This document shows positions 1 through 64,000 of a stretch of DNA of 64,000 bases, one piece after another. The DNA lies in IMG/VR virus record IMGVR_UViG_2928768511_000002, positions 11,660 through 75,659 of that record; one strand, 5' to 3'. How positions within the stretch are numbered: position 1 is the first letter of the stretch; every line of letters begins with the position of its first letter. The position numbers and the translations under genes were made by a program. The stretch comes from a virus. Its lineage: Duplodnaviria; Caudoviricetes. The notes below the pieces were generated by a model. The model was not told the DNA's origin and made no database searches. It saw only the letters and a list, made by a program, of their open reading frames with translations.

Positions 1-133
1 CCGCGGTAGCCGTCGTACTTCACCTCATGGATCCAATCGGGGCCGGCCGGGACCACCTTCTTGGCCGCCGGCCTGCAAAATTCGAACTTGGTTGGCATGG
101 CCGGCATCTATGCACCGCCGGCCAAATTGCGAG

Positions 134-481
134 TCAGAATTGGCGCAGCGGCAGCAACAGCTGCACGCCGAGCGCCCGCCCGGTGAAGCGCTCGATGAAC
201 TCGCGCACGGTCTCTGTGACCTCGAACCCCTCGGCGACCCGCTGCTCCAAGTCCTTGGCGACATCTTCGGAGGCATCGCGCGACCAGCCTTCGAGCGGAT
301 TGAACGCCACCACGCGCAGCGGATGGTCGTACTGGCCGCTGAGGAGGTCGCTGATCAGCGTCCGGTAGTCAGTCCGGTCCTCGTCCGTCTCACGCCATGC
401 CGGGCCGCTGCTGAAATCCTCCAGCACCAGGTACATGTCCCGGTCGAGCCGGTCTGTTGGGACGATCGAGGGCGAGGCCAT
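134..481 (-). CDS. Conserved rhizobial hypothetical protein (115 aa)
   Basis: Protein-like ORF from ATG at 481 (MASPSIVPTDRLDRDMYLVLEDF...GQYDHPLRVVAFNPLEGWSRDASED); resembles small proteins recalled from Bradyrhizobium. Confidence 0.7.
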   Translation of the reverse strand: MASPSIVPTDRLDRDMYLVLEDFSSGPAWRETDEDRTDYRTLISDLLSGQYDHPLRVVAFNPLEGWSRDASEDVAKDLEQRVAEGFEVTETVREFIERFTGRALGVQLLLPLRQF

Positions 482-521
482 ACGCTGAACTCCAATGACC
501 GGAGTCCAAGGTATGGCGCTG

Positions 522-788
522 TTAACCCAAATGCGAGCCGCTTCCGTCGAGAATCCTGACGTAGGTGCCGCTCTCGTGCAGGAACAGGATCTTGCGATCG
601 ACGAGGAGGTCGAGGCCGGCCTTGTACTCGCCCGCCGTGCCCTTGTCGCGGAAGAGGAATGGGTAGTTGATCTTCTCGATGTGCAGCCGGCCGTCCTGCA
701 CCGGCTCGACCTCCCGGCAAATCTCCAGGAGCCGCCTGGCAACAGCCTCTGGCTTCGCATAAGGCCGTTCCTCGATCATCTTCTTCAT
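522..788 (-). CDS. Small winged-helix-like hypothetical protein (88 aa)
   Basis: ATG at 788 overlaps the upstream TGA (ATGA); MKKMIEERPYAKPEAVARRLLEIC...LHESGTYVRIL. Confidence 0.65.
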   Translation of the reverse strand: MKKMIEERPYAKPEAVARRLLEICREVEPVQDGRLHIEKINYPFLFRDKGTAGEYKAGLDLLVDRKILFLHESGTYVRILDGSGSHLG

Positions 789-1227
789 GCGCCAATTCCC
801 CGGTGGTTGGTGCGGACGTGGTCCGGAATGCCGGCATCCGTGATTTCGGCGCCGCAGAAGCATCTCGACCGGCCTGAAGTCCGCTGCGTCGGCAGCTGCA
901 GGTGCTCGTCGTGCATCCGGCCCTTCCAGGCTTGGAAGTCGCGGTTCTGCCGCCACAGCTCGTAGTGCGCCTCGGTACGGGTTGCCGACAGCTGCCGCCA
1001 GGCCTCCTCGAAGCGGCGCGCGCGTCATCAAAGGTCTCGCCGGTTCCGTGGGTCTGCTGGCCGGGATCACAGCCAGGATAGAACCCACAGCTCCAGCCCC
1101 AATGCGGGGCGTGCGTGGGCACGCCGGCTCTCCGGCCGATGTGGCCGACCCGGACGTCCCCGAAGTAGACGAACCAGCCACCCTCGTGGTGTGGATCATT
1201 GTCCGGCCGACGTGTGAGCTGAGGCAT
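785..1227 (-). pseudogene. Frameshifted hypothetical gene
   Basis: Frame 1 reads MPQLTRRPD...GETFDDARAA; a one-base shift near 1012 continues FEEAWRQLSATRTEAHYELWRQNRDF...SRCFCGAEIT...RGIGA to a TGA coupled to the next ATG. Confidence 0.7.
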
Positions 1228-1317
1228 AGTGCTGAGATCCGATGGGGCGAGGGCGCTGCGCGCCCCAGACCGTACCGTAACAGGGCCGGCGCGCGCGGTG
1301 TGCCCGATCGTAGAGCG

Positions 1318-1378
1318 TGTCGGCCTCGCCGACAGGGTATGTCGGTTATCCCGACACGCCGTGTCGGCCTCGCCGACA
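1318..1378. promoter_or_regulatory. Three 17-bp palindromes TGTCGG-N5-CCGACA at 22-bp period
   Basis: Copies at 1318-1334, 1340-1356 and 1362-1378, followed by an AT-rich tract (1380-1460); the sequence is certain, the function is inferred. Confidence 0.75.
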
Positions 1379-1538
1379 TCTTGAACCGTGTATATTACTA
1401 TCCGTAGATATTAGACTCCTATGATTCAGTAGACTCTACTTAAGAACCAAGAGTGTAATGCGCGCTGCGCGCGTTTGCATTTGCTCCTCCTGTCAGAAAA
1501 AGCCGCAACCTTTTTGCAACACTGCCGGGTTTCCGGCC

Positions 1539-1603
1539 GTTTGCATTGCGTTTGCATGCTCGGCCCAGGTGGGCTTGACAAAACCGGGGTATGGCCGTAG
1601 GAA
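1539..1603 (+). promoter_or_regulatory. Sigma70-type promoter with upstream GTTTGCA direct repeats
   Basis: TTGACA at 1575-1580, 17 bp, TAGGAA; 46-bp block nearly identical to 16886-16931. Confidence 0.65.
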
Positions 1604-1689
1604 AGGGCCTACATTGGCATTCGTGCAAACGAGGATGGGACCAGCAGGTCGGCATCCATAACCCCGGGCAGGGAACTCGTGTCCGGGCG

Positions 1690-1705
1690 TTTGCATGAAT
1701 GCAAG
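1690..1705. promoter_or_regulatory. Operator-like palindrome TTTGC-N6-GCAAA (variant)
   Basis: TTTGCATGAATGCAAG, intergenic; one of 7 related copies. Confidence 0.6.
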
Positions 1706-1729
1706 GATTTCGAAGGGGGCGCTCCGACC

Positions 1730-1876
1730 ATGATGACCGATCTCATGTTCGTAGCCGCATTAGGCCAACTGACGATCCAGCTTCTGACGCTGTGCTTCGG
1801 CGCGATGCTGATCCTGGCCGGAGCGCTCCTGCTGACGAGATGGATGGCCTCGGCCTCCGCCGATCTCGAAGACTGA
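1730..1876 (+). CDS. Small membrane protein (48 aa)
   Basis: Hydrophobic stretch IQLLTLCFGAMLILAGALLL downstream of the promoter. Confidence 0.5.
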   Translation: MMTDLMFVAALGQLTIQLLTLCFGAMLILAGALLLTRWMASASADLED

Positions 1877-1933
1877 GTTTCACAGAGCCCGTAGCAATGC
1901 CCTCGGCAGCTCGGGTCACCACTTGGGGGCGTC

Positions 1934-2206
1934 ATGGTTGACGACAAGGAACAGATCAGACTGCTCGACCTCGCGCTTGATGCGCTGGAGGACGAGCTGA
2001 AGAGCTGGACCCGTCTCGGCACTTGGAAGACCGGCGTCACCCGCCTTGTGCGCAATCCGCTGCACGCCGCGCCGCTCGGCGCACCGGTCGACAAGGACGC
2101 CGAGATCTCGTTCATCGACGTGCCGGACAACGAGGTCAACGGCATCCTGACCCGCGTCGCCATGGACAAGGTCGTCACCGTGCTCCGCAAGGAGCTGCAG
2201 GGATGA
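1934..2206 (+). CDS. Phage hypothetical protein (90 aa)
   Basis: Strong GC3 codon bias; ATGA overlap with the next gene. Confidence 0.7.
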   Translation: MVDDKEQIRLLDLALDALEDELKSWTRLGTWKTGVTRLVRNPLHAAPLGAPVDKDAEISFIDVPDNEVNGILTRVAMDKVVTVLRKELQG

Positions 2207-2448
2207 ACGTCGGCGAGTTCCTGCTGATCGCCGGCTGCTCGATCATCATCGCGGCCGGCATCACTGCCTGGCGCTTCAGGCCGAAGCCTCGGGTCTCGGG
2301 CTTCGGCGCCGAGGACGTCGAGCTGCTGACCATGCCGGCGCACGAGCGCGTCGCTCGCCAACTCTGCCGCTTCCACGGCCAGCCCGAATTCATGTGGCGC
2401 CGGTACACGGCGCTTGCCGTCGCCCAAATCCTGCAGAGGAAGCCATGA
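2203..2448 (+). CDS. Small N-terminally anchored membrane protein (81 aa)
   Basis: MNVGEFLLIAGCSIIIAAGITAW; translationally coupled on both sides. Confidence 0.65.
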   Translation: MNVGEFLLIAGCSIIIAAGITAWRFRPKPRVSGFGAEDVELLTMPAHERVARQLCRFHGQPEFMWRRYTALAVAQILQRKP

Positions 2449-2579
2449 GCCGTCGAAGACAGTTGCAGTTCATCCAGGCGCAGATCCGCGCTGAGCTTCA
2501 GGACCGCCTGACCCGCACGGTGCTCATCGCCTTCAGCATCTGCGCCGCCGCCAACCTCCTGTTCGGCGGCATCCACTGA
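2445..2579 (+). CDS. Small membrane protein (44 aa)
   Basis: ATGA coupling; C-terminal TM VLIAFSICAAANLLFGG. Confidence 0.55.
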   Translation: MSRRRQLQFIQAQIRAELQDRLTRTVLIAFSICAAANLLFGGIH

Positions 2580-2717
2580 TTTCAAGAGCCCGCTGACTGC
2601 CCCGAGCAGCGCGGGCCCACCCTTACCCATGAGGCCCGGCCAATGGCGAGATCGACGTACATCTACCTCGTCGTGCCGGCGGCGTCTTCGGCGCGCAGCT
2701 CGCAGACGAGGTGATCC

Positions 2718-2945
2718 ATGACAAGGCCTGACCCGATCTCAACATCACCGCTCGCCGCGATCGCGCTGCAGGCCATCACCCAGCTCGACAAGCTCGTCGG
2801 GCCGGTCGAGGCGCAGTTCTGGATGCAGCGATCCAACGATTTTCTCGGCGGAGTCACACCAATCACCGCCATCAAGGAACGACGTTCCGCCGACGTCATG
2901 GCTGCGGTGCGCATCGTCGCAATCGAAAAGGGGCTCTTCGAGTAG
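2718..2945 (+). CDS. Stand-alone Xre/MbcA/ParS antitoxin C-terminal (DUF2384-like) protein
   Basis: Motif AQFWMQRSNDFLGGVTPITAI...V matches the W..PN..LGG.TP pattern of DUF2384. Confidence 0.6.
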   Translation: MTRPDPISTSPLAAIALQAITQLDKLVGPVEAQFWMQRSNDFLGGVTPITAIKERRSADVMAAVRIVAIEKGLFE

Positions 2946-2964
2946 CCCCGGAAGGGAGCTGAAC

Positions 2965-3213
2965 TTGAAGGACCGCTACGCACTCGTCGCTGCGACCGAG
3001 CACATCGCTCAGCAGCTCCTCGACGCCTTCGGCCTCAAGGGCTGGGAGGCCTACGGCTACACCGCCGCGGTGACCGGCTCCCGCTTCGAGCGCCTCGTCA
3101 TCCTGCGCCCGCACTGGAACGCGACCGGCGCCGAGATCGCGCAGTTCGAGACCGAGTTCGTGCCGCACTGGCACACGCGCGTCCCGCCCGGCGGCACCTT
3201 CAAGGTGATCTGA
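2965..3213 (+). CDS. Phage hypothetical protein (82 aa)
   Basis: TTG start after GGAG; coupled to the next gene. Confidence 0.6.
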   Translation: MKDRYALVAATEHIAQQLLDAFGLKGWEAYGYTAAVTGSRFERLVILRPHWNATGAEIAQFETEFVPHWHTRVPPGGTFKVI

Positions 3214-3356
3214 TGAACCAGAACATCGTCAGCATCGTCTGTGCTGCCGTCCTGGTCTTCGCGACCGCCATCAACATCTTCGCCGCGTTCAAGCTGACAC
3301 GCGCCGAGGACAAGGTCAGCAACATCTTCTGTGTCGAGGCGCCGCAAGGGCGCTGA
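3213..3356 (+). CDS. Small membrane protein (47 aa)
   Basis: TGATG coupling; IVSIVCAAVLVFATAINIFAAF. Confidence 0.55.
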   Translation: MNQNIVSIVCAAVLVFATAINIFAAFKLTRAEDKVSNIFCVEAPQGR

Positions 3357-3591
3357 GGAGCGCTCATGCCGTTTCCGTATTCCTTTTCAGCTACGTCATC
3401 TGGCAAGCCTCCATCGAGCGGGCTTTCCTCTACACCCCCGTCGAGGTGCGCCAGTGAGATGCTTCAAGACCTTTGATCGTCTTCTCCTCCTCGCGCCCCT
3501 AATGCTCGTCATTGCAGCCGTCGTGGCGCTGCACCTGATCTGCCTGTTGTTCGGCTAGAGCACCCCCGGCGCGCAACCGAGCCACGCCAAA

Positions 3592-4092
3592 ATGAAAGCT
3601 CTGATCAACGCCCTCGCGGGCGTGCTGTTGCTGTGCGCCCTGACGCCAGCGTCGGCCAAAGACGTGCCTGTCCAGTTCACCTCTGGCCGGGCCGCGACGT
3701 TCATCACCGACGACCCCGGTGGCATCATCACCGACTTCGTCAAGAAGTACTCCGACATGCGCGACGCCGGCACCAACGTGGTGATCGACGGCGAGTGCGC
3801 ATCAGCCTGCACCATCGTGCTGGGCATTCTGCGCCCCGAGAAGGTCTGCGCAACGCCCGACGCCTCTCTCGGCTTCCACTCCGCCACGGCCATCACCCGT
3901 GAGGACGGCAAGGCGCCAGTCTTCGAGCACGCCGCCGAGATCTCCAAGCTCATCTTCAATAGCTACCCGGGCGAGGTCCGGGCCTGGCTGACGAAGCAGG
4001 GCTGGAACGGCGACAATCCCACAGTCATCTGGGCGAGGGGAGGTCAGGTCCGGAAGTTCATCCGGCCTTGCACCGCGGCGGACCTGTCGTGA
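3592..4092 (+). CDS. Secreted ClpP/crotonase-like fold protein
   Basis: Signal peptide; DPGG...VIDGECASACTIVLG...LGFHSA pattern. Confidence 0.65.
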   Translation: MKALINALAGVLLLCALTPASAKDVPVQFTSGRAATFITDDPGGIITDFVKKYSDMRDAGTNVVIDGECASACTIVLGILRPEKVCATPDASLGFHSATAITREDGKAPVFEHAAEISKLIFNSYPGEVRAWLTKQGWNGDNPTVIWARGGQVRKFIRPCTAADLS

Positions 4093-4439
4093 GCCGCCGC
4101 CCTCTGCCTGATCGGCGCAAGCTCCCGAAGATCATCAAGGTCGGGATCACGGAATTCGAGCTGATCCACTGGGATCCCGTCGAGGCGGAAGCCGAGGGAT
4201 GCCGTGGGCTCTGCAACGTCTTCGAATACCACATCAAGGTCCGGACCGATCTTCCGGACTCGCACTTCGCGGAAGTGCTTGAGCACGAAATCAACCACGC
4301 CTGCTGGGCGGCGGCGAAGCTCAAGTCCAGAGCCAGCGAGGAAACTGTCGTCAATCGCTTGACGCCTGTCCTCATCATGGCCCGCCGCGACAACCCCGAG
4401 ATCTATGCCTGGATCGATCGGGCGATCGCGAAAGCCTGA
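4089..4439 (+). CDS. Phage HExxH (zincin-like) protein
   Basis: GTGA coupling; motif EVLEHEINHA. Confidence 0.65.
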   Translation: MSRRPLPDRRKLPKIIKVGITEFELIHWDPVEAEAEGCRGLCNVFEYHIKVRTDLPDSHFAEVLEHEINHACWAAAKLKSRASEETVVNRLTPVLIMARRDNPEIYAWIDRAIAKA

Positions 4440-4441
4440 CC

Positions 4442-4750
4442 ATGTACAAGAACGTGATGGTCGCCTCTTCCAAGAGGCAGGCCACGGCGATGATCGCCTG
4501 GATGAAGCTCGACGCCGACGTGTGGGAGCCGCTCGCATATGGCGACCCCGTCACCAAGCTCTACGCGCACGCCAAGCTCGTGCGGCCGAGCGAGGGCGTC
4601 GACCAAGCCCATTCCGACTGGGTGTTCGAGAAGCTCGTCCCCAACCTGTGCCTGACGGCGACCACAGTTCCCCCGAACTGGAAGATCCCGCAGGAGCACG
4701 TCGAATACCGGCCAACAACAAGAACAACAAGCCTGGCGATAGCTTACTAG
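4442..4750 (+). CDS. Phage hypothetical protein (102 aa)
   Basis: ATG 2 bp after the previous stop; phage-like codon usage. Confidence 0.6.
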   Translation: MYKNVMVASSKRQATAMIAWMKLDADVWEPLAYGDPVTKLYAHAKLVRPSEGVDQAHSDWVFEKLVPNLCLTATTVPPNWKIPQEHVEYRPTTRTTSLAIAY

Positions 4751-4790
4751 CTGATTTTCGGCTATCATGGCCTTTGCATGGGGTATTTCC

Positions 4791-5534
4791 ATGATGAAGC
4801 CGATCTTTCGTTCGCTTCCTTTGCTCTTCTTCGGCATCGTGACTGCGCACGCCGTCGATGTGGTCACTATCAGTGAACAACAAATGCGTGCTCAAATAGA
4901 GCAGGGCCATTGTCCGGCAGATTTGACGCATGTCCAACAAACGACTGAGCGTACTCATGGATGCCAGGCGCTTTGCGGTGCGGCCAGCGCAAAGTTGTAC
5001 AATTGTTCTCCCGGCGCTGATGATTTTGTCGGCTATGAGCCCGAATGCATAAAGGAGGTGAACCGACTAAATGAGTTGATAAATCAATACAATCAGCACT
5101 TGGACAACTGCAAGGCGGCAGACAAGAGGGGCTCTCGGCAGCCAGCAAGTACTGGGAGCGGCTATACACCTCCGGCGACTGGAAGTGGATCATCAAGACC
5201 CAGCAGCTCGGCACGACAACAAAAGACTAAGACCGATGCACTCGGGGGGCCCATCACTGAGTCCGGTCGGGTATCAAAGGGAAGCCACAATCCGGGGCAG
5301 GAACCTAAGCAAGGCGGCAGAAATTGTGGCCGCTCCTATACCCAATGTAGTGAAAACTGTGGCAAAACCCCGAATTACTTAACTGCTTGCCGGGCCGAAT
5401 TTGCCAGCGATGTTGCCCGCAGGACCACCTCAGCTCTTTACGACTGTATGCAACGTGTCGATAAGCGTTGGGATGCATCTCACAAGCCACAATTTGATGC
5501 CTGTATGGATCGGTGTTTATGTAATTCTCGATAG
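4791..5534 (+). CDS. Secreted Cys-rich protein (moron-like)
   Basis: Signal peptide, two Cys-rich domains separated by a Ser/Gly/Pro linker; visibly more AT-rich than the flanks. Confidence 0.65.
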   Translation: MMKPIFRSLPLLFFGIVTAHAVDVVTISEQQMRAQIEQGHCPADLTHVQQTTERTHGCQALCGAASAKLYNCSPGADDFVGYEPECIKEVNRLNELINQYNQHLDNCKAADKRGSRQPASTGSGYTPPATGSGSSRPSSSARQQKTKTDALGGPITESGRVSKGSHNPGQEPKQGGRNCGRSYTQCSENCGKTPNYLTACRAEFASDVARRTTSALYDCMQRVDKRWDASHKPQFDACMDRCLCNSR

Positions 5535-6528
5535 AACGCCCGCACAGCCTGTCCGATGCGAAATGTCGAGGCCGCGATCGGCCAAGCGCTGACCAGTGAA
5601 GCACATGCCGATCTCGCGGCAAGTATTCGCGGGCGATCTGCGGCCCTCGAGCGGCACCGCGCGCGCAGCAAGCACATCAAAAGGTGTCGCGAAACACCAA
5701 GCTCACCGAGCTGCGCATCGAGCGCAAGCGCCGCCGCCAAAGCGCCGGCTTAATCGAACCACCAACCCCGGAGCACAGAACAGGGAGTAGGGACATTGAT
5801 CCCTGACCAACTGCTAAGACCCGGCCTGCGGCGGGGGTTTCCTCCTCCTTTACCCCGCCGCGCCCGATGACAAATCAGCTCTGCTGCAAAACATCGGGCA
5901 CCCAACGTTTCAACTCTAACCAGATAGGTGGCATCCCGCCCCGGTAACGGGTGTCGGCTCTAACGGGTAAGCCAGTATTCCCGTAGCCCTCGTAATTCTT
6001 CAAAGCGGCCTCTGAGGAGGAACGGCTGATCCCCGTCAACGCGATGCAGTTGAGGCATAGGTCGGTCGACTTCTGGATTGGACCGCCCCCACCTAATGGC
6101 TCGTGATGTCGCGCGGCGGCGTCATAGCGCACAGCCAATCGGCGAAGAGGTCCATGGTAAGTCGCCGACGACCGTTGTTACCATTCTGCCAGAGTGGTGA
6201 CAGAAGATCAGCGTGATGCAGATCGAGGTCGAAAGGATCAGAGTCGTCATCCTGCGGGATGGCGACGGTCACGAGCCAACTATTACTTCCCCAAGAGCGG
6301 TGACGCGACATGCGTCCAGCGCAGGAACTGCGCGATGGCGATGGTGCCCCACGAGCCCTGAGATCCGACACGAGGTGCTCCGCTCTTGCTATCTTTCCCT
6401 CGGTGCCAGCCGATCGTCACCTGATGACATAGGGGTGGCTGGTTAAATGGGGCCATGCGCCAAGCCGAGTGCTCACGAACTGTGAGCGCAGCCCGTCACC
6501 CATGCGGTGGCCGGCACCAATTCGCGGC

Positions 6529-7308
6529 CTAATATACCTGATCGCACAGGCAGCCGCCGGCATCGTTGATAGCTTTTCGACCTATCCCTGGGAAAAGGTG
6601 TTCTGCCTCCTCAGCAAGATCGCTACGTTTCGCCAAGCAAGTATCTTTGTCCCTGATGCCAATTTGCGCCAAACCGCCCTTGGCGCCGTTCACAAAGCTC
6701 ACTGCCCAGTACCACTCGGGACGTGCCATTTCCTTCGCGCATTTGAGGCTCTTCGGAGCGATAGATTTTGCGATCTGCTCGGCGTTGTCTTTGGCGTCAA
6801 TAAAGGCCCGGTTGATGTCGACACCTGCCTGTTCGATCCAACTCCGGCGGTGTGGAGGTGGCTCCGGCTCAATGGCGTGCACATGCAAGTCGTCGCCATA
6901 GGGTATACCGAATGTTTCGTCTATCAGGCGGGCGGCGCGCCTGCAGTATATAGGGTTGTTATACTTCCTGCACCATTTGGCGTGAAACAATGCGTCTTTT
7001 GCGTTGCGTACATACTCCGGAGAGCACGGTGCGTTTGAAGTTGAGCAGTCCAGAATCCTGCGACTGATTTCCTCTGCTTCCAAAGCGAGTGGATATGGAG
7101 GTGGATATTGGCGCAGATATTTTACTCCGGGCTCTTGGCATTCCTTCGCCATGGTCTCGGCATCCTCGTGGGCAACCGGGATATCTTGTTGGCAGTGTCT
7201 GAGGTGCTCACTTAAGAGCGCTCTCGCTGCGCTTTGAAGCTGATCCGCTGCAGCTTGAACAGGAGCAATGAAGAATACCGTAACGGCCAAATATAGAAGG
7301 TACCGCAT
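6529..7308 (-). CDS. Secreted Cys-rich protein (moron-like)
   Basis: AAGGAGG RBS before ATG at 7308; signal peptide MRYLLYLAVTVFFIAPVQA; many Cys. Confidence 0.7.
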   Translation of the reverse strand: MRYLLYLAVTVFFIAPVQAAADQLQSAARALLSEHLRHCQQDIPVAHEDAETMAKECQEPGVKYLRQYPPPYPLALEAEEISRRILDCSTSNAPCSPEYVRNAKDALFHAKWCRKYNNPIYCRRAARLIDETFGIPYGDDLHVHAIEPEPPPHRRSWIEQAGVDINRAFIDAKDNAEQIAKSIAPKSLKCAKEMARPEWYWAVSFVNGAKGGLAQIGIRDKDTCLAKRSDLAEEAEHLFPGIGRKAINDAGGCLCDQVY

Positions 7309-7352
7309 AGCGACCTCCTTCTTATCGTCTCGGACCGAAAATACCACGAAGG

Positions 7353-7427
7353 GCCAGTGTAGCTCAACGGTAGAGCAGCGGAATCATAAACCGCAGGTCG
7401 TTGGTTCAACTCCTCCCCCTGGCACCA
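7353..7427 (+). tRNA. tRNA-Met(CAT), degenerate
   Basis: Cloverleaf with encoded CCA and loop ATCATAA; mismatches in the acceptor (6:67), anticodon stem and T stem. Confidence 0.75.
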
Positions 7428-7593
7428 TCATTCGGTCGAGGACGGAACGGCCTCCCGTCGCGCCATGATGACGATGGCAAAGTAGCTGACGCCGCCGCGT
7501 TGCGGGTAGCGAAGAGATGCGGGAGAGAGCGCCCCGCCGATCGAAACGCAATTCACGCCATTCAAAATTCATGCATCGGGGTCCTCTGGCGTG

Positions 7594-7627
7594 AAAAACA
7601 AAAGGGCCTGCGGTAAACGCAGGCCCT
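7594..7627 (-). terminator. Intrinsic terminator of the 43-aa peptide gene
   Basis: 10-bp stem AGGGCCTGCG/CGCAGGCCCT followed by TTTTGTTTTT on the minus strand. Confidence 0.75.
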
Positions 7628-7657
7628 CGAAGCGATCAGAAAATGAAGGAGCGATGA

Positions 7658-7789
7658 TTACTTGCCGCCACCACCCGGATCATGGCCGCCGCCGCCGGCA
7701 ACGACCGTCTGCGAACTGAGGGTGAGGACACCGATTGTCCCGCCCGCGAGCCCAAGAACCAACGCGATAGCGATAACGATCTTGCGCAT
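7658..7789 (-). CDS. 43-aa secreted peptide (below the ORF-track cutoff)
   Basis: GAGGTG RBS; MRKIVIAIALVLGLAGGTIGVLTLSSQTVVAGGGGHDPGGGGK; own terminator. Confidence 0.6.
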   Translation of the reverse strand: MRKIVIAIALVLGLAGGTIGVLTLSSQTVVAGGGGHDPGGGGK

Positions 7790-7896
7790 TTGACACCTCA
7801 AAAGAGTAAGTCACGAACATTAGTTCTGACTGGCATTGCGGTTGTTCAAGGGCAAGCTCGTTAAGTTTTCGTAATCCAAAATATTATGGAGAAACA

Positions 7897-8388
7897 ATGC
7901 GACGGCTGCGGTCGGCGATCTGTGCCGGCTGCCAGTCGCCATTTGTGACGCGGAACGCGAACCCTAAATTCTGCTCCAGCTCTTGCGCTGCGATGTTCAA
8001 TAACTCGTTCGCTCCAAAGCGTGCAGCAAAGCCGCGTCTGCCTTGCGAAGTGTGCGGCGAGCCAACCAGGCGAAAGCGGTTTTGCAGTCGCCTCTGCACG
8101 TACGAAGGTCAGAGGAAGTACTCCACCGAAGAGGAACGGCGGAAAGCTGACCGAGCGATCAAAAATGAAGCTTGGCAGCGCTACATGGCGCGCCGTCGAA
8201 ACCAGACGCCGGTCAATGTCGATGTGAAGGCGTTGCAAGAGATCTATCTGACTTGCCCGGAAGGGTACGAGGTAGACCACAAGATCCCGATCTCGAAGGG
8301 CGGTTTGCACTGCCCGTCAAATCTGCAGCACCTCCCAACACCTGAGAACAGGCGAAAGGGGGCGAAGCTGCTTCCAGAATATCAGTGA
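7897..8388 (+). CDS. Freestanding HNH endonuclease with N-terminal Zn-finger repeats
   Basis: CxxC...FCS..C repeats; EVDHKIPISKGGLHCPSNLQHL...ENRRKG. Confidence 0.85.
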   Translation: MRRLRSAICAGCQSPFVTRNANPKFCSSSCAAMFNNSFAPKRAAKPRLPCEVCGEPTRRKRFCSRLCTYEGQRKYSTEEERRKADRAIKNEAWQRYMARRRNQTPVNVDVKALQEIYLTCPEGYEVDHKIPISKGGLHCPSNLQHLPTPENRRKGAKLLPEYQ

Positions 8389-8454
8389 GCGCATGGGCGC
8401 GGCCCGGTCTCCAAAACCGTGTGTCCGCTGGTTCGAATCCAGCCACGGATGCCA
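8381..8454 (+). tRNA. tRNA-Trp(CCA), atypical
   Basis: Loop CTCCAAA, perfect T arm GCTGG-TTCGAAT-CCAGC, G73 and CCA; short D region; 5' end overlaps the HNH stop. Confidence 0.7.
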
Positions 8455-8473
8455 ACCAAATGCACTGTGCTGC

Positions 8474-8501
8474 GAGAGTTCAAGTCTCTCCCCCGGTGCC
8501 A
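8474..8501 (+). pseudogene. Orphan tRNA 3' half
   Basis: GAGAG-TTCAAGT-CTCTC T arm plus CCCCGGT-G-CCA, with no matching 5' half upstream. Confidence 0.55.
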
Positions 8502-8519
8502 AACAAAAAAAGAAGAACG

Positions 8520-10358
8520 ATGGGCACGTTACGCTACCAGGTGCTGTCCCCGAGCGGCATCAGCATTGGCACGGACTTCTATGCGCTAAACTCGATCGTC
8601 ACCCTGACGGAAGAGGGCGCGAAGTACCTTCTACTCAACAGGCAGATCTGTCTTGCAACTGGTCAGCAGGCGCCGGCCGGCCAGCCGCCGGCTCCCAACG
8701 AGGACGACGTCTATCTCGACGTTCGGTACAACGGCGTCATCGAGACGATATCGCTCACGAAGCTGCGCTCGATGTTTCCGAGCATCAAGGGCGATGCTGG
8801 TCCGCTAGGTCCGAAGGGGCCCGCCGGCCCGCAGGGCGAGAAGGGACTCAAGGGCGACACCGGGCGCGGCATTGCGCTCAAGGGCATTGTCGCAACCAAT
8901 CTCGATCTGCCGTCCAGTGCCGAGGAGGGAGATGTCTGGCTCGCTGAAGAGACCGGCCGCGGTTACGCCTGGTCTGACGGCAATTGGAAAGACATCGGCG
9001 CCTTCCGTGGTCCGCAAGGCGGCCAAGGACCGGCTGGTCCCGCCGGCCCGCGCGGTCTGAAGGGCGATCAGGGCGTTCCTGGCCCGAAGGGCGAGGCGGG
9101 GCTTAAGGGTGATCCTGGCGATCCGGGCAATCCGACGTACGCCTATCGGGCAGAAGCCGGCATGACGGCAGCTGAAGCATCAGCGACGTCTGCTGCCGCC
9201 AGCAACGCATCCGCGGCCAATCACGAGGCCAACGCGCGATCCTACAAGCAGGGGGCTGAGACCGCCGCAACGAACGCCGCCGCCAGCGAAACGTCAGCGA
9301 ACCAGCACATGGTTGACGCAGCGGCGTCGCGAGACGCGGCTGCTGGTAGCGCGCTCAGCGCCGGCACTTCGGCGGGCGTAGCGACGACGGCGGCCGGCAG
9401 TGCGCAGGGATACGCAACCTCCGCACAGACCTCCGCTGAAACTGCAGTAAGCGCTCAGAACGCTGCGGCCGACGCCGTGACCAAGATCAACGAGTTCAAG
9501 GGCATCTACTACGGTGGTCTCACCGCTGATCCCGCGTCTGATCCGCTTGGCGCCGCGCCGAACGGTGGCGACTTCTACTTCAACACCACGACCAAGAAAT
9601 TCCGCGCCTACGATAGCACGGCCTGGAACGACATGGTGTCGGTTGGAACGCTGAAGCGCTTCATCTTCTCGGCCGGCGCCGGGCAGACGACGTTCACGGG
9701 CGCCGACGCCTTCACCAGGACGCTGGCCTACACCCCAGGCGCGGTCGAGGTCGTGGTCAACGGCATGTGGCTGCCATACAGCGACTACACGGCCAACAAC
9801 GGCACGTCTATCGTGCTGAACACGCCGTGCGCTGGCACCGACGTCGTTTACGTGTTTGCCATGAGCGCCTACAGCGCGGCCGACACCCTGCAGAAGTCGG
9901 CGAACGGCTCTGACATCCTCGACAAGGCTGCGTTCCGTAGCAATCTCGGCCTTGGTACCGCCGTAGGTCAGATCGGCCAGCGTCTCGTTGCTCAGGGCTC
10001 CACTGGCAACCTCGTCACTGGCGTGCCGCAGACCTGCACCTCGATCCTGTTGCCGGTCGGCACCTGGGACATCGAGGCGCACGCGGTCTTTGGAGGTTCG
10101 GGCAGCACAGCGACGTCGGACTGGATCTCGATGTTGGCTGCAAGGGGAGCCACCGTTTCGGCTGGCGATACGGTCGGCGTCAGCATGCACACGCGCATGC
10201 CAAGTGGCTACGACTATTCGATCAATCACACACACCCGAAGAGCCGGATCACCTCCGACGGCACCTACACCATCTACCTGAACGCACAGGCGACGGTGAA
10301 CACCGGAACGGTTTTCAACTGCACCGGGACACTTCAAGCAATCAAGGTGGCGGCATAA
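8520..10358 (+). CDS. Collagen-repeat fibre protein
   Basis: Gly-X-Y runs, Ala/Ser-rich coiled region, GQTTFTG...LAYTPGAVEVVVNG fibre module; ATG at 8520 preferred over GTG 8385. Confidence 0.8.
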   Translation: MGTLRYQVLSPSGISIGTDFYALNSIVTLTEEGAKYLLLNRQICLATGQQAPAGQPPAPNEDDVYLDVRYNGVIETISLTKLRSMFPSIKGDAGPLGPKGPAGPQGEKGLKGDTGRGIALKGIVATNLDLPSSAEEGDVWLAEETGRGYAWSDGNWKDIGAFRGPQGGQGPAGPAGPRGLKGDQGVPGPKGEAGLKGDPGDPGNPTYAYRAEAGMTAAEASATSAAASNASAANHEANARSYKQGAETAATNAAASETSANQHMVDAAASRDAAAGSALSAGTSAGVATTAAGSAQGYATSAQTSAETAVSAQNAAADAVTKINEFKGIYYGGLTADPASDPLGAAPNGGDFYFNTTTKKFRAYDSTAWNDMVSVGTLKRFIFSAGAGQTTFTGADAFTRTLAYTPGAVEVVVNGMWLPYSDYTANNGTSIVLNTPCAGTDVVYVFAMSAYSAADTLQKSANGSDILDKAAFRSNLGLGTAVGQIGQRLVAQGSTGNLVTGVPQTCTSILLPVGTWDIEAHAVFGGSGSTATSDWISMLAARGATVSAGDTVGVSMHTRMPSGYDYSINHTHPKSRITSDGTYTIYLNAQATVNTGTVFNCTGTLQAIKVAA

Positions 10359-10359
10359 G

Positions 10360-11142
10360 ATGGCCTTCTCAGTTCTAGCGGCGGCGCAGGCTCGCGCCGT
10401 CCCCACAGGTCAGTGCAAGCTGGTCTACACCAGTGCCACGCAGCTTACGCTGAAGCCGTTCCAGGGCGCCGCGCTCAAGATCAATGGCGCGGCGTATACG
10501 CTACCTTCTGGTGGTATCAGCGTTACGAACGCCGGCCTAGGCCCCAACGTGCTCGCCTACGTGTATGCGTACATTAACGCAGGCGCCGTCACGTTGGGGT
10601 TCTGGACCACAGGGCACACCACCGACACAGCCGCAGGCAACGTTGGTGTCGAGATTATGAACGGCGACCCCACAAAGTCGCTCGTGGGCATGGTGCAAAC
10701 CAACGCATCCGGGCAGTTCGTCGATAGCAACACGAACCGGCAGGTCCGCTCGTGGTTCAACGACTCCGGCGTCCAATTCTTCAACGCCACGTCCACGACC
10801 GTATCGACTTCCAACACGTTTTGGACCGAGCTTGATGCTGGTGTTCGCATTTTCGTCTTGGGGTGGGCGGGTGAGCAGTTCGCTGCAACGTTCGCTGTCT
10901 CTGTCTCGAACAACACGTTAGGCGCCACGACATACATAGTCCCATGGGTCGATGGCGGTCTGTTCGGCCTTTACACCTTCATGCACGCACCCGCTGCAGG
11001 CTACTATGAAACCGTGACGCCGAACGCAGGCTCAGTGTTCGGATCCGATTCAGTCCGTACATTGGCGTTGGCTGGACAGGTCGGCGCCGGCACCCTGACG
11101 ACAACCAACAAACATATCAGCGGTTTTACGCTGCGGAGATAA
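10360..11142 (+). CDS. Fibre-associated / receptor-binding protein
   Basis: Beta-rich Thr/Gly/Asn composition; coupled to the fibre gene. Confidence 0.6.
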   Translation: MAFSVLAAAQARAVPTGQCKLVYTSATQLTLKPFQGAALKINGAAYTLPSGGISVTNAGLGPNVLAYVYAYINAGAVTLGFWTTGHTTDTAAGNVGVEIMNGDPTKSLVGMVQTNASGQFVDSNTNRQVRSWFNDSGVQFFNATSTTVSTSNTFWTELDAGVRIFVLGWAGEQFAATFAVSVSNNTLGATTYIVPWVDGGLFGLYTFMHAPAAGYYETVTPNAGSVFGSDSVRTLALAGQVGAGTLTTTNKHISGFTLRR

Positions 11143-11145
11143 TCA

Positions 11146-11538
11146 GTGATCCACTACGACATCGTTCAAGCCATCGAGTCCATCCGACCCGGTGCGAAGT
11201 TCACTCTCCGAGGTGACGACATCAGCGGCCTTGAGTGGAGTGACCCCACGCCAGCGCCGACCGCGGATGAAATCCTTATGGCCCTGCAGTCTCTGCCGAG
11301 GCCCGTCAACCCGCAAGATCTGATGGCACAGATCACCGTCGACGATGCCGCCAAGATCCAGGCCTACATCGCCGACAAGCCGCAGGCTTGGCTGCTCTGG
11401 GCGTCCTTCAACACCCAGAAGGACGCAATGCTGACCAGCAACGAACGCTTCAGGGCGGGGTGGTTCACGCTCAAGGACATCATCGGCGATGAGCGAATGA
11501 GCCAGATCGCCCAAGCACTTGGCATCACCGTAACCTGA
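11146..11538 (+). CDS. XkdW-like fibre assembly chaperone
   Basis: IVQAIESIRPGAKFTLRGDDISGLEW..P.PT..EI motif. Confidence 0.6.
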   Translation: MIHYDIVQAIESIRPGAKFTLRGDDISGLEWSDPTPAPTADEILMALQSLPRPVNPQDLMAQITVDDAAKIQAYIADKPQAWLLWASFNTQKDAMLTSNERFRAGWFTLKDIIGDERMSQIAQALGITVT

Positions 11539-11566
11539 GGCATGACGGCCTCGTATTGAGGCCCAA

Positions 11567-11980
11567 ATGTTTTCGCTCCTTCTCACGTTCCTTCCCGGGT
11601 TCGCGTCCGGCTTTCTGAACTGGCTCAGCAAGAAGACCGACGCGGACCTGGAGAAGTTCAAGACCTCTGTGGGCGGCGACGTCACGCTGAACGTCGCCGA
11701 GCTGCGCTACAAGGTCGAGGTCGCCCGCATGGCGGCCGAGATGCGCAAGGAGGACCGCGAGCACTGGTTCACCGCATGGATGGTTCCTGTCGCCTTCGCG
11801 GTCCTATTCTTTCACGTCGCGGCGGTCGTCTTCGACTCCATGCCGCTGCTCGGTCACGAGATCGGCAGCTGGAAGATCGCCGCGCTCCCGGCGCCCTACA
11901 ACACCATGCAGGAACAGATCGTCCTCACGATCTGCGGTGTCGCGGGCATCTCCACCATCAAGAAGATTTTCTCCCGATGA
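11567..11980 (+). CDS. Putative holin (3TM/GTA-type)
   Basis: N-terminal amphipathic helix, coiled region, DREHWFTAWMVP, two TM segments, basic tail IKKIFSR. Confidence 0.6.
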   Translation: MFSLLLTFLPGFASGFLNWLSKKTDADLEKFKTSVGGDVTLNVAELRYKVEVARMAAEMRKEDREHWFTAWMVPVAFAVLFFHVAAVVFDSMPLLGHEIGSWKIAALPAPYNTMQEQIVLTICGVAGISTIKKIFSR

Positions 11981-12309
11981 AATCCATCACCGACTCGACC
12001 CCGATCTCGGACGTGCTCGCTGCGCCGACACCAGTGCTTATCAAGTTTGAGGCGAAGTGGTGTCAGCCCTGCAAAGCGATGACGCCGATCGTCCAAGAAG
12101 TCGAGAAGGACTTCGATGGCAAGGTGGAGGTCTTCACTGCCAACGTCGAGCACTGCTCGCTTCTGGCGCAGCGCTTCAAAATCAACCAGATCCCGGCGCT
12201 AGTCGCGATCGACAATGGAATGGTCACCGCGGTCAAGACCGGCGCGGCCAAGAAGTCGGATATCCTCTCATGGATCGAGCTGGCGCTGCCAAGCCTTCAG
12301 AAGTCCTGA
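11977..12309 (+). CDS. Thioredoxin
   Basis: VLIKFEAKWCQPCK active site and cis-Pro motif IPAL. Confidence 0.9.
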   Translation: MKSITDSTPISDVLAAPTPVLIKFEAKWCQPCKAMTPIVQEVEKDFDGKVEVFTANVEHCSLLAQRFKINQIPALVAIDNGMVTAVKTGAAKKSDILSWIELALPSLQKS

Positions 12310-12542
12310 CCTACGATCCCGCCCAGGACTTCGGCTTCGAGATCAATCTAGCCGAAGGGACCATGACCTTCGAGGGCGGGTTCAAGGCCGATATCACCGA
12401 GATCCTCGACTGCTACGGCGATGAGACCGAGGACCCGGAGGAGGCTAGATACATCATCGTCGAGATGCCGCCTGACGGCCTGTGGGTGACGATCGACCTC
12501 AGCCAAGTCGGTCCCCAACAGGTTCAGGCCGCGCCTCACTAA
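12270..12542 (+). CDS. Acidic hypothetical protein
   Basis: Open frame with good codon bias; start uncertain. Confidence 0.5.
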   Translation: MDRAGAAKPSEVLTYDPAQDFGFEINLAEGTMTFEGGFKADITEILDCYGDETEDPEEARYIIVEMPPDGLWVTIDLSQVGPQQVQAAPH

Positions 12543-12567
12543 CCAGTCGCAAGAAAGAACAAGAACA

Positions 12568-13110
12568 ATGACTGATCTACCGCCGCGTCGCCGTGGACGG
12601 CCGACGAAGGAGGAGGCTGCCGCGCGCGAGGCCGCAGCGAAAGCCGCCGCAGAGAAGGATGCGGAGGAGGGCGCCTTTCTCGACGAGATCCTTTCGGCTC
12701 CCGTCCAGGCGCGCAAGACCAAGCTCCAGCCCGACGAAGACACGCTGCGCGCTCTCTCCGAGCTGGCGAAGCTGTTCTGCACTCAAGACGAGGCCGCAGG
12801 CGTTCTCGGCGTCAGCCGGCGCACGCTGGTTAGTTTTCTGAGTGAGCACGAGGTCGCCAGGGATGCCTGGGACGACGGGCAGCAGCGCGCGAAGGTTTCG
12901 CTGCGCCGGAAGCAGATGGCGCTGGCCGACAAGAACGCGCCGGCCTCGATCTTCCTCGGCAAGAACTATCTCGGCCAGAAGGACGAGAACCACACCAACC
13001 TCAGCGTCAAGACTGAGGCAGCTCAGATGACCGAGGAGCAGCTCCTGGAGATCGCAGCTCGAGCCCCGGCCGTACCTCGCACGCCGCCCAAGAAGGAAAG
13101 CGTCCACTGA
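12568..13110 (+). CDS. terS: Terminase small subunit
   Basis: AT-hook RRRGRP, HTH (TQDEAAGVLGVSRRTL), IFLGKNYLGQKD motif, position before terL. Confidence 0.75.
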   Translation: MTDLPPRRRGRPTKEEAAAREAAAKAAAEKDAEEGAFLDEILSAPVQARKTKLQPDEDTLRALSELAKLFCTQDEAAGVLGVSRRTLVSFLSEHEVARDAWDDGQQRAKVSLRRKQMALADKNAPASIFLGKNYLGQKDENHTNLSVKTEAAQMTEEQLLEIAARAPAVPRTPPKKESVH

Positions 13111-13124
13111 CGCCAACACAACAA

Positions 13125-13303
13125 GACCCCTGACGGGATCGATCGTGGCAGTCGGAGCTTCCGTTACCCGGTGACGATCGACCGCAATACTAAGTCCTGA
13201 AGCAACAGGACGATCCTCTTGGCCAGAGGGCGTGGGGTCCTCCTTTTCACTCTGACCGAGTTGCCGCTTCGGGGGCATCAGCGCGCGCCGCACGCCTTGG
13301 TCG
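13125..13303 (+). ncRNA. Candidate structured RNA between terS and terL
   Basis: Nested stems GACCCC/GGGGTC, GGATCG/CGATCC, ATCGT/ACGAT, GTCCTG/CAGGAC; second domain closed by TCTGACCGAG/CTTGGTCGGA with a cUUCGg loop. Confidence 0.4.
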
Positions 13304-13327
13304 GAGTCTAAACCTCAAGAGAAAATC

Positions 13328-14791
13328 GTGAACAGCATCACCGAGGTCTCCCCCGAGGAGGCCGCGGCCGAAATCCTGCGTCGTAGGAGGGGCCGCGAAC
13401 GCCTCATCGACTTCACCGAGTACACGCTCCACAAATACTATGCCGATCCCTTCCACCACATCGTGGCGGATGCGCTTGAGCGCGTTGAGCGAGGAGAATG
13501 CAAGCGCCTCATGATCTTCGCGCCGCCGCGGCACGGCAAGAGCGAGCTGTCGACCCGACGCTTCCCGGCGTGGTTCCTGGGACGCAATCCCGACAAGAAC
13601 ATCATCTCGGCGTCCTACAACGGCGACTTCGCCACCACCTTCGGCCGCGAAGTCCGCGGAATCGTCCGCAGCGCCGAATACAATCGGCTGTTCCCATCCG
13701 TCGCGATCCGGTCCGACAACCGCGCAGCAGACGAGTGGGAGCTGGAAGCCGGCGGCAAATACTTCGCAGTGGGCGTCGGCACCGGTACCACCGGTAAGGG
13801 CGCCAATCTCTTTCTGATCGACGACCCGATCAAGGATCGCAAAGAAGTCAAGTCGGCCAACTTCCGCCAGGACCAGTGGGACTGGTACCGCGACGTCGTC
13901 TACACCCGTCTCGAAGAAGACGCTGCAATCGTCCTCACGCTGACGCGGTGGCACTACGACGATATCGCCGGCCGCCTCATCGACATGATGAACGACGGCA
14001 AAGGTCTCCCGTGGGAGATCCTACTGCTGCCTGCGCTTCCCGAGGTCAAATGGGCTGAGGGTGAGGACGGCGTCAAGCGCATGATCCTCAACGAGGACGG
14101 CACAGTCCCAGGCGACCCGCTACGGCGCAAGCCCAAGGAGCCACTGGCACCGAACCGCTTCTCCTACAACGCGCTGATGGACCGCTCCGAGGTTCTCGGC
14201 GAGCGCTCGTTCTCCGCGCTTTACCAGCAGAAGCCGATGGCCGACGACGGCGGCTTGTTCCGAGCCGACTGGTTCGAGGCTCCGACTGAGCTTCCGGCCA
14301 AGCGCGTGCGCGTGCGCGCGTGGGACTTGGCGGCGTCATCTGACGGCGACTGGACGGTCGGTGTCCTGATGTCGAAGGACAGCCAAGGCATCTTCTACAT
14401 CGAGAGCGTCATCCGCTTCCGCGGCTCTCCGCTGGAGGTCGAGAAGAAGATCTTCGAGACAGCCAGAAACGACGGACGATCGGTCTCGATCATCATCCCG
14501 CAAGACCCGGGCCAGGCCGGCAAGAGCCAGGCCCAGAACTTCATCCGCCGGCTCGCCGGCTACATCGTCAAGACACCGCGCCCCACTGGTTCGAAAGAGA
14601 CCCGGGCTGCCGCATTCGCTGCGCAGGCCGAGGGGAGGAACGTGAAGATGGTGGTGGGCAGTTGGAATGACTGCTTCACCGACGAATTGGAAACCTTCCC
14701 CCTTGGCGTCCACGACGACCAGGTGGACGCGGCTTCCGATGCCTTCAACGAACTCCTCGGTCCACGCAAGGCGGCGATCCTTGACTGGTAA
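13328..14791 (+). CDS. terL: Terminase large subunit
   Basis: Walker A APPRHGKS, Walker B LFLIDDP, nuclease motifs AWDLA and HDDQVDA. Confidence 0.95.
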   Translation: MNSITEVSPEEAAAEILRRRRGRERLIDFTEYTLHKYYADPFHHIVADALERVERGECKRLMIFAPPRHGKSELSTRRFPAWFLGRNPDKNIISASYNGDFATTFGREVRGIVRSAEYNRLFPSVAIRSDNRAADEWELEAGGKYFAVGVGTGTTGKGANLFLIDDPIKDRKEVKSANFRQDQWDWYRDVVYTRLEEDAAIVLTLTRWHYDDIAGRLIDMMNDGKGLPWEILLLPALPEVKWAEGEDGVKRMILNEDGTVPGDPLRRKPKEPLAPNRFSYNALMDRSEVLGERSFSALYQQKPMADDGGLFRADWFEAPTELPAKRVRVRAWDLAASSDGDWTVGVLMSKDSQGIFYIESVIRFRGSPLEVEKKIFETARNDGRSVSIIIPQDPGQAGKSQAQNFIRRLAGYIVKTPRPTGSKETRAAAFAAQAEGRNVKMVVGSWNDCFTDELETFPLGVHDDQVDAASDAFNELLGPRKAAILDW

Positions 14792-14809
14792 CGTCAGGAC
14801 CCATTTGAA

Positions 14810-16408
14810 ATGGCCGATACCCAACTGAAATACGTCCCGTCGCCGAAGACGGGCAACCCGGGCGAACTGTCGTCCGCGGCGACCTCGATGCAGCAGCGCA
14901 CGAGCATGCTGCGCGCGGTTTACGGCGGCACCGAAACGATGCGCGCCAAGGACAAGGAGTTCCTTCCACAATACGAGAAGGAGTCCGACACCCGCTACAA
15001 GTCGCGCCTGGCGTCCACGTTCGCTCTCAACAAGCTCAGGGAGGCCGTGGATGCGGCTTCCGCGAAGCCCTTCCGGACGTTGCTGAAGGTCAACAACGGC
15101 GATCCTGACCTCGATGCGTGGGTCCAGGACATCGATCTGCAGGGCAACCACCTGCACGTCTTCGCCCACCAGTTCTTCAACAACGCCATGCTCGACGGCA
15201 TGTGTCACATCCTCGTCGATCATCCCGACACCTACAACATGAAGAGCCTGGCGCAGCAGAAGGCATCCGGCGCCCGGCCTTTCATGAAGATGTTCAAGGT
15301 CGACGACGTGGCCGCGGCCTACGATCAGTATGTCGGCGGCGACACCAAGACCGTCCATGTCCGCATCCGCAGCCAGCGCGCCGAGCGCGACGGCTTCAAG
15401 GAGGTGCTCTACAACCAGATCCGGGTGATCGAGATCGATCCGTCCAAGACGTCAGGCATCGTCCAGCTCTGGGAGCAGAAGGCGACCTCGGGTGGCTCGA
15501 ATTGGACCTTCGTCGAAGAGACGCCCCTCCAGAACATGGTCGAGGTGCCGTTCGTCACGATGTATGCCGGCGAAAAGGAAGCCGACTACCTGGTGCGCCC
15601 GGTCTTCATCGACTTGGCCTACAAGCAGATCGAGCACTGGATCTCGTCGTCGGACCAGCGGTCGATCTTGTCGGCTGCCCGGTTTCCGATGCTGGCGTGC
15701 TCCGGCGTCGTGATTGACCCGGACGACGAGAAGCAGTTCGCGATCGGACCCTACAAGGTGCTCTACGCGCCTGAGGCAAATGGTCGCTGGTACTACGTCG
15801 AGCCGAAAGGCACGGCGATCGAGTCCGGCGCCAAGGATCTGAACACCCTCGAAATGCAGATGGACATGATGGCGCTCAACCCGGTCACGGGCACGCACCG
15901 TCAGTACGTTCCGCAGAACGAGCGCGACATCCAGGAGACGCGCGTCCACTCGGTCGTCCACGACATGGCCATCAACTGCCAAGACTCGATCGAGAAGGCG
16001 ATCCTGTTCATGGGGCAGTGGGCCAACAAGGACTACACCAAGGTCCAAGCGCTCCTGAACACCGAGTTCTCGAACACGAAGGACCGGCTCGCCGAGGTCG
16101 CGCAGCTGGTCAAGATGTGGGAAGAGCGCGGTCTGTCGCGTCAGGCCCTGTTGACTGAGGTGAAGAACCGGAACCTGCTGGGTGACGACTTCGACATGAC
16201 GCAGGAGCTGGCGCTGTGGGCCAAGGTTGACGAGCTGATGCAGTCCAACGACGGCATGATGCCGGGCCGCTGGACGCAGGCCGATCCCGCGAAGGCACCG
16301 GCCGGCGGAGGTCAGACGAGCGGTGCGCCGGCTGCAAACAGCAACGACCCGTCACAGCCTTTGCCGGATTTCGGTCCGGGTCAGCTTCGGCCGAAAAAGC
16401 AAATCTGA
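14810..16408 (+). CDS. Portal protein (DUF4055 type)
   Basis: Follows terL; FLPQYEKESDTRYKSRL, IDLQGNHLH and PVFIDLAYKQIEHW motifs. Confidence 0.85.
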   Translation: MADTQLKYVPSPKTGNPGELSSAATSMQQRTSMLRAVYGGTETMRAKDKEFLPQYEKESDTRYKSRLASTFALNKLREAVDAASAKPFRTLLKVNNGDPDLDAWVQDIDLQGNHLHVFAHQFFNNAMLDGMCHILVDHPDTYNMKSLAQQKASGARPFMKMFKVDDVAAAYDQYVGGDTKTVHVRIRSQRAERDGFKEVLYNQIRVIEIDPSKTSGIVQLWEQKATSGGSNWTFVEETPLQNMVEVPFVTMYAGEKEADYLVRPVFIDLAYKQIEHWISSSDQRSILSAARFPMLACSGVVIDPDDEKQFAIGPYKVLYAPEANGRWYYVEPKGTAIESGAKDLNTLEMQMDMMALNPVTGTHRQYVPQNERDIQETRVHSVVHDMAINCQDSIEKAILFMGQWANKDYTKVQALLNTEFSNTKDRLAEVAQLVKMWEERGLSRQALLTEVKNRNLLGDDFDMTQELALWAKVDELMQSNDGMMPGRWTQADPAKAPAGGGQTSGAPAANSNDPSQPLPDFGPGQLRPKKQI

Positions 16409-16437
16409 TTGACTTGCGCAAATGCGCATGATAGCAG
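16409..16437 (+). promoter_or_regulatory. Sigma70-type promoter
   Basis: TTGACT-17bp-TAGCAG just before the ATG at 16447. Confidence 0.45.
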
Positions 16438-16446
16438 CGACGCCCC

Positions 16447-16755
16447 ATGGCCGAGATCCGTTTGGAACTGAAAGCTGAGACCTACTACTGCGAGCCCTGC
16501 TCATTGAAGCAGGGCACGCTGGTGCAGGAACTCGTCCGGATGATCCCTCGGTCCGTGGTGCTGTTCGATAAGCTGGTGGGTGACGAGTACTACTGCTGCC
16601 CGATCTGCTTCGAGCCGAAGTTTAACGTTCGTGGCAAAACCCGGGTAAAACATGGGAAATCTAGGGGGCAAGATCGACCGGTGGCTGCAGATCAGCCCGG
16701 AGAACCAGAGGCCGGCCCCCGAAAGCCCACCGGTCCAACCCTCGTCAAAGGCTGA
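16447..16755 (+). CDS. Zn-ribbon hypothetical protein
   Basis: CEPC...CCPIC motifs. Confidence 0.5.
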   Translation: MAEIRLELKAETYYCEPCSLKQGTLVQELVRMIPRSVVLFDKLVGDEYYCCPICFEPKFNVRGKTRVKHGKSRGQDRPVAADQPGEPEAGPRKPTGPTLVKG

Positions 16756-16882
16756 GGAGCACCTGGAGCGGATCGCCAAGAACACGGCGGACATCCGCTA
16801 CCTCGGTCTCCTCGACGCCTTCCTGCCCGTAGTTGCCCTGGGCCTGATCTGGCTCGGCCTCCGCTGGCTCTTCAGCCACTGA
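16652..16882 (+). CDS. C-terminally anchored membrane protein (76 aa)
   Basis: TM FLPVVALGLIWLGLRWLF; overlaps the previous ORF by about 100 bp. Confidence 0.45.
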   Translation: MGNLGGKIDRWLQISPENQRPAPESPPVQPSSKAEEHLERIAKNTADIRYLGLLDAFLPVVALGLIWLGLRWLFSH

Positions 16883-16885
16883 CCC

Positions 16886-16967
16886 GTTTGCACGCCGTTT
16901 GCAGGCCCGGCCAAGGTGGGCTTGACAAAACTGCGGTACCGTGCTTATTCATTTGCTTAAATGCAAA
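16886..16967 (+). promoter_or_regulatory. Promoter (second copy of the 46-bp block) plus palindrome
   Basis: TTGACA 16922-16927; TTTGCTTAAATGCAAA 16952-16967. Confidence 0.65.
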
Positions 16968-16977
16968 TGGAGTGACC

Positions 16978-17292
16978 GTGCGGCTCTTCGAACGCAAAAC
17001 CCTCGTCCAGGCCTTCAAATTGCCCCTCTGGGGCCAGTTTGCTGAGGAGGTTCCGCCCGCTTGGCTGGTCAAGCGCCTGCAATCGGGCGAGCTGACCATG
17101 AACAGCCTCGGCGGCGTCACCATGGCGAACCGATGGGGGCACCAGCAGTGCGCTGCTGGCGACGTCGTCCTGCTCACCGAGCACGACACGATCGAGTTCT
17201 CGACACCCGAGGAGTTCGGGCTTCTCAACGAGCCCAAGCCTCATCGCGATGAAGATGGCGCCTGCACCCAGTGCGGCTTCGGCATCGACTGA
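16978..17292 (+). CDS. Phage hypothetical protein
   Basis: GGAG then GTG; AAGDVVL...EFSTPEEF pattern. Confidence 0.6.
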   Translation: MRLFERKTLVQAFKLPLWGQFAEEVPPAWLVKRLQSGELTMNSLGGVTMANRWGHQQCAAGDVVLLTEHDTIEFSTPEEFGLLNEPKPHRDEDGACTQCGFGID

Positions 17293-17529
17293 CCACAGAC
17301 ATTTCGTCCGTACGTCGCCCGCTCAGGTTTGCTCGGGCGGGTTTTGTTTTCCTCACTCCAACTTGCTCCCCGCCGGGACCAACATCTTGGCGGGGCTTTT
17401 TGCGACACGGGTTCGCGCTCCCGTCATTGGTAGAGCGCGATTTCGGCGGTCTCAGCTCGCATCCCGCACAAGACGAGCAGGGATACCCAAGAGCGCGCCG
17501 CACGCCCGCGCCGCCGCCGAACACTTTCT

Positions 17530-17606
17530 TGGCAAGTAGCTCAGATCGGTAGAGCGCCTCGCTGTTAACGAGGATGTCGCAGGTTCGAGTCCTGCCCTGC
17601 CAGCCA
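17530..17606 (+). tRNA. tRNA-Asn(GTT)
   Basis: Full cloverleaf, loop CTGTTAA, T arm GCAGG-TTCGAGT-CCTGC, encoded CCA; one A-C acceptor mismatch. Confidence 0.9.
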
Positions 17607-17821
17607 AGCCTCTCCTGCCACGAGTAGGCAGATCATACAGGGCCGCTCAGCGGTCCCAGCCCAATTCGCCAGCACAGATCAACCGAGCGCCGGGACGGCC
17701 TCGTCCAACGATCTGCGCCGGCAAACATGATTCCCCGGTCCTCGGGGATATCGCCGGCCCATCGAGCGGGATGCTTGACGGGCCTTTTATCACGAGGGGC
17801 GGGATGCCCCGCATTTCCGGG

Positions 17822-18715
17822 ATGGATATGCTTAAAGCAGTCGTAACTGATCTCAATGAACTCGATGAGGGCCTCCGCGGCTACTACGTGCAGAAGGACG
17901 GCAAGTTCTTCCTGAACGTGACGCCGGTCGACGGTTTCCAACTCGACAACACCCAGGGCCTGAAGACGGCGCTCGGTGCGGAACGCAACAACGTTTCCGT
18001 GCTCCAGGCGCAGCTGAAGCCCTACGAAGGCCTCGACGTCGCCGCGGCTCGCACCGCGCTCGAACGCATCACCGCCTTCGGAGACATCACGCCGGAAGCC
18101 GCGAAGACCGCGGTCGAAACGGCGGCTCGACTGACTGCGCTCGATCCCGAGAAGCAGGCCGAGCAGATCGCCAACACCAAGCTCGAAACCATCAAAGGCC
18201 AACTCTCCGCTCAGTACGGACTGAAGGAGACCGAGTGGACCACGAAGGTCAAGGGTCTGGAGGACGCGAATGCCAGCCTGGTGGGGCAGCTGAAGACGAT
18301 CATGGGCGAAAGCCATATCAAGTCTGAAGTCGCCAAAGCCAACCCCCTGGACGACGCGCGGGATGCCGTTGAACTCCTGGTGGGCAAGTTCGTCCGCACT
18401 TCCATGAAGGACGGCAAGGTCGTCACCGAAGTGATCGACACGAACGGCAACCCCCGCATCAAGGACGTGAACGGCACCCCGTTCACGGTCGCCGATCTCG
18501 TCGCTGAGATCCGCGAGAAATCCGCGTCGCTCTTCAAGCCCGAAGAGAAGCGTGGACTGGGGACCAACCCCGGAAGCCACAGCGCTGCGCCGGCCGGCGG
18601 GGTCGTGAACCCCTGGGCCGCGGAGACGCGCAACATCACCCAGCAAATGGTGCTGGAAAACACCAAACCTGAACTGGCCAAGCAGCTCAAGGCTGCAGCC
18701 GGCGTCAAGGACTAA
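17822..18715 (+). CDS. Capsid scaffolding protein
   Basis: LDEGLRGYYVQKDGKFFLNV N-terminus, long coiled coil, position before the capsid gene. Confidence 0.75.
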   Translation: MDMLKAVVTDLNELDEGLRGYYVQKDGKFFLNVTPVDGFQLDNTQGLKTALGAERNNVSVLQAQLKPYEGLDVAAARTALERITAFGDITPEAAKTAVETAARLTALDPEKQAEQIANTKLETIKGQLSAQYGLKETEWTTKVKGLEDANASLVGQLKTIMGESHIKSEVAKANPLDDARDAVELLVGKFVRTSMKDGKVVTEVIDTNGNPRIKDVNGTPFTVADLVAEIREKSASLFKPEEKRGLGTNPGSHSAAPAGGVVNPWAAETRNITQQMVLENTKPELAKQLKAAAGVKD

Positions 18716-18766
18716 ACACCCAAAACGCTCATTCATTTCGACGCCGGGACGTTCTGCGCCCCGGCG

Positions 18767-18782
18767 TTTGCGTGAATGCAAA
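18767..18782. promoter_or_regulatory. Palindrome TTTGCGTGAATGCAAA
   Basis: Intergenic, between scaffold and capsid genes. Confidence 0.6.
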
Positions 18783-18831
18783 AAGCTGCTCCCAAGAGAG
18801 CAAAGGCCAGTCATAACCTCAAGAGTGAGAA

Positions 18832-19812
18832 ATGACTGAGACTCGTCTCGCGGACATGATCGTCCCGACCAAGTTCAACAAGTACGTTCAGACGCTTTCG
18901 ACCCAGAAGTCGGAGCTGTTTACGTCGGGCATCATCACCGACCTGACCAGCGTCATCGACTCCGAGATCGAGGGCAAGACGGTCAACATGCCGTTCTTCA
19001 ACGACCTCGACGCGAGCGACTCCGAGCAGGTGCTCGACGACTCGACCGACCTCACCGTCGGCAAGATGACGACCGGCCAGGACGTGGCCGTGAAGCTTCT
19101 GCGCGGTAAGGCGTTCGGTACGTCCGACCTCGCTGCGGACCTGTCGGGCGCGGACCCGATCGACGCGATCGCCAACCGTTTCGCCGACTGGTGGAACAAG
19201 CGTATGCAGACCGCTCTGCTCTCGACCCTCTCGGGCGCGATGGGCGCAGCCTCCATGGCGGCCAACGTCAACGACATCTCCGGCCTGACCGGCGGTGCGC
19301 AGTACTTCGACGCCGACTCCTTCATCGACTCGGCCTTCTTGCTCGGTGACGAGCAGGGCGGTCTGACCGGTGTTGCGGTCCACTCGCTGACCCTGAAGGC
19401 GATGGTCAAGGCCGACCTGATCGACTTCGTGCCCGACAGCCAGGGCAAGCTGACCATCCCGACCTACCTCGGCAAGTCCGTGCTGGTCGACGACAGCATG
19501 CCGGTGAGCGGCGCGGGCGCGACCCGCATCTTCACCACCTACATCTTCGGCCCCGGCGCAATCGGCTTCGGCGAGAAGTCGCCCAAGGTGCCGGTGGAAG
19601 TCGAGCGCCAGGCTCTGAAGGGCATGGGCCAGGAGTACATCGTCAACCGCCGGCAGTGGGTCATGCATCCCCGCGGCGTGAAGTGGCTGGGCGGCACCCA
19701 GGCCGGCGTGACGCCGTCCAACGTCGAGCTGGCGACCGCGACGAACTGGCAGCGCGTCTACGACGCGAAGCTCGTCCGCATCGTGGCCTTCAAGCACATG
19801 CTGGCCTCCTAA
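18832..19812 (+). CDS. Major capsid protein
   Basis: 326 aa; TRLADMIVP...SELFTSGII...TVNMPFFNDL; VEVERQ...NRRQWVMHPRGVKW. Confidence 0.9.
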   Translation: MTETRLADMIVPTKFNKYVQTLSTQKSELFTSGIITDLTSVIDSEIEGKTVNMPFFNDLDASDSEQVLDDSTDLTVGKMTTGQDVAVKLLRGKAFGTSDLAADLSGADPIDAIANRFADWWNKRMQTALLSTLSGAMGAASMAANVNDISGLTGGAQYFDADSFIDSAFLLGDEQGGLTGVAVHSLTLKAMVKADLIDFVPDSQGKLTIPTYLGKSVLVDDSMPVSGAGATRIFTTYIFGPGAIGFGEKSPKVPVEVERQALKGMGQEYIVNRRQWVMHPRGVKWLGGTQAGVTPSNVELATATNWQRVYDAKLVRIVAFKHMLAS

Positions 19813-19846
19813 TCGTCTGACGACGGTTAGAGCCTGAAACACAAGA

Positions 19847-19877
19847 CCCTCCTCGGGAAACCGGGGAGGGCTCTTTG
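19847..19877 (+). terminator. Terminator-like hairpin after the capsid gene
   Basis: 10-bp stem with GAAA tetraloop; weak U tract. Confidence 0.55.
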
Positions 19878-19894
19878 TGACTCTGGAGACAATC

Positions 19895-20359
19895 ATGTTT
19901 GGAACGAAAGGCTACAAAGTGCGCGAAGCAGCTGCGTACCGCAAGAACCGCGTACAGCGACTGGTCTCGGAAGAGGTCAGGGCCGCTCGTTTCGCCAACT
20001 TGCACGGCAATGCCGAGCCGAAGGCGGCGGAGCACGATCGCAAGGATCATGCCCATAAGCCGCATGTTTACGCGCACGGCGAAGTGACCGCTCAGGTGGA
20101 GCCGGTCGAGACGCCGGCTGGTGAGCCGGAAGTGCAGGCTCAGCAGGGCGAACAGTCGGAGCAGGCCGAACCGGCCGCTGGCGAGAATGTCGACGCTGGC
20201 GATCAGCCCGTCGAGCCGCAAGCCGACGCTGACGAAGAGGCGAAGGAAGCTGCCGCCAAGGAAGCCGAGCGGGTCGCTGCCGAGAAGGCCGCTGCCAAGG
20301 AAGCCGCCAAGGCTGCTGCGAAGGCTGCCGCCAAGGCCAAGGCCACTGCCAAGAAGTAA
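19895..20359 (+). CDS. Hypothetical protein with acidic middle and Ala/Lys-rich tail
   Basis: AAEKAAAKEAAKAAAKAAAKAKATAKK C-terminus. Confidence 0.7.
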   Translation: MFGTKGYKVREAAAYRKNRVQRLVSEEVRAARFANLHGNAEPKAAEHDRKDHAHKPHVYAHGEVTAQVEPVETPAGEPEVQAQQGEQSEQAEPAAGENVDAGDQPVEPQADADEEAKEAAAKEAERVAAEKAAAKEAAKAAAKAAAKAKATAKK

Positions 20360-20368
20360 GGAATTGTG

Positions 20369-20785
20369 ATGGGCTACGCCAGCAAGGAAGACATCGACAA
20401 GCTGTACGGCACCGATCTCCTGGTTCGCGTGGCCGATTACAACAAGGACGGCACCCCGGACCCCGACGTCATCGAGCGCGGTCTGGAGGCTGCCGACGAG
20501 ATCTGCGACGCATACCTGTCGGCTCAGTACACCATACCGGTCGTGCCGACGCCGGGTGTCGTGAAGAACTGCGCGATCGACATTGCCGTCTATAAGATGG
20601 CGCTCGGCCGCGGCAGCCGCACCGACGAAATGCGGCTTCGGTACGAAGATGCTCTGGCGCTGCTGGAGAAGATCTCGACCGGCAAGGTCGGTCTCGGCCT
20701 TCCTCCTGTTACCGGAGAGGACGGAACGACGATTGACCCGAACACGAAGCGGAGCGGACGGTCGTTCGACTGCGGGCGGGCGTAA
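20369..20785 (+). CDS. Mu gp36-like head-tail adaptor (DUF1320)
   Basis: YASKEDI...ADEICDAYLSAQYTIP...DIAVYKM...RYEDALALLEKISTGKVGLG. Confidence 0.85.
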   Translation: MGYASKEDIDKLYGTDLLVRVADYNKDGTPDPDVIERGLEAADEICDAYLSAQYTIPVVPTPGVVKNCAIDIAVYKMALGRGSRTDEMRLRYEDALALLEKISTGKVGLGLPPVTGEDGTTIDPNTKRSGRSFDCGRA

Positions 20786-21267
20786 TGCCCAGCCTCAGCG
20801 TTCGCGTCGAAACCGCGACCCTCGCGCGGGTCCACAAGCGACTCGCCACACTGCTGCAGCAGGCGACAAATCTTGAGCCCTTGATGCGCGAAGCCGCGCA
20901 GTACATGCTCAATTCGACGGTCAACCGCATCAAGCGCACCCGGACCGCTCCGGATGGCGAACGATGGGCTGCCCTGTCAGACATCACCGCCCAGCTCAAG
21001 GGCCACGACCGGCCACTGTTTCAGTCCGGCGGGCTGCTCGGCGGCATCCGGATCGCCGACATCAGCAGCGACGGCTTCATGATCACCTCGGACGCCCCGC
21101 ATTCGTCCTACATGCAGCGCGGCGTCAAGAAAATGAGAGGCGCCTTCAAGTCAAAGCGCCCATCCCCACAAGTTCCAGCCCGCTCGTTCATGGGCTTTTC
21201 GGACGAGAACGTCCGGCGCATCGGCAAGATGCTGCGTGACCACATCAAGAAGGGAGGCGGCGAATGA
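20785..21267 (+). CDS. Virion morphogenesis / tail completion protein (Mu gpG / P2 gpS-like)
   Basis: APDGERWAAL, PLFQSG, VPARSFMGFS motifs. Confidence 0.85.
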   Translation: MPSLSVRVETATLARVHKRLATLLQQATNLEPLMREAAQYMLNSTVNRIKRTRTAPDGERWAALSDITAQLKGHDRPLFQSGGLLGGIRIADISSDGFMITSDAPHSSYMQRGVKKMRGAFKSKRPSPQVPARSFMGFSDENVRRIGKMLRDHIKKGGGE

Positions 21268-21845
21268 GCAAGATCGTCGCTTTCCGCGACAACATTATCG
21301 ACGCGATCAAGGAGCTGATCCCTGATCTGGACGTTGAATGGTACGACGGCCTGTTCGACGAACACGACATCGCGGACTGGGTGCTCAAGACACCCTGCGC
21401 GCGCGTGGCCGTGATGAACGTGCCAACCAACCATCTCTCGACCGGCGAGCTGAACGCGCACCTCCGGGTGGTCGTTGTCATCGTCGACGAGAACCGAGCG
21501 GTCGATCGCGACGGAGACGCCCGCGCCTGGGACTTCGTCGAGCAGATCGCTGTCTGGGCCAACCTCAATCAGTTCGGCAACCCCGACGCTGCGCCGGCCA
21601 CGAACGTCAAGTTCCAGCGGCTCAGCCAGCCGGTCCTGCGGCGCGAAGGCGTCTCGGTCGGCGTGGTCGAGTGGCTGAGCAACCTCACGATCGGCGTGAA
21701 CCGCGCGCGGCAGCGCGACATGGCGTTCCATCTCGGCCTCCCGGTCGAGAAGATGCCGCTCACCACGGTCGTCACCAGCAGCGACATCCACCAAGGGGAT
21801 CGTCACCTGTTCGAGAGCGAGGACGTAACACCGGAAGAAGAATAA
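21264..21845 (+). CDS. Putative tail terminator (Mu gp37-like)
   Basis: Position in the neck module; translational coupling. Confidence 0.6.
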   Translation: MSKIVAFRDNIIDAIKELIPDLDVEWYDGLFDEHDIADWVLKTPCARVAVMNVPTNHLSTGELNAHLRVVVVIVDENRAVDRDGDARAWDFVEQIAVWANLNQFGNPDAAPATNVKFQRLSQPVLRREGVSVGVVEWLSNLTIGVNRARQRDMAFHLGLPVEKMPLTTVVTSSDIHQGDRHLFESEDVTPEEE

Positions 21846-23062
21846 TGCGCGCACTGCACGCCATTGAGCGACGACTCCAGGACATGGAGCGCAAATTCCA
21901 GAACAAGGAGCGCCTCGGCAGGATTGTCGACGTCAAGTTCGAGAACCAGCGCTGGTTCGTGAAGATGAACGACGGCGAGGATCAAACGCCGAGCGGATCT
22001 GGCGGGCAGGGCGGCAGCGGTCGCACCTTCAAGAGCGACTGGATGCCGTGGAAGAGCTTCTCCCACGGTACCATCAAGATGTCGGTCCCACCGAAGAAGG
22101 GCATGCAAGTCCTGATGAGGTCGGTCGCCGGCATGCCCGAGCTGGCCACCGTCGAGCCCCACCACTACGGGCCGGACACTCCTTCGCCTCACGGCAAGGA
22201 GGACGAGGTCGTCAAGCTGATCGAAGACGAAGATCAGCAGAACGGAGGCCAGGACGGAGAGGGCGGTGGCGCTGAGGCCGGCGGAGAGTCCGGCGGCGAA
22301 GAGGGTGGCGACAAGAAGTGGAATCACTGGCTGCGTGAGACCAAAGACACGCACCACCTGATTATCCGCAAGAAGGATGATCAGCAGCAGGACGACAGCC
22401 AAGACCAGACCTCGCCGGAAGCCGGCGGAGGTGGTGGCGGCGAACTGGACGCCATGAACTCGAAAGGCGGCCAGCGCAAACAGAAGTCCCGCAAGATCCC
22501 GGAGGTCGAGGAGGATGGAGACGACGACACCACGCAGGTGAAGTCGACGAAGGAATACATCCTAAAAACGGTCGGCAAGAAGAAGTCCTACTACCGGCAG
22601 GACGGCGAGAAGGTCCACATCCGCTACGGCGATCAGGACGAGAAAGCCGACATCCTGATGGATGAGAACCAGGTCAAGATCCAGTTCAAGGACAAAAAGG
22701 CCATGGTGAAGTGGACCGAGGAAGATCTCACGGTCCAGTTCGGCGAGGACGAGAACGCCAAGATGGTGATGACCGACGAGGACATTACGATCACTCAGGG
22801 CGGCGAAGACGCCTCGAAGATCTTCATCACCGACCACGAGATCGTCGTTTCGCAAGGCGACGACGCTTCGCGCGTCACGATCCAGGAAGACTACGTCGAA
22901 GTGAAGGGCGCCACTGAGTGCTCCTGCGGCGTGGATGGTCGCTGGGTCTACATCAACCAAGGCCGGGTCAACCTCGGCGTCTCTGGTCCCAAGGAAATGG
23001 CCGACAAACGAGTGATGACCGAGGCCGGTCCCTCGCAGGTGGTCTGGGCCAAGATTGGATAA
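21845..23062 (+). CDS. Baseplate spike (gpV-like), extended
   Basis: OB-fold motifs GRIVDV, SDWMPW, PPKKGMQVL; acidic Gly-rich linker; beta-helix-like repeats. Confidence 0.75.
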   Translation: MRALHAIERRLQDMERKFQNKERLGRIVDVKFENQRWFVKMNDGEDQTPSGSGGQGGSGRTFKSDWMPWKSFSHGTIKMSVPPKKGMQVLMRSVAGMPELATVEPHHYGPDTPSPHGKEDEVVKLIEDEDQQNGGQDGEGGGAEAGGESGGEEGGDKKWNHWLRETKDTHHLIIRKKDDQQQDDSQDQTSPEAGGGGGGELDAMNSKGGQRKQKSRKIPEVEEDGDDDTTQVKSTKEYILKTVGKKKSYYRQDGEKVHIRYGDQDEKADILMDENQVKIQFKDKKAMVKWTEEDLTVQFGEDENAKMVMTDEDITITQGGEDASKIFITDHEIVVSQGDDASRVTIQEDYVEVKGATECSCGVDGRWVYINQGRVNLGVSGPKEMADKRVMTEAGPSQVVWAKIG

Positions 23063-23073
23063 GAGAGAGAACA

Positions 23074-23349
23074 ATGCCGAAATACACCGCTGACGTCGCC
23101 TTCTGGCACAAGGGCAACCTTGTCCCAGTCGGCGGCACGGTCTCGATGACGAAAGTCGAGGCGAAGTACCTCAAGGGCAAGGTGACCGAAGTCGTTTGGA
23201 CCGCGCCCGCAACTCCTGCGCCGGCGGTGGAAGAGCCCAAGGCCGAGACCCCGGCGCTCGGCGCCGCTGTCGTCGAGCATCCCAATCCGCGTCCCCACAA
23301 GAAGCGCAAGGCTGAAGTGAAGGACGGCGATAATGGCGACGTCAACTGA
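23074..23349 (+). CDS. Hypothetical protein (91 aa)
   Basis: GAGAGA RBS; overlaps the gpW start. Confidence 0.55.
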   Translation: MPKYTADVAFWHKGNLVPVGGTVSMTKVEAKYLKGKVTEVVWTAPATPAPAVEEPKAETPALGAAVVEHPNPRPHKKRKAEVKDGDNGDVN

Positions 23350-23689
23350 GCATCTGATTGATATCGACCGCTACACCGGGGAGTTGATCCAAGGCTGGGA
23401 GCGGATCAAGCAGAGCATCTTCGTGATCCTCACCACCAGGCTGCGCACTCGTCTGATGCGCCTGTGGTGGGGCTCCAAGTTCAACGAGATGCAGGACAAG
23501 CCCGGCAACGAGGAAGTCCTGATGAGCAGCATGATGGCTGCCATCTCGGCCATCAACACATACGAGCCGGAGTTCAAGGTGACGCGCGTCGTCATCGAGG
23601 ACATGGGTCCTGACGGCGAGATCACCATCACGGTCGAAGGCATCGATCTGGTGGACGAGGCGCTGCGCCGGCTCAAAACCACCATTTAA
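23333..23689 (+). CDS. Baseplate wedge gpW/gp25 family
   Basis: IKQSIFVILTT...RLMRLWWGS...INTYEPEFKV. Confidence 0.85.
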   Translation: MATSTEHLIDIDRYTGELIQGWERIKQSIFVILTTRLRTRLMRLWWGSKFNEMQDKPGNEEVLMSSMMAAISAINTYEPEFKVTRVVIEDMGPDGEITITVEGIDLVDEALRRLKTTI

Positions 23690-23699
23690 GCGAGGGTCA

Positions 23700-24569
23700 A
23701 TGCCGAGTTTCGAGTCACCCGCGCTGTACATCGACTTCGCGCGGCTGCCGCCACCGCAGGTGATCGAGGAGATCGATTACGAGGTGCTCCTAAAGCGCTA
23801 CCAGGCCAAGGTCCTGGAGCTGCGGCCGGAGCTGGCCGCCGCGATCGCGCTGGAGCAGTCGCCGACCAACGTCATTCTCGAAGCCGAGTCCTACGGCGAG
23901 ATGATCGTCCGCGAGCGCATCAATGCCGCGGCTCGAGCCTGCATGCTGCCGTTCGCTACGGGGTCTGACCTCGAAGTAATCGGCGCCCGCTTCAATGTGC
24001 AGCGAATGGACGGCGAGCTGGATCCTCGCCTCCGCCGACGAATTCAGCTCTCAATGGAGAGCTTCTCGACCGCGGGTAGCCCCGGGTCGTACATCTTCCA
24101 CGCCCTGAGCGTTTCGACCCAGGTCAAGGACGTCTCTGCCGTCGCCGAGCGCGGAACGGGCAGGGTGACCGTCACGATCATGGCCGATGGCACCAACCCG
24201 GTGCCGAGTTCGACGCTTGTCGATGCCGTCTACGACCGACTGATGTCGGATGGCATCAAGCCGCTCACGGACGACATCAGGGTCCTACCGGTCACCAAGA
24301 TCCCGGTGGACCTTTCCGCCAACCTCACGCTCTACCCTGGCCCCGACGCTTCGCTGGTGATCGCCGACGTCAACAAGTCGCTCACCTCGCTGCGCAACCG
24401 CGTCAGTAAGATCGGCATGGACCTGAAACGGTCCGCCGTCATCGCCGCCCTCACGCAGGAAGGCGTCCAGAACGTCGACATCGACTTCCAGGACGTCAAC
24501 GTCGGGACGGGTGGTGTGGTCTGGATCAACTCGGCCAGCGTGAACGTATCCAGTATCCGCGAGGAGTAA
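23700..24569 (+). CDS. Baseplate J protein
   Basis: LPPPQVIEEIDYE, ATGSDLE, STAGSPGSYIFHALS, IKPLTD. Confidence 0.9.
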   Translation: MPSFESPALYIDFARLPPPQVIEEIDYEVLLKRYQAKVLELRPELAAAIALEQSPTNVILEAESYGEMIVRERINAAARACMLPFATGSDLEVIGARFNVQRMDGELDPRLRRRIQLSMESFSTAGSPGSYIFHALSVSTQVKDVSAVAERGTGRVTVTIMADGTNPVPSSTLVDAVYDRLMSDGIKPLTDDIRVLPVTKIPVDLSANLTLYPGPDASLVIADVNKSLTSLRNRVSKIGMDLKRSAVIAALTQEGVQNVDIDFQDVNVGTGGVVWINSASVNVSSIREE

Positions 24570-24572
24570 TCC

Positions 24573-25805
24573 ATGGCCGAGCGCCTTATGGAACAAGTCC
24601 TGGCGCCGAACGCGACGATTTACGAGCGCGTCCTGGCCTCCCAGGTTGATCGGCTCCTGGCACTCGATACCGATCGGCTCCGCCGGCTCTGGGATCCTTA
24701 CCGCTGTCACGTCGACGACCTGCCGTACTTGGCGTGGTCGTTCTCGGCGGACATCTGGGACACGACCTGGCCGGAGGCGAAGAAGCGCAAGGCTGTCGCC
24801 GATGCGATCGCCCATCACCGGCTCAAGGGTACGAAGGCTGGTATGGCCACGTACCTCGACCTGGTTGACTGCAATCTCGATGACCTGATCGTCCCGCCTG
24901 CGCGTGGCTATCGGATTCCGGCCATGACGAACGACGAGTTCATGTCGTGGCTGGTGCATCTGCCGCAGATCAGGATTTACCCCTTCGTGATCCGCGATCC
25001 GGCCGGGCCGCGTGACTTCCGGATGCCGACTTACACCTTCCGGAACGATAACTTCCGCGAGAAGAGCATCGGCCCGAACATCTACGGCCGGAAGGCGTCG
25101 ATCTACAAGAACGGTGTCGAGGCCTTCGTCAAGCTGGAAGCGATGACCGAGTTCGGCGGCCAAGCCGTGGAGCGGGTCTACTTCGGCGATTTTGCAAGGC
25201 GGGACTATCACACCGATGGCTTCCGTGGTCACAAGTTCTACGAACTGACCGACGCGACCGACAACATCGTCACCGTTCGCATCAGCCAGGCCGCCTCCGA
25301 CCTCGTGTCGCTGACGCCCGGTCTGACGCCGCAGGATGTCAAGCCGGTCCAGATAGCCGAGAGGCATATCGTCCAGTCGGCGACGACGTTCCGCGCTTAC
25401 AACGCCTCGTTCCGCGGCAATGGAAATTTCCGTCGTGAGACGGACGCAGCGCACTGGATCTACGATCGAGTGGCGCTGCACAACAAGGCCGACCTGCCGT
25501 CAGGTCTGTCAGCCAAGTCTTATCGCGGTCACATGCGATACGGCATCCCGGCCTACACGGCTCAGGCGACTGTTAGCGTTCCTCTGGTCCGCTCGAACGC
25601 CCAGGGCTTCGGTGGCCGCTTCCGTAACGGTTTCCGCGTCCCCACCGACATGAAGAAGCTCGACGACGCCTGCGGGGCGATCGTCACCGCCAAGCCACTC
25701 CGCGACGCCGTCCTGGTCGACACGGTCACTCACCGCGTCGTCCGACTGAAGGACCGGCGAAAGCTGGGGACGTTCAAGCTCGGCGAAATCAGAAAGGTCG
25801 CCTGA
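24573..25805 (+). CDS. P2 gpI-like baseplate/tail protein, extended
   Basis: LAPNAT.YER, LPYLAWSFSADIWDTTWPE, HRLKGT. Confidence 0.85.
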   Translation: MAERLMEQVLAPNATIYERVLASQVDRLLALDTDRLRRLWDPYRCHVDDLPYLAWSFSADIWDTTWPEAKKRKAVADAIAHHRLKGTKAGMATYLDLVDCNLDDLIVPPARGYRIPAMTNDEFMSWLVHLPQIRIYPFVIRDPAGPRDFRMPTYTFRNDNFREKSIGPNIYGRKASIYKNGVEAFVKLEAMTEFGGQAVERVYFGDFARRDYHTDGFRGHKFYELTDATDNIVTVRISQAASDLVSLTPGLTPQDVKPVQIAERHIVQSATTFRAYNASFRGNGNFRRETDAAHWIYDRVALHNKADLPSGLSAKSYRGHMRYGIPAYTAQATVSVPLVRSNAQGFGGRFRNGFRVPTDMKKLDDACGAIVTAKPLRDAVLVDTVTHRVVRLKDRRKLGTFKLGEIRKVA

Positions 25806-25825
25806 GGCGGCTCCCAGGAGAAAAT

Positions 25826-28084
25826 ATGGAAAACAAGATCATCTTTCATGCGAACATCGATGATGATCCTACGGACTTCACCCGTCTGCAGGACTTCGCC
25901 GAGGCCTCGCTCGACCACGTCGTCCTCGACGGCATCAGCGACCTGACGAAGTACACCGGCTTCGGTGTGACCAAGTCCGCGGTCACCCAGATTTCGGTTG
26001 CTCCGGGTCGCCTCTATTCGGCCGGCAAGGTCTACAGTTCGGGCTCGACCGCGTGGTCCAAGGACTTCATCACCCAGCTCCCCGTTGCCGGCAAGAAGAT
26101 CGCCTGCATCGTGTCCTGGGGTTCGGAGTCGGACACGGACGTGCGTCCGCGTCAGTTCCTGATCAACGCTGAGACCCGTCAGGCCGAGCCGCAGGCTGTG
26201 CCACTGGTTCACGCCCGCGTGGCGAACCTGAACGTGGTCATCGGCAACGAAGCGCCCGATCCGGTCGCTCCGCTGGTCGACGTCGGCTACACGGTCATCG
26301 CGCAGGTCGTCCTGACGCCGACCGGTGTCGACACGATCAAGATGATCGAGGACAACAAGCTTCCGAGCGTTCAGCGCCATGAAGAGCGCATCATCGACCT
26401 CGAAACGTTCGAGGAGACGGCCGGCCTCCAGATCAAGACCCTGTCAACGGACATCGCCGCGCTCAAGCAGGCGGCGAACCGCGGCGAGGTCGACCAGGCC
26501 ACCATGGGTCGCACCCTGACCCGATTGGCGGTGCTCGAGTCCAAGAACGGCGTCCTCTACACGGCGATCGATTCAAGCGCGAACTTCTTCCTCGACCATT
26601 CGAAGTCGAAGCTCGACGACCCGCTGTCGCACGCGAAGGTCGAAGAGGGTATCCGTATGCCAGCGGCGGCCGAAGGGGTGTCCGCGCTCAGCATCTTCAA
26701 TCCGCTGGATCCGAACGCCACGATCAAGAATGGCCTCATGCTCCCGTCCTACACCCGGGAAGCCTGGCTGCAGTCTGGCAGCATCAGCGGCGAGGTGCAG
26801 GTTGCCGCATATTCCGTGTCGTCCTTCGACATGGTGCAGAAGACGATCGCGCGTCAGCGCATCCGTTACGGCAACGAGTTCATCGTCTGTACGAACAGCC
26901 TTTGGTGGCAGACCGGACAGTTCGACGGCGTCAGCCGCTTCTTCCGTGCCGGTGAGATCTACGAGGTCCTGAACCCTGGCGACGCTTGGGGTCACAGCTG
27001 GATGCGCGTGCGCCAGATCTGGATCGACACTTACGACGAAGCGTACTGGGACAAGATCACGACCACCACCACGGTGACCGGCACCCAGATCGCTGAGACT
27101 TGGCTCCAAGGCCAGAACATGTGGCTCGACGCTGTCGGCGTCTGCTTCACCCGTCTGGCGGCGTCCGGCTCAGCGCACATCGCAATCGTCGAGGTGTCTG
27201 ACTATGGCTTGCCGAACCTGAAGCAGTGTATCGCCCAGACCACGCTGCTCCGCGAGAACATGAAGCTCAATGCGGAGACGGTGGTTCCGCTGCAACCGAC
27301 CTATCTCTCGGCTGGTAAGCGGTACGCGCTGGTCATCACCACTGCTGCCGACCACTGGGTCGCTGTCGTTCCTGGCCAGCAGTTCACGCAGGGCACGTTC
27401 TTCTACGTTCTCGACGGCGCCTATGCGCAGGGCGATGCGTTCAAGGACCTCTGGATGCGTCTGTACCGCTGCAAATTCAACACGGCCCGTGCGGTCATCA
27501 CGTTGAACCCGTTGCAGCTGCCCGGTGGCATCCTGGCGATCGATCTGATCGCCGGCACGATCATCCCGGATGGCACGTCGCTGACGTACGAGATCCAGGT
27601 TGGCTCACAATGGTTCAACCTGATCGACGTCGACAAGTACATGCTTGGACAGGGCGGCACGATCCCGCCGCTGCTGCCTCTGCGGGCCGTCTACATGGGC
27701 TCGGTCGACTGTATGCCGGGGCTCAACCTCATCGATAGCTCGGTCCATGTGTCTCGGCCGGACGTCTACGCACAGCACGTCACCACGACGCGCACGCTGC
27801 CGGCTCCGTCGACGCAGATCCGGGTCATCGAGCGGTATGAGGGCTTCGATCCGATCTACCACACCGCGAGCTGCAAGCTGCTCACCGGTGCGCCTGGCTT
27901 CGGAACGCAGGTCTCTCCGTCCAGCGTGTCGACCTTCATCGACCCCAACGACGGCGCATACGAGCGAACCTACGTGTTCAATCTCGGCGCTGCGGTCACG
28001 CAGTACCGAGTCCTGACGCGAACCGACACCTCGACCAACCAGCGTGTGTTCCACGTCGGTTGGCAGAAGGACTACGCGCTGTAA
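25826..28084 (+). CDS. Large baseplate/tail-associated structural protein (752 aa)
   Basis: Position after gpI; beta-rich. Confidence 0.7.
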   Translation: MENKIIFHANIDDDPTDFTRLQDFAEASLDHVVLDGISDLTKYTGFGVTKSAVTQISVAPGRLYSAGKVYSSGSTAWSKDFITQLPVAGKKIACIVSWGSESDTDVRPRQFLINAETRQAEPQAVPLVHARVANLNVVIGNEAPDPVAPLVDVGYTVIAQVVLTPTGVDTIKMIEDNKLPSVQRHEERIIDLETFEETAGLQIKTLSTDIAALKQAANRGEVDQATMGRTLTRLAVLESKNGVLYTAIDSSANFFLDHSKSKLDDPLSHAKVEEGIRMPAAAEGVSALSIFNPLDPNATIKNGLMLPSYTREAWLQSGSISGEVQVAAYSVSSFDMVQKTIARQRIRYGNEFIVCTNSLWWQTGQFDGVSRFFRAGEIYEVLNPGDAWGHSWMRVRQIWIDTYDEAYWDKITTTTTVTGTQIAETWLQGQNMWLDAVGVCFTRLAASGSAHIAIVEVSDYGLPNLKQCIAQTTLLRENMKLNAETVVPLQPTYLSAGKRYALVITTAADHWVAVVPGQQFTQGTFFYVLDGAYAQGDAFKDLWMRLYRCKFNTARAVITLNPLQLPGGILAIDLIAGTIIPDGTSLTYEIQVGSQWFNLIDVDKYMLGQGGTIPPLLPLRAVYMGSVDCMPGLNLIDSSVHVSRPDVYAQHVTTTRTLPAPSTQIRVIERYEGFDPIYHTASCKLLTGAPGFGTQVSPSSVSTFIDPNDGAYERTYVFNLGAAVTQYRVLTRTDTSTNQRVFHVGWQKDYAL

Positions 28085-28102
28085 GCGCAGAAAGAACCGT
28101 CA

Positions 28103-28318
28103 ATGGCAAAAGCAAAGAACGCGGCCACCGAAGAGGTGGTCGCGGTGGAGCCGCAGGCTCCCGAACCGGCTCCGATCATGTATGAGGTAACCCTGAACGG
28201 TCGCTTCACTCACATGGACTTTCCCTACCTGCCTTCGCATCACCACATCGTCGACAAGGCGATCTACGATGCGATGGTCGAAGCGGGGGTAGTTGCCGAT
28301 GTCAAGCAACTTTCCTGA
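28103..28318 (+). CDS. Small tail-module protein (71 aa)
   Basis: Coupled within the tail operon. Confidence 0.6.
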   Translation: MAKAKNAATEEVVAVEPQAPEPAPIMYEVTLNGRFTHMDFPYLPSHHHIVDKAIYDAMVEAGVVADVKQLS

Positions 28319-29993
28319 GCTTGTATTCAGCGACGACGAAGACTTCACGGCAGACCGATTGAACTTGGCGATGCAGGTGCTGGATCAGCGCCTGCGTTCG
28401 CTGGAGCCTTTTTCTCCGAGCTGGGAGCAGGCGGTCAACGATCTGCGTCTGGTCGGACTCTCTCGACTGAACGACGCCATCCTGCCGGCGTATCAGCGCA
28501 TCCAGCTGCTGTCCACGCTCGGCTTCCTGTTTGCTGGCTCGTCCAGCGAAGTCACTCTTACCCAGGACATGACCGCGACGTTTGTCATTGACGACGAGAC
28601 GGAAAAGTCCCTGTTCACCCCGACGCCATTCCTGGCGCTGACCCGCTCCTCGACGATCGATGACTATGCGATTGCGCAGTTGATCTCGTATGAGCAGGCG
28701 ACCGGCACCTTGATGGTGAAGGTCAAATCGATCACCGGCAGCCCTGGTCCTTTCACGGACTGGCAGATCGGCGCCTGTGCGGCGTCAACCATCGCGGCGA
28801 TGGCCTACTTCACGCAGATCGATGCGGCCCGCAACGCAGCCAACGTTGCAAAGGCAGCAACAGCTGCCGACCGCGTACAGACCGGTCTCGACCGCATCCA
28901 GACGGGTGTGGATCGGAATGCCGCGGCGCAGTCGGCTGTAGCAGCGTCTGCCTCTGCTGACCGAGCCGGCACCTGGGATCCGACCAACTACGCCCTCAAG
29001 TCGTATGTGGACGGCAAGATCCAAGCGCTGGTCGGCACCGCGCCGGCCACCCTCGACACGCTCGCGGAAATCGCGGCGCAGATGCAGGCGGACGAGAGCG
29101 GCTTTGCCGCGCTGTCCACCACGGTCTCCGGCAAGCTGACGGCAACGCAGAACCTGAACGACCTGACCGACAAGGCACAGGCTCGCATCAATCTGGGCGT
29201 CACTTTCGCCAACCCGACCAGCAAGTCGGGCCTAACGGCGGCGAACGGGTCGGCCGTTACCTACATGCGGTCTGATGCTGCACCTGCGATCGACGTTTCG
29301 ATCGCGCCGACCTGGACCAACAAGCACATCTTCCAGTGGAACTCTGGAGCGACATACTGCATCAACGTCCAGACCTATGGCGGCTTGACCATCTACGCGC
29401 CGGACCAGGGCTCGGCGTTCATGACGTTCCATCGCGGCGCATACGCGAGCCAGTTTGGGCTCGACGGTGACAACTACTACCGATGGGGTGGTTGGTCGGA
29501 TGGTGCTGGCGGAGTCCGTATGTACCTGAGCCCTGGTGGCTTGTTGTACAGTGCAGGTTACGGCGCCTCGACGACGCCTGTTGGTGGTCAGGTGCGCGCG
29601 GCCGGCGACATCATCTACGGCCTGTCGGATCAACGTCTGAAGGACGACATCCAGATCATTGAAGATGCTCTGGAGAAGATCGACCAGCTCGATGGCGTCA
29701 CCTGGGTTCAGAGCGATCTGGCCCGCGAGGTTGGTGCACCGGTTCAAGACCGTCGCAAGGCCGGTCTGTTGGCGCAGCAGCTGGAGAAGGTTCTGCCCGA
29801 AGCGGTCGGCCTGGCTCCGTTCGACACGAACAAGCTGATGAAGAGCCGTACGGGCTTGAACCTGCTGAACATCCAGTACGAGCAGGTTTCTGGTCTGCTG
29901 GTGGAAGGCATCAAGGCGCTGAAGCGCAAGAACGACGCGCTCGAAGACCGAGTCGCACGGCTCGAAGCGATCATCGAGAAGCTGGGGGTGTAA
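28299..29993 (+). CDS. Tail fibre with C-terminal peptidase S74 intramolecular chaperone
   Basis: APATLDTLAEIA fibre motif; SDQRLKDDIQII...AGLLAQQLEKVLPEAV...QYEQVSGLLVEGIKAL. Confidence 0.9.
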   Translation: MSSNFPELVFSDDEDFTADRLNLAMQVLDQRLRSLEPFSPSWEQAVNDLRLVGLSRLNDAILPAYQRIQLLSTLGFLFAGSSSEVTLTQDMTATFVIDDETEKSLFTPTPFLALTRSSTIDDYAIAQLISYEQATGTLMVKVKSITGSPGPFTDWQIGACAASTIAAMAYFTQIDAARNAANVAKAATAADRVQTGLDRIQTGVDRNAAAQSAVAASASADRAGTWDPTNYALKSYVDGKIQALVGTAPATLDTLAEIAAQMQADESGFAALSTTVSGKLTATQNLNDLTDKAQARINLGVTFANPTSKSGLTAANGSAVTYMRSDAAPAIDVSIAPTWTNKHIFQWNSGATYCINVQTYGGLTIYAPDQGSAFMTFHRGAYASQFGLDGDNYYRWGGWSDGAGGVRMYLSPGGLLYSAGYGASTTPVGGQVRAAGDIIYGLSDQRLKDDIQIIEDALEKIDQLDGVTWVQSDLAREVGAPVQDRRKAGLLAQQLEKVLPEAVGLAPFDTNKLMKSRTGLNLLNIQYEQVSGLLVEGIKALKRKNDALEDRVARLEAIIEKLGV

Positions 29994-29994
29994 G

Positions 29995-30228
29995 ATGGCC
30001 GTTCCGTCATCTGGCGCTGTCGGCTTCTCGACCGTCAACTCCGTCTTCGGCTACGGCATCGCGATGAGCAGCTACGTCGGCCGGCCCTACTACTACTACG
30101 AAGTGAACTGGGGCGTTAGGTCCGGCACCTTCCCAGGCTCCAACTTCCCGATGTCTCTCTTCTACGGGAAATCCAACCACGACGAATGGAACTGCGCCTG
30201 CGCCTGCGCCTGCGCGTGCGGCAAGTGA
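29995..30228 (+). CDS. 77-aa protein with C-terminal (Cys-Ala)4-Cys motif; candidate modified substrate
   Basis: MAVPSSGAVGFS...MSLFYGKS...EWNCACACACACGK. Confidence 0.8.
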   Translation: MAVPSSGAVGFSTVNSVFGYGIAMSSYVGRPYYYYEVNWGVRSGTFPGSNFPMSLFYGKSNHDEWNCACACACACGK

Positions 30229-30234
30229 GGATCA

Positions 30235-30555
30235 ATGACCAAGCCACCGAGCACCACCTTCAGCTACCGGATCAATCACTGGAGCAAGGACGGCTGGGCT
30301 CGAGTCGAGTATCGGCACGAGACGCTCGGTAGCTTGGTCAAGCAGGTCTTCATCCCGCTGAACCATTCGGAAGAGGAGCAGCGTGGCGCCGTCATCATGC
30401 AGTTCCCCTGGCAATCCTTCCACGCCAGGTATCTTGAAATGTTGGCGCAGGCGGCTGCTCCGGCCCCTGCGGCAATGGAAGGACAATTCACGCACCGCAT
30501 CGATCGTCCCATGGAGGATCCGGTCGGTTTGCCCATGGAAACCCAAAAGGTGTAG
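30235..30555 (+). CDS. Hypothetical protein (106 aa)
   Basis: GAGG RBS overlapping the previous stop. Confidence 0.7.
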   Translation: MTKPPSTTFSYRINHWSKDGWARVEYRHETLGSLVKQVFIPLNHSEEEQRGAVIMQFPWQSFHARYLEMLAQAAAPAPAAMEGQFTHRIDRPMEDPVGLPMETQKV

Positions 30556-30557
30556 CG

Positions 30558-31103
30558 ATGCAGTTCAGGCGCATCCGTTTCGAGAACTTCACGATCACGA
30601 TCTTCACGGCGCATGCCGGCGAAGAGAGGGTCTGTCCTCCGTCTGAACTAACCCGCGGCCTGACCGCGTCAGACGCTCCGGCCATCGCTCACCTGCTCGA
30701 AGGCAAGGATGATGCTCGGCCGCTCCACACCATTCCGGTGTACACCAAGGGAGGCTTCGAGGCTCTCGGCGGCGATCACGCGCCGGACCCTCGCCCGGCT
30801 GGTAGCGGCGCCACTCAGTTCGTGAGGGGCATCGACAACTACAAGCTCCGCGCCACAGCGGCGGATAGCGAATATCACTGCATCACCCCGAAGAGCAAAG
30901 AGCCGGTGTTCTGGCAGCGCTCATTCGTCGGCGGGAAGGCCGGCGACACGTTCGAGGTTCTGCCCAACAGCTACCTCTACATCGCAGAGGGCAAGATCGA
31001 GCTGGCTCACCGAACGTTCGTCGGCCCCACGATGCTTGAGATCACCAAGCCGCACACGGCCAAGATCACCGATCCGGTGATGGGCGCCAAGCTCTGGCGC
31101 TGA
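30558..31103 (+). CDS. Hypothetical protein, possibly cupin-like (181 aa)
   Basis: Beta-rich C-terminus SYLYIAEGKIEL...FVGPTMLEI. Confidence 0.6.
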   Translation: MQFRRIRFENFTITIFTAHAGEERVCPPSELTRGLTASDAPAIAHLLEGKDDARPLHTIPVYTKGGFEALGGDHAPDPRPAGSGATQFVRGIDNYKLRATAADSEYHCITPKSKEPVFWQRSFVGGKAGDTFEVLPNSYLYIAEGKIELAHRTFVGPTMLEITKPHTAKITDPVMGAKLWR

Positions 31104-31113
31104 AAGGAGCCCC

Positions 31114-31743
31114 ATGCCCACGATCCGCTTCCTGACGCCTGCCGACTTTGGCGATATGTGCGACATCATCGACAAGCACAGCAGCGGCATGGGCGCATGG
31201 TGCAACGATCCGAGCGCCCCGGTGAAACCGAACTTCCGCCAGCTCGCGAAGGACCATGTGGACCTTTGCTTCGAGCAGGCTATGTCGAACTTCTGGGGCT
31301 ATTTTGACGACTCCGGCAAGCTCGTCGCCTGGGTCAACTTCACCCGATGGGCTGATCCGATCAACATCACCATCCGCTCCGTAATCGAAGATCCGGACGC
31401 CGACCTGCCGCGCCGCGTTGGCGCTGTCTGGTCGGAAGCCGCGGTCGATCTGGTGAACTGGGGCATGGGGTACTTCTGGTCGGAGGGCGTCGAGAATTTC
31501 TGGTGCCGCATGTATGCCGGCAAAGAGGATCGGCACATCTCGGATCACCCCAACTGCATGCTGACTCAATACCAGCGCGAAAGGGTCAAGTTCATCCGGG
31601 CCGGCGAGCAACCGCCGCCCGAGTATCGCAGGGTCAGCTGGTCGCCGTTTGACGACGACACAGCGATCTATCGGTTCTCCGACACATTGCCGCTGCTGGC
31701 GTATCTCGAAAGTGCAAATGATCCGACTGGAAATGCTGAGTGA
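31114..31743 (+). CDS. Possible GNAT-fold protein (209 aa)
   Basis: N-terminal IRFLTPADF and WGYFDDSGKLVAWV strand pattern; fold call tentative. Confidence 0.5.
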   Translation: MPTIRFLTPADFGDMCDIIDKHSSGMGAWCNDPSAPVKPNFRQLAKDHVDLCFEQAMSNFWGYFDDSGKLVAWVNFTRWADPINITIRSVIEDPDADLPRRVGAVWSEAAVDLVNWGMGYFWSEGVENFWCRMYAGKEDRHISDHPNCMLTQYQRERVKFIRAGEQPPPEYRRVSWSPFDDDTAIYRFSDTLPLLAYLESANDPTGNAE

Positions 31744-33016
31744 GAACGGAGAGGTCGTGCCTCTGTTCTACGATCAGCACACCTCACGTCTGCTCGACAA
31801 GGACGGCTTCAAGGCCGTCGACTACACCAACAACCCGATGTATGACCCGGAGCCATCGCAGCGCCGGCCGTTCATCGCGGTGGACTACGATCAGCCAGGG
31901 CGTAAGGTCCGCGAGGTCCGGAAGCTGAAGATCCAGCTCGGCCTCGGCTGCAACAAGTCCTGCTCATACTGCCTCCAGGCGATACAGGTTCAGAAGGCCG
32001 CGGCGACAAGCACGCGGGATGCGTCGGAATTTCTGGCGAACATCGACGGCTGGATCGTCAACCCGGAGGGGATGGAGAAGGTCGAGCTTTGGGGTGGCGA
32101 GCCGCTGCTCTACTGGAAGAAGATCGAGATCCTCGCCCCGGCGTTGATCACGAAGTTCCCGAACGCTCAGTTCTCGATCATCACGAACGGCGAGCTGCTC
32201 ACTCGAGAGATCGTCGATCAGCTCAAGGCCTGGAATTTCTCTCTGACCATCAGCCACGATGGCCCGGGGCAGGCGGTAAGGGGAGACGACCCGTTCGAAG
32301 ACCCTCACAAATTTGCCATGATCCAGTACGCGCAGAAGACGTTTCATCCGCGCTTCTCGTTCAACGCTGTGCTCACCCCTAAGAGCCACGACGTCAACGC
32401 CATCATCGACTGGTTCCACGATTACTTCCCGGGCTGCAACGTCGGCTTCGAGGGAGTCGTTCACAGCTACGCCAGCGACCCGGCATCGATCTTCTCGATC
32501 GAGCAGTTGGCGCAGTTCAGCGACACGCTGTCCCGACAGCTGGCCGATGGATCGGCTCTCCGATCCCCGGCGATCATGGACAAGCTGCGCAGGTCGGTGA
32601 ACTCGTTCGTCAATGAGCAGTCCTCGAAGACGCTGTTCCAGAAGTGCGGCATGGACATGCCGGAGTATCTGGCGGTCGACCTGAAGGGCAACGTCATGAC
32701 CTGCCAGAACGTGGGCGCCAACGGCAACCACAAGATCGGGCACGTCAGCGACTTCGAGAACATCGCGCTCAACACCTCCAAGCACTGGAGCAAGCGCCCA
32801 GAGTGCCAGAGCTGCCCCGTGCTGCAGCTTTGCCAAGGCGCCTGCATGTACCAGGGAGGGGACAACTGGACGCACAGCTGCAACGCTGAGTTCTTCTACA
32901 ACCTGGCCTTCTTCAGGGCCGCGCTCTTCATCCTCACGGGACGATGGCTGGTTGGTTTCAGCGGCGACATCGTGCGTCCGAAACTGAAGAAGGATCGCGA
33001 TGTCGAAGTTCGCTGA
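31718..33016 (+). CDS. Radical SAM/SPASM domain enzyme
   Basis: CNKSCSYC (CxxxCxxC), WGGEPLL, ITNG, ISHDG; SPASM C-x13-G-x4-C ... CQSCPVLQLCQGAC ... C. Confidence 0.92.
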   Translation: MIRLEMLSENGEVVPLFYDQHTSRLLDKDGFKAVDYTNNPMYDPEPSQRRPFIAVDYDQPGRKVREVRKLKIQLGLGCNKSCSYCLQAIQVQKAAATSTRDASEFLANIDGWIVNPEGMEKVELWGGEPLLYWKKIEILAPALITKFPNAQFSIITNGELLTREIVDQLKAWNFSLTISHDGPGQAVRGDDPFEDPHKFAMIQYAQKTFHPRFSFNAVLTPKSHDVNAIIDWFHDYFPGCNVGFEGVVHSYASDPASIFSIEQLAQFSDTLSRQLADGSALRSPAIMDKLRRSVNSFVNEQSSKTLFQKCGMDMPEYLAVDLKGNVMTCQNVGANGNHKIGHVSDFENIALNTSKHWSKRPECQSCPVLQLCQGACMYQGGDNWTHSCNAEFFYNLAFFRAALFILTGRWLVGFSGDIVRPKLKKDRDVEVR

Positions 33017-33731
33017 ACTGGTGGGGATTCTTGACAAAATACCCCACCTGTTCTTAGAAAAGGCCTACGATGCGACACGTCTACAAAACGAGTTAGACGC
33101 CATCGATCCGGCACTTTTCGTGCCCTTCCGTTCCAAGAGCAGAAACGCTGACCACATCGCCGAGTTCTGGCGAGGTCTTTCGCTGGTCGCTCCGAGCGGA
33201 TCTCTCCATGACGATTTGACCGAGGTTCCATACGAAGGCCGTACAGGCTACGTCTGGACCCTGGTCGCCGAGAGCAGCCCCTACATCAAGCAGCTCGTGA
33301 CCGAGCTTGGCGGGGAGGGGCAGCGCGCGCGGCTCATGTGCGTGAAGGCAGGCGGCAGTCTGACCTGGCACCGCCATGGATCAGAGCTTTCGATGATCGT
33401 CGGCGCCCACGGCCGGCGGCCGAACTGGTACGAGCTGATCGTCCACGTCCCCATCCGCACCAACCCGGACTTCAGCTACGAGGTCATCGACACTCGGGTC
33501 TACGAGCTGGCGGACTACTCGGCCGGGAAGCTGGAGATCCACCGGAAGAACTACCCGCAGGGCGAGGCCTGGGCGTTCAACGGTGCTCACTACCACAACG
33601 TCTTCAACCGCTCCGAGACCGAAGACCGCTACGCCATCATGCTGACCCTCGACATCAGGATGAGGAAGACGTTCGACATCGTGTCGAAGGCGGTCGAGAG
33701 CTACGAGGGGCCACTCCTGACAGGGCTCTGA
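33000..33731 (+). CDS. Aspartyl/asparaginyl beta-hydroxylase-like 2OG-Fe(II) oxygenase
   Basis: RARLMCVKAGGSLTWHRH, IVHVPIRTNP, GEAWAFNGAHYHNVFN...RYAIML. Confidence 0.8.
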   Translation: MSKFAELVGILDKIPHLFLEKAYDATRLQNELDAIDPALFVPFRSKSRNADHIAEFWRGLSLVAPSGSLHDDLTEVPYEGRTGYVWTLVAESSPYIKQLVTELGGEGQRARLMCVKAGGSLTWHRHGSELSMIVGAHGRRPNWYELIVHVPIRTNPDFSYEVIDTRVYELADYSAGKLEIHRKNYPQGEAWAFNGAHYHNVFNRSETEDRYAIMLTLDIRMRKTFDIVSKAVESYEGPLLTGL

Positions 33732-33732
33732 A

Positions 33733-34155
33733 ATGGAAACCATCATCTCCGCGAAGCCGCCCGACGTGCTCGCGGACAACTTCATTGTCGCCACGAACGA
33801 AGACTGGGTTCGTGAGTGGCAAATCAAGAACAGCGGCGTGATCGTCCCGATTCAGCCCGACTGGAAGCTGTACATGCAGCTGCAGCGGACATCGACCGGC
33901 GATCTTGGCGTGACGTGCTCTACCGACAATGGCCGCCTCGTGGTCGTCGATCAGGGCGCCGGCAAGTTCGGTCTCAGGCTGAAGCAGGCGGACGCCGCCC
34001 AGATCAGCCCTGCGGGCTACCAATATGACATCGTCCTCGTTGCTGGCGATGGCATCTACCGCCTGGTGACAGGCACCATCACGGTCGACCAGGGGATCAC
34101 CAACATCCCCGGCCAGGAGAAGTGGATTCACTATCCGCTGATCCTTCGACCGTAA
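33733..34155 (+). CDS. BppU-like Ig-fold adaptor protein
   Basis: YQYDIVLV...RLVTGTITVDQGIT motif. Confidence 0.65.
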   Translation: METIISAKPPDVLADNFIVATNEDWVREWQIKNSGVIVPIQPDWKLYMQLQRTSTGDLGVTCSTDNGRLVVVDQGAGKFGLRLKQADAAQISPAGYQYDIVLVAGDGIYRLVTGTITVDQGITNIPGQEKWIHYPLILRP

Positions 34156-34180
34156 CTCATCGCCAACAACACACCTCCAC

Positions 34181-34210
34181 GCCGCCCCCTTCCGGGCGGC
34201 CTTTTTGTTT
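34181..34210 (+). terminator. Intrinsic terminator
   Basis: GCCGCCC/GGGCGGC stem then CTTTTTGTTT. Confidence 0.65.
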
Positions 34211-34220
34211 GGGAGAACCC

Positions 34221-35648
34221 ATGACTCTGCAATACCTGCACGGCATCGAGACGATCGAACTCGACAGCCCCTCCGGTCCGGTTGAGACCGTCAAGTCGAA
34301 CGTGATCGGCTTGGTCGGCACCGCCCCGGACGCCGACCCGGATCTCTTCCCGCTCAACACCCCGGTGCCGGTGTTCGCCGACGCGCTCAAGGCGGGCCAG
34401 CTCAAGTCGTCTGGCACGCTGCTCGACGCCGTAGACGCCGTCTACAGCCAGAAGTCGGCTGTGGTCGTGGTTGTCCGCGTCTCCGAAGGCGAGAGCCAGG
34501 AAGAGACCTGGTCCAACGCGGTCGGCTCGCCCAGCGGCAAGACCGGCGTCTGGTCGCTGCTCAAGTCGCGTCCGATGCTGAAGGTCATCCCGAAGCTCCT
34601 GGTCGCGCCCGGCCTGACCTCGGGTCGTCCGACCAACGGCGTCAAGAACCTCGTCATCACCGACGACGGCCAGGACTACGTGCTCGCCAGCACGACCGTG
34701 TCGATCGCCGCTCCTCCGGCCGGCGGTCGGCAGGCGAAGGCGGTACCCCAGGTGGTCGGCGGCAAGCTGACCGGTCTGATCATCACCGACCCCGGCTTCG
34801 GCTACGTCGCTCCCCCGGCTGTGACGATCGGCGGCGCCGGCACGGGCGCAACCGCAACGGCAACCCTCGGCCACGTCGCCAACCCGGTCGGCGTCTCGCT
34901 CGCGTCGATCGTTGACCGCCTCCGCGCGGTGGCGTTCCTCGACGGCCCCGGCACGACCTACGAAGACGCGATCGAGTATCGCAACGACTACGGCAGCCAG
35001 CGCATCTCGATCGTCGACCCCGGCGTTCTGAGCTGGAACACCGAGAACTCCGTCTACGTGACGAAGCCTGCCTCGGCTTACGCGGCCGGCATCCAGGCGC
35101 GCGTCGACGAGGAGAAGGGCTTCTGGTACTCGTTCTCGAACGAGCTGATCCAGAACATCGGTGGCCCCGCCCGTCCGGTCGACTTCATGCCGAACGACCG
35201 CGACTGCGAGGCGAACATCCTCAACATGAACCAGATCACGACCATCATCCACGATGATGGCTTCCGGTTCTGGGGTCTGCGCAACACCGGCACCGACGCC
35301 CTCTGGGCCCAGCTCTCGGTGCGCCGCACCGCGGACATGATTTACGAGAGCCTGGAACGTGCTGAGCGTCCGCGCCTCGACAAGCCGTTCAGCTACGCGC
35401 TGCTCGACGGCATCACCGAGGACGTGAACGCCTACCTCCGCCTCCTCAAGTCTCGCGGCGCCCTGATCGGCGGCGAGTGCTGGATCGACAAGAACGTCAA
35501 CACCCCGGCGACCTTCTCCGCGGGTGAGCTGACGGTTGACTTCGATCTCGAGCCTCCGGCTTGCTTGGAGCACCTCCAGTTCCGCGCGCGTCGCAACCCG
35601 AAGTACTACAACGACTTCATCGAAGAGTTCAGCCGACAGCTGGCGTAA
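34221..35648 (+). CDS. Tail sheath protein
   Basis: YLHGIETIE, VIGLVGTAP, PKLLVAPG, GFRFWGLRN, VRRTADMI. Confidence 0.95.
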   Translation: MTLQYLHGIETIELDSPSGPVETVKSNVIGLVGTAPDADPDLFPLNTPVPVFADALKAGQLKSSGTLLDAVDAVYSQKSAVVVVVRVSEGESQEETWSNAVGSPSGKTGVWSLLKSRPMLKVIPKLLVAPGLTSGRPTNGVKNLVITDDGQDYVLASTTVSIAAPPAGGRQAKAVPQVVGGKLTGLIITDPGFGYVAPPAVTIGGAGTGATATATLGHVANPVGVSLASIVDRLRAVAFLDGPGTTYEDAIEYRNDYGSQRISIVDPGVLSWNTENSVYVTKPASAYAAGIQARVDEEKGFWYSFSNELIQNIGGPARPVDFMPNDRDCEANILNMNQITTIIHDDGFRFWGLRNTGTDALWAQLSVRRTADMIYESLERAERPRLDKPFSYALLDGITEDVNAYLRLLKSRGALIGGECWIDKNVNTPATFSAGELTVDFDLEPPACLEHLQFRARRNPKYYNDFIEEFSRQLA

Positions 35649-35746
35649 GCGCTCTCGACGAAATCGCCCAAGCACCAACCCACAAGCCCAAGCAAGCCGA
35701 TCCGGACTCCGGTCTGGGTCGGCTTTGTTTTTGGCCGGAGAATTAA

Positions 35747-36292
35747 ATGCCCACCACGACTCTGCGTGACTCCAACATCCTCCAGGACTTCACCGTCTGG
35801 ATCGGTGACAACGGCAAAATCGGTGAAGCCCCCAACTTCCAGCCCCCGGAAATCAACATCAACACGGAAGAGTTCCGTGGCGGCGGCATGGACGGCACCA
35901 TCGAAATCCCGATGGGTGTCGAGAAGATCGAGTTCGACTTCGAGCTGCACACCTGGGACGTGGACGTCTGGAACAACCTTGGCTACGGCCCCGGTTCGAT
36001 CGACGTGCCCGTCAAGTTCTACGGCTACATGCTCACTCCGGGCGGCGCCGAGAAGGGCGTGCAGATCTACACGCGCAGCCTGATCAAGTCGATCAAGCCC
36101 AGCAAGGTCGAGCCCGGCAAGAAGGTGACGCTGAGCGTCCATCTCGTGGCGAACTACTACCGCCAGGTGGTCGACGGCCGGAAGGTCACCGAGATCGACG
36201 TCTTCAACAAGGTCACCATCATCGGTGGTGAAGACAAGACCGCACGTGCCCGTACTCTGCTCGGCATCGGCGGCATCTCCAGCTCGCTCTAA
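35747..36292 (+). CDS. Major tail tube protein (P2 FII-like)
   Basis: EEFRGGGMDG, YYRQVVDG...EIDVFN. Confidence 0.92.
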   Translation: MPTTTLRDSNILQDFTVWIGDNGKIGEAPNFQPPEININTEEFRGGGMDGTIEIPMGVEKIEFDFELHTWDVDVWNNLGYGPGSIDVPVKFYGYMLTPGGAEKGVQIYTRSLIKSIKPSKVEPGKKVTLSVHLVANYYRQVVDGRKVTEIDVFNKVTIIGGEDKTARARTLLGIGGISSSL

Positions 36293-36315
36293 TCGATCGC
36301 GCTGAAACTATCCAG

Positions 36316-36347
36316 GGCCTCGCCATCCGGCGGGGCCTTTTCTTTTT
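36316..36347 (+). terminator. Intrinsic terminator
   Basis: GGCCTCGCC/GGCGGGGCC stem then TTTTCTTTTT. Confidence 0.7.
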
Positions 36348-36372
36348 CTGACAACACAAGGTGTGCAATACC

Positions 36373-36657
36373 ATGTCTACCCCCACCCTCCAGGTTTTCA
36401 ATCTCCAGTTCCCGTTCGAGTACCGCGGCGCGCAGTACATCGAGTTCAAGGCTCGCCGGCCCCGCGTGCGCGACCTCCGAAACTTCATCAAGAACGTGGA
36501 CAAGGACGGCGTCGCCGCCATGGAGAAGGTTCTCGCTGACCTGTGCGAGGTCGACGAGAAGATCATCTCTGAAATCGACATCGAAGACTTCGCCCCGATG
36601 AAGGCATGGTTCGAAGGTTTTTTGAAACCCATGCTGAACGAATCGACCGAATCCTAA
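36373..36657 (+). CDS. Tail assembly chaperone (gpE-like)
   Basis: RRPRVRDLR, LADLCEV, IDIEDF; lies between tube and tape measure genes. Confidence 0.85.
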   Translation: MSTPTLQVFNLQFPFEYRGAQYIEFKARRPRVRDLRNFIKNVDKDGVAAMEKVLADLCEVDEKIISEIDIEDFAPMKAWFEGFLKPMLNESTES

Positions 36658-36806
36658 GCGACTCGTTTCCCATCTTCGAGCGTTTCGGTTGGACGCTCGG
36701 AGATGTCGAGGGACTTGATTGGTTCGACTTCATGCTGGTCGCTGACGGCGTCCAGGAACTGAACAAGCGCGACGCTGAGGCTCGCGCCAGAGCGGCTCAG
36801 GGCTAA
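36618..36806 (+). CDS. -1 frameshift extension (gpE+E'-like)
   Basis: Slippery TTTTTTG at 36618-36624; -1 frame reads FGWTLGDVEGLDWFDFM. Confidence 0.8.
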   Translation, partial: FFETHAERIDRILSDSFPIFERFGWTLGDVEGLDWFDFMLVADGVQELNKRDAEARARAAQG

Positions 36807-36853
36807 CGCCCTGGGTCTTTTCTTTTTGATTCTACTCACCCCCGGAGCGGTTG

Positions 36854-39800
36854 ATGTCGACTGAACAGGAAATTCTCGATCTTAAGCTGAGGCTATCGGC
36901 TGAAGAGCGGGATATGCAGCCGATCAAGCGCTACATGCGCGATCTGGAGCGCATGAACGAGCAGGCGAAGAAGCTCGCCAACGTCAAGCTCACCACGAAT
37001 TTCATTGACGAGAGAACGCGCCGCCAAGTCATGGGCGCGAACGCAGCGGTCGACACCCTGTCCCGCTCGATGATGGACACGGCGCGGGCCGCCAAGGCAG
37101 CTGGCAAGCTGACCCATACGGCCTACACGCAGCTGACCAACGACATCCAGGCCAACGTCGACAAGCTGTCCCGGGCCACCTCCAAGAAAGATATCAACGA
37201 CCTGAACGTCAGGCTGCGCCGGCAGATCAAGTATGCCGACGCCATGGCGGCTGTCCATAACTCGGCTGCCGAGCGGCGTGAGCAGATCGAGACCCGCATC
37301 CGTGACCGGATCGCCCGGGCTGACGATGCTGCTGAACGGGAGCGCGAGAGGAACGCCATCCGGACCGACAAATCGATCCTGCGAGAGCGTCAGCGCACCC
37401 GGCGCGAGCTGATCCAGAGCCTGAAGGGCGGCTACGACGGCATGGTCGGTTTCGGCAACCGTGCCGCGATGTACAGCGCAGCTGCTGCGGCCGGCACCGG
37501 CTACGCGGCCAAGAGCGCTCTCTCCACCCGTATGCGGATGGATACGGCCGAGACGAACATGCAAATCTTCGGCGGCCTGACGAAAGATCAGGTCGAGAAG
37601 ATGCGGTCGACTTGGGGTGATGCCTCGGCCATCAAGTTTGGTCTCTCGCCCGACAAGATGATGGACGCCTTCACCGAAGTGGCGAAGGCTGGTATCCCTG
37701 ACAGGATCGCCAAGGAAGTCACCGAGTCCATCATGAAGGCCTCGGTCGGCCTCGAAATGGATTCGGTCCAGACCACCAAGCTGGCCGGCGGCGCTGCCAC
37801 CCTTCTGGGTGACATGAAGAACCTCGACCCGGCCAAACTGACCTCGATCATGACGGCCATCGCGATCGCCGCTCGAGACTCGCGCGCGGACGCGAACGAA
37901 ATCGTCGCAGCCAACCGTCGCGGTAGCTCCGTGATGAGCTTGGGCATGACCATGGAGGATCTGTCGGCATTCACGGCCGGCGGCATCTCGGCGGGCTTGC
38001 AGTCCAGCAAGACCGGTACCTTCATGGACTACATGGTGTCCGAACTCGTCAACGCGAAGTTCAAGAAGGGCGCTCGCGGCACGGCGCTCGGCGCTGCAGC
38101 CACCAAGCTCGGAATGGGCGGCAAGGCCGGTCTCTCGGCCGCCGCGGTTGCGAACCCGACCGAAACGCTCATGACCATCTTGGACAAGATGGGCGAGATG
38201 TCCGAGCAGGACCGCTCGAAAGTCGCCTACCAGATCGGCCAGCGTGAGTGGAGCGGCGAGCTGATGCAGTTCGTCCAGGTTCGCGAGAAGATCCGCGAGC
38301 TGCTCGGCGCCATCAAGGACCCGAAGAACAAGAACTACCTCGACGAAGCTTCGGAGAAGAAGCTCAAGTCGCTGAAGGGCCGCTGGAACTCGCTGATCGC
38401 TTCCTGGACTCTGCTCTGGGAAACGATGGGCGCCGGCCTCGAACAGTCCTTCAATGAGATCGTTCCGTGGCTGACGAACTGGATCGCGAAGCTCGACAAA
38501 AGCAAGATCCGCAAGGCCGTCGAGAAGGCCATGGAGGGCATCGTCAAGGGTCTCGGCTTCGACAGCTGGACCGACCTGCTGGAGAAGACTCTCGGCGATC
38601 CGGAAAAGCTCAAGGTCAACGCGGAGCTGTTCTTCAAGGTGGCCAAGGGGTTCACCGAGGGCCTGACGAACGTCTTCACCGCCGTTGGAAAGGTGTTCAC
38701 CTTCCTCGGCAAGATGTTCGGAGTCGACACCGCTGATCCGGAGGCGATGGCTCGGTTTGTCGCTGAGTTCCTCGGCTTCACGATCGCTCTGCGCTTCATC
38801 GCGCCGGTCCTCGGCACGCTGTGGACGCTGGCGGAGATCATCGTCAAGATCGGCAAGGCGCTCGGCGCCGCCAAGCTCGCAAAGGGCGCGGTTGGTGCGA
38901 TCGCCGGAAAGATCGGCGATGCCGGATCTGGAGCACTCGCTGGCGCTGGAAAGCTGCTCGGTGGCCTCGGCATCCTGCAGCTGCTGGAAGACACATTCGG
39001 CCAAGGCCAGTCCAACAGCACCGAAGCGACGAAGGCCCTGATCGACGAGCTGAAGAAGGCTCGCGAGCAGAAGGAAAAGGACAAGGCTGCCAAGCTCGAA
39101 AAGCAGTCGAGCATCGGCGAAGAGGTGAAGCAGCTGGGCAAGAACATCGAGAAGGTCGCCTTCCGGGGCGGCCTCACCGATTTCAGCTCCGTCAACCGCG
39201 GTGGCGGCATCATGAACGCTTCCTACACCACCAGCTCAGGTGGCGGTGGAGGCGGGCTGTCTGGCAATGTCCTCTCGGGCGCCGGCACTCCCAACGCGCT
39301 GCTCAACAGCACGCCGGGGCAGGCTCTGCCGAACTTCGGCGTCGGATCTGGTGGCATCATCAAACGTGACGGCATCCCGTCGTTCAGCGGCGGTGGCGGC
39401 AGCTCGACGAGCGGCAGCGTGCCGAGCGTTGGCAGCAGCGTGCCAAGCATTGGTGGAGCACCGGCCGGCGGACCCGCCGACATGAGTGTCGGCCAGGGTC
39501 TCAGTGGTAATGCGTTCCTCCAAGCGCGCCGCGCAAAGTTCGCCGAGGAGATCAAGAACGATCCGAACTTGAGGCTGCACCTCGCTGCCATGCAGCAGAC
39601 TGAGGGAGTCAGCAAGGGCGGAACGATCGAGAGCCTCATGAACCGTGCAGACATGCAGGGGAAGACGCTGCGACAGATGCTAGGCTTTTCGGCCGATGGC
39701 GTTCGCAGCACCGACAAGTACGGTAGGCAGAACAGCTTCTACGGTCCCATCCGTCGTGGTGAGATCTATGGTGCAATCCGCAGGATGCAGGCCAATCCGG

Positions 39801-40285
39801 CGGAGTTCGCGAAGTACGACGCCTTCACCCAGCGCGCTCTTGCAGGCGGTCATGTCATCGGTGGCTACACCGATCAAGGCTTGGCCACCGATCCCAACGG
39901 ATCGGCGAGGACCGGTATCAAGGGGTTCAAGATCAGCCCCAAGGACGGCAACGAGTTCACCGACTGGGTTGGTCCCGGATCGAGCTGGGGTCGTGGTCGC
40001 GCTGGTGCGATGAACTACCGTAGGTTCATCGAGCAGGGCATCGCCGGTAGCGGCGACGCTCCGATCGGCTCCGTTCCGACGCCCAGCTCGATCACGAGTA
40101 AGGTGCCAGAGGTGCCGGCCGGTCAGACACTCGGCCCCGGAATGATGCGCGGCGGCTTCGGCCCCTCGACCATCAACATCAACGGCAACAGCCACGATCC
40201 GGAAGCTCTAGCGAACCTCGTGCAGCGTCGCATCGACGAGTCGATGCAGTGGCGCATGCACGACACCGAGTCCGAATACACCTAA
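36854..40285 (+). CDS. Tape measure protein with C-terminal extra domain
   Basis: Long helical protein with TP901-like core, Gly/Ser linker, C-terminal INGNSHDPE..A..VQR. Confidence 0.9.
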   Translation: MSTEQEILDLKLRLSAEERDMQPIKRYMRDLERMNEQAKKLANVKLTTNFIDERTRRQVMGANAAVDTLSRSMMDTARAAKAAGKLTHTAYTQLTNDIQANVDKLSRATSKKDINDLNVRLRRQIKYADAMAAVHNSAAERREQIETRIRDRIARADDAAERERERNAIRTDKSILRERQRTRRELIQSLKGGYDGMVGFGNRAAMYSAAAAAGTGYAAKSALSTRMRMDTAETNMQIFGGLTKDQVEKMRSTWGDASAIKFGLSPDKMMDAFTEVAKAGIPDRIAKEVTESIMKASVGLEMDSVQTTKLAGGAATLLGDMKNLDPAKLTSIMTAIAIAARDSRADANEIVAANRRGSSVMSLGMTMEDLSAFTAGGISAGLQSSKTGTFMDYMVSELVNAKFKKGARGTALGAAATKLGMGGKAGLSAAAVANPTETLMTILDKMGEMSEQDRSKVAYQIGQREWSGELMQFVQVREKIRELLGAIKDPKNKNYLDEASEKKLKSLKGRWNSLIASWTLLWETMGAGLEQSFNEIVPWLTNWIAKLDKSKIRKAVEKAMEGIVKGLGFDSWTDLLEKTLGDPEKLKVNAELFFKVAKGFTEGLTNVFTAVGKVFTFLGKMFGVDTADPEAMARFVAEFLGFTIALRFIAPVLGTLWTLAEIIVKIGKALGAAKLAKGAVGAIAGKIGDAGSGALAGAGKLLGGLGILQLLEDTFGQGQSNSTEATKALIDELKKAREQKEKDKAAKLEKQSSIGEEVKQLGKNIEKVAFRGGLTDFSSVNRGGGIMNASYTTSSGGGGGGLSGNVLSGAGTPNALLNSTPGQALPNFGVGSGGIIKRDGIPSFSGGGGSSTSGSVPSVGSSVPSIGGAPAGGPADMSVGQGLSGNAFLQARRAKFAEEIKNDPNLRLHLAAMQQTEGVSKGGTIESLMNRADMQGKTLRQMLGFSADGVRSTDKYGRQNSFYGPIRRGEIYGAIRRMQANPAEFAKYDAFTQRALAGGHVIGGYTDQGLATDPNGSARTGIKGFKISPKDGNEFTDWVGPGSSWGRGRAGAMNYRRFIEQGIAGSGDAPIGSVPTPSSITSKVPEVPAGQTLGPGMMRGGFGPSTININGNSHDPEALANLVQRRIDESMQWRMHDTESEYT

Positions 40286-40344
40286 ACGAAAATCACCCTG
40301 GCCCTACGGGGCCGGGGTTTCCCTTTCACCTTTCAGAGGACTTC

Positions 40345-40869
40345 ATGGCAAACGTACTTATGGGCCTCGGCTCTTTGAACCCGGTTGCGCCGGGCGAGGA
40401 CCCCACGACCGGCCTTATCCTCTTCTACGTTCCGCTGCCCGGCGTCGACACTCCGACGTTCGAGTCATTGCAGCGCGACGCCCAATTCACCTGGGTCTCC
40501 GCCGACCGACTGTCGCGAGATCCTGCGATGCAGTTCGTCGGTCCCGGCGAAGAGCAGTTCGTCGTCGAAGGCAAGATGTATCCGTACCATTTCGGCGGCC
40601 TGTCCACCCTTCAGCGGCTGCGCGAGGCAGGCCGCGCCGGCAAGCCTATGATGCTCGGCCGGTTCTACCCGCTGACCGATCCGGTCGGATACTCCCTGGA
40701 GAACCTCGGCAACTTCGTCATCAAGCGCGTGCGTTCGGTCGAGAGTAAGATCGGAGCGGTCGGTATCGCTCACAAGATCGACTTCACACTCGAGTTGAGC
40801 CGTTACGGCGACGACCTCGGCAAGAACGCTGCTGACGAGGCGCCGATCACCACGAGGATCAATCTCTGA
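40345..40869 (+). CDS. P2 gpU-like tail protein
   Basis: FESLQR...W...RL.R.PA.QFVGPG; IDFTLELSRY. Confidence 0.85.
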   Translation: MANVLMGLGSLNPVAPGEDPTTGLILFYVPLPGVDTPTFESLQRDAQFTWVSADRLSRDPAMQFVGPGEEQFVVEGKMYPYHFGGLSTLQRLREAGRAGKPMMLGRFYPLTDPVGYSLENLGNFVIKRVRSVESKIGAVGIAHKIDFTLELSRYGDDLGKNAADEAPITTRINL

Positions 40870-41096
40870 TGGCGACGGTCACCTACGTCACGAAGATGTT
40901 CGATCGCCTCGATCGCATCTGCTTCGAGCGATACGGCTCGACCTCAAATCAGATCGTCGAGTGGGTCATCGAACAGAACCCGGGCATCGAGGAGCGCGGC
41001 ATGGTCCTGCCTCTCGGGCTCAAGATCGATCTTCCAGAGGCGCCCCGCACGCTCACCGCTCCCCCGGTGCTGAAGAAGGTCTTCCTCTGGGAATAA
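40869..41096 (+). CDS. Tail protein X
   Basis: DRLDRICFERYG...VIEQNPG...LPLGLKIDLP...LW. Confidence 0.88.
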   Translation: MATVTYVTKMFDRLDRICFERYGSTSNQIVEWVIEQNPGIEERGMVLPLGLKIDLPEAPRTLTAPPVLKKVFLWE

Positions 41097-41125
41097 TTCC
41101 CCCTGGCTCATATTTGGGTCAGACA

Positions 41126-41156
41126 GGCCGTCCTTCGGGGCGGCCTTTTTCTTTTT
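41126..41156 (+). terminator. Intrinsic terminator
   Basis: GGCCGTCC-TTCG-GGGCGGCC then TTTTTCTTTTT. Confidence 0.75.
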
Positions 41157-41167
41157 GGAGAGTGTGC

Positions 41168-42304
41168 GTGCCCACAGGTTACACCCCGATCTACCGCATC
41201 TACAAAGGCGGGGTCGACATCACCGACCGCTTCAATGATCGGTGTACCCAGATCAAGGTCGATCTGACGGCCGGCGGCGGCGACTCCGACCACTGCACCA
41301 TCACCCTTGACGATCGCGACTGGGCGATCTCGCGCCCTTTCCCCGGCGAGACGCTGGGCATCTGGCTGGGATACGAGGAGATCGGACTTGCCTTCATGGG
41401 CACGTTCAACATCTCCGACGTCATCTTCACCGGTCCACCGCGCGCGATCCAGCTGGTCGGCGAGTCCGCAGGTTTGAACGACTTGCAGAAGGCTCCGGTA
41501 GTCAAGGAGTTCGCCAACCAATCGCTCGGCGACATCCTCGGAAGCATGGCCGGGCAGAGCGGTCTCGGGTCCGCGATCGGCGGAAATCTCGCCGGCATCA
41601 CGATCCCGTTCAAGAACCAGATCACCAGCAACTACCACATGATCCATGAGCTGGAGCGCATGTACGGCGCCGTCGCGAAGGTCGTGAATGGACAGCTGCT
41701 GTTCATCAAGCGCGACGGGCTAAAGAGCGCAAGCGGCGTCGATATGGCAACGCTGATCCTTAACCCCGCGCACTTCGGCCAGTGGAGCGTCAAGCACTCC
41801 AGCCGTCCAACCGCGGGCTCCGTGCAGGCGTCATGGTGGGACGACAAGGACATGATCCGACGCTGGGTCGACCACGCTGCCGGCGGCAAGGACTCTGGAG
41901 GCCAGACCTTCGGTGGTCCCGTCCAGCTCGGCGGAGTCTTCAACAGCGCCGCAGAAGCGCTGGCAGCCGCGCAATCCAAAATGGAAGCGCTCAAGCGGGC
42001 AGAAATGACCGCGAAGTTCGATCTCGCCAAAGGCGATCCCTGGATCCGAGATCAGCAAGCAATTCTCGTCACCGGAATGAGAGATGGCATCGACGGAGGT
42101 TTCCTCGTCGACAAAGCCACCCACACCTACGTCAGATCTTCGGGCATCAAGACGACGCTCGAATGCAAGGCGTCTGGACCAGGCGATAACCTGGCGTTGG
42201 CGAGCAAGGAGTTTCTCCAGCCGATCGGGAACGAAACTGTAGGCGACCTTCTGAGTCACGGACTCGTGCCGCCAAACATCAAAGACATCTACCCGATCAT
42301 GTAA
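41168..42304 (+). CDS. Late control D / baseplate hub protein
   Basis: GVDITDRF, SDHCTITLDDR, MGTFNISDV, HTYVRSSG.KTTLEC. Confidence 0.85.
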   Translation: MPTGYTPIYRIYKGGVDITDRFNDRCTQIKVDLTAGGGDSDHCTITLDDRDWAISRPFPGETLGIWLGYEEIGLAFMGTFNISDVIFTGPPRAIQLVGESAGLNDLQKAPVVKEFANQSLGDILGSMAGQSGLGSAIGGNLAGITIPFKNQITSNYHMIHELERMYGAVAKVVNGQLLFIKRDGLKSASGVDMATLILNPAHFGQWSVKHSSRPTAGSVQASWWDDKDMIRRWVDHAAGGKDSGGQTFGGPVQLGGVFNSAAEALAAAQSKMEALKRAEMTAKFDLAKGDPWIRDQQAILVTGMRDGIDGGFLVDKATHTYVRSSGIKTTLECKASGPGDNLALASKEFLQPIGNETVGDLLSHGLVPPNIKDIYPIM

Positions 42305-42322
42305 ATCCCCAACGAGAGTCAA

Positions 42323-43489
42323 ATGTTCAGCAAAGAGATCATCGACGCCATCGTCGCGGCGGCGAACGAGAACGGCTGGCCGGCGTCCGCGCTGCTGGCT
42401 GTTGTCGAGTGCGAGACCTCGGGCAAGCCGTTCGAGCAGGACAATCGCACGCCTTCGCTGCTCTTCGAGCGGCACAAGTTCTACTCCGAGATGGCCAGTC
42501 ACGAGCCGAGCAAGCTCAAGGCAGCCATCAAGGCCGGCCTCGCCATCCCGAAGTGGAGCCGGAACACCCAGTACAAGGACCAGGGCACCTCGGCTGGCCG
42601 CCTCGCAGTAATCGCGCGGGCAAGGCAGATCGACGAGGAAGTCGCCAACAGAGCGGCGTCCTGGGGCCTTGGCCAGACCATGGGCTTCAACGCAGAGCGC
42701 CTGCACTACGAGAACGCGACCGCCATGGTCGCCGAGTTGTCGAAGGGCGTCGCCGAGCAGATCGAGGCCCTGGTGCGGGAGATCAAGTCGAGCAAGCTCG
42801 ACCGCTTCCTGAAGGCCAAGGACTTCGCGTCGTTCGCCAAGGGCTACAACGGCCCCGGCTACAAGCAGAACAACTACGACGTTCGCATCCGCAACGCAGA
42901 CGCCGTCTGGGCTCGCCGCCTGGCCAACGGCTTCGAGGCCAAGCCGAGCAAGACCATCACCGTGATCTACCAGTCCAAGCTCAAGGAGCTGGGCTACCCG
43001 GTTGGGAAGATCGATGGCGACTGGGGCGATCTGACTACGGGCGCGACCTCCGCGTTCCAGCGGAAGGAAGGCCTCAAGATCACCGGTCACCCGAACGACG
43101 AGACCACGCAGCACCTCGAAAACGCCACCGCGGATCAGGCTCGCGAGCCAGCCGCTGAGCGCCAGACGGCGACTGTCGACGATCTCCGGGCCACTGGCTC
43201 GCAGACGGTCGCAGCGGCCGACAAGGGCTCGCTGGTGTCGAAGATCCTGGTTGGTGCCGGCGCCGTGGGTGGCGCGTCCCAGACCGGTCTCCTCGACCAG
43301 GCTCAGGACATGGTCGGTCAGGTGCAGGCTGCGAAGAGCGTCCTCGACTCCGTCCGAGACCTCGCTACCGGCCTCGCGCCGTACTGGTGGGTCGGCGTGA
43401 TCGTGGTCGGCTTCATCACCTGGCGCTTGTACGGCGACGTCATCAAGCGCCGCCTCGAAGACCATCAAGCAGGAGTCCACCTTGGATAA
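42323..43489 (+). CDS. Endolysin: N-acetylmuramidase (DUF3380) + PG-binding domain + C-terminal TM
   Basis: AVVECETSG, LLFERHKF, ASWGLGQTMGFN, FAKGYNGPGY..NNYD; IDGDWG..T..A..AFQ. Confidence 0.88.
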   Translation: MFSKEIIDAIVAAANENGWPASALLAVVECETSGKPFEQDNRTPSLLFERHKFYSEMASHEPSKLKAAIKAGLAIPKWSRNTQYKDQGTSAGRLAVIARARQIDEEVANRAASWGLGQTMGFNAERLHYENATAMVAELSKGVAEQIEALVREIKSSKLDRFLKAKDFASFAKGYNGPGYKQNNYDVRIRNADAVWARRLANGFEAKPSKTITVIYQSKLKELGYPVGKIDGDWGDLTTGATSAFQRKEGLKITGHPNDETTQHLENATADQAREPAAERQTATVDDLRATGSQTVAAADKGSLVSKILVGAGAVGGASQTGLLDQAQDMVGQVQAAKSVLDSVRDLATGLAPYWWVGVIVVGFITWRLYGDVIKRRLEDHQAGVHLG

Positions 43490-43910
43490 GTTCCTCGAAA
43501 AGGCGAGGGCATTTTTCGGCACCACGGCGGGCAGGGTTGTTGCAGCCCTGCTCGTCGCGGCGGCGATCCTTGCCTACACGCATCACCGCGGCGCCGTCAG
43601 CACGACCGCAAAACTCGAGCCTCAGATCGAGCAACTGAAGATGCAGCTCGCCGAGGCGCAGGCGAAGCCAGCGGCTCCCGAGATCCCGTACTGGCAGTGC
43701 AATGGTCCTAAAGAGACCAGGCACCCGCAGTGCCGTGACGAGGAGGCTGAGGCCCAGCTCGCCGAGCGCGTCGCGCGCACGGAACAGGACAACGAGAAAC
43801 TCGCAAAGAAAGTAGCAGACTATGAAAAGCAGCTGGCTAAGCGCGCTGCGAAAGCTGGGGCTTTTACTCTGTCTCCCGCTGACGCTCGCAGCCTGTCAAA
43901 CATTAAGTGA
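43482..43910 (+). CDS. Putative i-spanin (Rz-like)
   Basis: N-terminal TM and coiled coil, after the endolysin. Confidence 0.65.
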   Translation: MDKFLEKARAFFGTTAGRVVAALLVAAAILAYTHHRGAVSTTAKLEPQIEQLKMQLAEAQAKPAAPEIPYWQCNGPKETRHPQCRDEEAEAQLAERVARTEQDNEKLAKKVADYEKQLAKRAAKAGAFTLSPADARSLSNIK

Positions 43911-44118
43911 AGCCCCGCGGCAGGACCGCGTGGACCTTCAGGCGTGTCTCCGGATCGCCCAGACGGTCGAGCATCCCGCGATCAAGGCCGGCGCCGACGC
44001 GCGCGCGGTGATCGCCCGCTACCGCGCCGCGCTCATCCGGGCCAACGGCAGCATCCGAGACACCCAGGCCTGCATGGCCCTGCTCGATAGGGCAGAGAAG
44101 AATGGCCTCCTCGAATGA
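43822..44118 (+). CDS. Putative o-spanin lipoprotein (Rz1-like)
   Basis: Lipobox LAAC; overlaps the i-spanin 3' end in another frame. Confidence 0.65.
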   Translation: MKSSWLSALRKLGLLLCLPLTLAACQTLSEAPRQDRVDLQACLRIAQTVEHPAIKAGADARAVIARYRAALIRANGSIRDTQACMALLDRAEKNGLLE

Positions 44119-44447
44119 GCCTCGCCGACGTCACCCTTGAAACCGTCCTCAGCCTTGCGGGGCCGATGATCGCTGCTGCCGGCCTCGTCAGCGGCGTCTG
44201 GTACCGCATGGAGAGCAAGGTGGAGAGCGTCCGTAAGGAGGGCGCCGCCGCGGTCCATGTGGTCGAGAAGGAGCTTTCCGAATTCAAATTGAAGGTCGCC
44301 GAGGAGTACGCCTCCTGGGAGACCGTGAAGAGCATCGAGACGAGGCTGACCGAGCGAATGGACAACCTCTCCGAAAACGTAATGAGGATGCCGGACCTGA
44401 TCGTCGATCGCATCTTCAAAATGGTCAATATGAGCGCTGGAAAGTAA
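44115..44447 (+). CDS. Membrane-anchored coiled-coil protein of the lysis module
   Basis: N-terminal TM LAGPMIAAAGLVSGVW; ATGA coupling. Confidence 0.6.
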   Translation: MSLADVTLETVLSLAGPMIAAAGLVSGVWYRMESKVESVRKEGAAAVHVVEKELSEFKLKVAEEYASWETVKSIETRLTERMDNLSENVMRMPDLIVDRIFKMVNMSAGK

Positions 44448-44471
44448 CCGGCGCCGCTCACCTGTGACTTC

Positions 44472-44521
44472 GCCCCTAGACTGCCGGTTTGCACACCCCG
44501 CAGTCTAGGGGCTCTTTTTTT
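44472..44521 (+). terminator. Strong terminator ending the late operon
   Basis: 13-bp perfect stem GCCCCTAGACTGC/GCAGTCTAGGGGC then TCTTTTTTT. Confidence 0.85.
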
Positions 44522-44564
44522 ATGCCTTCTGGGAACCCCAAAGCGAACGCAAAAAGACCTGCAA

Positions 44565-44594
44565 TTTGCACGAATGCAAATAATGTGCTAGGGA
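44565..44594 (+). promoter_or_regulatory. Promoter with palindrome overlapping the -35
   Basis: TTTGCACGAATGCAAA 44565-44580; TTGCAC-17bp-TAGGGA. Confidence 0.6.
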
Positions 44595-44630
44595 AAATGC
44601 GAACACAATCCACCTATCCACAGAGGTTCA

Positions 44631-46598
44631 ATGCCCACGCCGCCCGTGCCGAACGACGAACGCGCCCGCAGAAAAGCCGTCGTCGAGGACCTGCTCAAGC
44701 TGGGTTACCACCCGCAGGGACAGAGAGGGGGCCTGGCCTCCGCCACCAAGACCGCGGAGCGCCGTGAAGGCATCAACTACCCCCGCTGGGTGCGGGACGA
44801 AGAAGCCCAACGCGACAAGGGCAAGCCGCACTATGCGGTAGACTGGTCGCTCTATATCCCGCCTGCGCCCGCCGCCACCGTCACCCGCGGCGCTGAAGAA
44901 GCAGGCGAAGAACTGTCCGCCGAAGACCACGCGCACAAGCGCGCCGTGGTTCTCTCGACGGAGGTTACCAATCTCATCACCTCATCGAACTACCCGGTCA
45001 TCAACCCGGATGCCATCCTAATCGACTCCTACCTCGTCCGCCGCTACGATCGGTCGGTCGGTGGTTACGTCATCAAGGAGGGCACCCCGCGGACGTGGAT
45101 GACCGACACCCTGCGTGTCGCCCCGATCACGAATCCGCGGAACCAGAATTTCATCTTCACGGGCGCGCAAAACGATGCGCCGATCCACGAGGAGTTCTGG
45201 GCCAACCTACTGGCCTATGCCGACTTCCTGAACGCCAAGATCGTCGTCGGTCCCTGGACCTACGAGACGCAGTGGTGGGCGGAGAACAACCCAACGGCGC
45301 GCGCGTACGCGACCGAGCTGTCGCCTTATCTGTGCTTCGGCCAGATGAAGATCGGCGACAACTTCGTGTTCTGCGGGGAAATGAACACGCTGCCGACAGC
45401 CTCGCAGCCGATCTCGGACTTGGTCACCTACAGCCGTGGCCGCTGGGCCGTGTTCCCGCACGCCAAGCGCCAGCTGAAGTCCGTGCCGTCCACCGACCCG
45501 AACGTCCAGGCCCACCAGGTCATGACGTCGGGCGCTGTCACGCGCCCCAAGGTCATCCCGCGCAAGGCCGGCGTGAAGTCGATCTTCCACCAGGTGGTTG
45601 GCGCCACCGTGGTGCAGTTCGACGACGAGGGCGACGTCTTCTGCCGGCAGATCTCGGCCAGCGACGACGGCTCCTTCTATGATCTCGACGCCCGTGTGGC
45701 GAACGGGGAGGTGACGACGAGCCACCGGGTCCGCGCGATCACCTTCGCCGACATCCATGTCCGAAAGCTCGATCCCGCCAACACCATGGCGACGTTCGGC
45801 TGGGACATGCGCGGCAACGTGGCGAAGTACCGTAACTCGGTCGTGGACGTGCTCAATCCGGAGCACATGATCTACCACGACATCTTCGACAACGAACCGG
45901 GCAACCATCACCACGTTGGTGACAATGCCTACAGCTACGAGATGGCCATCCGCGGGCGCGACAGCCTCGAGTGCGAGGTCTTGCAGTGTGGCGACTTCCT
46001 GCTGCGCACCCTTGGCGAGGACCGCCTGGGCATCGTGGCAGAGGGCAATCATGACCTGGCGCTGGAGAAGTACGCGCGCGAGGGCAGGTACCGGAACCAC
46101 GGCATCAACGTCCGCTTCGGCCTCCAGCTGGAGGATGCGTACCTCGGCCACGTCGAGGCGCGCTCGCACGCGATCGACAATGATCTGCCGGTGCCGCGCT
46201 TCTCGCTGCTCGAATACGCGATCCGCCAGAAGTACCCGCAGCTCGGGGACAAGATCGAGTGGTGCCACGACGGTTACTCGCGGCTCATCGACGGCATCGA
46301 GGTCGGCAACCACGGCTTCCGCGGCGCGAACGGCGCCAAGGGGACCGTGAACGGTTTCGCCAAGATGGGGCGCAAGATGACCATCGGCGACAAGCATTCC
46401 CCGGAGATCAACGAGGGCGTCTACGTGTCGGGAGCGATGAACCTGCGCCACGGCTACAACAAGGGTCCGAGCGGCTGGGCCGTCTCGCACGTCATCCAGT
46501 ATGCGGATGGTAAGCGGGCGCTGATCACGCTCCAGAAGGGCAAATGGCGACCAGAGAAGCCGGTGATCCGGATGCCGGCGCCGTCCCTTGCTGCCTAG
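44631..46598 (+). CDS. Calcineurin-like metallophosphoesterase-domain protein (655 aa)
   Basis: ADIH, HDIFD...HH, EGNHD, NHG, GDKHS motifs. Confidence 0.7.
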   Translation: MPTPPVPNDERARRKAVVEDLLKLGYHPQGQRGGLASATKTAERREGINYPRWVRDEEAQRDKGKPHYAVDWSLYIPPAPAATVTRGAEEAGEELSAEDHAHKRAVVLSTEVTNLITSSNYPVINPDAILIDSYLVRRYDRSVGGYVIKEGTPRTWMTDTLRVAPITNPRNQNFIFTGAQNDAPIHEEFWANLLAYADFLNAKIVVGPWTYETQWWAENNPTARAYATELSPYLCFGQMKIGDNFVFCGEMNTLPTASQPISDLVTYSRGRWAVFPHAKRQLKSVPSTDPNVQAHQVMTSGAVTRPKVIPRKAGVKSIFHQVVGATVVQFDDEGDVFCRQISASDDGSFYDLDARVANGEVTTSHRVRAITFADIHVRKLDPANTMATFGWDMRGNVAKYRNSVVDVLNPEHMIYHDIFDNEPGNHHHVGDNAYSYEMAIRGRDSLECEVLQCGDFLLRTLGEDRLGIVAEGNHDLALEKYAREGRYRNHGINVRFGLQLEDAYLGHVEARSHAIDNDLPVPRFSLLEYAIRQKYPQLGDKIEWCHDGYSRLIDGIEVGNHGFRGANGAKGTVNGFAKMGRKMTIGDKHSPEINEGVYVSGAMNLRHGYNKGPSGWAVSHVIQYADGKRALITLQKGKWRPEKPVIRMPAPSLAA

Positions 46599-46601
46599 TC
46601 G

Positions 46602-46617
46602 TTTGCATGAATTCAAG
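46602..46617. promoter_or_regulatory. Palindrome variant TTTGCATGAATTCAAG
   Basis: Intergenic, before the dNMP kinase gene. Confidence 0.55.
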
Positions 46618-46635
46618 TTTGAAAGGAGAGAGCAA

Positions 46636-47304
46636 ATGAACTTGGTGATCGGTCTGTCGGGGTTTGCTCAGTCGGGTAAGACGACTGCGGCCCTGTACCT
46701 GGAGCAGAAGTACGGCGTGCGCCGTAAGCACATCGCAGAACCGCTGCGGGCGATGCTGGCGGTGCTTCTGAAAGCGAACGGCATGTCGGCCGACATGATC
46801 ACTCGCTACCTGGAGGGCGATCTCAAGGAGTGCATGATCCCCGAGCTGGGCGTCACCTCCCGCTACGCGCAGATCACGCTGGGCACCGAGTGGGGTCGCG
46901 AGCTGATCAATTCCGATCTGTGGGCTGACACCTGGGCTGCCGGCGTCGCGGATGGCGAGTCCGTGATGAACGACTCCGTCCGCTTCCCGAACGAGGAGAA
47001 GGCGATCCAGCAGCTCGGCGGCTTCACCATCTTGATCAAGCGCCCGGGAACCAAGCCGGCGAAGTTCTCATGGGGCTGGATCGGCGAGAAGCTCTACGAC
47101 TGGTTCGGCGTGCTCTGGGGTGCTCACGACAGCGAGCGCACCGACCTGCTCAAGCCGGACTACATCATCCACAACGACTCGAGCGTCGAGCAGCTCTATC
47201 TCGACATCGACACAGCCGTGAGACACTGGCAGGAGTACGGTCGCTCCTCGGGCACCACGCAGGTGCAGTTCGGTCTGGTAACGATGGCGCTGAGCCGGGT
47301 CTGA
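46636..47304 (+). CDS. Deoxynucleoside monophosphate kinase
   Basis: IGLSGFAQSGKTT, LGTEWGR, DSVRFPNE, AHDSE, IIHND. Confidence 0.9.
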   Translation: MNLVIGLSGFAQSGKTTAALYLEQKYGVRRKHIAEPLRAMLAVLLKANGMSADMITRYLEGDLKECMIPELGVTSRYAQITLGTEWGRELINSDLWADTWAAGVADGESVMNDSVRFPNEEKAIQQLGGFTILIKRPGTKPAKFSWGWIGEKLYDWFGVLWGAHDSERTDLLKPDYIIHNDSSVEQLYLDIDTAVRHWQEYGRSSGTTQVQFGLVTMALSRV

Positions 47305-47576
47305 TGGAGCAGTCCCGCGTTATGTCGCTGGTTGAGGTGGCGACGTCGAGCCTGATCGGGTTCGGCGTCTCCATCTGGGCCAATTACGCCGTGCTGCCGC
47401 TGTTCGGGTTCAAGGTGAAGCTCGCTGAGAGCTTCGCCATCACCCTGATCTTCATGGTGATCTCGATCATCCGCAGCTACCTGGTCCGCCGGTTCTTCGC
47501 CGTCCACCTCAAGCGCTTCGCTGCGTGGTGCCAGGAGCTGTACGGTGGCTTCGTAAATTTGAGACGGCTGTCGTAA
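47304..47576 (+). CDS. Small phage membrane protein
   Basis: QSRVMSLVE...LPLFG...SIIRSYLVRRFF family pattern. Confidence 0.7.
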   Translation: MEQSRVMSLVEVATSSLIGFGVSIWANYAVLPLFGFKVKLAESFAITLIFMVISIIRSYLVRRFFAVHLKRFAAWCQELYGGFVNLRRLS

Positions 47577-47624
47577 GCGGTAACGTCGCGCATTTCGCCG
47601 AAAGTGATTTTCGGACGTTTTCGG

Positions 47625-48392
47625 CTATGGCTGCATTGACGCTGGCTCATGACGGGTTCCGGGCATCTCATCAAAAGTACGTCCCCGGTACTCGCGCCCG
47701 GTCTTGTCCTTGCGAACACCGCCCCATTGCTTAAAGAAGAACGCCGTCTCAGATCGACGGCACGCGGCCTCGATTTCGTGAACCCACTCCTCAAGCATTG
47801 GGCGGGATCGGGGTCCGCTCTCACCCCCTACAATAGCCCAATCGATACCCCTCAAGTTCGGGGCACCCATCGGCCCCAACAACGGCTCGAAGGAGATGAA
47901 ACGAACCGCCGCGCTCACCCGGCGCAACTCGTCGATGCGTGAAAGATAGGCCGCGTTCTCGACGCTAGTGCCTAGCCAAACATTCCGCAGTACCGGAAGG
48001 GACCGAGTGAGTTGCGCCATTCGATCCGGACGCTTCGTCAGGATTTGATACGTGTGCCACGGCGTTGAGCCCATCACGGCCCACACTTCTGCGACGAATT
48101 TCGCGGGTACAGCTTCGTGGAACAGGTCCGACATCGAATTAACAAAGATGCGTCGCGGCTTGCGCCACCTCTGGGGTACCCTAAGAGCACCTCGGTCCAG
48201 TCGTATCTTGCCGGTCCACACCGCCCGACGGCCGCTCTTGCGCGTCAGCCCACGGTATTTCTCCATTCCCATCGCTTCGAGCCGTGCCGCCATCCGCATG
48301 GCGTAGCAGTTGGTGCACCCCGGGGACAGGATCGTGCAGCCCGCCACAGGGTTCCAGGTCGCGTCCGTCCATTCGATTGAAGTGTCGGCCAT
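47625..48392 (-). CDS. DUF5131 (phage Gp37/Gp68) three-Cys radical-SAM-like protein
   Basis: IEWTDATWNPVAGC..SPGCTNCYA, IFVNSMSDLFH, LTKRP, WLGTSVE, SFEPLLG, VGGESG, FFFKQWGG. Confidence 0.92.
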   Translation of the reverse strand: MADTSIEWTDATWNPVAGCTILSPGCTNCYAMRMAARLEAMGMEKYRGLTRKSGRRAVWTGKIRLDRGALRVPQRWRKPRRIFVNSMSDLFHEAVPAKFVAEVWAVMGSTPWHTYQILTKRPDRMAQLTRSLPVLRNVWLGTSVENAAYLSRIDELRRVSAAVRFISFEPLLGPMGAPNLRGIDWAIVGGESGPRSRPMLEEWVHEIEAACRRSETAFFFKQWGGVRKDKTGREYRGRTFDEMPGTRHEPASMQP

Positions 48393-48402
48393 GAAGCTTT
48401 TC

Positions 48403-49242
48403 CTATCCGAACAACGACCTTTGACCTGTCAGGTTCTGCACGTCATTCCACAATTTGTGCCCATGCGGGTTGGAGCTAAGGAATACCAACCAATAAAGTC
48501 GCTGGTTCTGCTGTCCGACCACTAGCGGAATGCCCGTAGCTGGCTTTGAGCCGAGCGATCGGATCAGGCCCAACCAATATTCAATCAGGGCCGCACGCAA
48601 TGGCGCAATGGCTTGCCGAACGTTGATCGCATCTCGCCATCCCGGCGCGAAGTTGTTGAGGGTCGGATCGCCGATGCTGCTGTAATCATCGAGATTACGC
48701 TGTAGGTCAAATAGACTCACATGGATAATCATGTCCATGCGCCGAAACTTAAGCATCTTCTCGATTATCGAAAACGGTAGCTGACCTAGTGAAAAAGGGT
48801 CGAGAAACGCCAAATGCAAACCGTGCGGGTTGAGAGCGCCAAGGGCGCGGTCAACTATCTTGTCCGCGGGACCGTGGTAATTCTGCGCGACGCCCCCGAG
48901 CGCTTTAATGCGCTGCGCGACCGCATCACTGTTCACTTGCTCCAAATCCGAGAGGTGCAGATCGGTGAAAGGCATAGCGCTGGACTTAGCTGCTTTATAA
49001 GCTACCAACGCGCTACCATCGATAATCCGATTGCTACCGTCAATCAGCGAACGACCAGCACCAGAGTACAGTTCTATATAGCTTGCCGTTGCCCAACCTT
49101 TGGGAGGAACATATTTCGCCCGGGTCGGTCCAGCTGCGTCGATGTATTTTCGAAGTCGTTCATGCTTCTCCGTAGCCCACGGACCGACTTCACCGACGAT
49201 CAACCCATCGTCTGGATCAACTTTCACTGATTTCTTTGCCAA
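48403..49242 (-). CDS. tcmP: Three-Cys-motif partner protein (methyltransferase-like)
   Basis: VGPWATEKHERLRKYI, YIELYSGAG, AFLDPF; adjacent to DUF5131. Confidence 0.85.
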   Translation of the reverse strand: MAKKSVKVDPDDGLIVGEVGPWATEKHERLRKYIDAAGPTRAKYVPPKGWATASYIELYSGAGRSLIDGSNRIIDGSALVAYKAAKSSAMPFTDLHLSDLEQVNSDAVAQRIKALGGVAQNYHGPADKIVDRALGALNPHGLHLAFLDPFSLGQLPFSIIEKMLKFRRMDMIIHVSLFDLQRNLDDYSSIGDPTLNNFAPGWRDAINVRQAIAPLRAALIEYWLGLIRSLGSKPATGIPLVVGQQNQRLYWLVFLSSNPHGHKLWNDVQNLTGQRSLFG

Positions 49243-49616
49243 AGCCCCCTCCCACCCGCTGGTATGTTATAGCACCCAATTTGGGAGTGCTACCGCCAGT
49301 TGAGAAGAAATCAGAATTCGTTAACGACGGGCGAGGGTTCGCCTCACCTGTTATCTGTGCCCGTCGGGATGCGCCCAGGTAGCGCGGCTCTCGATCGGCC
49401 GTAGCGGCGCGTGCCGGCCTTTCTTGCACGACCGGTATTTCGTGCGGCCATTCGACTTTCGGGGGGTAAAGGTCGCTTGTCGCGGGAAAAAAGGTTAGAC
49501 TAATCCGGTTGATATGTGCGACTCGTCAACAATCGTGGACCGGTCAAGAGCCCGGCCGCCATCGCCCCGACTAGGGAAATCGAAGTTGAGGCGCGAAACT
49601 TGAGGGCAGGAAAGAT

Positions 49617-52397
49617 ATGAACCCGGTCGAAATCGAAGAAGCGATTTCGGCTCTCGCAGAGCAGCCATTCGACCCCCTCGAGTTTCCATTCGCTTTCCTC
49701 CAAGCGTTCGGGAACAAGGATACAACGATCAAGCGGCTGCGCTCGGGTGCGTCTAACAAGTCCGATTTGGGCGGCGTCCTGCAAACGAACAATATCCACA
49801 TCGCCGTCTGTCCGCCGGGCGAGGCTACCAAGATGCTTGCCGCGCTGAAGGCCAGCCCGGCGACGACCAGGGCGAAGGCGCGATACATCCTCGCGACCGA
49901 CGGTGCGGACTTCGAGGCCGAGGACCTGGAATCGGACGATTCGCCGATTGCTTGTGCCTATCGAGACTTCCCTGATCACTTTGGTTTCTTCCTGCCACTC
50001 GCCGGTATCACCACCGTCAAGCAGGTGCGAGAAAGCTCCTTCGACATCCGGGCCACCAGCCGCCTGAACCGGCTCTACGTCGAGCTTCTCAAGGACAACC
50101 CCGAATGGGGCACGGCCGAGCGCCGCCCCGACATGAATCATTTCATGGCGCGGCTGATCTTCTGCTTTTTCGCCGAGGATACCGACATCTTCGGCGGCAC
50201 GCGCCGGTTCACCGCCACCGTCGAGCAGATGAGCGCCAAGGACTCGTCCAACACCCATGAGGTGATCGGTACTCTGTTTCGAGCCATGAACACAAAGAGG
50301 GAGGATCGCGCAGCGGCGAACATCCCCCGTTGGGCCGACCAGTTCCCCTATGTAAACGGCGGTCTCTTTTCGGGAAGCATGGATGTACCGCGCTTCAGCA
50401 GGATCGCGCGGTCCTACCTGCTGCACATCGGCAATCTCGACTGGACGAAGATCAACCCCGACATCTTCGGCTCGATGATACAGGCCGTTGCCGATGACGA
50501 AGAGCGCGGCGCGCTCGGCATGCATTACACCAGTGTGCCAAACATCTTGAAGGTGCTCAATCCGCTGTTTCTCGACGACCTGCGGGCGCGGCTTGAGGAA
50601 GCGGGCGACAATCCCCGCACATTGCTCAACCTCCGCAAGCGCATGTCGAAGATCAGGGTGTTCGATCCGGCTTGCGGCTCGGGCAACTTTCTTGTCATTG
50701 CTTACAAGGAGATGCGCGAGATCGAGGCCGAGATCAACCGGCGGCGCGGTGAGGCGGTCCGACGCTCGGAAATCCCGCTCACAAACTTTCGCGGCATCGA
50801 GCTGCGCGATTTCCCAGCAGAGGTCGCGCGTCTCGCCCTCATCATCGCGGAGTTTCAATGTGACGTGCTTTATCGCGGACAGAAGGAGGCGCTCGCCGAG
50901 TTTCTGCCGCTTGATGCGCAGAACTGGATCACCTGCGGCAACGCGCTGCGGCTAGATTGGCTCAGCATCTGTCCACCAACCGGTACAGGCGTGAAGCATC
51001 ACGCAGAAGACCTCTTTCACACCCCGCTCGATCAAGCGCAGATCGACTTTGAGAATGAGGGCGGAGAGACCTACATCTGCGGGAATCCACCATACTTGGG
51101 AAGCACTTGGCAAAGTGCTGAGCAGAAGGCTGACATTCGAACCCTTCTCCGGGGCCGAACATCGTCCAGTGGTTTCCTCGATTACGTAGCTGGCTGGTTC
51201 ATTAAGGCGGCTGACTATGGGACGAGAACGGATTCCGTAGCAGCGTTTGTGTCCACCAATTCCATCTGCCAGGGTCAATCCGTATCGATCCTGTGGCCTG
51301 TGCTGTTCGAGACGGGCTGCGATATCCGGTTCGCATATACCTCATTCAAATGGTCGAACTTGGCCAGCAACAAGGCGGGGGTTACTGTCGTCATAGTAGG
51401 GATCGGTTCACCCACAAGTGCGCCGCGCCGTCTCTATGAGCATGATGAACAGAATGGCGTTCTCATTCGCGAAGGAGCGTCGATCACGCCCTATCTGACG
51501 CTTGGACCTCGCATCATAGTTGAGAAGCGAGACGAACCAATCGGCCCCCTAAGCGTGATGGAGTTCGGAAATAAGCCTAGTGATGGCGGTCATCTGCTCT
51601 TACGTCCCGAAGAACTCGCCTCGCTTGGCCTGGATGATGGACAGCGTCGCAAATTCATCAGGCGAATATACGGCTCGGACGACTTCATCAACGGTGGTTG
51701 GCGGCTTTGCATTTGGATCGAGGATAATGATCTCAAGGAAGCTCAGTCTATTGAATCGCTCAAAGCGCGCATAGAAGCGGTTCGGCGTGTAAGGCTGGCG
51801 AGCCGAGATAAGGGGGCCAACGCCCTCGCAAAGCGAGCACACCAGCTTAAGTTGATGCGTATCGGGACGCGAAGCACGATTGTCGTACCTGGCGTTTCAT
51901 CTGAGCGAAGGCCCTACTTGACAGCAGGTCTCGTCGATGACCACACGACGCTGACCAACCTCGCATTTGGCCTGTATGACGCGCCACTGTGGAACATGGC
52001 GGTGGTCGCCTCACGGCTGCACCTCGTCTGGATCGCGACTGTCTGCGGCAAACTGGAAACGCGATACCGTTATTCCAACACCCTTGGCTGGAATACATTT
52101 CCAGTCCCGACGCTGACCGAGAAGAACAAGGCGGATCTTACCCGTTGCGCCGAGGACATCCTGCTGGCGCGTGAGGCGCATTTCCCGGCGACAATTGCTG
52201 ATCTCTACGATCCCGACAAGATGCCCTCTGATCTGCGCGAGGCGCACGAGCGCAACGACGAGGTGCTTGAACGTATCTATATCGGCCGGCGGTTCCGCAA
52301 CGACACCGAGCGGCTGGAAAAGCTCTTCGAGCTTTACACCAAAATGACCGCAGGACAGGGAACGACCAAAAAACGAAAGGCGGGGGCAAGCGCATGA
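49617..52397 (+). CDS. YeeA/MmeI-like N6-adenine DNA methyltransferase
   Basis: FDPACGSGNFL (motif I), GNPPY (motif IV), HYTS, C-terminal TRD-like region. Confidence 0.92.
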   Translation: MNPVEIEEAISALAEQPFDPLEFPFAFLQAFGNKDTTIKRLRSGASNKSDLGGVLQTNNIHIAVCPPGEATKMLAALKASPATTRAKARYILATDGADFEAEDLESDDSPIACAYRDFPDHFGFFLPLAGITTVKQVRESSFDIRATSRLNRLYVELLKDNPEWGTAERRPDMNHFMARLIFCFFAEDTDIFGGTRRFTATVEQMSAKDSSNTHEVIGTLFRAMNTKREDRAAANIPRWADQFPYVNGGLFSGSMDVPRFSRIARSYLLHIGNLDWTKINPDIFGSMIQAVADDEERGALGMHYTSVPNILKVLNPLFLDDLRARLEEAGDNPRTLLNLRKRMSKIRVFDPACGSGNFLVIAYKEMREIEAEINRRRGEAVRRSEIPLTNFRGIELRDFPAEVARLALIIAEFQCDVLYRGQKEALAEFLPLDAQNWITCGNALRLDWLSICPPTGTGVKHHAEDLFHTPLDQAQIDFENEGGETYICGNPPYLGSTWQSAEQKADIRTLLRGRTSSSGFLDYVAGWFIKAADYGTRTDSVAAFVSTNSICQGQSVSILWPVLFETGCDIRFAYTSFKWSNLASNKAGVTVVIVGIGSPTSAPRRLYEHDEQNGVLIREGASITPYLTLGPRIIVEKRDEPIGPLSVMEFGNKPSDGGHLLLRPEELASLGLDDGQRRKFIRRIYGSDDFINGGWRLCIWIEDNDLKEAQSIESLKARIEAVRRVRLASRDKGANALAKRAHQLKLMRIGTRSTIVVPGVSSERRPYLTAGLVDDHTTLTNLAFGLYDAPLWNMAVVASRLHLVWIATVCGKLETRYRYSNTLGWNTFPVPTLTEKNKADLTRCAEDILLAREAHFPATIADLYDPDKMPSDLREAHERNDEVLERIYIGRRFRNDTERLEKLFELYTKMTAGQGTTKKRKAGASA

Positions 52398-54460
52398 CGG
52401 ACGAAAAGAAATCAGTCCCTTCTGTTTCAGTCTCCTATGCCCGCAACGGTAGCTCGACCAAGGCCAATGCGCTTGGCATGCGGCCAATGCAGGAACGCGC
52501 CTATGAGCGGCGCGGTGAGCAATACCTGCTCATCAAGTCACCGCCCGCATCAGGCAAGAGCCGGGCGCTGATGTTCATCGCCCTCGACAAGCTCCATAAT
52601 CAGGGACTCAAGCAGGCGATCATCGTCGTGCCCGAGAAATCTATCGGCGCGAGCTTCCACGACGAGCCGCTGTCCAAGTTCGGCTTTTGGGCCGACTGGA
52701 CCGTTGCGCCCAACTGGAATCTCTGCGACGCGCCCGGAAACGACAATGGCGGTAAGGTCAATTCTGTCGGCGCCTTCCTTGATGGCGACGACAAGGTGCT
52801 AGTCTGCACCCACGCTACTTTCCGCTTCGCGGTGGACAAGTTCGGCGTCGAGGCGTTCGACGACCGGCTGATCGCCGTCGACGAATTTCACCACGTTTCT
52901 GCGAATCCGGACAACAAGCTCGGTCTTCATCTCGGCGAGTTCATCGCCCGCGACAAGGTTCACATCGTCGCGATGACCGGCTCTTATTTCAGGGGCGATG
53001 CCGAGGCCGTGCTGGCCCCGCGCGATGAAGCGAAGTTCGATACCGTCACTTACACGTATTATGAGCAGCTCAACGGCTACGAATACCTCAAGCGGCTCGA
53101 CATTGGCTACTTCTTTTATTCGGGCTCCTATGCCGATGATATCCTGAACGTGCTCGATCCGGCCGAGAAAACGATCATCCATATCCCGAGCGTCAACTCC
53201 CGTGAAAGCACGAAGGACAAGATCAAGGAGGTCGAGCACATCATCGAAGAGTTGGGCGCATGGCAGGGGCCTGACCCTGCGACTGGCTTCCAGCTGGTCA
53301 AGACACCGGCCGGCCGCGTGCTAAAAATCGCCGATCTGGTCGACGACGATTCCGCGAAGCGTGACCGCGTTTCTGCCGCGCTAAAAGACCCAGCGCAGAA
53401 GAACAACCGCGACCATGTAGATATCATCATCGCTCTTGGCATGGCGAAGGAAGGCTTCGACTGGATTTGGTGCGAGCACGCGCTGACGGTGGGCTACCGA
53501 TCGAGCCTCACCGAGATCGTGCAGATCATTGGCCGCGCGACCCGGGACGCTCCGGGCAAGACTCGCGCGCGCTTCTCCAACCTGATTGCCCAGCCGGACG
53601 CCGCCGACGAGGCCGTCAGCGAGGCGGTGAACGATACCTTGAAGGCGATAGCGGCGAGCCTGCTCATGGAGCAGGTACTTGCCCCTCGCTTCGAGTTCAA
53701 GCCGAAGAACCCCACGAGCGGCCCGGTGGAAGGGTTCGACTATGGGGACGGGGGCTACGACCCCAACAAATGCAATGTCGGCTTCAACGGAGACACGGGG
53801 CAATTCCAGATCGAGATCAAAGGTCTGACCGAACCAAAGAGCAAGGAAGCGGCTCGCATCTGCCAGGAAGATCTGAACGAGGTCATTGCCGCCTTCGTTC
53901 AGGACAAGACCGCTATCGAGCGCGGCCTATTCGACGAGGAGCTGGTGCCGGAGGACCTGACCGTTGTTCGGATGGGCAAGATCATCAAGGACAAATATCC
54001 AGAACTCGACGAGGAAGATCAGGAGGCGGTGCGCCAGCATGCCATCGCCGCCCTCAACCTGACGCAGCAGGCCAAAAAGATTGCGCTAGAGGGAGGGGCA
54101 GGCGGCGACCCCGAACAAAGCGCCAACACGGCCCTTATTGACGGCGTGCGGAGGTTTGCGATGGACGTCCGCGAACTCGACATCGACCTTATCGACCGGA
54201 TCAATCCGTTCGGCGAGGCTTACGCTATCCTCGCCAAGACGATGAGCGAGGACAGCTTGAAACAGGTGCAGGCGGCGATTTCCGCCAAGCGCACGAGCCT
54301 GACGCCTGGCGAAGCGAAGGAGCTCGCTCTGCGAGCCTTCAAATTCAAAAAGGAGCGGGGGCGGCTCCCCTCGATTAGTTCGACAGATGCCTGGGAAAAG
54401 CGGATGGCCGAAGGCGCTGCCGCCTTTGTTCGTTTCAAGGACGAGGGCCGCTATGACTGA
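52394..54460 (+). CDS. YeeB-like SF2 helicase/ATPase
   Basis: PPASGKS, DEFHH, MTGS, KEGFD, QIIGRATR. Confidence 0.9.
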   Translation: MTDEKKSVPSVSVSYARNGSSTKANALGMRPMQERAYERRGEQYLLIKSPPASGKSRALMFIALDKLHNQGLKQAIIVVPEKSIGASFHDEPLSKFGFWADWTVAPNWNLCDAPGNDNGGKVNSVGAFLDGDDKVLVCTHATFRFAVDKFGVEAFDDRLIAVDEFHHVSANPDNKLGLHLGEFIARDKVHIVAMTGSYFRGDAEAVLAPRDEAKFDTVTYTYYEQLNGYEYLKRLDIGYFFYSGSYADDILNVLDPAEKTIIHIPSVNSRESTKDKIKEVEHIIEELGAWQGPDPATGFQLVKTPAGRVLKIADLVDDDSAKRDRVSAALKDPAQKNNRDHVDIIIALGMAKEGFDWIWCEHALTVGYRSSLTEIVQIIGRATRDAPGKTRARFSNLIAQPDAADEAVSEAVNDTLKAIAASLLMEQVLAPRFEFKPKNPTSGPVEGFDYGDGGYDPNKCNVGFNGDTGQFQIEIKGLTEPKSKEAARICQEDLNEVIAAFVQDKTAIERGLFDEELVPEDLTVVRMGKIIKDKYPELDEEDQEAVRQHAIAALNLTQQAKKIALEGGAGGDPEQSANTALIDGVRRFAMDVRELDIDLIDRINPFGEAYAILAKTMSEDSLKQVQAAISAKRTSLTPGEAKELALRAFKFKKERGRLPSISSTDAWEKRMAEGAAAFVRFKDEGRYD

Positions 54461-55634
54461 CCTCGACCTCGACGAACTGCGCGCCGAACTTGACGACTTC
54501 GCTCAGCCCGAAAAGAAGGGCGGACGCTCCGCGCGCGAAGAACGCATCATTGCCGGGTTCGAAGAAGTCCAGCGCTTTTTCGAGGAGCACGGCCGCGCTC
54601 CGCAGCATGGCGAGGATAATGACATCTTCGAGCGACTCTATGCCGTGCGCCTCGACCGTCTGCGCGCACTTGAGGAATGTCGTTCGCTTCTTTCGCCGCT
54701 CGACTATCAGGGACTGTTGACAGGAGCGGAAAGCGCCCCCGCCGCTCCCGAAGAGGCGGTGGATGAGGACGAGTTGCTGGCCGAACTGAGGGATGCGGCA
54801 GGCGCATCCGATATTACCGAACTCCGCCACGTCCGCACCGCTGCCGACAAACGCGCAGCGGAGGAAATCGCCAATCGCGAGAAATGCGAGGACTTCGACC
54901 GATTCAAGCCTCTGTTCATTCAAGTCAAGAAGGACATCGATTCCGACATCCGCCAGACGCGGCCCTTCCAGACTATGGCCGAGATCAAGAAAGGCGAGTT
55001 CTTCATCGTCGGCGGCCAGATCGCCTATGTCGCGGAAGTTGGCGAGGAGTTCACGACGCAATATGAACGTCGTGACAGCCGACTGCGCGTCATCTATGAC
55101 AACGGTACCGAAAGCGACGTGCTGCTACGTTCGCTCCAGCGCGCGCTTCACCGCGACGAGGCGGGGAGGCGTATCACCGATCCCGTTGCGGGACCGCTGT
55201 TTGCCGGCGAGAGCGCCGAAGGCGACCTAGCCAGTGGTACGATTTACGTTCTGCGCAGTAAGTCCGACCACCCGCTAGTCGCAGCCCATCGCGATGTTCT
55301 GCACAAGATCGGCGTGACCAGCGGGGATGTGGAGCGACGTATCGCAAACGCGAAACTCGACCCTACATTTTTGATGGCCGAGGTGGAAGTCGTCGCGACT
55401 TACGAACTCTACAACGTCAATCGCACCAAGCTCGAAAACCTCATCCACCGCATCTTTGGCCTGGCTCAGCTCGATGTCGAGATCAAGGATCGCTTTGGGA
55501 ATCCAGTGATCCCGCGCGAATGGTTTCTTGTACCGCTGTTCGTGGTCAACGAAGCAGTTGATCGGATTAAGGACGGAACGATTACAGACTACACATACGA
55601 TCCGAAAGCAGCAGCATTGGTCCGTGTAGCCTGA
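54453..55634 (+). CDS. YeeC-like GIY-YIG (T5orf172) nuclease
   Basis: GTIYVLRS...HKIGVT...RRI...LENLIH...PREWF. Confidence 0.9.
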   Translation: MTDLDLDELRAELDDFAQPEKKGGRSAREERIIAGFEEVQRFFEEHGRAPQHGEDNDIFERLYAVRLDRLRALEECRSLLSPLDYQGLLTGAESAPAAPEEAVDEDELLAELRDAAGASDITELRHVRTAADKRAAEEIANREKCEDFDRFKPLFIQVKKDIDSDIRQTRPFQTMAEIKKGEFFIVGGQIAYVAEVGEEFTTQYERRDSRLRVIYDNGTESDVLLRSLQRALHRDEAGRRITDPVAGPLFAGESAEGDLASGTIYVLRSKSDHPLVAAHRDVLHKIGVTSGDVERRIANAKLDPTFLMAEVEVVATYELYNVNRTKLENLIHRIFGLAQLDVEIKDRFGNPVIPREWFLVPLFVVNEAVDRIKDGTITDYTYDPKAAALVRVA

Positions 55635-55685
55635 CTTCGATTGACGGCTTGCGTACAAATGGACCAAGACCGGAGTGAGGGAGCC

Positions 55686-55976
55686 ATGACACCGGATACC
55701 GTCTTTTGGCGTCGAAAGGAGCGTGACGACATTCTGAAAGAGGTGATCAAGGCTTCACAGGAGGTCGATCGGGTCGCGCTAGTTTATGGCGAATTATATG
55801 AGTTCTTAGGTGATCGTCGGGACAAGCATTCAAGAGCAGCTATGGACTCAATCGGCGACCGACTGACAAAGGCGCAGGAGGAATTGGACATACTTTTCTC
55901 GCGGCTATCGGATGCTCATCGGGCCGTAGTGCTTGCCAGAGCCGAATTACCCGCAGATCAGATCGCGGCCAATTAG
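55686..55976 (+). CDS. Helical hypothetical protein (96 aa)
   Basis: GGAG RBS; amphipathic helices. Confidence 0.55.
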   Translation: MTPDTVFWRRKERDDILKEVIKASQEVDRVALVYGELYEFLGDRRDKHSRAAMDSIGDRLTKAQEELDILFSRLSDAHRAVVLARAELPADQIAAN

Positions 55977-56012
55977 ACGGCGCCAAATGCGGCTTCGACC
56001 CGCTCAGTGCGC

Positions 56013-57041
56013 TTAGGTGTCGAGCATGTCCCACTCGTCACCTAGCACCCATCTCAACGCAGATAGCTTTCCGTTCATCATACCCCAGTCGAATTTTGAG
56101 TACGGACCAAGGTTCTCCTTGCCGTATTTCTTTTCGACCTTAGCTGCGGATTTCAGGGCGCCCTCCCAGATGTCCGCCTGAATCAGGTTCTTTCGCTTGG
56201 GCCAGGGTACGTCCGGCAGCTTAGGGACGATCTTTTCTTTACCAACCTCGATCTTATACCTGGCCACCATGTGCCGGTCGTACCAGATCCTGTCCAGAAG
56301 CTCCTCAATTGCATCGGAAATATCGCTCATGCTGCGGATCGGCTGATCGTAAGACTCGTCCAGCCATGGCACGGCATCCTTCAGGTGCATCGCATCGAGC
56401 GCATCACCGATACTGATGAAGTATCGCGACTTGATTTTGGAGAACAGTGCAGCCAGATCTGGGTGCGGTTGCTTGCTATTACCCGTGGGAGAGCTGAAGT
56501 CGCGAGTGTTGTGTGTCACGAACGCAAAGCGATCGCCCGGCTTACCGTTTTGCTTGATGTACTCCGAATAGGCTTCGATAATCAGCGCGTCGTTGAAGCT
56601 GTTTTTGTCCCGATGAAACGGGGCCTTCTTCTGCATAGCTCGATCTGAGGCCCGAATCTTCATTGCGTCACTGATCTGAACGATGTCGCCTGCTTTGATG
56701 AGAGTTTCTATCTGGTCGGCGGCATGTTCGGCTACAGCCTTTGGCGTCTTTATCGGGCTTTCCACGTCATCGAAAAGTCGGTGAAGGGTCCTCGATCTTC
56801 TTTTGCCTCCCTGCTGGACGACGATCTCCTTTGCTCGGCTCAGAGTCGTGGTGATGCTTTTGGAATATTCGACGATCATCCTGTCCCGATTCCGCATGAA
56901 CTCGTCCAGGACAACCTGCGGGACGATGATATTGATTAGCTTGTCGTGCCTCAGATTGAGCAGGAAATCGAAATTCTTAGATTGGGACGGCGTCTTGGCC
57001 ATATCGAGCCAGACGCAGGTGTCGACCAGCATCTTAAGCAT
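56013..57041 (-). CDS. PIN-domain protein with C-terminal extension
   Basis: MLVDTCVW, VLDEF, NDALI, FVTHNTRDF. Confidence 0.85.
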   Translation of the reverse strand: MLKMLVDTCVWLDMAKTPSQSKNFDFLLNLRHDKLINIIVPQVVLDEFMRNRDRMIVEYSKSITTTLSRAKEIVVQQGGKRRSRTLHRLFDDVESPIKTPKAVAEHAADQIETLIKAGDIVQISDAMKIRASDRAMQKKAPFHRDKNSFNDALIIEAYSEYIKQNGKPGDRFAFVTHNTRDFSSPTGNSKQPHPDLAALFSKIKSRYFISIGDALDAMHLKDAVPWLDESYDQPIRSMSDISDAIEELLDRIWYDRHMVARYKIEVGKEKIVPKLPDVPWPKRKNLIQADIWEGALKSAAKVEKKYGKENLGPYSKFDWGMMNGKLSALRWVLGDEWDMLDT

Positions 57042-57147
57042 GTCTCAACGAAACCATTTTCGTGTGGGGAGTCGCGGCGGGCCTCCCCACATCCATAGCA
57101 TGCTCCAGTCTGTGGTCATACTCCGTCTTATGGCGACGGTGCTTTGC

Positions 57148-57402
57148 TCATCGGTATCGATCTCCAGGCTCCCAGCCCTCTGGCTTCTCGTCGACAAACC
57201 TAACTTCAGCGTCCGGATAGTGCTTGCTGATTAGGTTTTTGACCTCCATGTCGTCCTAGGCATCGACCACAGCGCACAGCGATTGCTCGTCGCGCTCCTC
57301 ATCGCGGTCTCGGGTGCCACTCACCCAGGTCTTGAACGGGGGCCGCGTGCAGCCCTCGTCCGCGTAGTTGCCGGACCACCAGCTCGCCCAATGTCTCGGC
57401 AT
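57148..57402 (-). pseudogene. Phage gene split by an in-frame TAG
   Basis: MPRHWASWW...CAVVDA-TAG-DDMEVKNLISKHYPDAEVRFVDEKPEGWEPGDRYR in one frame. Confidence 0.6.
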
Positions 57403-57698
57403 CAGCGATAGATCCTCAGGCAAGCGGTGCTGATCATCTGGGTCGTCGGCTGACATTTCCGATCGATCCACGGATGCGCGCGCGAAGTGAACTCCAGGTG
57501 CTCCATCCGGATCTGGTCCTTAATCTTGCCGAGGGCCTCATCCTTGAAGTTGATGCCCTTGGGGAAGGGCTCGACCCTGTTCCAGGTCAGGTTCTCGCGG
57601 GGAAGCCCCGGCGGGATGACGCGGTAGCCGCGGTTCTCCAGCGCCTTGGTCAGGGTGTCGTCGCTGAAGAAGACGACGTCTCTCGGATCTATGAACAT
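57402..57698 (-). CDS. Phage hypothetical protein (98 aa)
   Basis: TGATG coupling on both sides. Confidence 0.65.
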   Translation of the reverse strand: MFIDPRDVVFFSDDTLTKALENRGYRVIPPGLPRENLTWNRVEPFPKGINFKDEALGKIKDQIRMEHLEFTSRAHPWIDRKCQPTTQMISTACLRIYR

Positions 57699-57889
57699 CA
57701 GGCGGCCTTGTCCTTGATGTCCTTGTTCAGGCTGCCCGGCACCTGGGATCGGTGGATGACGACGTAGCCGTGCATCTCCAGGATCTTGATCACGTCGACG
57801 ACGGGGTAGCCGTTGACGGTCTTCCTGTGCTGGTTCTTCAGGTCTTTGGCGTGGATGTCCGGGTTTCGCATCATGGTCTCATGTTCCAT
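57698..57889 (-). CDS. Phage hypothetical protein
   Basis: Coupled; shares LE..GY.VI with the neighbouring gene. Confidence 0.6.
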   Translation of the reverse strand: MEHETMMRNPDIHAKDLKNQHRKTVNGYPVVDVIKILEMHGYVVIHRSQVPGSLNKDIKDKAA

Positions 57890-58107
57890 TTTTGGAGTGC
57901 GATGTGCTGACGGTGAACGATGTCGAGGTGACGCTCCTCGATCAGCGGGCCATCGGCGCCGCAGGCGAGGCAGGTGACGTGAGGCATCGGCCCGATGTAG
58001 AGGCCGACACCCGATGAGCTGCAGAAGGGACAGGTCTTGAGGCGGACGCCGAAGCGATGCTCGACTTCCTCGAGCCAGATGACTCGGTCGCGTCCAGGCC
58101 AGGGCAT
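57871..58107 (-). CDS. Lar-family restriction alleviation protein
   Basis: LKTCPFC...VTCLACGADGP...IALQKWNMR. Confidence 0.75.
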   Translation of the reverse strand: MPWPGRDRVIWLEEVEHRFGVRLKTCPFCSSSGVGLYIGPMPHVTCLACGADGPLIEERHLDIVHRQHIALQKWNMRP

Positions 58108-58310
58108 CAGTAGTCCCCGTTCTGGAGGACGATCGCCGCCGCCGCGGAGAGGTCGATCTCCTTCAGCGTGAATGGCTCCGACTGCTTGATGCCGTAGCTG
58201 ACCAGCTCGGCGATGAGCAGCGCCCTGGCATATTCCGGATCGGGCGCCACGACGACTGACGCGACGCCGACCCAGTGACCCTCATGGTCCGTGCAGGTGA
58301 AGACCCTCAT
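58107..58310 (-). CDS. Phage hypothetical protein (67 aa)
   Basis: Coupled; MRVFTCTDHEGHW. Confidence 0.6.
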   Translation of the reverse strand: MRVFTCTDHEGHWVGVASVVVAPDPEYARALLIAELVSYGIKQSEPFTLKEIDLSAAAAIVLQNGDY

Positions 58311-58675
58311 TTCTGCTCGCGGGTCAGGAACCAGTTCTCGATGAACCAGTGGATCTTCGGCGCCGTGGATTGCAGGCGCGCGAGCCCGGTGCCGATGCCG
58401 TCCTGCGGGATCACGACCAGCTTGCCGGCGTCGAGCGCCTTCTGGACCTTCTCCAGGTCGCGCATCACCTCGACGTGGCACTCGATGCTGTCGTCGAAGA
58501 AGGCGTCAGGCGCCATGCTGGGGCGCCATTTGGTGGCCACGCCGATCGCGTTGGGTTCGCCGCGCATCTGCGCTGCCTGACCGCCGTAGCCGCGGCGCTC
58601 AACGTTGTCGCCGAAGACGAAGATGGTGTCGGGGTTGTTCTTCAGATCAGCTCGCGTGATCCAGGGCTGTCTCAT
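58307..58675 (-). CDS. Macrodomain-like protein
   Basis: IFVFGDN..R.GYGGQA, PNAIGVATK, GIGTGLA loop. Confidence 0.6.
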   Translation of the reverse strand: MRQPWITRADLKNNPDTIFVFGDNVERRGYGGQAAQMRGEPNAIGVATKWRPSMAPDAFFDDSIECHVEVMRDLEKVQKALDAGKLVVIPQDGIGTGLARLQSTAPKIHWFIENWFLTREQK

Positions 58676-58977
58676 GATCGGCAATGTTGTCTCCCGTTGC
58701 TGTCCTGCTCTTCCCCGACGTATTGGAGGAGCGTCATTCCATCGTGCGTGCAGCAGTAGCCTGCTCCCCGCATCTCCCCGTCTTCGCTCCACAGGCCCTT
58801 GCCGTATTGAGCGAAGCCTTTGCGCGCCAAGGCACGAACAGATCGCCGCACATGCTGGGGATCGAGTCCGGACCTCTGAGCGACTGCGCGGAACGACAGG
58901 TAATTCCCGTCGTCCGCGTAGACCTGGCCGAGCGCGCGGAGAGCCTTCAGCTCTCGTTCGCTGACCGGGATTGTCAC
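58672..58977 (-). CDS. Winged HTH protein
   Basis: SFRAVAQRSGLDPQHVRRSVRALARKG. Confidence 0.65.
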   Translation of the reverse strand: MTIPVSERELKALRALGQVYADDGNYLSFRAVAQRSGLDPQHVRRSVRALARKGFAQYGKGLWSEDGEMRGAGYCCTHDGMTLLQYVGEEQDSNGRQHCRS

Positions 58978-59522
58978 GTTGGCGACACCCAGGCGCGGAT
59001 GCGGCTGCGCGGGTAGGGCATTTCGGTCACCCGGTGACCGCGCGAGTTGCCGCTGATGACGATCGGGTCGCCGCTCTTGGTGAAGCCCGAGACGACACCG
59101 ACGTGTCCGCCGCCGCGCCGGCCCATGGTCACGACAGCGCCGACCTGCGGGGCGATGCGCTGCTTGTTCTCCCAGGAAAGGGCGCGGTCATCGACGCCTG
59201 AGGCGCCCGTGATCTTGCGCATGAATGCCGAGCACCACAGGGTCGAGCGAACGCCAACCTCGTGCGCTGTGGCGCCGATGAACTGGCGGGCGCGATCGAC
59301 GACGCCGACGCCTGCGTTGAAGCCGCTCTGGATGCCATAGGAGAAGCTGTCAGCGAACGACGACTCCTGCACATGTTGGCGAACGGCGACACGCTCCACG
59401 ACGCGGTGATGCGCATGGCGGTGGTGGTGATGATGGTGGTGATGCCTCGGACGGGCCTCAGCGGCCGAAAAAGACAAAGCGAGGATCGCGGCGCCGACGA
59501 GCGCCGTGTTCAGGTTTCTCAT
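58974..59522 (-). CDS. Secreted CHAP/NlpC-like (TIGR02594-type) hydrolase
   Basis: Signal peptide, His-rich linker, LWCSAFM, GGGHVG, ISGN. Confidence 0.7.
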   Translation of the reverse strand: MRNLNTALVGAAILALSFSAAEARPRHHHHHHHHRHAHHRVVERVAVRQHVQESSFADSFSYGIQSGFNAGVGVVDRARQFIGATAHEVGVRSTLWCSAFMRKITGASGVDDRALSWENKQRIAPQVGAVVTMGRRGGGHVGVVSGFTKSGDPIVISGNSRGHRVTEMPYPRSRIRAWVSPT

Positions 59523-59549
59523 TGTTGGGATAGCTCCGTTAGAGGTAGA

Positions 59550-59840
59550 TCAGACCGCTGCGTTGCGGGCGGCGATCCGTTTGCGGTCGGCTTCGACCGC
59601 GGCGTAGGTCGGGCAGCGGGTCCACTCGTCCTCGTGGACGATTGCGAACGCCTGCTGCACCTGGCTGGTGAAGAAGCGAGCTGCCTCTTCGCCCATGTCT
59701 GCGAGAACTTGGTCTCCGCAGATCATTCGGAATTTGAGCTGGGGCTTCTTGCCCTCGTTCTCGATTTTCGTGGCGCTGAACCCGATGGGGCCGGCCGACA
59801 CGACGACGACGTTCGTGATCTTGCTGGTGACGTTGCTCAT
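59550..59840 (-). CDS. Phage hypothetical protein (96 aa)
   Basis: ATGA coupling. Confidence 0.6.
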   Translation of the reverse strand: MSNVTSKITNVVVVSAGPIGFSATKIENEGKKPQLKFRMICGDQVLADMGEEAARFFTSQVQQAFAIVHEDEWTRCPTYAAVEADRKRIAARNAAV

Positions 59841-60430
59841 GCTGCGATCTCCATCTGCTGCTGGTTGAACTTCGTGGTTTCGTTCCCCCAAGCGTCCCAG
59901 CCAGGACGGACCTCGCGGCTGAAGATGTCGGCCTTCGGATAAGGCCCAGCCATCTTCGCGGCCTCGACGTAGCCCTGCTCAGGCTTGCGCGAGTGCTCGC
60001 GGCGCGGCTCAAGGATCGCGGAGCGGATGTTGCGGGAGTGGATGCGTGGCTTGCCGACCTTCCCGATCAGGAAGGGCTCGTGGCAGTTGCGGAGCACGTA
60101 GCCGGTACCGAACGTCGGACGGCTGCCGTCCTTGACCATCTTCACCCAGACGCCCTGGGTGCAGTAGTCGACGCCCCATCTGCGGAAGCACTCGCGTGCG
60201 GCGTCGTACATCGGCGCCGTGGCGTAGAGCCAAACCCACATGCCATCGCGGTGAGCGAGATCAGCGATCGGCATGGAGAAGATCTTCTCGATGTCCCAGC
60301 ACTCGTAGTGCTGCTCAGCCGACTTGCCCTTGCCTTCCTCCGAATAGGTCTCGAAGCGCCACGGCGGATCGATCTTCGCGAGGCCGTAGTGGGCTCTGTG
60401 CAGAGGGTAGAGCTGGAAGTCATCGTTCAT
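59837..60430 (-). CDS. MT-A70 family adenine methyltransferase
   Basis: IDPPW, WVK, FGTGYVLRNCHE, HSRKP, IFSR..RPGWDAWGNE. Confidence 0.92.
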   Translation of the reverse strand: MNDDFQLYPLHRAHYGLAKIDPPWRFETYSEEGKGKSAEQHYECWDIEKIFSMPIADLAHRDGMWVWLYATAPMYDAARECFRRWGVDYCTQGVWVKMVKDGSRPTFGTGYVLRNCHEPFLIGKVGKPRIHSRNIRSAILEPRREHSRKPEQGYVEAAKMAGPYPKADIFSREVRPGWDAWGNETTKFNQQQMEIAA

Positions 60431-60438
60431 TTGCGCTC

Positions 60439-60454
60439 TTTGAATTCATGCAAA
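60439..60454. promoter_or_regulatory. Palindrome variant (TTTGCATGAATTCAAA on the minus strand)
   Basis: Immediately upstream of MT-A70. Confidence 0.55.
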
Positions 60455-60489
60455 CGACGGGACATAGGTCTCCCGCCGATGCGGTTGGA

Positions 60490-60663
60490 TCAGGGGAGGA
60501 GCTTGGCGAATGACTTGTTGATCCGCTCGATGCGCTCAACATTGCAGTCGTAGCACCACGCGCCCCAGTGGGTTTTGCGACACTCACCCTTGCAGCCGAG
60601 GCAGCGGGTGAGCTTTCCGGTCTTGTAGTTCTCCGGATCGCGCCAGGGTTCTTCGACGCTCAT
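60490..60663 (-). CDS. Small Zn-finger protein
   Basis: CLGC...WCYDC. Confidence 0.55.
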   Translation of the reverse strand: MSVEEPWRDPENYKTGKLTRCLGCKGECRKTHWGAWCYDCNVERIERINKSFAKLLP

Positions 60664-60854
60664 CGCGGGGTGATCGTCAGATCGAAGTGCCGGCCGACGT
60701 AGAAGGCCTTCCGGTTCCGGTCGTTCATAGGGACGCTGACGGCGATCGGCATCCACGGCTGCCATTCAGCAGCGCTGACCGCGCGCCCCTGTCCCACGAG
60801 GAACAGCTTGTCGCCCTTGTCCTGCACTTCGAGTACGTGCGCTTCGATCTTCAT
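60660..60854 (-). CDS. Small hypothetical protein (64 aa)
   Basis: ATGA coupling. Confidence 0.55.
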   Translation of the reverse strand: MKIEAHVLEVQDKGDKLFLVGQGRAVSAAEWQPWMPIAVSVPMNDRNRKAFYVGRHFDLTITPR

Positions 60855-61159
60855 CGTTCCCCCATTCCCAGTTTCTCTCGCCACTCGCGCGCCTCAGGCA
60901 GAAGCTCTTTCACCAAGACGTCGTCCTCGGTCTTTGCGATGATCGCCTGCACCAGCCGGGCGTCCGGCAGGATGGATTGGCAGGGCTGCTTCTCGTTCTC
61001 CCGCTTGCAGCCCGGCTCGGTGAGCTTCTCGCGGACCACGAACAAGTCGCGGTCTGGTCCGAATCGTTCGATCAGGCCGGCGAGCTTCATCCGGCCCTCT
61101 CGGTCACACTGCGCGCATTTGACGCGCACGTAGGGCAGGGGCCATTCTGAGATCTTCAT
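60851..61159 (-). CDS. Zn-binding hypothetical protein
   Basis: VRVKCAQCDREGR...C...C; ATGA coupling. Confidence 0.65.
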   Translation of the reverse strand: MKISEWPLPYVRVKCAQCDREGRMKLAGLIERFGPDRDLFVVREKLTEPGCKRENEKQPCQSILPDARLVQAIIAKTEDDVLVKELLPEAREWREKLGMGER

Positions 61160-61659
61160 CCGATGCCCTCCACAGGAGTGACGTCGATCTGCTCGCACGC
61201 GACGCCGGCCTCGGCATAGAAAGCCTGCGCAGCATCGAGCGACGCCTTCCAGCGCATCCTGCGCTCCTCGTCCAGCGTCGGCGCGACGACGCGCTTGATG
61301 CCAGCCTGGATGACGTGTAGAGCGCACCGTTCACAGGTCAGGAACGGCCAGGTGTAGAGGGTGTAGCCGTGGAGCGACTCGCGAGCGGTCAGGATGGCGT
61401 TGATCTCGCCATGGACCACCAGCCCATACTTCACGTCGCGATTGTTCAGGCGCTCCGCAGTGTCAGCGATGCCACGCGGGAATCCATTGTAGCCGGTCGC
61501 GGCAACGGTGCGGTCGGGGCGCACGATCACGGCGCCGACCTTGGTGCTCGGGTCCTTGGATCCAGCGGCGATCTCACGCGCGACGCGCAGGTGATAGAGG
61601 TCCCACCAGAGCTGACTGCGACGCTGTTCCTGGAACTCCGGAGAGAGTTGCGAAGTCAT
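61156..61659 (-). CDS. dCMP deaminase
   Basis: STKVGAVIV, TGYNGFP, HGEINA, CERC, IQAGIKRVV. Confidence 0.92.
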   Translation of the reverse strand: MTSQLSPEFQEQRRSQLWWDLYHLRVAREIAAGSKDPSTKVGAVIVRPDRTVAATGYNGFPRGIADTAERLNNRDVKYGLVVHGEINAILTARESLHGYTLYTWPFLTCERCALHVIQAGIKRVVAPTLDEERRMRWKASLDAAQAFYAEAGVACEQIDVTPVEGIG

Positions 61660-61799
61660 CAGTTTGCATTCCTCTCAACTTGAGTTGAACAAAGGACAGG
61701 CATGCTGACCAATTCGTCATCACTCGAATTGATAGAAACATGCAGAAACACGGCCTTTCTCGAAGATCGCAGCAAAAGTTCCTCCGTTTGCTTTCGTTG

Positions 61800-61815
61800 T
61801 TTGCATTAGAGCAAA
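61800..61815. promoter_or_regulatory. Palindrome TTTGCATTAGAGCAAA
   Basis: In the divergent intergenic region 61660-62037. Confidence 0.55.
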
Positions 61816-62037
61816 TTGAAGCTCGACGCAAGAAGTAGTGACGGATCGTTTGTGAACGAACGTTCAGTGGGTGTTGCCTTTGAAAAACAGGAGGAAAATC
61901 TTTCGATCTGTTCCCCCGACAAGGTGTCGCACCGTAGTTGTACCGAGTGGGATACCAGCTTGCGTTTTCATGCAAACACCGTTAGCAAGCGCCCTGAGGT
62001 CGACTTGGTGGGTCGGCGGGCTGGAAAGAAAACAAGA

Positions 62038-62352
62038 ATGAGAAGTTCCATTGAATACCGGGGGTACGTCGTCGAACACGACGGCGCCGGCTACGTTGCC
62101 TCGTCCTTAGACGGGGAGTCCTGCACACTTAGATCGAAGAGCCTGATCAGGGTCATGCGTTCAGTCGACGCCCTGTGGACCGCGCTGGATGGAGGCGTGA
62201 GACAGGCTTGGATCGACACCTGGCTTGCAAACCCGGCAGCCCCTGTGCAGCTCGACGCCGCCGCCGAAGCGATGCTCGTTCCGACCAGGAGCCTCACGCC
62301 AGTGTTTCCCGTAGCGCCCATCGTCACCCCTGCAACTCAGGTGGCGGCATGA
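62038..62352 (+). CDS. Hypothetical protein, paralog of the next gene's N-terminus
   Basis: YRGYVV...YVA...DALW. Confidence 0.7.
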   Translation: MRSSIEYRGYVVEHDGAGYVASSLDGESCTLRSKSLIRVMRSVDALWTALDGGVRQAWIDTWLANPAAPVQLDAAAEAMLVPTRSLTPVFPVAPIVTPATQVAA

Positions 62353-62936
62353 CGACCATCTATCGCAACTACGACGTTGCCAAGGTCGGCAATAACTACG
62401 TCGCTCAGTCCGAAGAAGAAGACGCTGTCATGGTCTCGCGAGATTTCACGCGGATCAGGCTGGCGATCGATCAGCTCTGGGATGGCGTCGCGCGCGGAGC
62501 GATGCCAGTTTGGTTCACGACCAACACGGTCCTCGATCTCGACTCCGTCGATATCGAAGCGGCGGAGAGCGTTCCCTCGGAGACCGATCCTCCGAAGCAG
62601 GTCAAGAATATCAGCTACACTTGGTTTGCATTGTCTGCTTTTGTTGTTTCGATTCCGCTCGCTGGCTTGATGTCGCTCGTAAAGTACAGTGCCGAGACCG
62701 AGATCCTGTTCACCCTCGCTGTCTGCGCGGTTGCTGTCGCCTTCGGGCGGGGATACGCGCTGCTGATGAGCGCGCTCTCGGCGCTCCTCTACAATTTGGT
62801 CATCATCGAGCCGTCGCTAACGTTGACCATACCGACCTCCGCCGAGCTGGCGTACATCTTGGTCAACATCCTGGCGTCGATCGCTATTCCCATGATCATG
62901 AAGAGCAAAGGACTTCACCCGGGCTCATTGGTATGA
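62349..62936 (+). CDS. Membrane protein with DUF4118 (KdpD-like TM) domain
   Basis: AVAVAFGRGYALLMSALSALLYNLVIIEP pattern. Confidence 0.65.
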   Translation: MTTIYRNYDVAKVGNNYVAQSEEEDAVMVSRDFTRIRLAIDQLWDGVARGAMPVWFTTNTVLDLDSVDIEAAESVPSETDPPKQVKNISYTWFALSAFVVSIPLAGLMSLVKYSAETEILFTLAVCAVAVAFGRGYALLMSALSALLYNLVIIEPSLTLTIPTSAELAYILVNILASIAIPMIMKSKGLHPGSLV

Positions 62937-63555
62937 GCCCGTAGTCGAGACATCGCTTAGACATGTCTCGACTTCCATCTCCTCCTGGGAAGCCGATCGC
63001 AGCATTCGGTCGTCCTTCCCTCAGCATCCGCTCATTGCGGAACGGGCCAGCCGCGGCATCGTAGAGCTTGCCGCAACTGTTGCGCCTCACGACTGCTCCC
63101 GGCCGACTGATGTTGTCCCAGTCAGCCGGGTAGGGATCAACCGCAACGCCGCGGTCCTCGGCCCACTGTCGGGCCAGCCTGTCAGCTCCAGACATCTCGC
63201 CCTCAATGATGCAGGTGATTTTCCTGCGCGCATGGGCGGCATCGAGAACGGCGTACAGGCATCTTCTGTCGGAATAGTTGCGACCGCCGAATACGACCAC
63301 GCGATGGTTCGCCTTCAGCAGGATCGAGTCCCCATGGCAGCGGTGCGGCGCGCAGAAGCAGATCAGGTCCTTGCCGGTCAGGGCGTCGACGTCCATGTCC
63401 GGCAGCTGCACGCATTCGAAGCGATTGCAAACCTGGTCGCGGTCGCCGTGCTCGCCAATGACGAACCGGTTCCCGTAGGGCGAGCTGCGGCCGATGTACA
63501 CGGCGCCGGCCGGCGCGTTGCCGTGGTGCTTGTTGTAGACGCGAGGTGCCGTCAC
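62896..63555 (-). CDS. DUF4326 + YspA/SLOG fusion
   Basis: VYIGRSSPYGNRF...GKDLICFCAP..CHGD; VVFGGRNY, GADRLARQWA, AGPFRNERM, FPGGDGSRDM. Confidence 0.8.
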   Translation of the reverse strand: MTAPRVYNKHHGNAPAGAVYIGRSSPYGNRFVIGEHGDRDQVCNRFECVQLPDMDVDALTGKDLICFCAPHRCHGDSILLKANHRVVVFGGRNYSDRRCLYAVLDAAHARRKITCIIEGEMSGADRLARQWAEDRGVAVDPYPADWDNISRPGAVVRRNSCGKLYDAAAGPFRNERMLREGRPNAAIGFPGGDGSRDMSKRCLDYGLIPMSPGEVLCSS

Positions 63556-63700
63556 TGCACTATTCCAATCTTTGAGTTTTTGCTCTGCGGCGACTGAATC
63601 GGCGCCAGAGATCTATGACGAGTGGTGGAAAGTAATAGCCCGCAAAGGCGGCGGCGACAGCAAGCGGTGCCGCCAGGTAGAAAGGGATTTCGGACATGAG

Positions 63701-64000
63701 TTAGACGCGGGCCATCCATTTCGGCTGAATGGCTGTGCAGGCCCAGACGAGGGGGCCAAAGTAGCCGAGGATGGAGAAGCCGAAGAAGAGGTTGATCAGA
63801 AAGATGGCGAGGAATTGGTGGTGGCCGCGATGCGCAGCGACGGTGGCAGGCAAAAGATAGAGGTACCACCCAGCCATGATCACGAAGAGAAGCGGAATCC
63901 AGCGAATGTGGTCCGGCCAAGCCAGAATAATGAGCGGGAAAGTGAGAACAGAAAGGAGGAAGACGGTGATCGCCACAAATAGACGCCGTTTCGGCGGCAT
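63701..64000 (-). CDS. Superinfection immunity (Imm-like) membrane protein; start at the window edge
   Basis: YLLPATVAAHRGH...IFLINLFFG...LVWA. Confidence 0.75.
   Translation of the reverse strand: MPPKRRLFVAITVFLLSVLTFPLIILAWPDHIRWIPLLFVIMAGWYLYLLPATVAAHRGHHQFLAIFLINLFFGFSILGYFGPLVWACTAIQPKWMARV

Follow-up and report, generated by a model that had tools for sequence, protein, structure and literature searches.

A Bradyrhizobium myovirus prophage carries in its late operon a six-gene cassette (29995-33731) that is interpreted as a post-translational modification module of the prophage tail-fibre apparatus. In this reading, which is given a probability slightly above even (about 0.55), a radical SAM (rSAM)/SPASM enzyme acts on an alternating-cysteine ladder at the C terminus of a 77-residue protein, w77, and likely forms thioethers. 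All positions refer to the window, the 64,000-nucleotide stretch of viral DNA analyzed. Many unrelated phages share this pairing of ladder and rSAM enzyme, and it is therefore probable that phages modify the fibres with which they bind hosts. A sequence-only reading of the window had proposed either that RiPP-type chemistry matures a virion or fibre-tip component or that a modified peptide is secreted, and fusions of ladders to fibres together with the context of the w77 N-terminal module favour the first of these. Modification of a virion fibre accessory is the best reading of these sequence comparisons and is likelier than a secreted RiPP.

No description of such a phage radical SAM fibre system was found in the searchable literature. 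To our knowledge, thioether installation by SPASM enzymes is documented for peptide natural products, for the QhpC enzyme subunit and, since 2026, for archaeal CrpA, and radical SAM modification of a virion structural protein would be the first of its kind. If the reading is correct, thioether chemistry is a common, unrecognised step in the building of phage tail fibres with a bearing on fibre stability, host range and phage engineering, and protein-borne Cys-x-Cys ladders are a large new substrate class for enzymology. The window cassette is a good test bed that combines a single rSAM enzyme with a 77-residue substrate. It occurs in cultured Bradyrhizobium as part of prophages, homologues carry names from B. 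diazoefficiens and B. hipponense, and its boundaries are set through comparison with phages of other types.

The cassette, w77 and the N-terminal module

The six co-directional plus-strand ORFs first read in the sequence were recovered by the ORF check, overlapping or abutting one another (Table 1). Starting from the S74 fibre gene, which encodes a C-terminal intramolecular-chaperone domain (S74) and lies immediately upstream with 1 nt between its stop codon and the w77 ATG, the next junctions are gaps of 6 nt, 2 nt and 10 nt followed by overlaps of 26 nt and 17 nt. Pfam and PHROG matches bear out the S74 fibre and the tail sheath as flanks. The gene initially called BppU-like encodes a 140-residue protein that lacks a BppU match and instead matches tail-fibre-assembly families. 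It was not found by tblastn in two loci that retain the cassette (L011 and L012), and a terminator-like hairpin lies 3' of it at 34181-34200. The 140-residue gene is the end of the fibre transcription unit and is outside the conserved modification module.

Table 1. Features of the cassette and its flanks in the window.
Feature	Coordinates	Strand	Evidence
S74 tail fibre	28293-29993	+	PF13884 51.8 bits, residues 445-505; phrog_1980 tail fibre 1.7e-25
w77, 77-aa ladder protein	29995-30228	+	translation and orthologues
w106, 106 aa	30235-30555	+	no profile match; homologues hold equal position in other phages
w181, 181 aa, bicupin fold	30558-31103	+	structure model
w209, 209 aa, GNAT fold	31114-31743	+	structure model and Foldseek
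Radical SAM/SPASM enzyme, 432 aa from conserved ATG	31718-33016	+	PF04055, TIGR04085, phrog_1802
AspH-like cupin oxygenase, 243 aa	33000-33731	+	PF05118 sub-threshold; cupin motifs
Tail-fibre-assembly-like protein, 140 aa	33733-34155	+	phrog_1084 1.8e-9; phrog_3304 5.4e-6
Tail sheath	about 34122/34221-35648		PF04984, PF17482, phrog_23

The translation of w77 ends in HDEWNCACACACACGK, and the (CA)4C tail noted originally is borne out. The ladder C-A-C-A-C-A-C-A-C occupies 30193-30219 and is followed by G-K, an invariant HDEWN motif (30178-30192) stands right before it, and its DNA is a 6-nt tandem repeat (30192-30220). The Cys positions are retained in 10 orthologous loci and 23 database homologues. 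The ORF is a real gene because these positions are kept through synonymous TGC/TGT codon changes and the residues in between vary. Across 18 homologues the cysteines are invariant or nearly so and are separated by A, D, N, V or M; judged from these alignments, the Cys positions are under selection.

Residues 1-57 of w77 form a widespread N-terminal module that heads many larger phage proteins. The module profile (A7) has 342 representatives, most of them 150-525 aa long and matched over the first ~57 residues only. Conservation by segment of w77 is 0.86, 0.42, 0.89 and 0.84, and residues 34-45 (30094-30129) are a hypervariable loop inside the module. The window, L090/L091, L093, L088 and L085 each have a gene with this module shortly after an S74 fibre gene; the two are adjacent in all of them except L085, where DUF7936 sits between. 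The module heads the protein encoded right after the S74 fibre in many phages and is therefore a candidate dock that probably sits on that fibre. From gene order and domain fusions we infer that w77 is present in the virion.

The arrangement of w77 also has the leader-plus-core look of a RiPP precursor: a Cys-rich core at the C terminus follows a conserved N-terminal part, and RiPP-type tailoring enzymes (rSAM/SPASM, GNAT and Asp/Asn hydroxylase) are encoded next to it. Residues 1-60 would then be the leader of a product such as a bacteriocin, a signal or a superinfection factor; it would be expressed under late control, and lysis would release it and could substitute for an exporter. Such a released product is improbable. 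Pfam, PHROG, NCBIfam and PDB profiles detected no leader peptidase, other peptidase, transporter or RRE family among the six genes, although such functions may be present without a profile match. Hundreds of larger phage proteins begin with the supposed leader as their N-terminal domain, several of their genes standing just after those of S74 fibres, and the hypervariable middle part of the leader is unusual for a recognition sequence. The same ladder moreover ends full-length fibres and precedes Hint domains, as described below.

Co-conservation of cysteine ladders with the rSAM clade

All six cassette genes are present in 10 related Bradyrhizobium prophage loci. Across 81 viral loci of the phrog_1802 rSAM clade, 1282 co-directional ORFs lie in the 4 kb upstream of the rSAM gene and 70 of them have alternating-Cys tails, versus 7 of 7608 elsewhere. 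When lineages are set at 70% rSAM identity (n = 25), a co-directional Cys-x-Cys ladder is found in 20 of them; two of the remaining five have no upstream DNA to inspect, and the three informative ones (L002, L057 and L061) have no ladder with at least 3 Cys. The Cys-tailed ORF is thus strongly co-conserved with the rSAM clade, as the sequence-only reading expected of a peptide and its maturase, and the neighbours are not the unrelated genes that it named as counting against this pairing, since tail fibres consistently adjoin. As in RiPP clusters, a ribosomal precursor adjoins the modifying enzyme and both are co-conserved. Other phage types, with rSAM enzymes 51-55% identical, repeat the gene order w77-w106-w181-GNAT-rSAM, and L007/L013 carry duplicates of the ladder gene as well as of the AspH-like gene.

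Small proteins carry ladders, as do true tail fibres at their C terminus, and other ladders immediately precede a self-cleaving Hint domain. Tail-fibre PHROGs match ladder-ended proteins of 616 aa (1.8e-48), 429 aa (1.7e-34) and 391 aa (3.3e-10), the annotated side tail fibre of Ralstonia phage RSP15 ends in NCQCGN, and the last ladder Cys of Achromobacter phage JWF gp028 is residue 1 of its Hint domain. Among 65 distinct ladders, N, A, D or Q fills 76% of the positions three residues ahead of a ladder Cys, and the first Cys is preceded by N in 54 ladders. In the w77 of the window, four of the five candidate acceptors would be Glu or Ala rather than Asn.

The ladder could alternatively bind a metal or an Fe-S cluster at the axis of a fibre tip that is trimeric, and the rSAM enzyme would not consume the thiols; the enzyme may then cross-link or epimerise other residues, for example Trp65 or a Tyr, or use the ladder as a cluster ligand only. 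An analogy would be the His-x-His iron sites in the tip of T4 gp37 and in the spike tips of P2 and Mu. Alternate spacing places all Cys on one face of a β-strand, trimeric fibre types, collagen-repeat and S74 fibres among them, have ladders at their extreme end, and the ladder follows an aromatic-rich region and an invariant Trp. If the cysteines are not the substrate, it is hard to see why a SPASM enzyme accompanies them so tightly and almost universally, and the closest named relatives of the enzyme form Cys thioethers, which makes a pure metal site unlikely. For NxxcB, chelation of an auxiliary Fe-S cluster by the substrate Cys has been proposed (PMC9389541), which makes metal binding by the ladder plausible whichever reading holds.

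The rSAM/SPASM enzyme and its partner proteins

The rSAM enzyme has a start codon conserved among orthologues and carries the cluster motif CxxxCxxC at 31949-31972 (C78/C82/C85), which is invariant in the alignment (A1). The seven SPASM cysteines span residues 310-388 (32645-32881) in the pattern C310-x13-G-x4-C329, C363-x2-C366-x5-C372-x3-C376 and C388, all likewise invariant in A1. Scores above the cut-offs of PF04055 (42.9 bits, cut-off 29.5) and TIGR04085 (39.8 bits, cut-off 27) place the protein in the radical SAM superfamily and the SPASM subfamily, confirming the complete SPASM domain read from the sequence, and residues 48-393 place it in phrog_1802 (E = 2.2e-55). The best NCBIfam matches are the thioether maturases PapB (NF047865, 75.6 bits over residues 68-378, below the family cut-off of 340) and QhpD (TIGR03906, 65.5 bits, cut-off 453). 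The CrpC-type model TIGR04463 gives 47.7 bits against a cut-off of 525, so the enzyme is not a CrpC-family member. It lies far under every curated maturase cut-off, and the reaction type is therefore an analogy only.

Among solved structures, the nearest are a cyclopropylglycine synthase (8vpo, matched over the core only) and an anaerobic sulfatase maturase (4k36, full length; residues 71-397, E = 1e-10). Both enzymes perform chemistry other than thioether formation.

A sulfatase maturase-like oxidase that converts ladder Cys to formylglycine or dehydro residues, with aldehydes serving covalent attachment to the fibre or the host surface, is the least probable of the readings weighed here. 4k36 alone among solved structures aligns with the enzyme from end to end, SPASM part included, and the JWF homologue was formerly annotated as an anaerobic sulfatase maturase. 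The anaerobic sulfatase maturase model TIGR03942 nevertheless gives 43 bits against a cut-off of 349, below the family score, and the PapB and QhpD models score higher, so the best family matches are not sulfatase maturases. Sulfatases are recognized through the motif C/S-x-P/A-x-R; neither this motif nor a sulfatase gene was seen, the latter among the scanned neighbour genes of the window.

The other four cassette proteins were compared with profiles, and w181 and w209 also by structure model. Protein w106 has no match in Pfam, PHROG, NCBIfam or PDB profiles, but by its homologues at the same position in phages of other types (L087, 3.7e-8; L088, 3.6e-10) it is a conserved module member. The w181 model (pLDDT 70) has a bicupin fold of the pirin/YhaK/HutD type, with VIA-align Z scores of 10.2-10.6 to 6uts, 2vec, 5fcc and 3h7j over residues 1-181 and without the usual conserved His cluster; homologues occur in L087 and L088 (1e-17 to 1e-18). 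The possible GNAT assignment of w209 stands at the level of fold: with a model of pLDDT 83 and pTM 0.81, the Foldseek matches listed from the PDB are almost all GNAT-family acetyltransferases, including RimI (probability 1.00, TMt ≤0.76). There is no Pfam match, and the invariant N115-W-G-x-G119 is only part of the acyl-CoA-binding motif Q/R-x-x-G-x-G/A. The model makes w209 a candidate acyl or acetyl transferase, and its homologues lie directly upstream of the rSAM gene in L084, L085, L087 and L088. The AspH-like assignment of the last protein is tentative and draws on the invariant cupin metal motifs G-x5-HxH-x2-E and H-x3-N, on an invariant Arg that is a candidate for the 2OG-binding Arg of the family (H124/H126/E129/H199/R210 all invariant) and on homologues of 52-69% identity, several with a precomputed PF05118 match and some named aspartyl/asparaginyl beta-hydroxylase domain protein by NCBI; the window protein itself stays below the PF05118 cut-off (17.7 bits versus 22.6).

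Proposed modification and related systems

In the proposed mechanism, w77 would consist of the ~57-residue docking module and a five-Cys ladder that replaces a large distal domain. The ladder is the presumed rSAM substrate, and the enzyme would bond the sulfur of each ladder Cys to a carbon of the third residue upstream. The ladder would thus be read as overlapping E/N/A/D-x-x-C motifs to give beta-thioethers (ranthionines) of the NxxcB, PapB or CrpC kind. By analogy with these maturases, thioether cross-links on overlapping (N/A/D)xxC motifs are the most likely bond, and would leave a cross-linked tip that is short, rigid and oxidation-proof. This reading has against it the maturase scores far below cut-off, the other chemistry of the two nearest solved structures, the Glu and Ala acceptors of w77, the three informative lineages that have no ladder with at least 3 Cys, the fold-level or sub-threshold basis of the GNAT and AspH-like assignments, and a cassette in which no RiPP recognition element was identified. 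The AspH-like cupin may hydroxylate the invariant Asp63 or Asn66, or Asp/Asn within the ladders of orthologues; w209 may acylate an amine, either the N terminus or the invariant C-terminal Lys; and the w181 bicupin and w106 would be conserved helpers. Tentatively, and with somewhat less than even confidence, many phage lineages (myo-, sipho-, Ackermann- and T4-like) may covalently staple their receptor-binding apparatus at its far end through radical SAM chemistry, with w77 as an S74-docked cap bearing a host-recognition loop and with Hint self-cleavage exposing the ladder elsewhere.

PapB is an rSAM/SPASM enzyme that forms several Cys thioethers in one substrate, PapA, a short RiPP precursor with C-x3-D motifs (freyrasin, a ranthipeptide). 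It is the best-scoring named family for the phage enzyme and differs in context, which is cellular for PapB and a fibre operon for the phage enzyme. QhpD, also an rSAM/SPASM enzyme, links Cys with Asp/Glu within QhpC, a small subunit that remains in a protein complex, quinohemoprotein amine dehydrogenase. QhpC is the nearest precedent for a structural, non-exported product; it is a subunit of a periplasmic enzyme rather than a virion part and lacks an alternating ladder.

CrpC is a SPASM rSAM enzyme of Methanococcus voltae (TIGR04463) that installs several thioether (ranthionine) cross-links on the Cys-rich protein CrpA (PMC13692751). It likewise modifies the Cys-rich C-terminal region of an adjacently encoded protein rather than a short peptide, and CrpA, like w77, joins a conserved N-terminal part to repeated Cys motifs. 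The system differs in being archaeal and cellular, with 17-residue repeats and C-x-x-Q/D motifs, and phages go unmentioned in its description (PMC13692751). NxxcB, from the streptococcal RaS-RiPP system NxxcB/NxxcA, joins Cys to the Asn beta-carbon in NxxC and tolerates Ala, Gln and Asp (PMC9389541). These N/A/D/Q acceptors parallel the residues three positions before the ladder cysteines, a likeness at the level of the motif. The NxxcB substrate is a short, quorum-regulated peptide precursor, whereas the phage ladders are 3-9 overlapping motifs on a fibre-associated protein.

Within phrog_1802, whose generic name is 'radical SAM domain-containing protein', the records of JWF and RSP15 annotate no substrate or ladder. 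Their genes JWF gp030 and RSP15 ORF045 are 38-40% identical to the window rSAM and, in both of these cultured phages, lie among or just downstream of tail-fibre genes.

Cassette enzymes and their place in the late operon

The six co-directional plus-strand genes described by the sequence-only reading are present, and its assignment of a complete SPASM domain to the radical SAM enzyme (rSAM) was borne out. The enzyme has a canonical CxxxCxxC motif and the full seven-Cys SPASM pattern, all of which are invariant in an alignment of homologues of 35-84% identity, and it exceeds the cut-offs of the Pfam and TIGR04085 models. The predicted model of w209 (209 aa) is confident (pLDDT 83), and nearly all of the PDB matches listed for it are GNAT-family acetyltransferases. 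The model of w181 (181 aa) is a bicupin with Z scores of 10.2-10.6 to pirin YhhW, YhaK, HutD and BacB. The 243-aa AspH-like protein belongs to the cupins, has invariant HxH...E and H-x3-N motifs and matches the AspH family below threshold; some of its homologues have a precomputed PF05118 hit. w106 matched nothing, and comparison with DUF7936 revealed no relation. Profile searches of PDB sequences with w106, w209 and the AspH-like protein gave no match, and Atlas leads were weak (GNAT in 20% of one cluster and cupin in 22% of another). A DNA-level search of cultured phages returned 90 nt of the rSAM gene as its sole match.

The window comes from a provirus recorded in IMG/VR, and its nearest relatives are located in Bradyrhizobium genomes, with rSAM identities of 81-86%. 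Among 301 species-representative genomes sampled from the genus, rSAM occurs at high identity in two and weakly in one, a sporadic distribution that fits a prophage gene. The late operon has the gene order of a myovirus. A terminator-like hairpin lies downstream of the 140-aa gene that follows the cassette, and the cassette therefore appears to be a member of the baseplate/fibre transcription unit.

Window positions of the cassette and surrounding features
Feature	Position	Remark
657-aa tail-like protein	8385-10358	5' of terminase
Large terminase	13328	
Portal	14810	
Major head protein	18832	
Baseplate proteins	23700 and 24573	
752-aa tail protein	25826	
S74-chaperone tail fibre	28293-29993	directly before the six-gene cassette
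w77	29995-30228	77-aa ladder protein
w106	30235-30555	
w181	30558-31103	
w209	31114-31743	
rSAM	31718-33016	
AspH-like cupin	33000-33731	
140-aa fibre-assembly-like gene		3' of the cassette; then sheath, tube, tape measure
Terminator-like hairpin	34181-34200	

The sheath ORF is listed from a GTG at 34122, which places the hairpin within its first 30 codons. The PHROG sheath match begins only at residue 34, and the real start is probably near 34221. The 657-aa protein has tail and tail-fibre PHROG matches (phrog_819, 4.7e-36) and is encoded apart from the main tail module. The G+C content is 0.56-0.59 at 4000-8000 and 48000-58000 versus ~0.62 elsewhere, and these stretches may be module or prophage boundaries.

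The ladder protein and its association with tail fibres

Conservation marks the small w77 ORF as a genuine gene. The ten orthologous loci and the 23 homologues from databases share the blocks MAVP...FSTVNSVFGYG, FPGSNFPMSxFYGKS and HDEWN-C-x-C-x-C-x-C-[GS]-K, the last of which contains the alternating-Cys ladder. Changes in the Cys codons of orthologues are synonymous, and the residues between the Cys are variable. Residues 34-45 form a hypervariable loop rich in indels with a mean majority frequency of 0.42 versus 0.84-0.89 elsewhere. The ladder DNA is a tandem repeat of a 6-nt unit, and the variation in ladder length among relatives (4 to 6 Cys) would fit repeat slippage. A tblastn search of cultured phages with w77 gave no significant match.

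A search of 1.84 billion representatives with a profile built from w77 plus distant homologues retrieved 342 proteins at E<=1e-3. The short matches align end to end, and those fetched terminate in ladders. Most matches are proteins of 150-525 aa that align over the first ~57 residues only (the N-module) and continue into glycine-rich or other domains (PF21722, phrog_2295 and phrog_2056, 'tail fiber protein; host specificity'). N-module genes begin immediately 3' of an S74-chaperone fibre gene in database loci L090/L091 and L093, and the same position is occupied by w77 in the window and by its counterpart in the T4-like phage locus L088. This arrangement was not seen in the contexts of L084, L087 and L092. 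The N-module heads longer proteins and recurs behind S74 fibres, so by sequence comparison w77 corresponds to the N-terminal module that characterises a family of fibre-following proteins, with the large distal domain replaced by a Cys ladder. We infer that the N-module docks on the fibre. Release of w77 as a free RiPP is a less likely alternative.

Pairing of ladders with rSAM and the candidate chemistry

A profile scan of IMG/VR located rSAM at 78 loci outside the Bradyrhizobium group at 35-46% identity. ORFs with a C-terminal end containing at least three alternating Cys accounted for 70 of the 1282 co-directional ORFs up to 4 kb upstream of rSAM and 7 of the 7608 other ORFs. Grouping of the enzymes at 70% identity gave 25 lineages; 20 have a co-directional ladder, and two of the remaining five lack upstream DNA. 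Chance adjacency was rejected on these counts. Minus-strand ladder-like ORFs, which appear to be at least partly a mirror reading of the ladder repeat DNA (TGC-AAC backwards gives C-S), were discarded.

Ladders occur in three settings. The first is small proteins of 55-135 aa, often tandem paralogues. In the second, the ladder forms the C-terminal end of true tail fibres that have collagen repeats and PHROG tail-fibre matches down to 1.8e-48; a two-Cys version (NCQCGN) ends the annotated side tail fibre of Ralstonia phage RSP15. The third is internal, immediately N-terminal to a Hint (intein-like) domain. In gp028 of Achromobacter phage JWF (L001:4679-6130), the ladder spans residues 298-308 and its last Cys is residue 1 of the Hint domain, whose profile match starts at 308; self-cleavage would therefore leave a mature protein that ends in the ladder, possibly via a thioester. 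The tail fibres of L017, L072, L086, L089 and P0203 show the same layout.

The best named relatives of rSAM are the thioether maturases PapB and QhpD. All such matches score far under their cut-offs, and the enzyme can therefore be assigned to no characterised family. The ladder sequence itself suggests the chemistry. In the C-x-C-x-C geometry the residue at position -3 from each Cys is an x, and among 65 distinct ladders x is Asn in 53%, Ala in 18% and Asp in 8%, with Asn directly before the first Cys in 54. In NxxC motifs, NxxcB bonds the Cys to the Asn as a beta-thioether and also accepts Ala, Gln or Asp in place of the Asn (PMC9389541), and CrpC is a SPASM enzyme that makes thioethers on a protein (PMC13692751). 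By analogy, the candidate thioether pairs in w77 would be E64-C67, N66-C69, A68-C71, A70-C73 and A72-C75. Two less likely readings are that the ladder is a metal-binding site and that rSAM performs an anSME-like oxidation. Full-text literature searches on radical SAM enzymes, phage tail fibres, RiPPs and thioethers yielded no description of such a system, and the CrpA paper (PMC13692751) does not mention phages. Cys modification by rSAM/SPASM enzymes is known as a class; its biological setting and type of substrate would be new here.

Conservation of the helper genes

Within a subclade the cassette is conserved as a block, with helper homologues kept in relatives with 48-55% rSAM identity. The order in L088 is S74 fibre, 79-aa w77-like, w106-like, w181-like, fatty-acid-desaturase-family, GNAT-like and rSAM. 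L087 has w77-like, AspH-like, w106-like, w181-like, desaturase-like, GNAT-like and rSAM genes, with four 2OG-Fe(II) oxygenases several genes further on. L084 (T4-like) retains only the ladder protein, GNAT-like protein and rSAM. L085, a P2-like prophage of Phreatobacter stygius (CP039690), has S74 fibre, DUF7936, a 92-aa w77 homologue, GNAT-like, rSAM and sheath genes. This homologue (L085:6160-6435), which ends ...DFYGKVTFALSACACGDCA, is absent from the called genes and occupies what looks like a gap separating DUF7936 from the GNAT-like gene. An acylation link between the GNAT and the invariant C-terminal Lys was dropped, as L084 and L085 have the GNAT-like gene but not the Lys.

Distant loci have other helpers: an unnamed protein of ~255-300 aa occurs with one 2OG-Fe(II) oxygenase (phrog_81, PF13759) or with two. 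BLAST and hhalign gave no link from the Bradyrhizobium helpers to the distant-locus helpers c2 (the 2OG-Fe(II) oxygenase) and c3. With AspH-like or 2OG-Fe(II) helpers across the loci, most lineages thus pair rSAM with some type of oxygenase.

A related prophage of B. hipponense (L007/L013) has tandem ladder genes (4348-4581 and 4594-4812) and tandem AspH-like genes (8283-9017 and 9020-9766); the other related loci inspected mostly have one of each. The desaturase-family (PF00487) membrane protein of L087 (3584-4315) and L088 (3588-4328) lies inside the homologous cassette beside the GNAT-like gene, and the GNAT might therefore transfer a fatty acyl instead of an acetyl group; the window lacks such a gene. 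RSP15 ORF046 (L002:6129-6959) and an L087 protein (6304-7161) flank rSAM in unrelated phages and share, by eye only, the C-terminal motif PW.DY....D.W....(F/Y)(F/Y)GK.HP(F/Y)DM. These proteins may represent one more family of conserved helpers, with no match in Pfam.

Follow-up and report, generated by a model that had tools for sequence, protein, structure and literature searches.

The window analysed here is a 64-kb stretch of DNA (64,000 nucleotides) taken from a 75.6-kb IMG/VR provirus record, that of a Bradyrhizobium prophage. The locus under study is the tail module of a myovirus. The baseplate genes J and I and a gene for a 752-aa protein are followed by the gene of a fibre with an S74 end, a 77-aa ORF, genes for proteins of 106, 181 and 209 aa, the gene of a radical SAM/SPASM enzyme (rSAM in what follows) and genes for proteins of 243 and 140 aa. 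Behind the 140-aa gene lie a strong terminator-like hairpin (34181-34200) and then the sheath, tube and tape measure genes. The features of the locus are as follows, with positions counted along the window.

28293-29993, + strand: tail-fibre protein, 566 aa, with a C-terminal Peptidase_S74 intramolecular-chaperone domain (Pfam PF13884, 9.9e-14, residues 445-505)
29995-30228, + strand: 77-aa protein made up of an N-terminal module and a C-terminal Cys ladder (ORF, homologues, codon comparison)
29995-30171, + strand: N-terminal module, residues 1-59, a putative fibre-attachment domain (profile search, AF2 model of the P0046 homologue)
30190-30219, + strand: Asn-Cys ladder N66-C67-A-C-A-C-A-C-A-C75, followed by GK and the stop codon, a putative rSAM substrate (motif N-C-(x-C)n)
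30235-30555, + strand: 106-aa cassette protein, clade-specific (no Pfam, PHROG or NCBIfam match)
30558-31103, + strand: 181-aa cassette protein, clade-specific (no Pfam, PHROG or NCBIfam match)
31114-31743, + strand: 209-aa cassette protein, adjoining the rSAM on its upstream side (locus comparison, hhalign)
31718-33016, + strand: radical SAM/SPASM enzyme, 432 aa from the ATG of 'MIRLE...' (Pfam Radical_SAM 8.3e-11; phrog_1802 2.4e-55)
33000-33731, + strand: 243-aa protein with a weak Asp/Asn beta-hydroxylase-like (cupin) signal (PF05118, E 0.0034, below its cut-off)
33733-34155, + strand: 140-aa protein, tail-fibre-assembly-like, the last of the unit (phrog_1084 1.8e-9; phrog_3304 5.4e-6)
34181-34210, + strand: terminator-like GC hairpin and T-run (7 GC pairs, tail CTTTTTGTTT)

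The 566-aa fibre protein also matches many PHROG tail-fibre families, and one of the two families matched by the 140-aa protein, phrog_3304, carries the label 'L-shaped tail fiber protein assembly'. Homologues of the 106-aa protein are confined to the clade that has the N-terminal module and the ladder, locus L209 included. Those of the 181-aa protein were found in loci L002-L017, L209 and L210/211, and the 243-aa protein is present in Bradyrhizobium-type loci only. Proteins encoded directly upstream of the rSAM were compared between clades with hhalign, and the probabilities stayed below 2% with the exception of one pair. The idea of a conserved helper protein in this position was dropped, since these proteins are unrelated between clades, that pair excepted. 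Between positions 28405 and 34180, no site on the + strand is comparable to the hairpin at 34181. The genes from the fibre gene through the 140-aa gene, including the 77-aa ORF and the rSAM gene, make up one predicted transcription unit, which the hairpin closes.

A useful comparison is offered by Bradyrhizobium phage BDU-MI-1, whose sheath and tube are 84% identical to those of the window. Its fibre has a different end, which is followed by a 198-aa glycine-rich protein, and both the small protein and the rSAM are missing. By this comparison, the region behind the fibre is an exchangeable slot for host recognition.

The ATG of the 77-aa ORF lies one base past the TAA of the fibre gene, and a GGGGG Shine-Dalgarno-like run is found 7-11 nt 5′ of it. 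The C-terminus of the encoded protein reads ...HDEWNCACACACACGK. At the DNA level, positions 30193-30219 consist of TGCGCC three times, then TGCGCG and TGC. A YYYY run occupies residues 32-35. A sequence-only reading of this DNA had described the ORF, the TGCGCC repeat, the YYYY run and an N-terminus with ...MSLFYGKS, and all of these are present as it stated. A word-indexed search retrieved 22 true homologues, 62-86% identical to the 77-aa protein, from Bradyrhizobium genomes and from metagenomes. These homologues share an invariant N-terminus (MAVPxSGAVxFSTVNxVFG) and a near-invariant tail (HDEWNC-x-C-x-C-x-C-x-C-(G/S)K), and their middle part is variable and rich in in-frame indels. The codons of the ladder Cys alternate between TGC and TGT from one locus to another and Cys itself is kept. 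Counts of synonymous versus non-synonymous codon differences were 17/15, 20/11 and 17/7. Conservation of the protein together with synonymous codon changes indicates that the 77-aa ORF is a real gene under purifying selection at the protein level. A chance ORF and a slippage artefact were both rejected on these grounds.

The 77-aa protein had no match in Pfam, PHROGs or NCBIfam. With tblastn against 50,697 phage records, one chance-level match only was obtained, and the clusters that came back from the ESM Atlas (0.89) were all viral and unnamed. The AF2 model of the monomer was poor, with a pLDDT of 49.5.

The ladder of the 77-aa protein has the form N-C-(x-C)n, with n at least 3, and stands at most 8 residues from the mature C-terminus. 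Ladder statistics were drawn from 60 distinct ladders of the rSAM-anchored set, which are phylogenetically related. In 51 of these 60, the ladder lies at most 8 residues from the stop codon. Three placements were observed: at the very C-terminus, before a Hint domain and before an S74 cleavage motif. In the fibre protein gp028 of Achromobacter phage JWF, the chain runs ...QNCNCDCNCNCS and then directly enters a Hint self-cleavage domain (CFPAGTMVL...), so that processing would leave the ladder at the mature C-terminus. The ladders of loci L019 and L073 also directly precede a Hint domain. The placement before an S74 cleavage motif is seen in locus L054, where ...NCNCNCNCDC is followed by LFSDDRLKDK. 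Elsewhere among phages, fibre-type proteins of about 430-620 aa end in a ladder. Judging from these placements, the ladder belongs at the mature end of the fibre.

The residues between the Cys are strongly restricted. Asn precedes the first Cys in 54 of the 60 ladders. Over all 229 spacers, N was found 127 times, A 42 times, D 17 times, R 16 times and Q 8 times, and Gly was never found. At each spacer position with a Cys at i+3, 90-100% of the ladders have N, A, D or Q. For the last spacer, which has no Cys at i+3, the figure is only 65%. One near-identical group of ladders (L023-L039) seems to account for the 15 Arg found there, so that the difference between positions does not reflect independent events. 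All spacers of the window ladder are alanine, and the ladder of locus P0050 has Val spacers. These natural variants imply that Asn is dispensable inside the ladder. An acceptor restricted to Asn was rejected, given the Ala spacers of the window.

In order to characterize the N-terminal part, the family profile of the 77-aa protein was searched against 1.84 billion representative proteins. The search found 79 representative clusters, most of which align positions 1-59 of the profile with their own N-termini. About 20 of the clusters contain small proteins (69-111 aa) in which the module is combined with a (D/N)EW motif and a ladder. Longer proteins (150-535 aa), with the module at the N-terminus and without ladder, account for about 50 clusters. 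The C-terminal parts of the longer proteins match phrog_2056, labelled 'tail fiber protein; host specificity', and the Pfam families Gly_rich_2 and GP38. The likeness of the N-terminus to proteins encoded behind tail fibres, which had been put forward in the sequence-only reading, is borne out by this search. Moreover, genes carrying the module stand directly behind an ORF with an S74-like end in the window and in loci L002-L006, L210/211, L225, L226, L213, L208 and L215. Counted by lineage, this gene order is seen in at least 8, either with a ladder or with a long adhesin-like part.

The module was also studied at the structural level. In the P0046 homologue, for which a deeper alignment was available, AF2 predicts the module with a pLDDT of 95-98. 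The predicted order is helix, helix, strand, strand, helix, and the 77-aa protein, although poorly modelled, shows the same order. An exhaustive structural comparison of the module with 48,161 PDB chains gave a sole match, with residues 2-46 of 6f45_D, the S16 gp38. With a Z of 2.8, an rmsd of 2.4 Å over 44 residues and 27% identity, it is a weak match. Entry 6F45 shows the S16 gp38 adhesin on the tip of the gp37 fibre, and the matched part is the fibre-attachment domain of gp38 (PMC12032242). Weak matches of the module to Gp38-domain proteins were also obtained in BFVD. Foldseek against the PDB with the module gave nothing and did not reproduce the 6f45_D match. Searching the profile of the module against PDB sequences gave only chance-level matches (E about 0.3 and above), and gp38 was not among them. 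We therefore treat the fold match between the modelled module and S16 gp38 as a lead.

Overall, these data suggest that the module, residues 1-59, docks on the fibre end, and the 566-aa S74 fibre is the likely docking partner. Such docking had been proposed in the sequence-only reading. The position of the module at the head of adhesin-like proteins and its recurrence behind S74 fibres both argue for it, and the structural match adds a weak indication. A trimer presenting 15 Cys, put forward in the same reading, is not supported, since adhesins of the gp38 type are monomeric (PMC12032242).

The rSAM gene is located 1.5 kb downstream of the 77-aa ORF on the same strand, between the fibre and sheath genes. 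Its product scores 42.8 bits against Pfam PF04055 (cut-off 29.5) and 39.8 bits against the SPASM family TIGR04085 (cut-off 27). In the numbering of a 431-aa reference, the CxxxCxxC motif corresponds to C77, C81 and C84 and is invariant across clades. The seven-Cys SPASM motif is complete and invariant as well (C309-x13-G-x4-C328, C362-x2-C-x5-C-x3-C375 and C387, same reference). The best curated NCBIfam matches are PapB, QhpD, a nif11-type maturase and CcpM, all far under their cut-offs (PapB 75.6 bits for a cut-off of 340, QhpD 65.5 for 453, CcpM 60.7 for 500). The corresponding values were 36 for 425 with SCIFF and 43 for 349 with anSME. The rSAMs of four other clades likewise stay under the curated NCBIfam cut-offs. 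Among solved structures, 8vpo_A, anSME and CteB come closest. These comparisons place the enzyme in an uncurated subfamily among the SPASM enzymes that modify peptides or proteins, closest to the thioether formers. Because it remains under the cut-off of every curated thioether maturase, its chemistry could differ.

The association between ladder and rSAM was examined from both sides. On the enzyme side, IMG/VR viral contigs were scanned with the rSAM alignment as seed, which yielded 78 loci with homologues 35-99% identical. In 54 of these, an ORF on the same strand bears a ladder with 4 Cys or more, and this ORF usually lies 0.6-3 kb upstream of the enzyme gene. A further 4 loci have a shorter ladder (NCNCxC ends). 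Most of the remaining loci end too soon upstream. On the ladder side, viral contigs were scanned with a DNA pattern for CNCNCNC, the rSAM not being used, and 120 stretches were obtained. In 45 of them, the pattern corresponds to an in-frame C-terminal ladder. The rSAM was found downstream on the same strand for 37 of these 45 ladders, at distances of 4-7035 nt, and each of the other 8 has less than 3.4 kb of downstream DNA. As controls, an rSAM accompanied 2 of the 27 matches that were internal or in short ORFs and 0 of the 48 out-of-frame matches. For the ladder-side scan, the co-occurrence is significant with a Fisher p of 1e-20. The two scans show, at the level of gene content, that ladder and rSAM are genetically coupled, in both directions. 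In all, tails of this kind accompany the enzyme in over a hundred phage loci.

In Bradyrhizobium-type loci with enough sequence, the whole cassette accompanies the small protein in 12 cases out of 12. Across the loci as a whole, the genes lying between ladder and rSAM belong to at least 6 unrelated families, which leaves the ladder and the enzyme as the only conserved pair. A minimal cassette is seen in P0028, with an S74 fibre, the ladder protein, a 197-aa protein and the rSAM. The enzyme also extends to unrelated phages. Homologues 35-48% identical occur in the Achromobacter siphovirus JWF and in Ralstonia phage RSP15 (Ackermannviridae), where their genes adjoin tail-fibre genes. In RSP15 and in locus L064, the rSAM is present and no ladder was found in the DNA examined.

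Some individual loci are informative. The Val-spacer ladder homologue of P0050 has a radical SAM gene nearby. In P0030, which has a ladder, a Radical_SAM gene identified by its Pfam match alone lies 3.2 kb upstream. The P0077 relative has a single Cys (NEWTGADCSGGGK), yet its locus encodes a 48%-identical rSAM, so that a ladder of rings is not obligatory. Homologues of the 106-, 181- and 209-aa proteins are also encoded there. A P450 is found at the same locus. Conversely, the P0065 homologue, which ends in DCGGNCVK, has no rSAM within 3.3 kb on either side. The gp38-like P0036, devoid of the tail, is accompanied by an unrelated rSAM only. Finally, viral loci retrieved with a DNA pattern for the ISMSDFYGK motif had an rSAM in 0 of 10 cases. 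The sequence-only reading had asked whether the Cys tail is found only where the rSAM is present. Each lineage whose homologue retains the tail has a radical SAM gene close by, and equal frequency of the tail in phages lacking the enzyme was not seen, in a comparison with ladderless lineages that rests on few lineages with enough flanking DNA.

From these data, we consider it fairly probable that the 77-aa protein is a minimal, detachable fibre-tip protein, that its ladder is the substrate of the rSAM and that thioether rings are the most likely product. We infer that the enzyme acts on this tail, that the protein is docked on the fibre and present in the virion, and that the chemistry is thioether formation with the ring pattern set out here. 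The 77-aa protein would be anchored through residues 1-59 at the far end of the S74-processed fibre, whose gene lies just upstream. The rSAM/SPASM enzyme would modify the N-C-A-C-A-C-A-C-A-C-G-K tail in the cytoplasm, before or during assembly. The resulting thioether rings would overlap in a stack, each of them joining the sulfur of Cys(i+3) to the beta-carbon of residue i in an NxxC-like manner, with the pairs N66-C69, A68-C71, A70-C73 and A72-C75. The outcome would be a rigid, covalently stapled fibre tip. Unlike disulfides, thioether cross-links could form in the reducing cytoplasm and would resist reduction. An overlapping array of NxxC-type beta-thioethers predicts the spacer pattern observed, with N, A, D or Q wherever a Cys stands at i+3.

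The closest precedent is the streptococcal RaS-RiPP system NxxcB/NxxcA, in which a radical SAM enzyme forms a beta-thioether between Cys and the beta-carbon of Asn in an NxxC motif (PMC9389541). NxxcB also accepts Ala, Gln and Asp as acceptor (PMC9389541). Asn, Ala, Gln and Asp are also the residues that dominate the ladder spacers. As in that system, an rSAM/SPASM-type enzyme gene adjoins that of a Cys-bearing putative substrate, and the ladder can be read as overlapping (N/A/D)xxC motifs. NxxcA is a short secreted peptide with one motif, whereas the substrate here would be a folded virion-type protein or fibre end with many overlapping motifs. The ranthipeptide couples PapB/freyrasin and CteB/SCIFF, together with QhpD/QhpC, include the best-scoring curated families and solved relatives of the rSAM, which has a full SPASM domain like them. 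PapB, CteB and QhpD have two auxiliary clusters and form several Cys thioethers per substrate. The substrate of QhpD is a protein subunit and not a peptide antibiotic. Unlike these enzymes, the rSAM scores far under the family cut-offs, the Cys spacing of its putative substrate is i+2 instead of CX3D, and its gene belongs to a phage tail operon.

The enzyme might modify the ladder by another chemistry, such as formylglycine formation (anSME-like), alpha-thioethers (sactionine), epimerisation, or cross-links that join chains to one another or tie the small protein to the fibre. The rSAM reaches no curated family cut-off, anSME is among both its closest solved structures and its NCBIfam matches, and the JWF homologue is annotated as anSME. 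However, PapB and QhpD outscore anSME, and the presence of Asn, Ala, Asp or Gln at i-3 from each Cys, with no Gly, fits a C-beta acceptor better. We therefore regard modification by one of these other routes as unlikely.

A second alternative is that the ladder is a metal site (Zn, Cu, Fe or Fe-S) at the fibre tip, with the rSAM acting elsewhere or helping to load the metal. Metallothioneins typically contain CxC runs, and the tip of T4 gp37 is lined with metal ions, with His-x-His iron sites in its needle. The ladder would be the version of these sites built with cysteine. As proposed for the ladder, the T4 needle has an alternating ligand-type residue at the extreme distal end of the fibre. 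In contrast to the ladder, that residue is His, it lies within the trimeric fibre chain and no dedicated enzyme is involved. Alternating Cys in a beta-strand would set all thiols on one face, and C67 is left over in the ring scheme. In addition, SPASM enzymes bind substrate Cys through an auxiliary cluster (PMC9389541), which would make metal affinity inherent to tails of this kind. A metal site nevertheless leaves the near-obligate, two-way coupling to one rSAM family unexplained. It would need no limitation of the spacers to N, A, D and Q with exclusion of Gly, and the single-Cys relative P0077 retains the rSAM. On balance, a metal site appears doubtful to us. The reading of the ladder as an rSAM substrate is in line with a Cys-rich gene that is encoded beside the enzyme and co-occurs with it (54/78 and 37/45 loci).

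The 77-aa protein might also be the precursor of a secreted RiPP-type peptide (a bacteriocin or a signal), that is, a leader and Cys core carried as prophage cargo and foreign to the virion. Small size, a conserved N-terminus and an rSAM/SPASM neighbour are indeed the classical RiPP layout. Against this, no protease or exporter family was found among the seven cassette proteins (Pfam, PHROG, NCBIfam), and the gene is set between fibre and sheath genes in one late operon. The N-terminus is a predicted folded module, modelled with high confidence in P0046, which is common to adhesin-like proteins of 150-535 aa. Elsewhere, the ladder ends fibre-type proteins or precedes Hint or S74 domains. Such a cargo peptide is thus highly improbable. 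The ladder also differs from the CXXX-repeat rSAM system (maturase TIGR04115, targets TIGR04114 and TIGR04117). Cys recurs every second residue and not every fourth, the ladder is short and strictly C-terminal, and the one rSAM present belongs to another subfamily.

Homologues of gp38 are adhesins (T2, S16) or chaperones (T4). Like T2- or S16-type gp38, the 77-aa protein is encoded directly behind the fibre gene and has a small N-terminal module and a variable distal part. Pfam GP38 or Gly_rich_2 regions are present in sister proteins that share its module. Unlike gp38, it has neither a beta-helix nor a polyglycine (GRM) sandwich; only 18 residues extend past the module, and the 12-residue Cys ladder stands in place of these structures. 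No match to gp38 was found at the sequence level, either with Pfam or by profile against PDB sequences. A role as a fibre-assembly chaperone absent from the virion, as for T4 gp38, has very little probability: the gene does occupy the gp38 position and some gp38 homologues are chaperones, but the fibre already has its own S74 intramolecular chaperone, a separate assembly-like protein of 140 aa ends the operon, and the ladders of other phages are built into the fibre chain.

The system formed by the 77-aa protein and the rSAM lies outside the curated maturase families, the classical RiPPs and gp38 proper. As proposed, it would operate in the way of a ranthipeptide or NxxC maturation, with a virion-type protein for substrate. 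A wider version of the thioether scheme, which we hold as possible and more tentatively than the one proposed for the 77-aa protein, would cover all tail types. One dedicated rSAM/SPASM enzyme would make interlocked thioether rings at the C-terminal tip of the fibre. The all-Ala rings would be lanthionines formed by a radical route, and the 77-aa protein would be the smallest free-standing form, a gp38-like docking module that bears nothing but the cross-linked end.

The presence of rSAM cassettes in the host-recognition cluster of pelagimyophages has been noted (PMC7029224). Our survey of the open literature revealed neither an account of fibre tips modified by an rSAM nor any enzymatic covalent modification of such tips. 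To this picture, the present locus adds a free-standing 'mini-adhesin' form, a link to S74 fibres and variants with Ala and Val spacers. With 77 residues and simple Ala spacers, the putative substrate is well suited to biochemistry and would be an ideal model for the chemistry and for its role in adsorption.

Tail-fibre tips determine which bacteria a phage infects, and the data presented here suggest that phages probably modify these host-binding tips chemically. If this is true, RiPP-style radical chemistry on a virion protein would represent a new class of virus-particle maturation, and the unannotated rSAM cassettes in the host-recognition clusters of phages would be explained. Thioether-forming radical SAM enzymes would gain a new class of substrates and a new Cys spacing. 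The engineering and prediction of host range would also be affected, as a fibre transferred without its enzyme might fail.

The radical SAM/SPASM enzyme of the window (rSAM; 31718-33016, + strand), whose putative substrate is the Cys ladder N-C-(x-C)n ending the 77-aa small protein (29995-30228, + strand), carries an extension at its N-terminus, and its gene overlaps that of a 243-aa protein.

31718-31930 (+): N-terminal extension of the rSAM (residues 1-70), about 60-70 residues, ahead of the radical SAM core
33000-33731: 243-aa protein, weak Asp/Asn beta-hydroxylase (cupin) signal

Residues Y17, S22 and L24 of the extension are invariant in all clades, and the extension is a candidate substrate-recognition element. 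The first 17 nt of the gene for the 243-aa protein lie within the 3' end of the rSAM gene. The 243-aa protein, which is confined to Bradyrhizobium-type cassettes, could hydroxylate an Asn or Asp close to the ladder.

The ladder itself was observed in several forms among the viral loci compared with the window. The small protein is present as two tandem copies in L002/L014. Three tandem paralogues of ~95 aa each, all starting with a fibre-type motif (...LSQFTNDLGNY) and ending with an NCNCxCNC ladder, lie upstream of the rSAM in L043-L048, L059 and L065 (e.g. L043 5600-6600); they might form a heterotrimeric tip. In L019 (4184-7236), the rSAM adjoins two collagen-like (GPPGPPGPP) fibre proteins, both with a terminal Cys ladder fused to a self-cleaving Hint domain. 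In L209 (8001-12185), the small-protein relative has a single Cys, the rSAM and three cassette proteins are retained, and a cytochrome P450 gene directly follows the rSAM. Finally, the ladder ORFs of L096 and L144 (123-131 aa) show a C-Q-x-C-Q-G repeat run and a terminal NCNCDCNC ladder. At about 106-108 bits, the rSAM score of these two loci is much lower, so a second subfamily may be present here.

In L008 (Ralstonia phage RSP15) and L064, the rSAM homologue adjoins fibre or large structural genes, and no Cys ladder was found within roughly 7-8 kb on either side of it. The rSAM substrate in these loci is either more distant or different in kind.

Comparison of the sister phage, Bradyrhizobium phage BDU-MI-1 (L001, KY940711, 11435-13959), with window positions 28293-34155 showed that both have the sheath, the tube and the fibre's N-terminal part in common. 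In place of the window's fibre end and of the entire ladder/rSAM cassette, BDU-MI-1 encodes two proteins, one of 198 aa that is glycine-rich and adhesin-like and one of 146 aa. The difference between the two phages looks like a clean host-range module swap.
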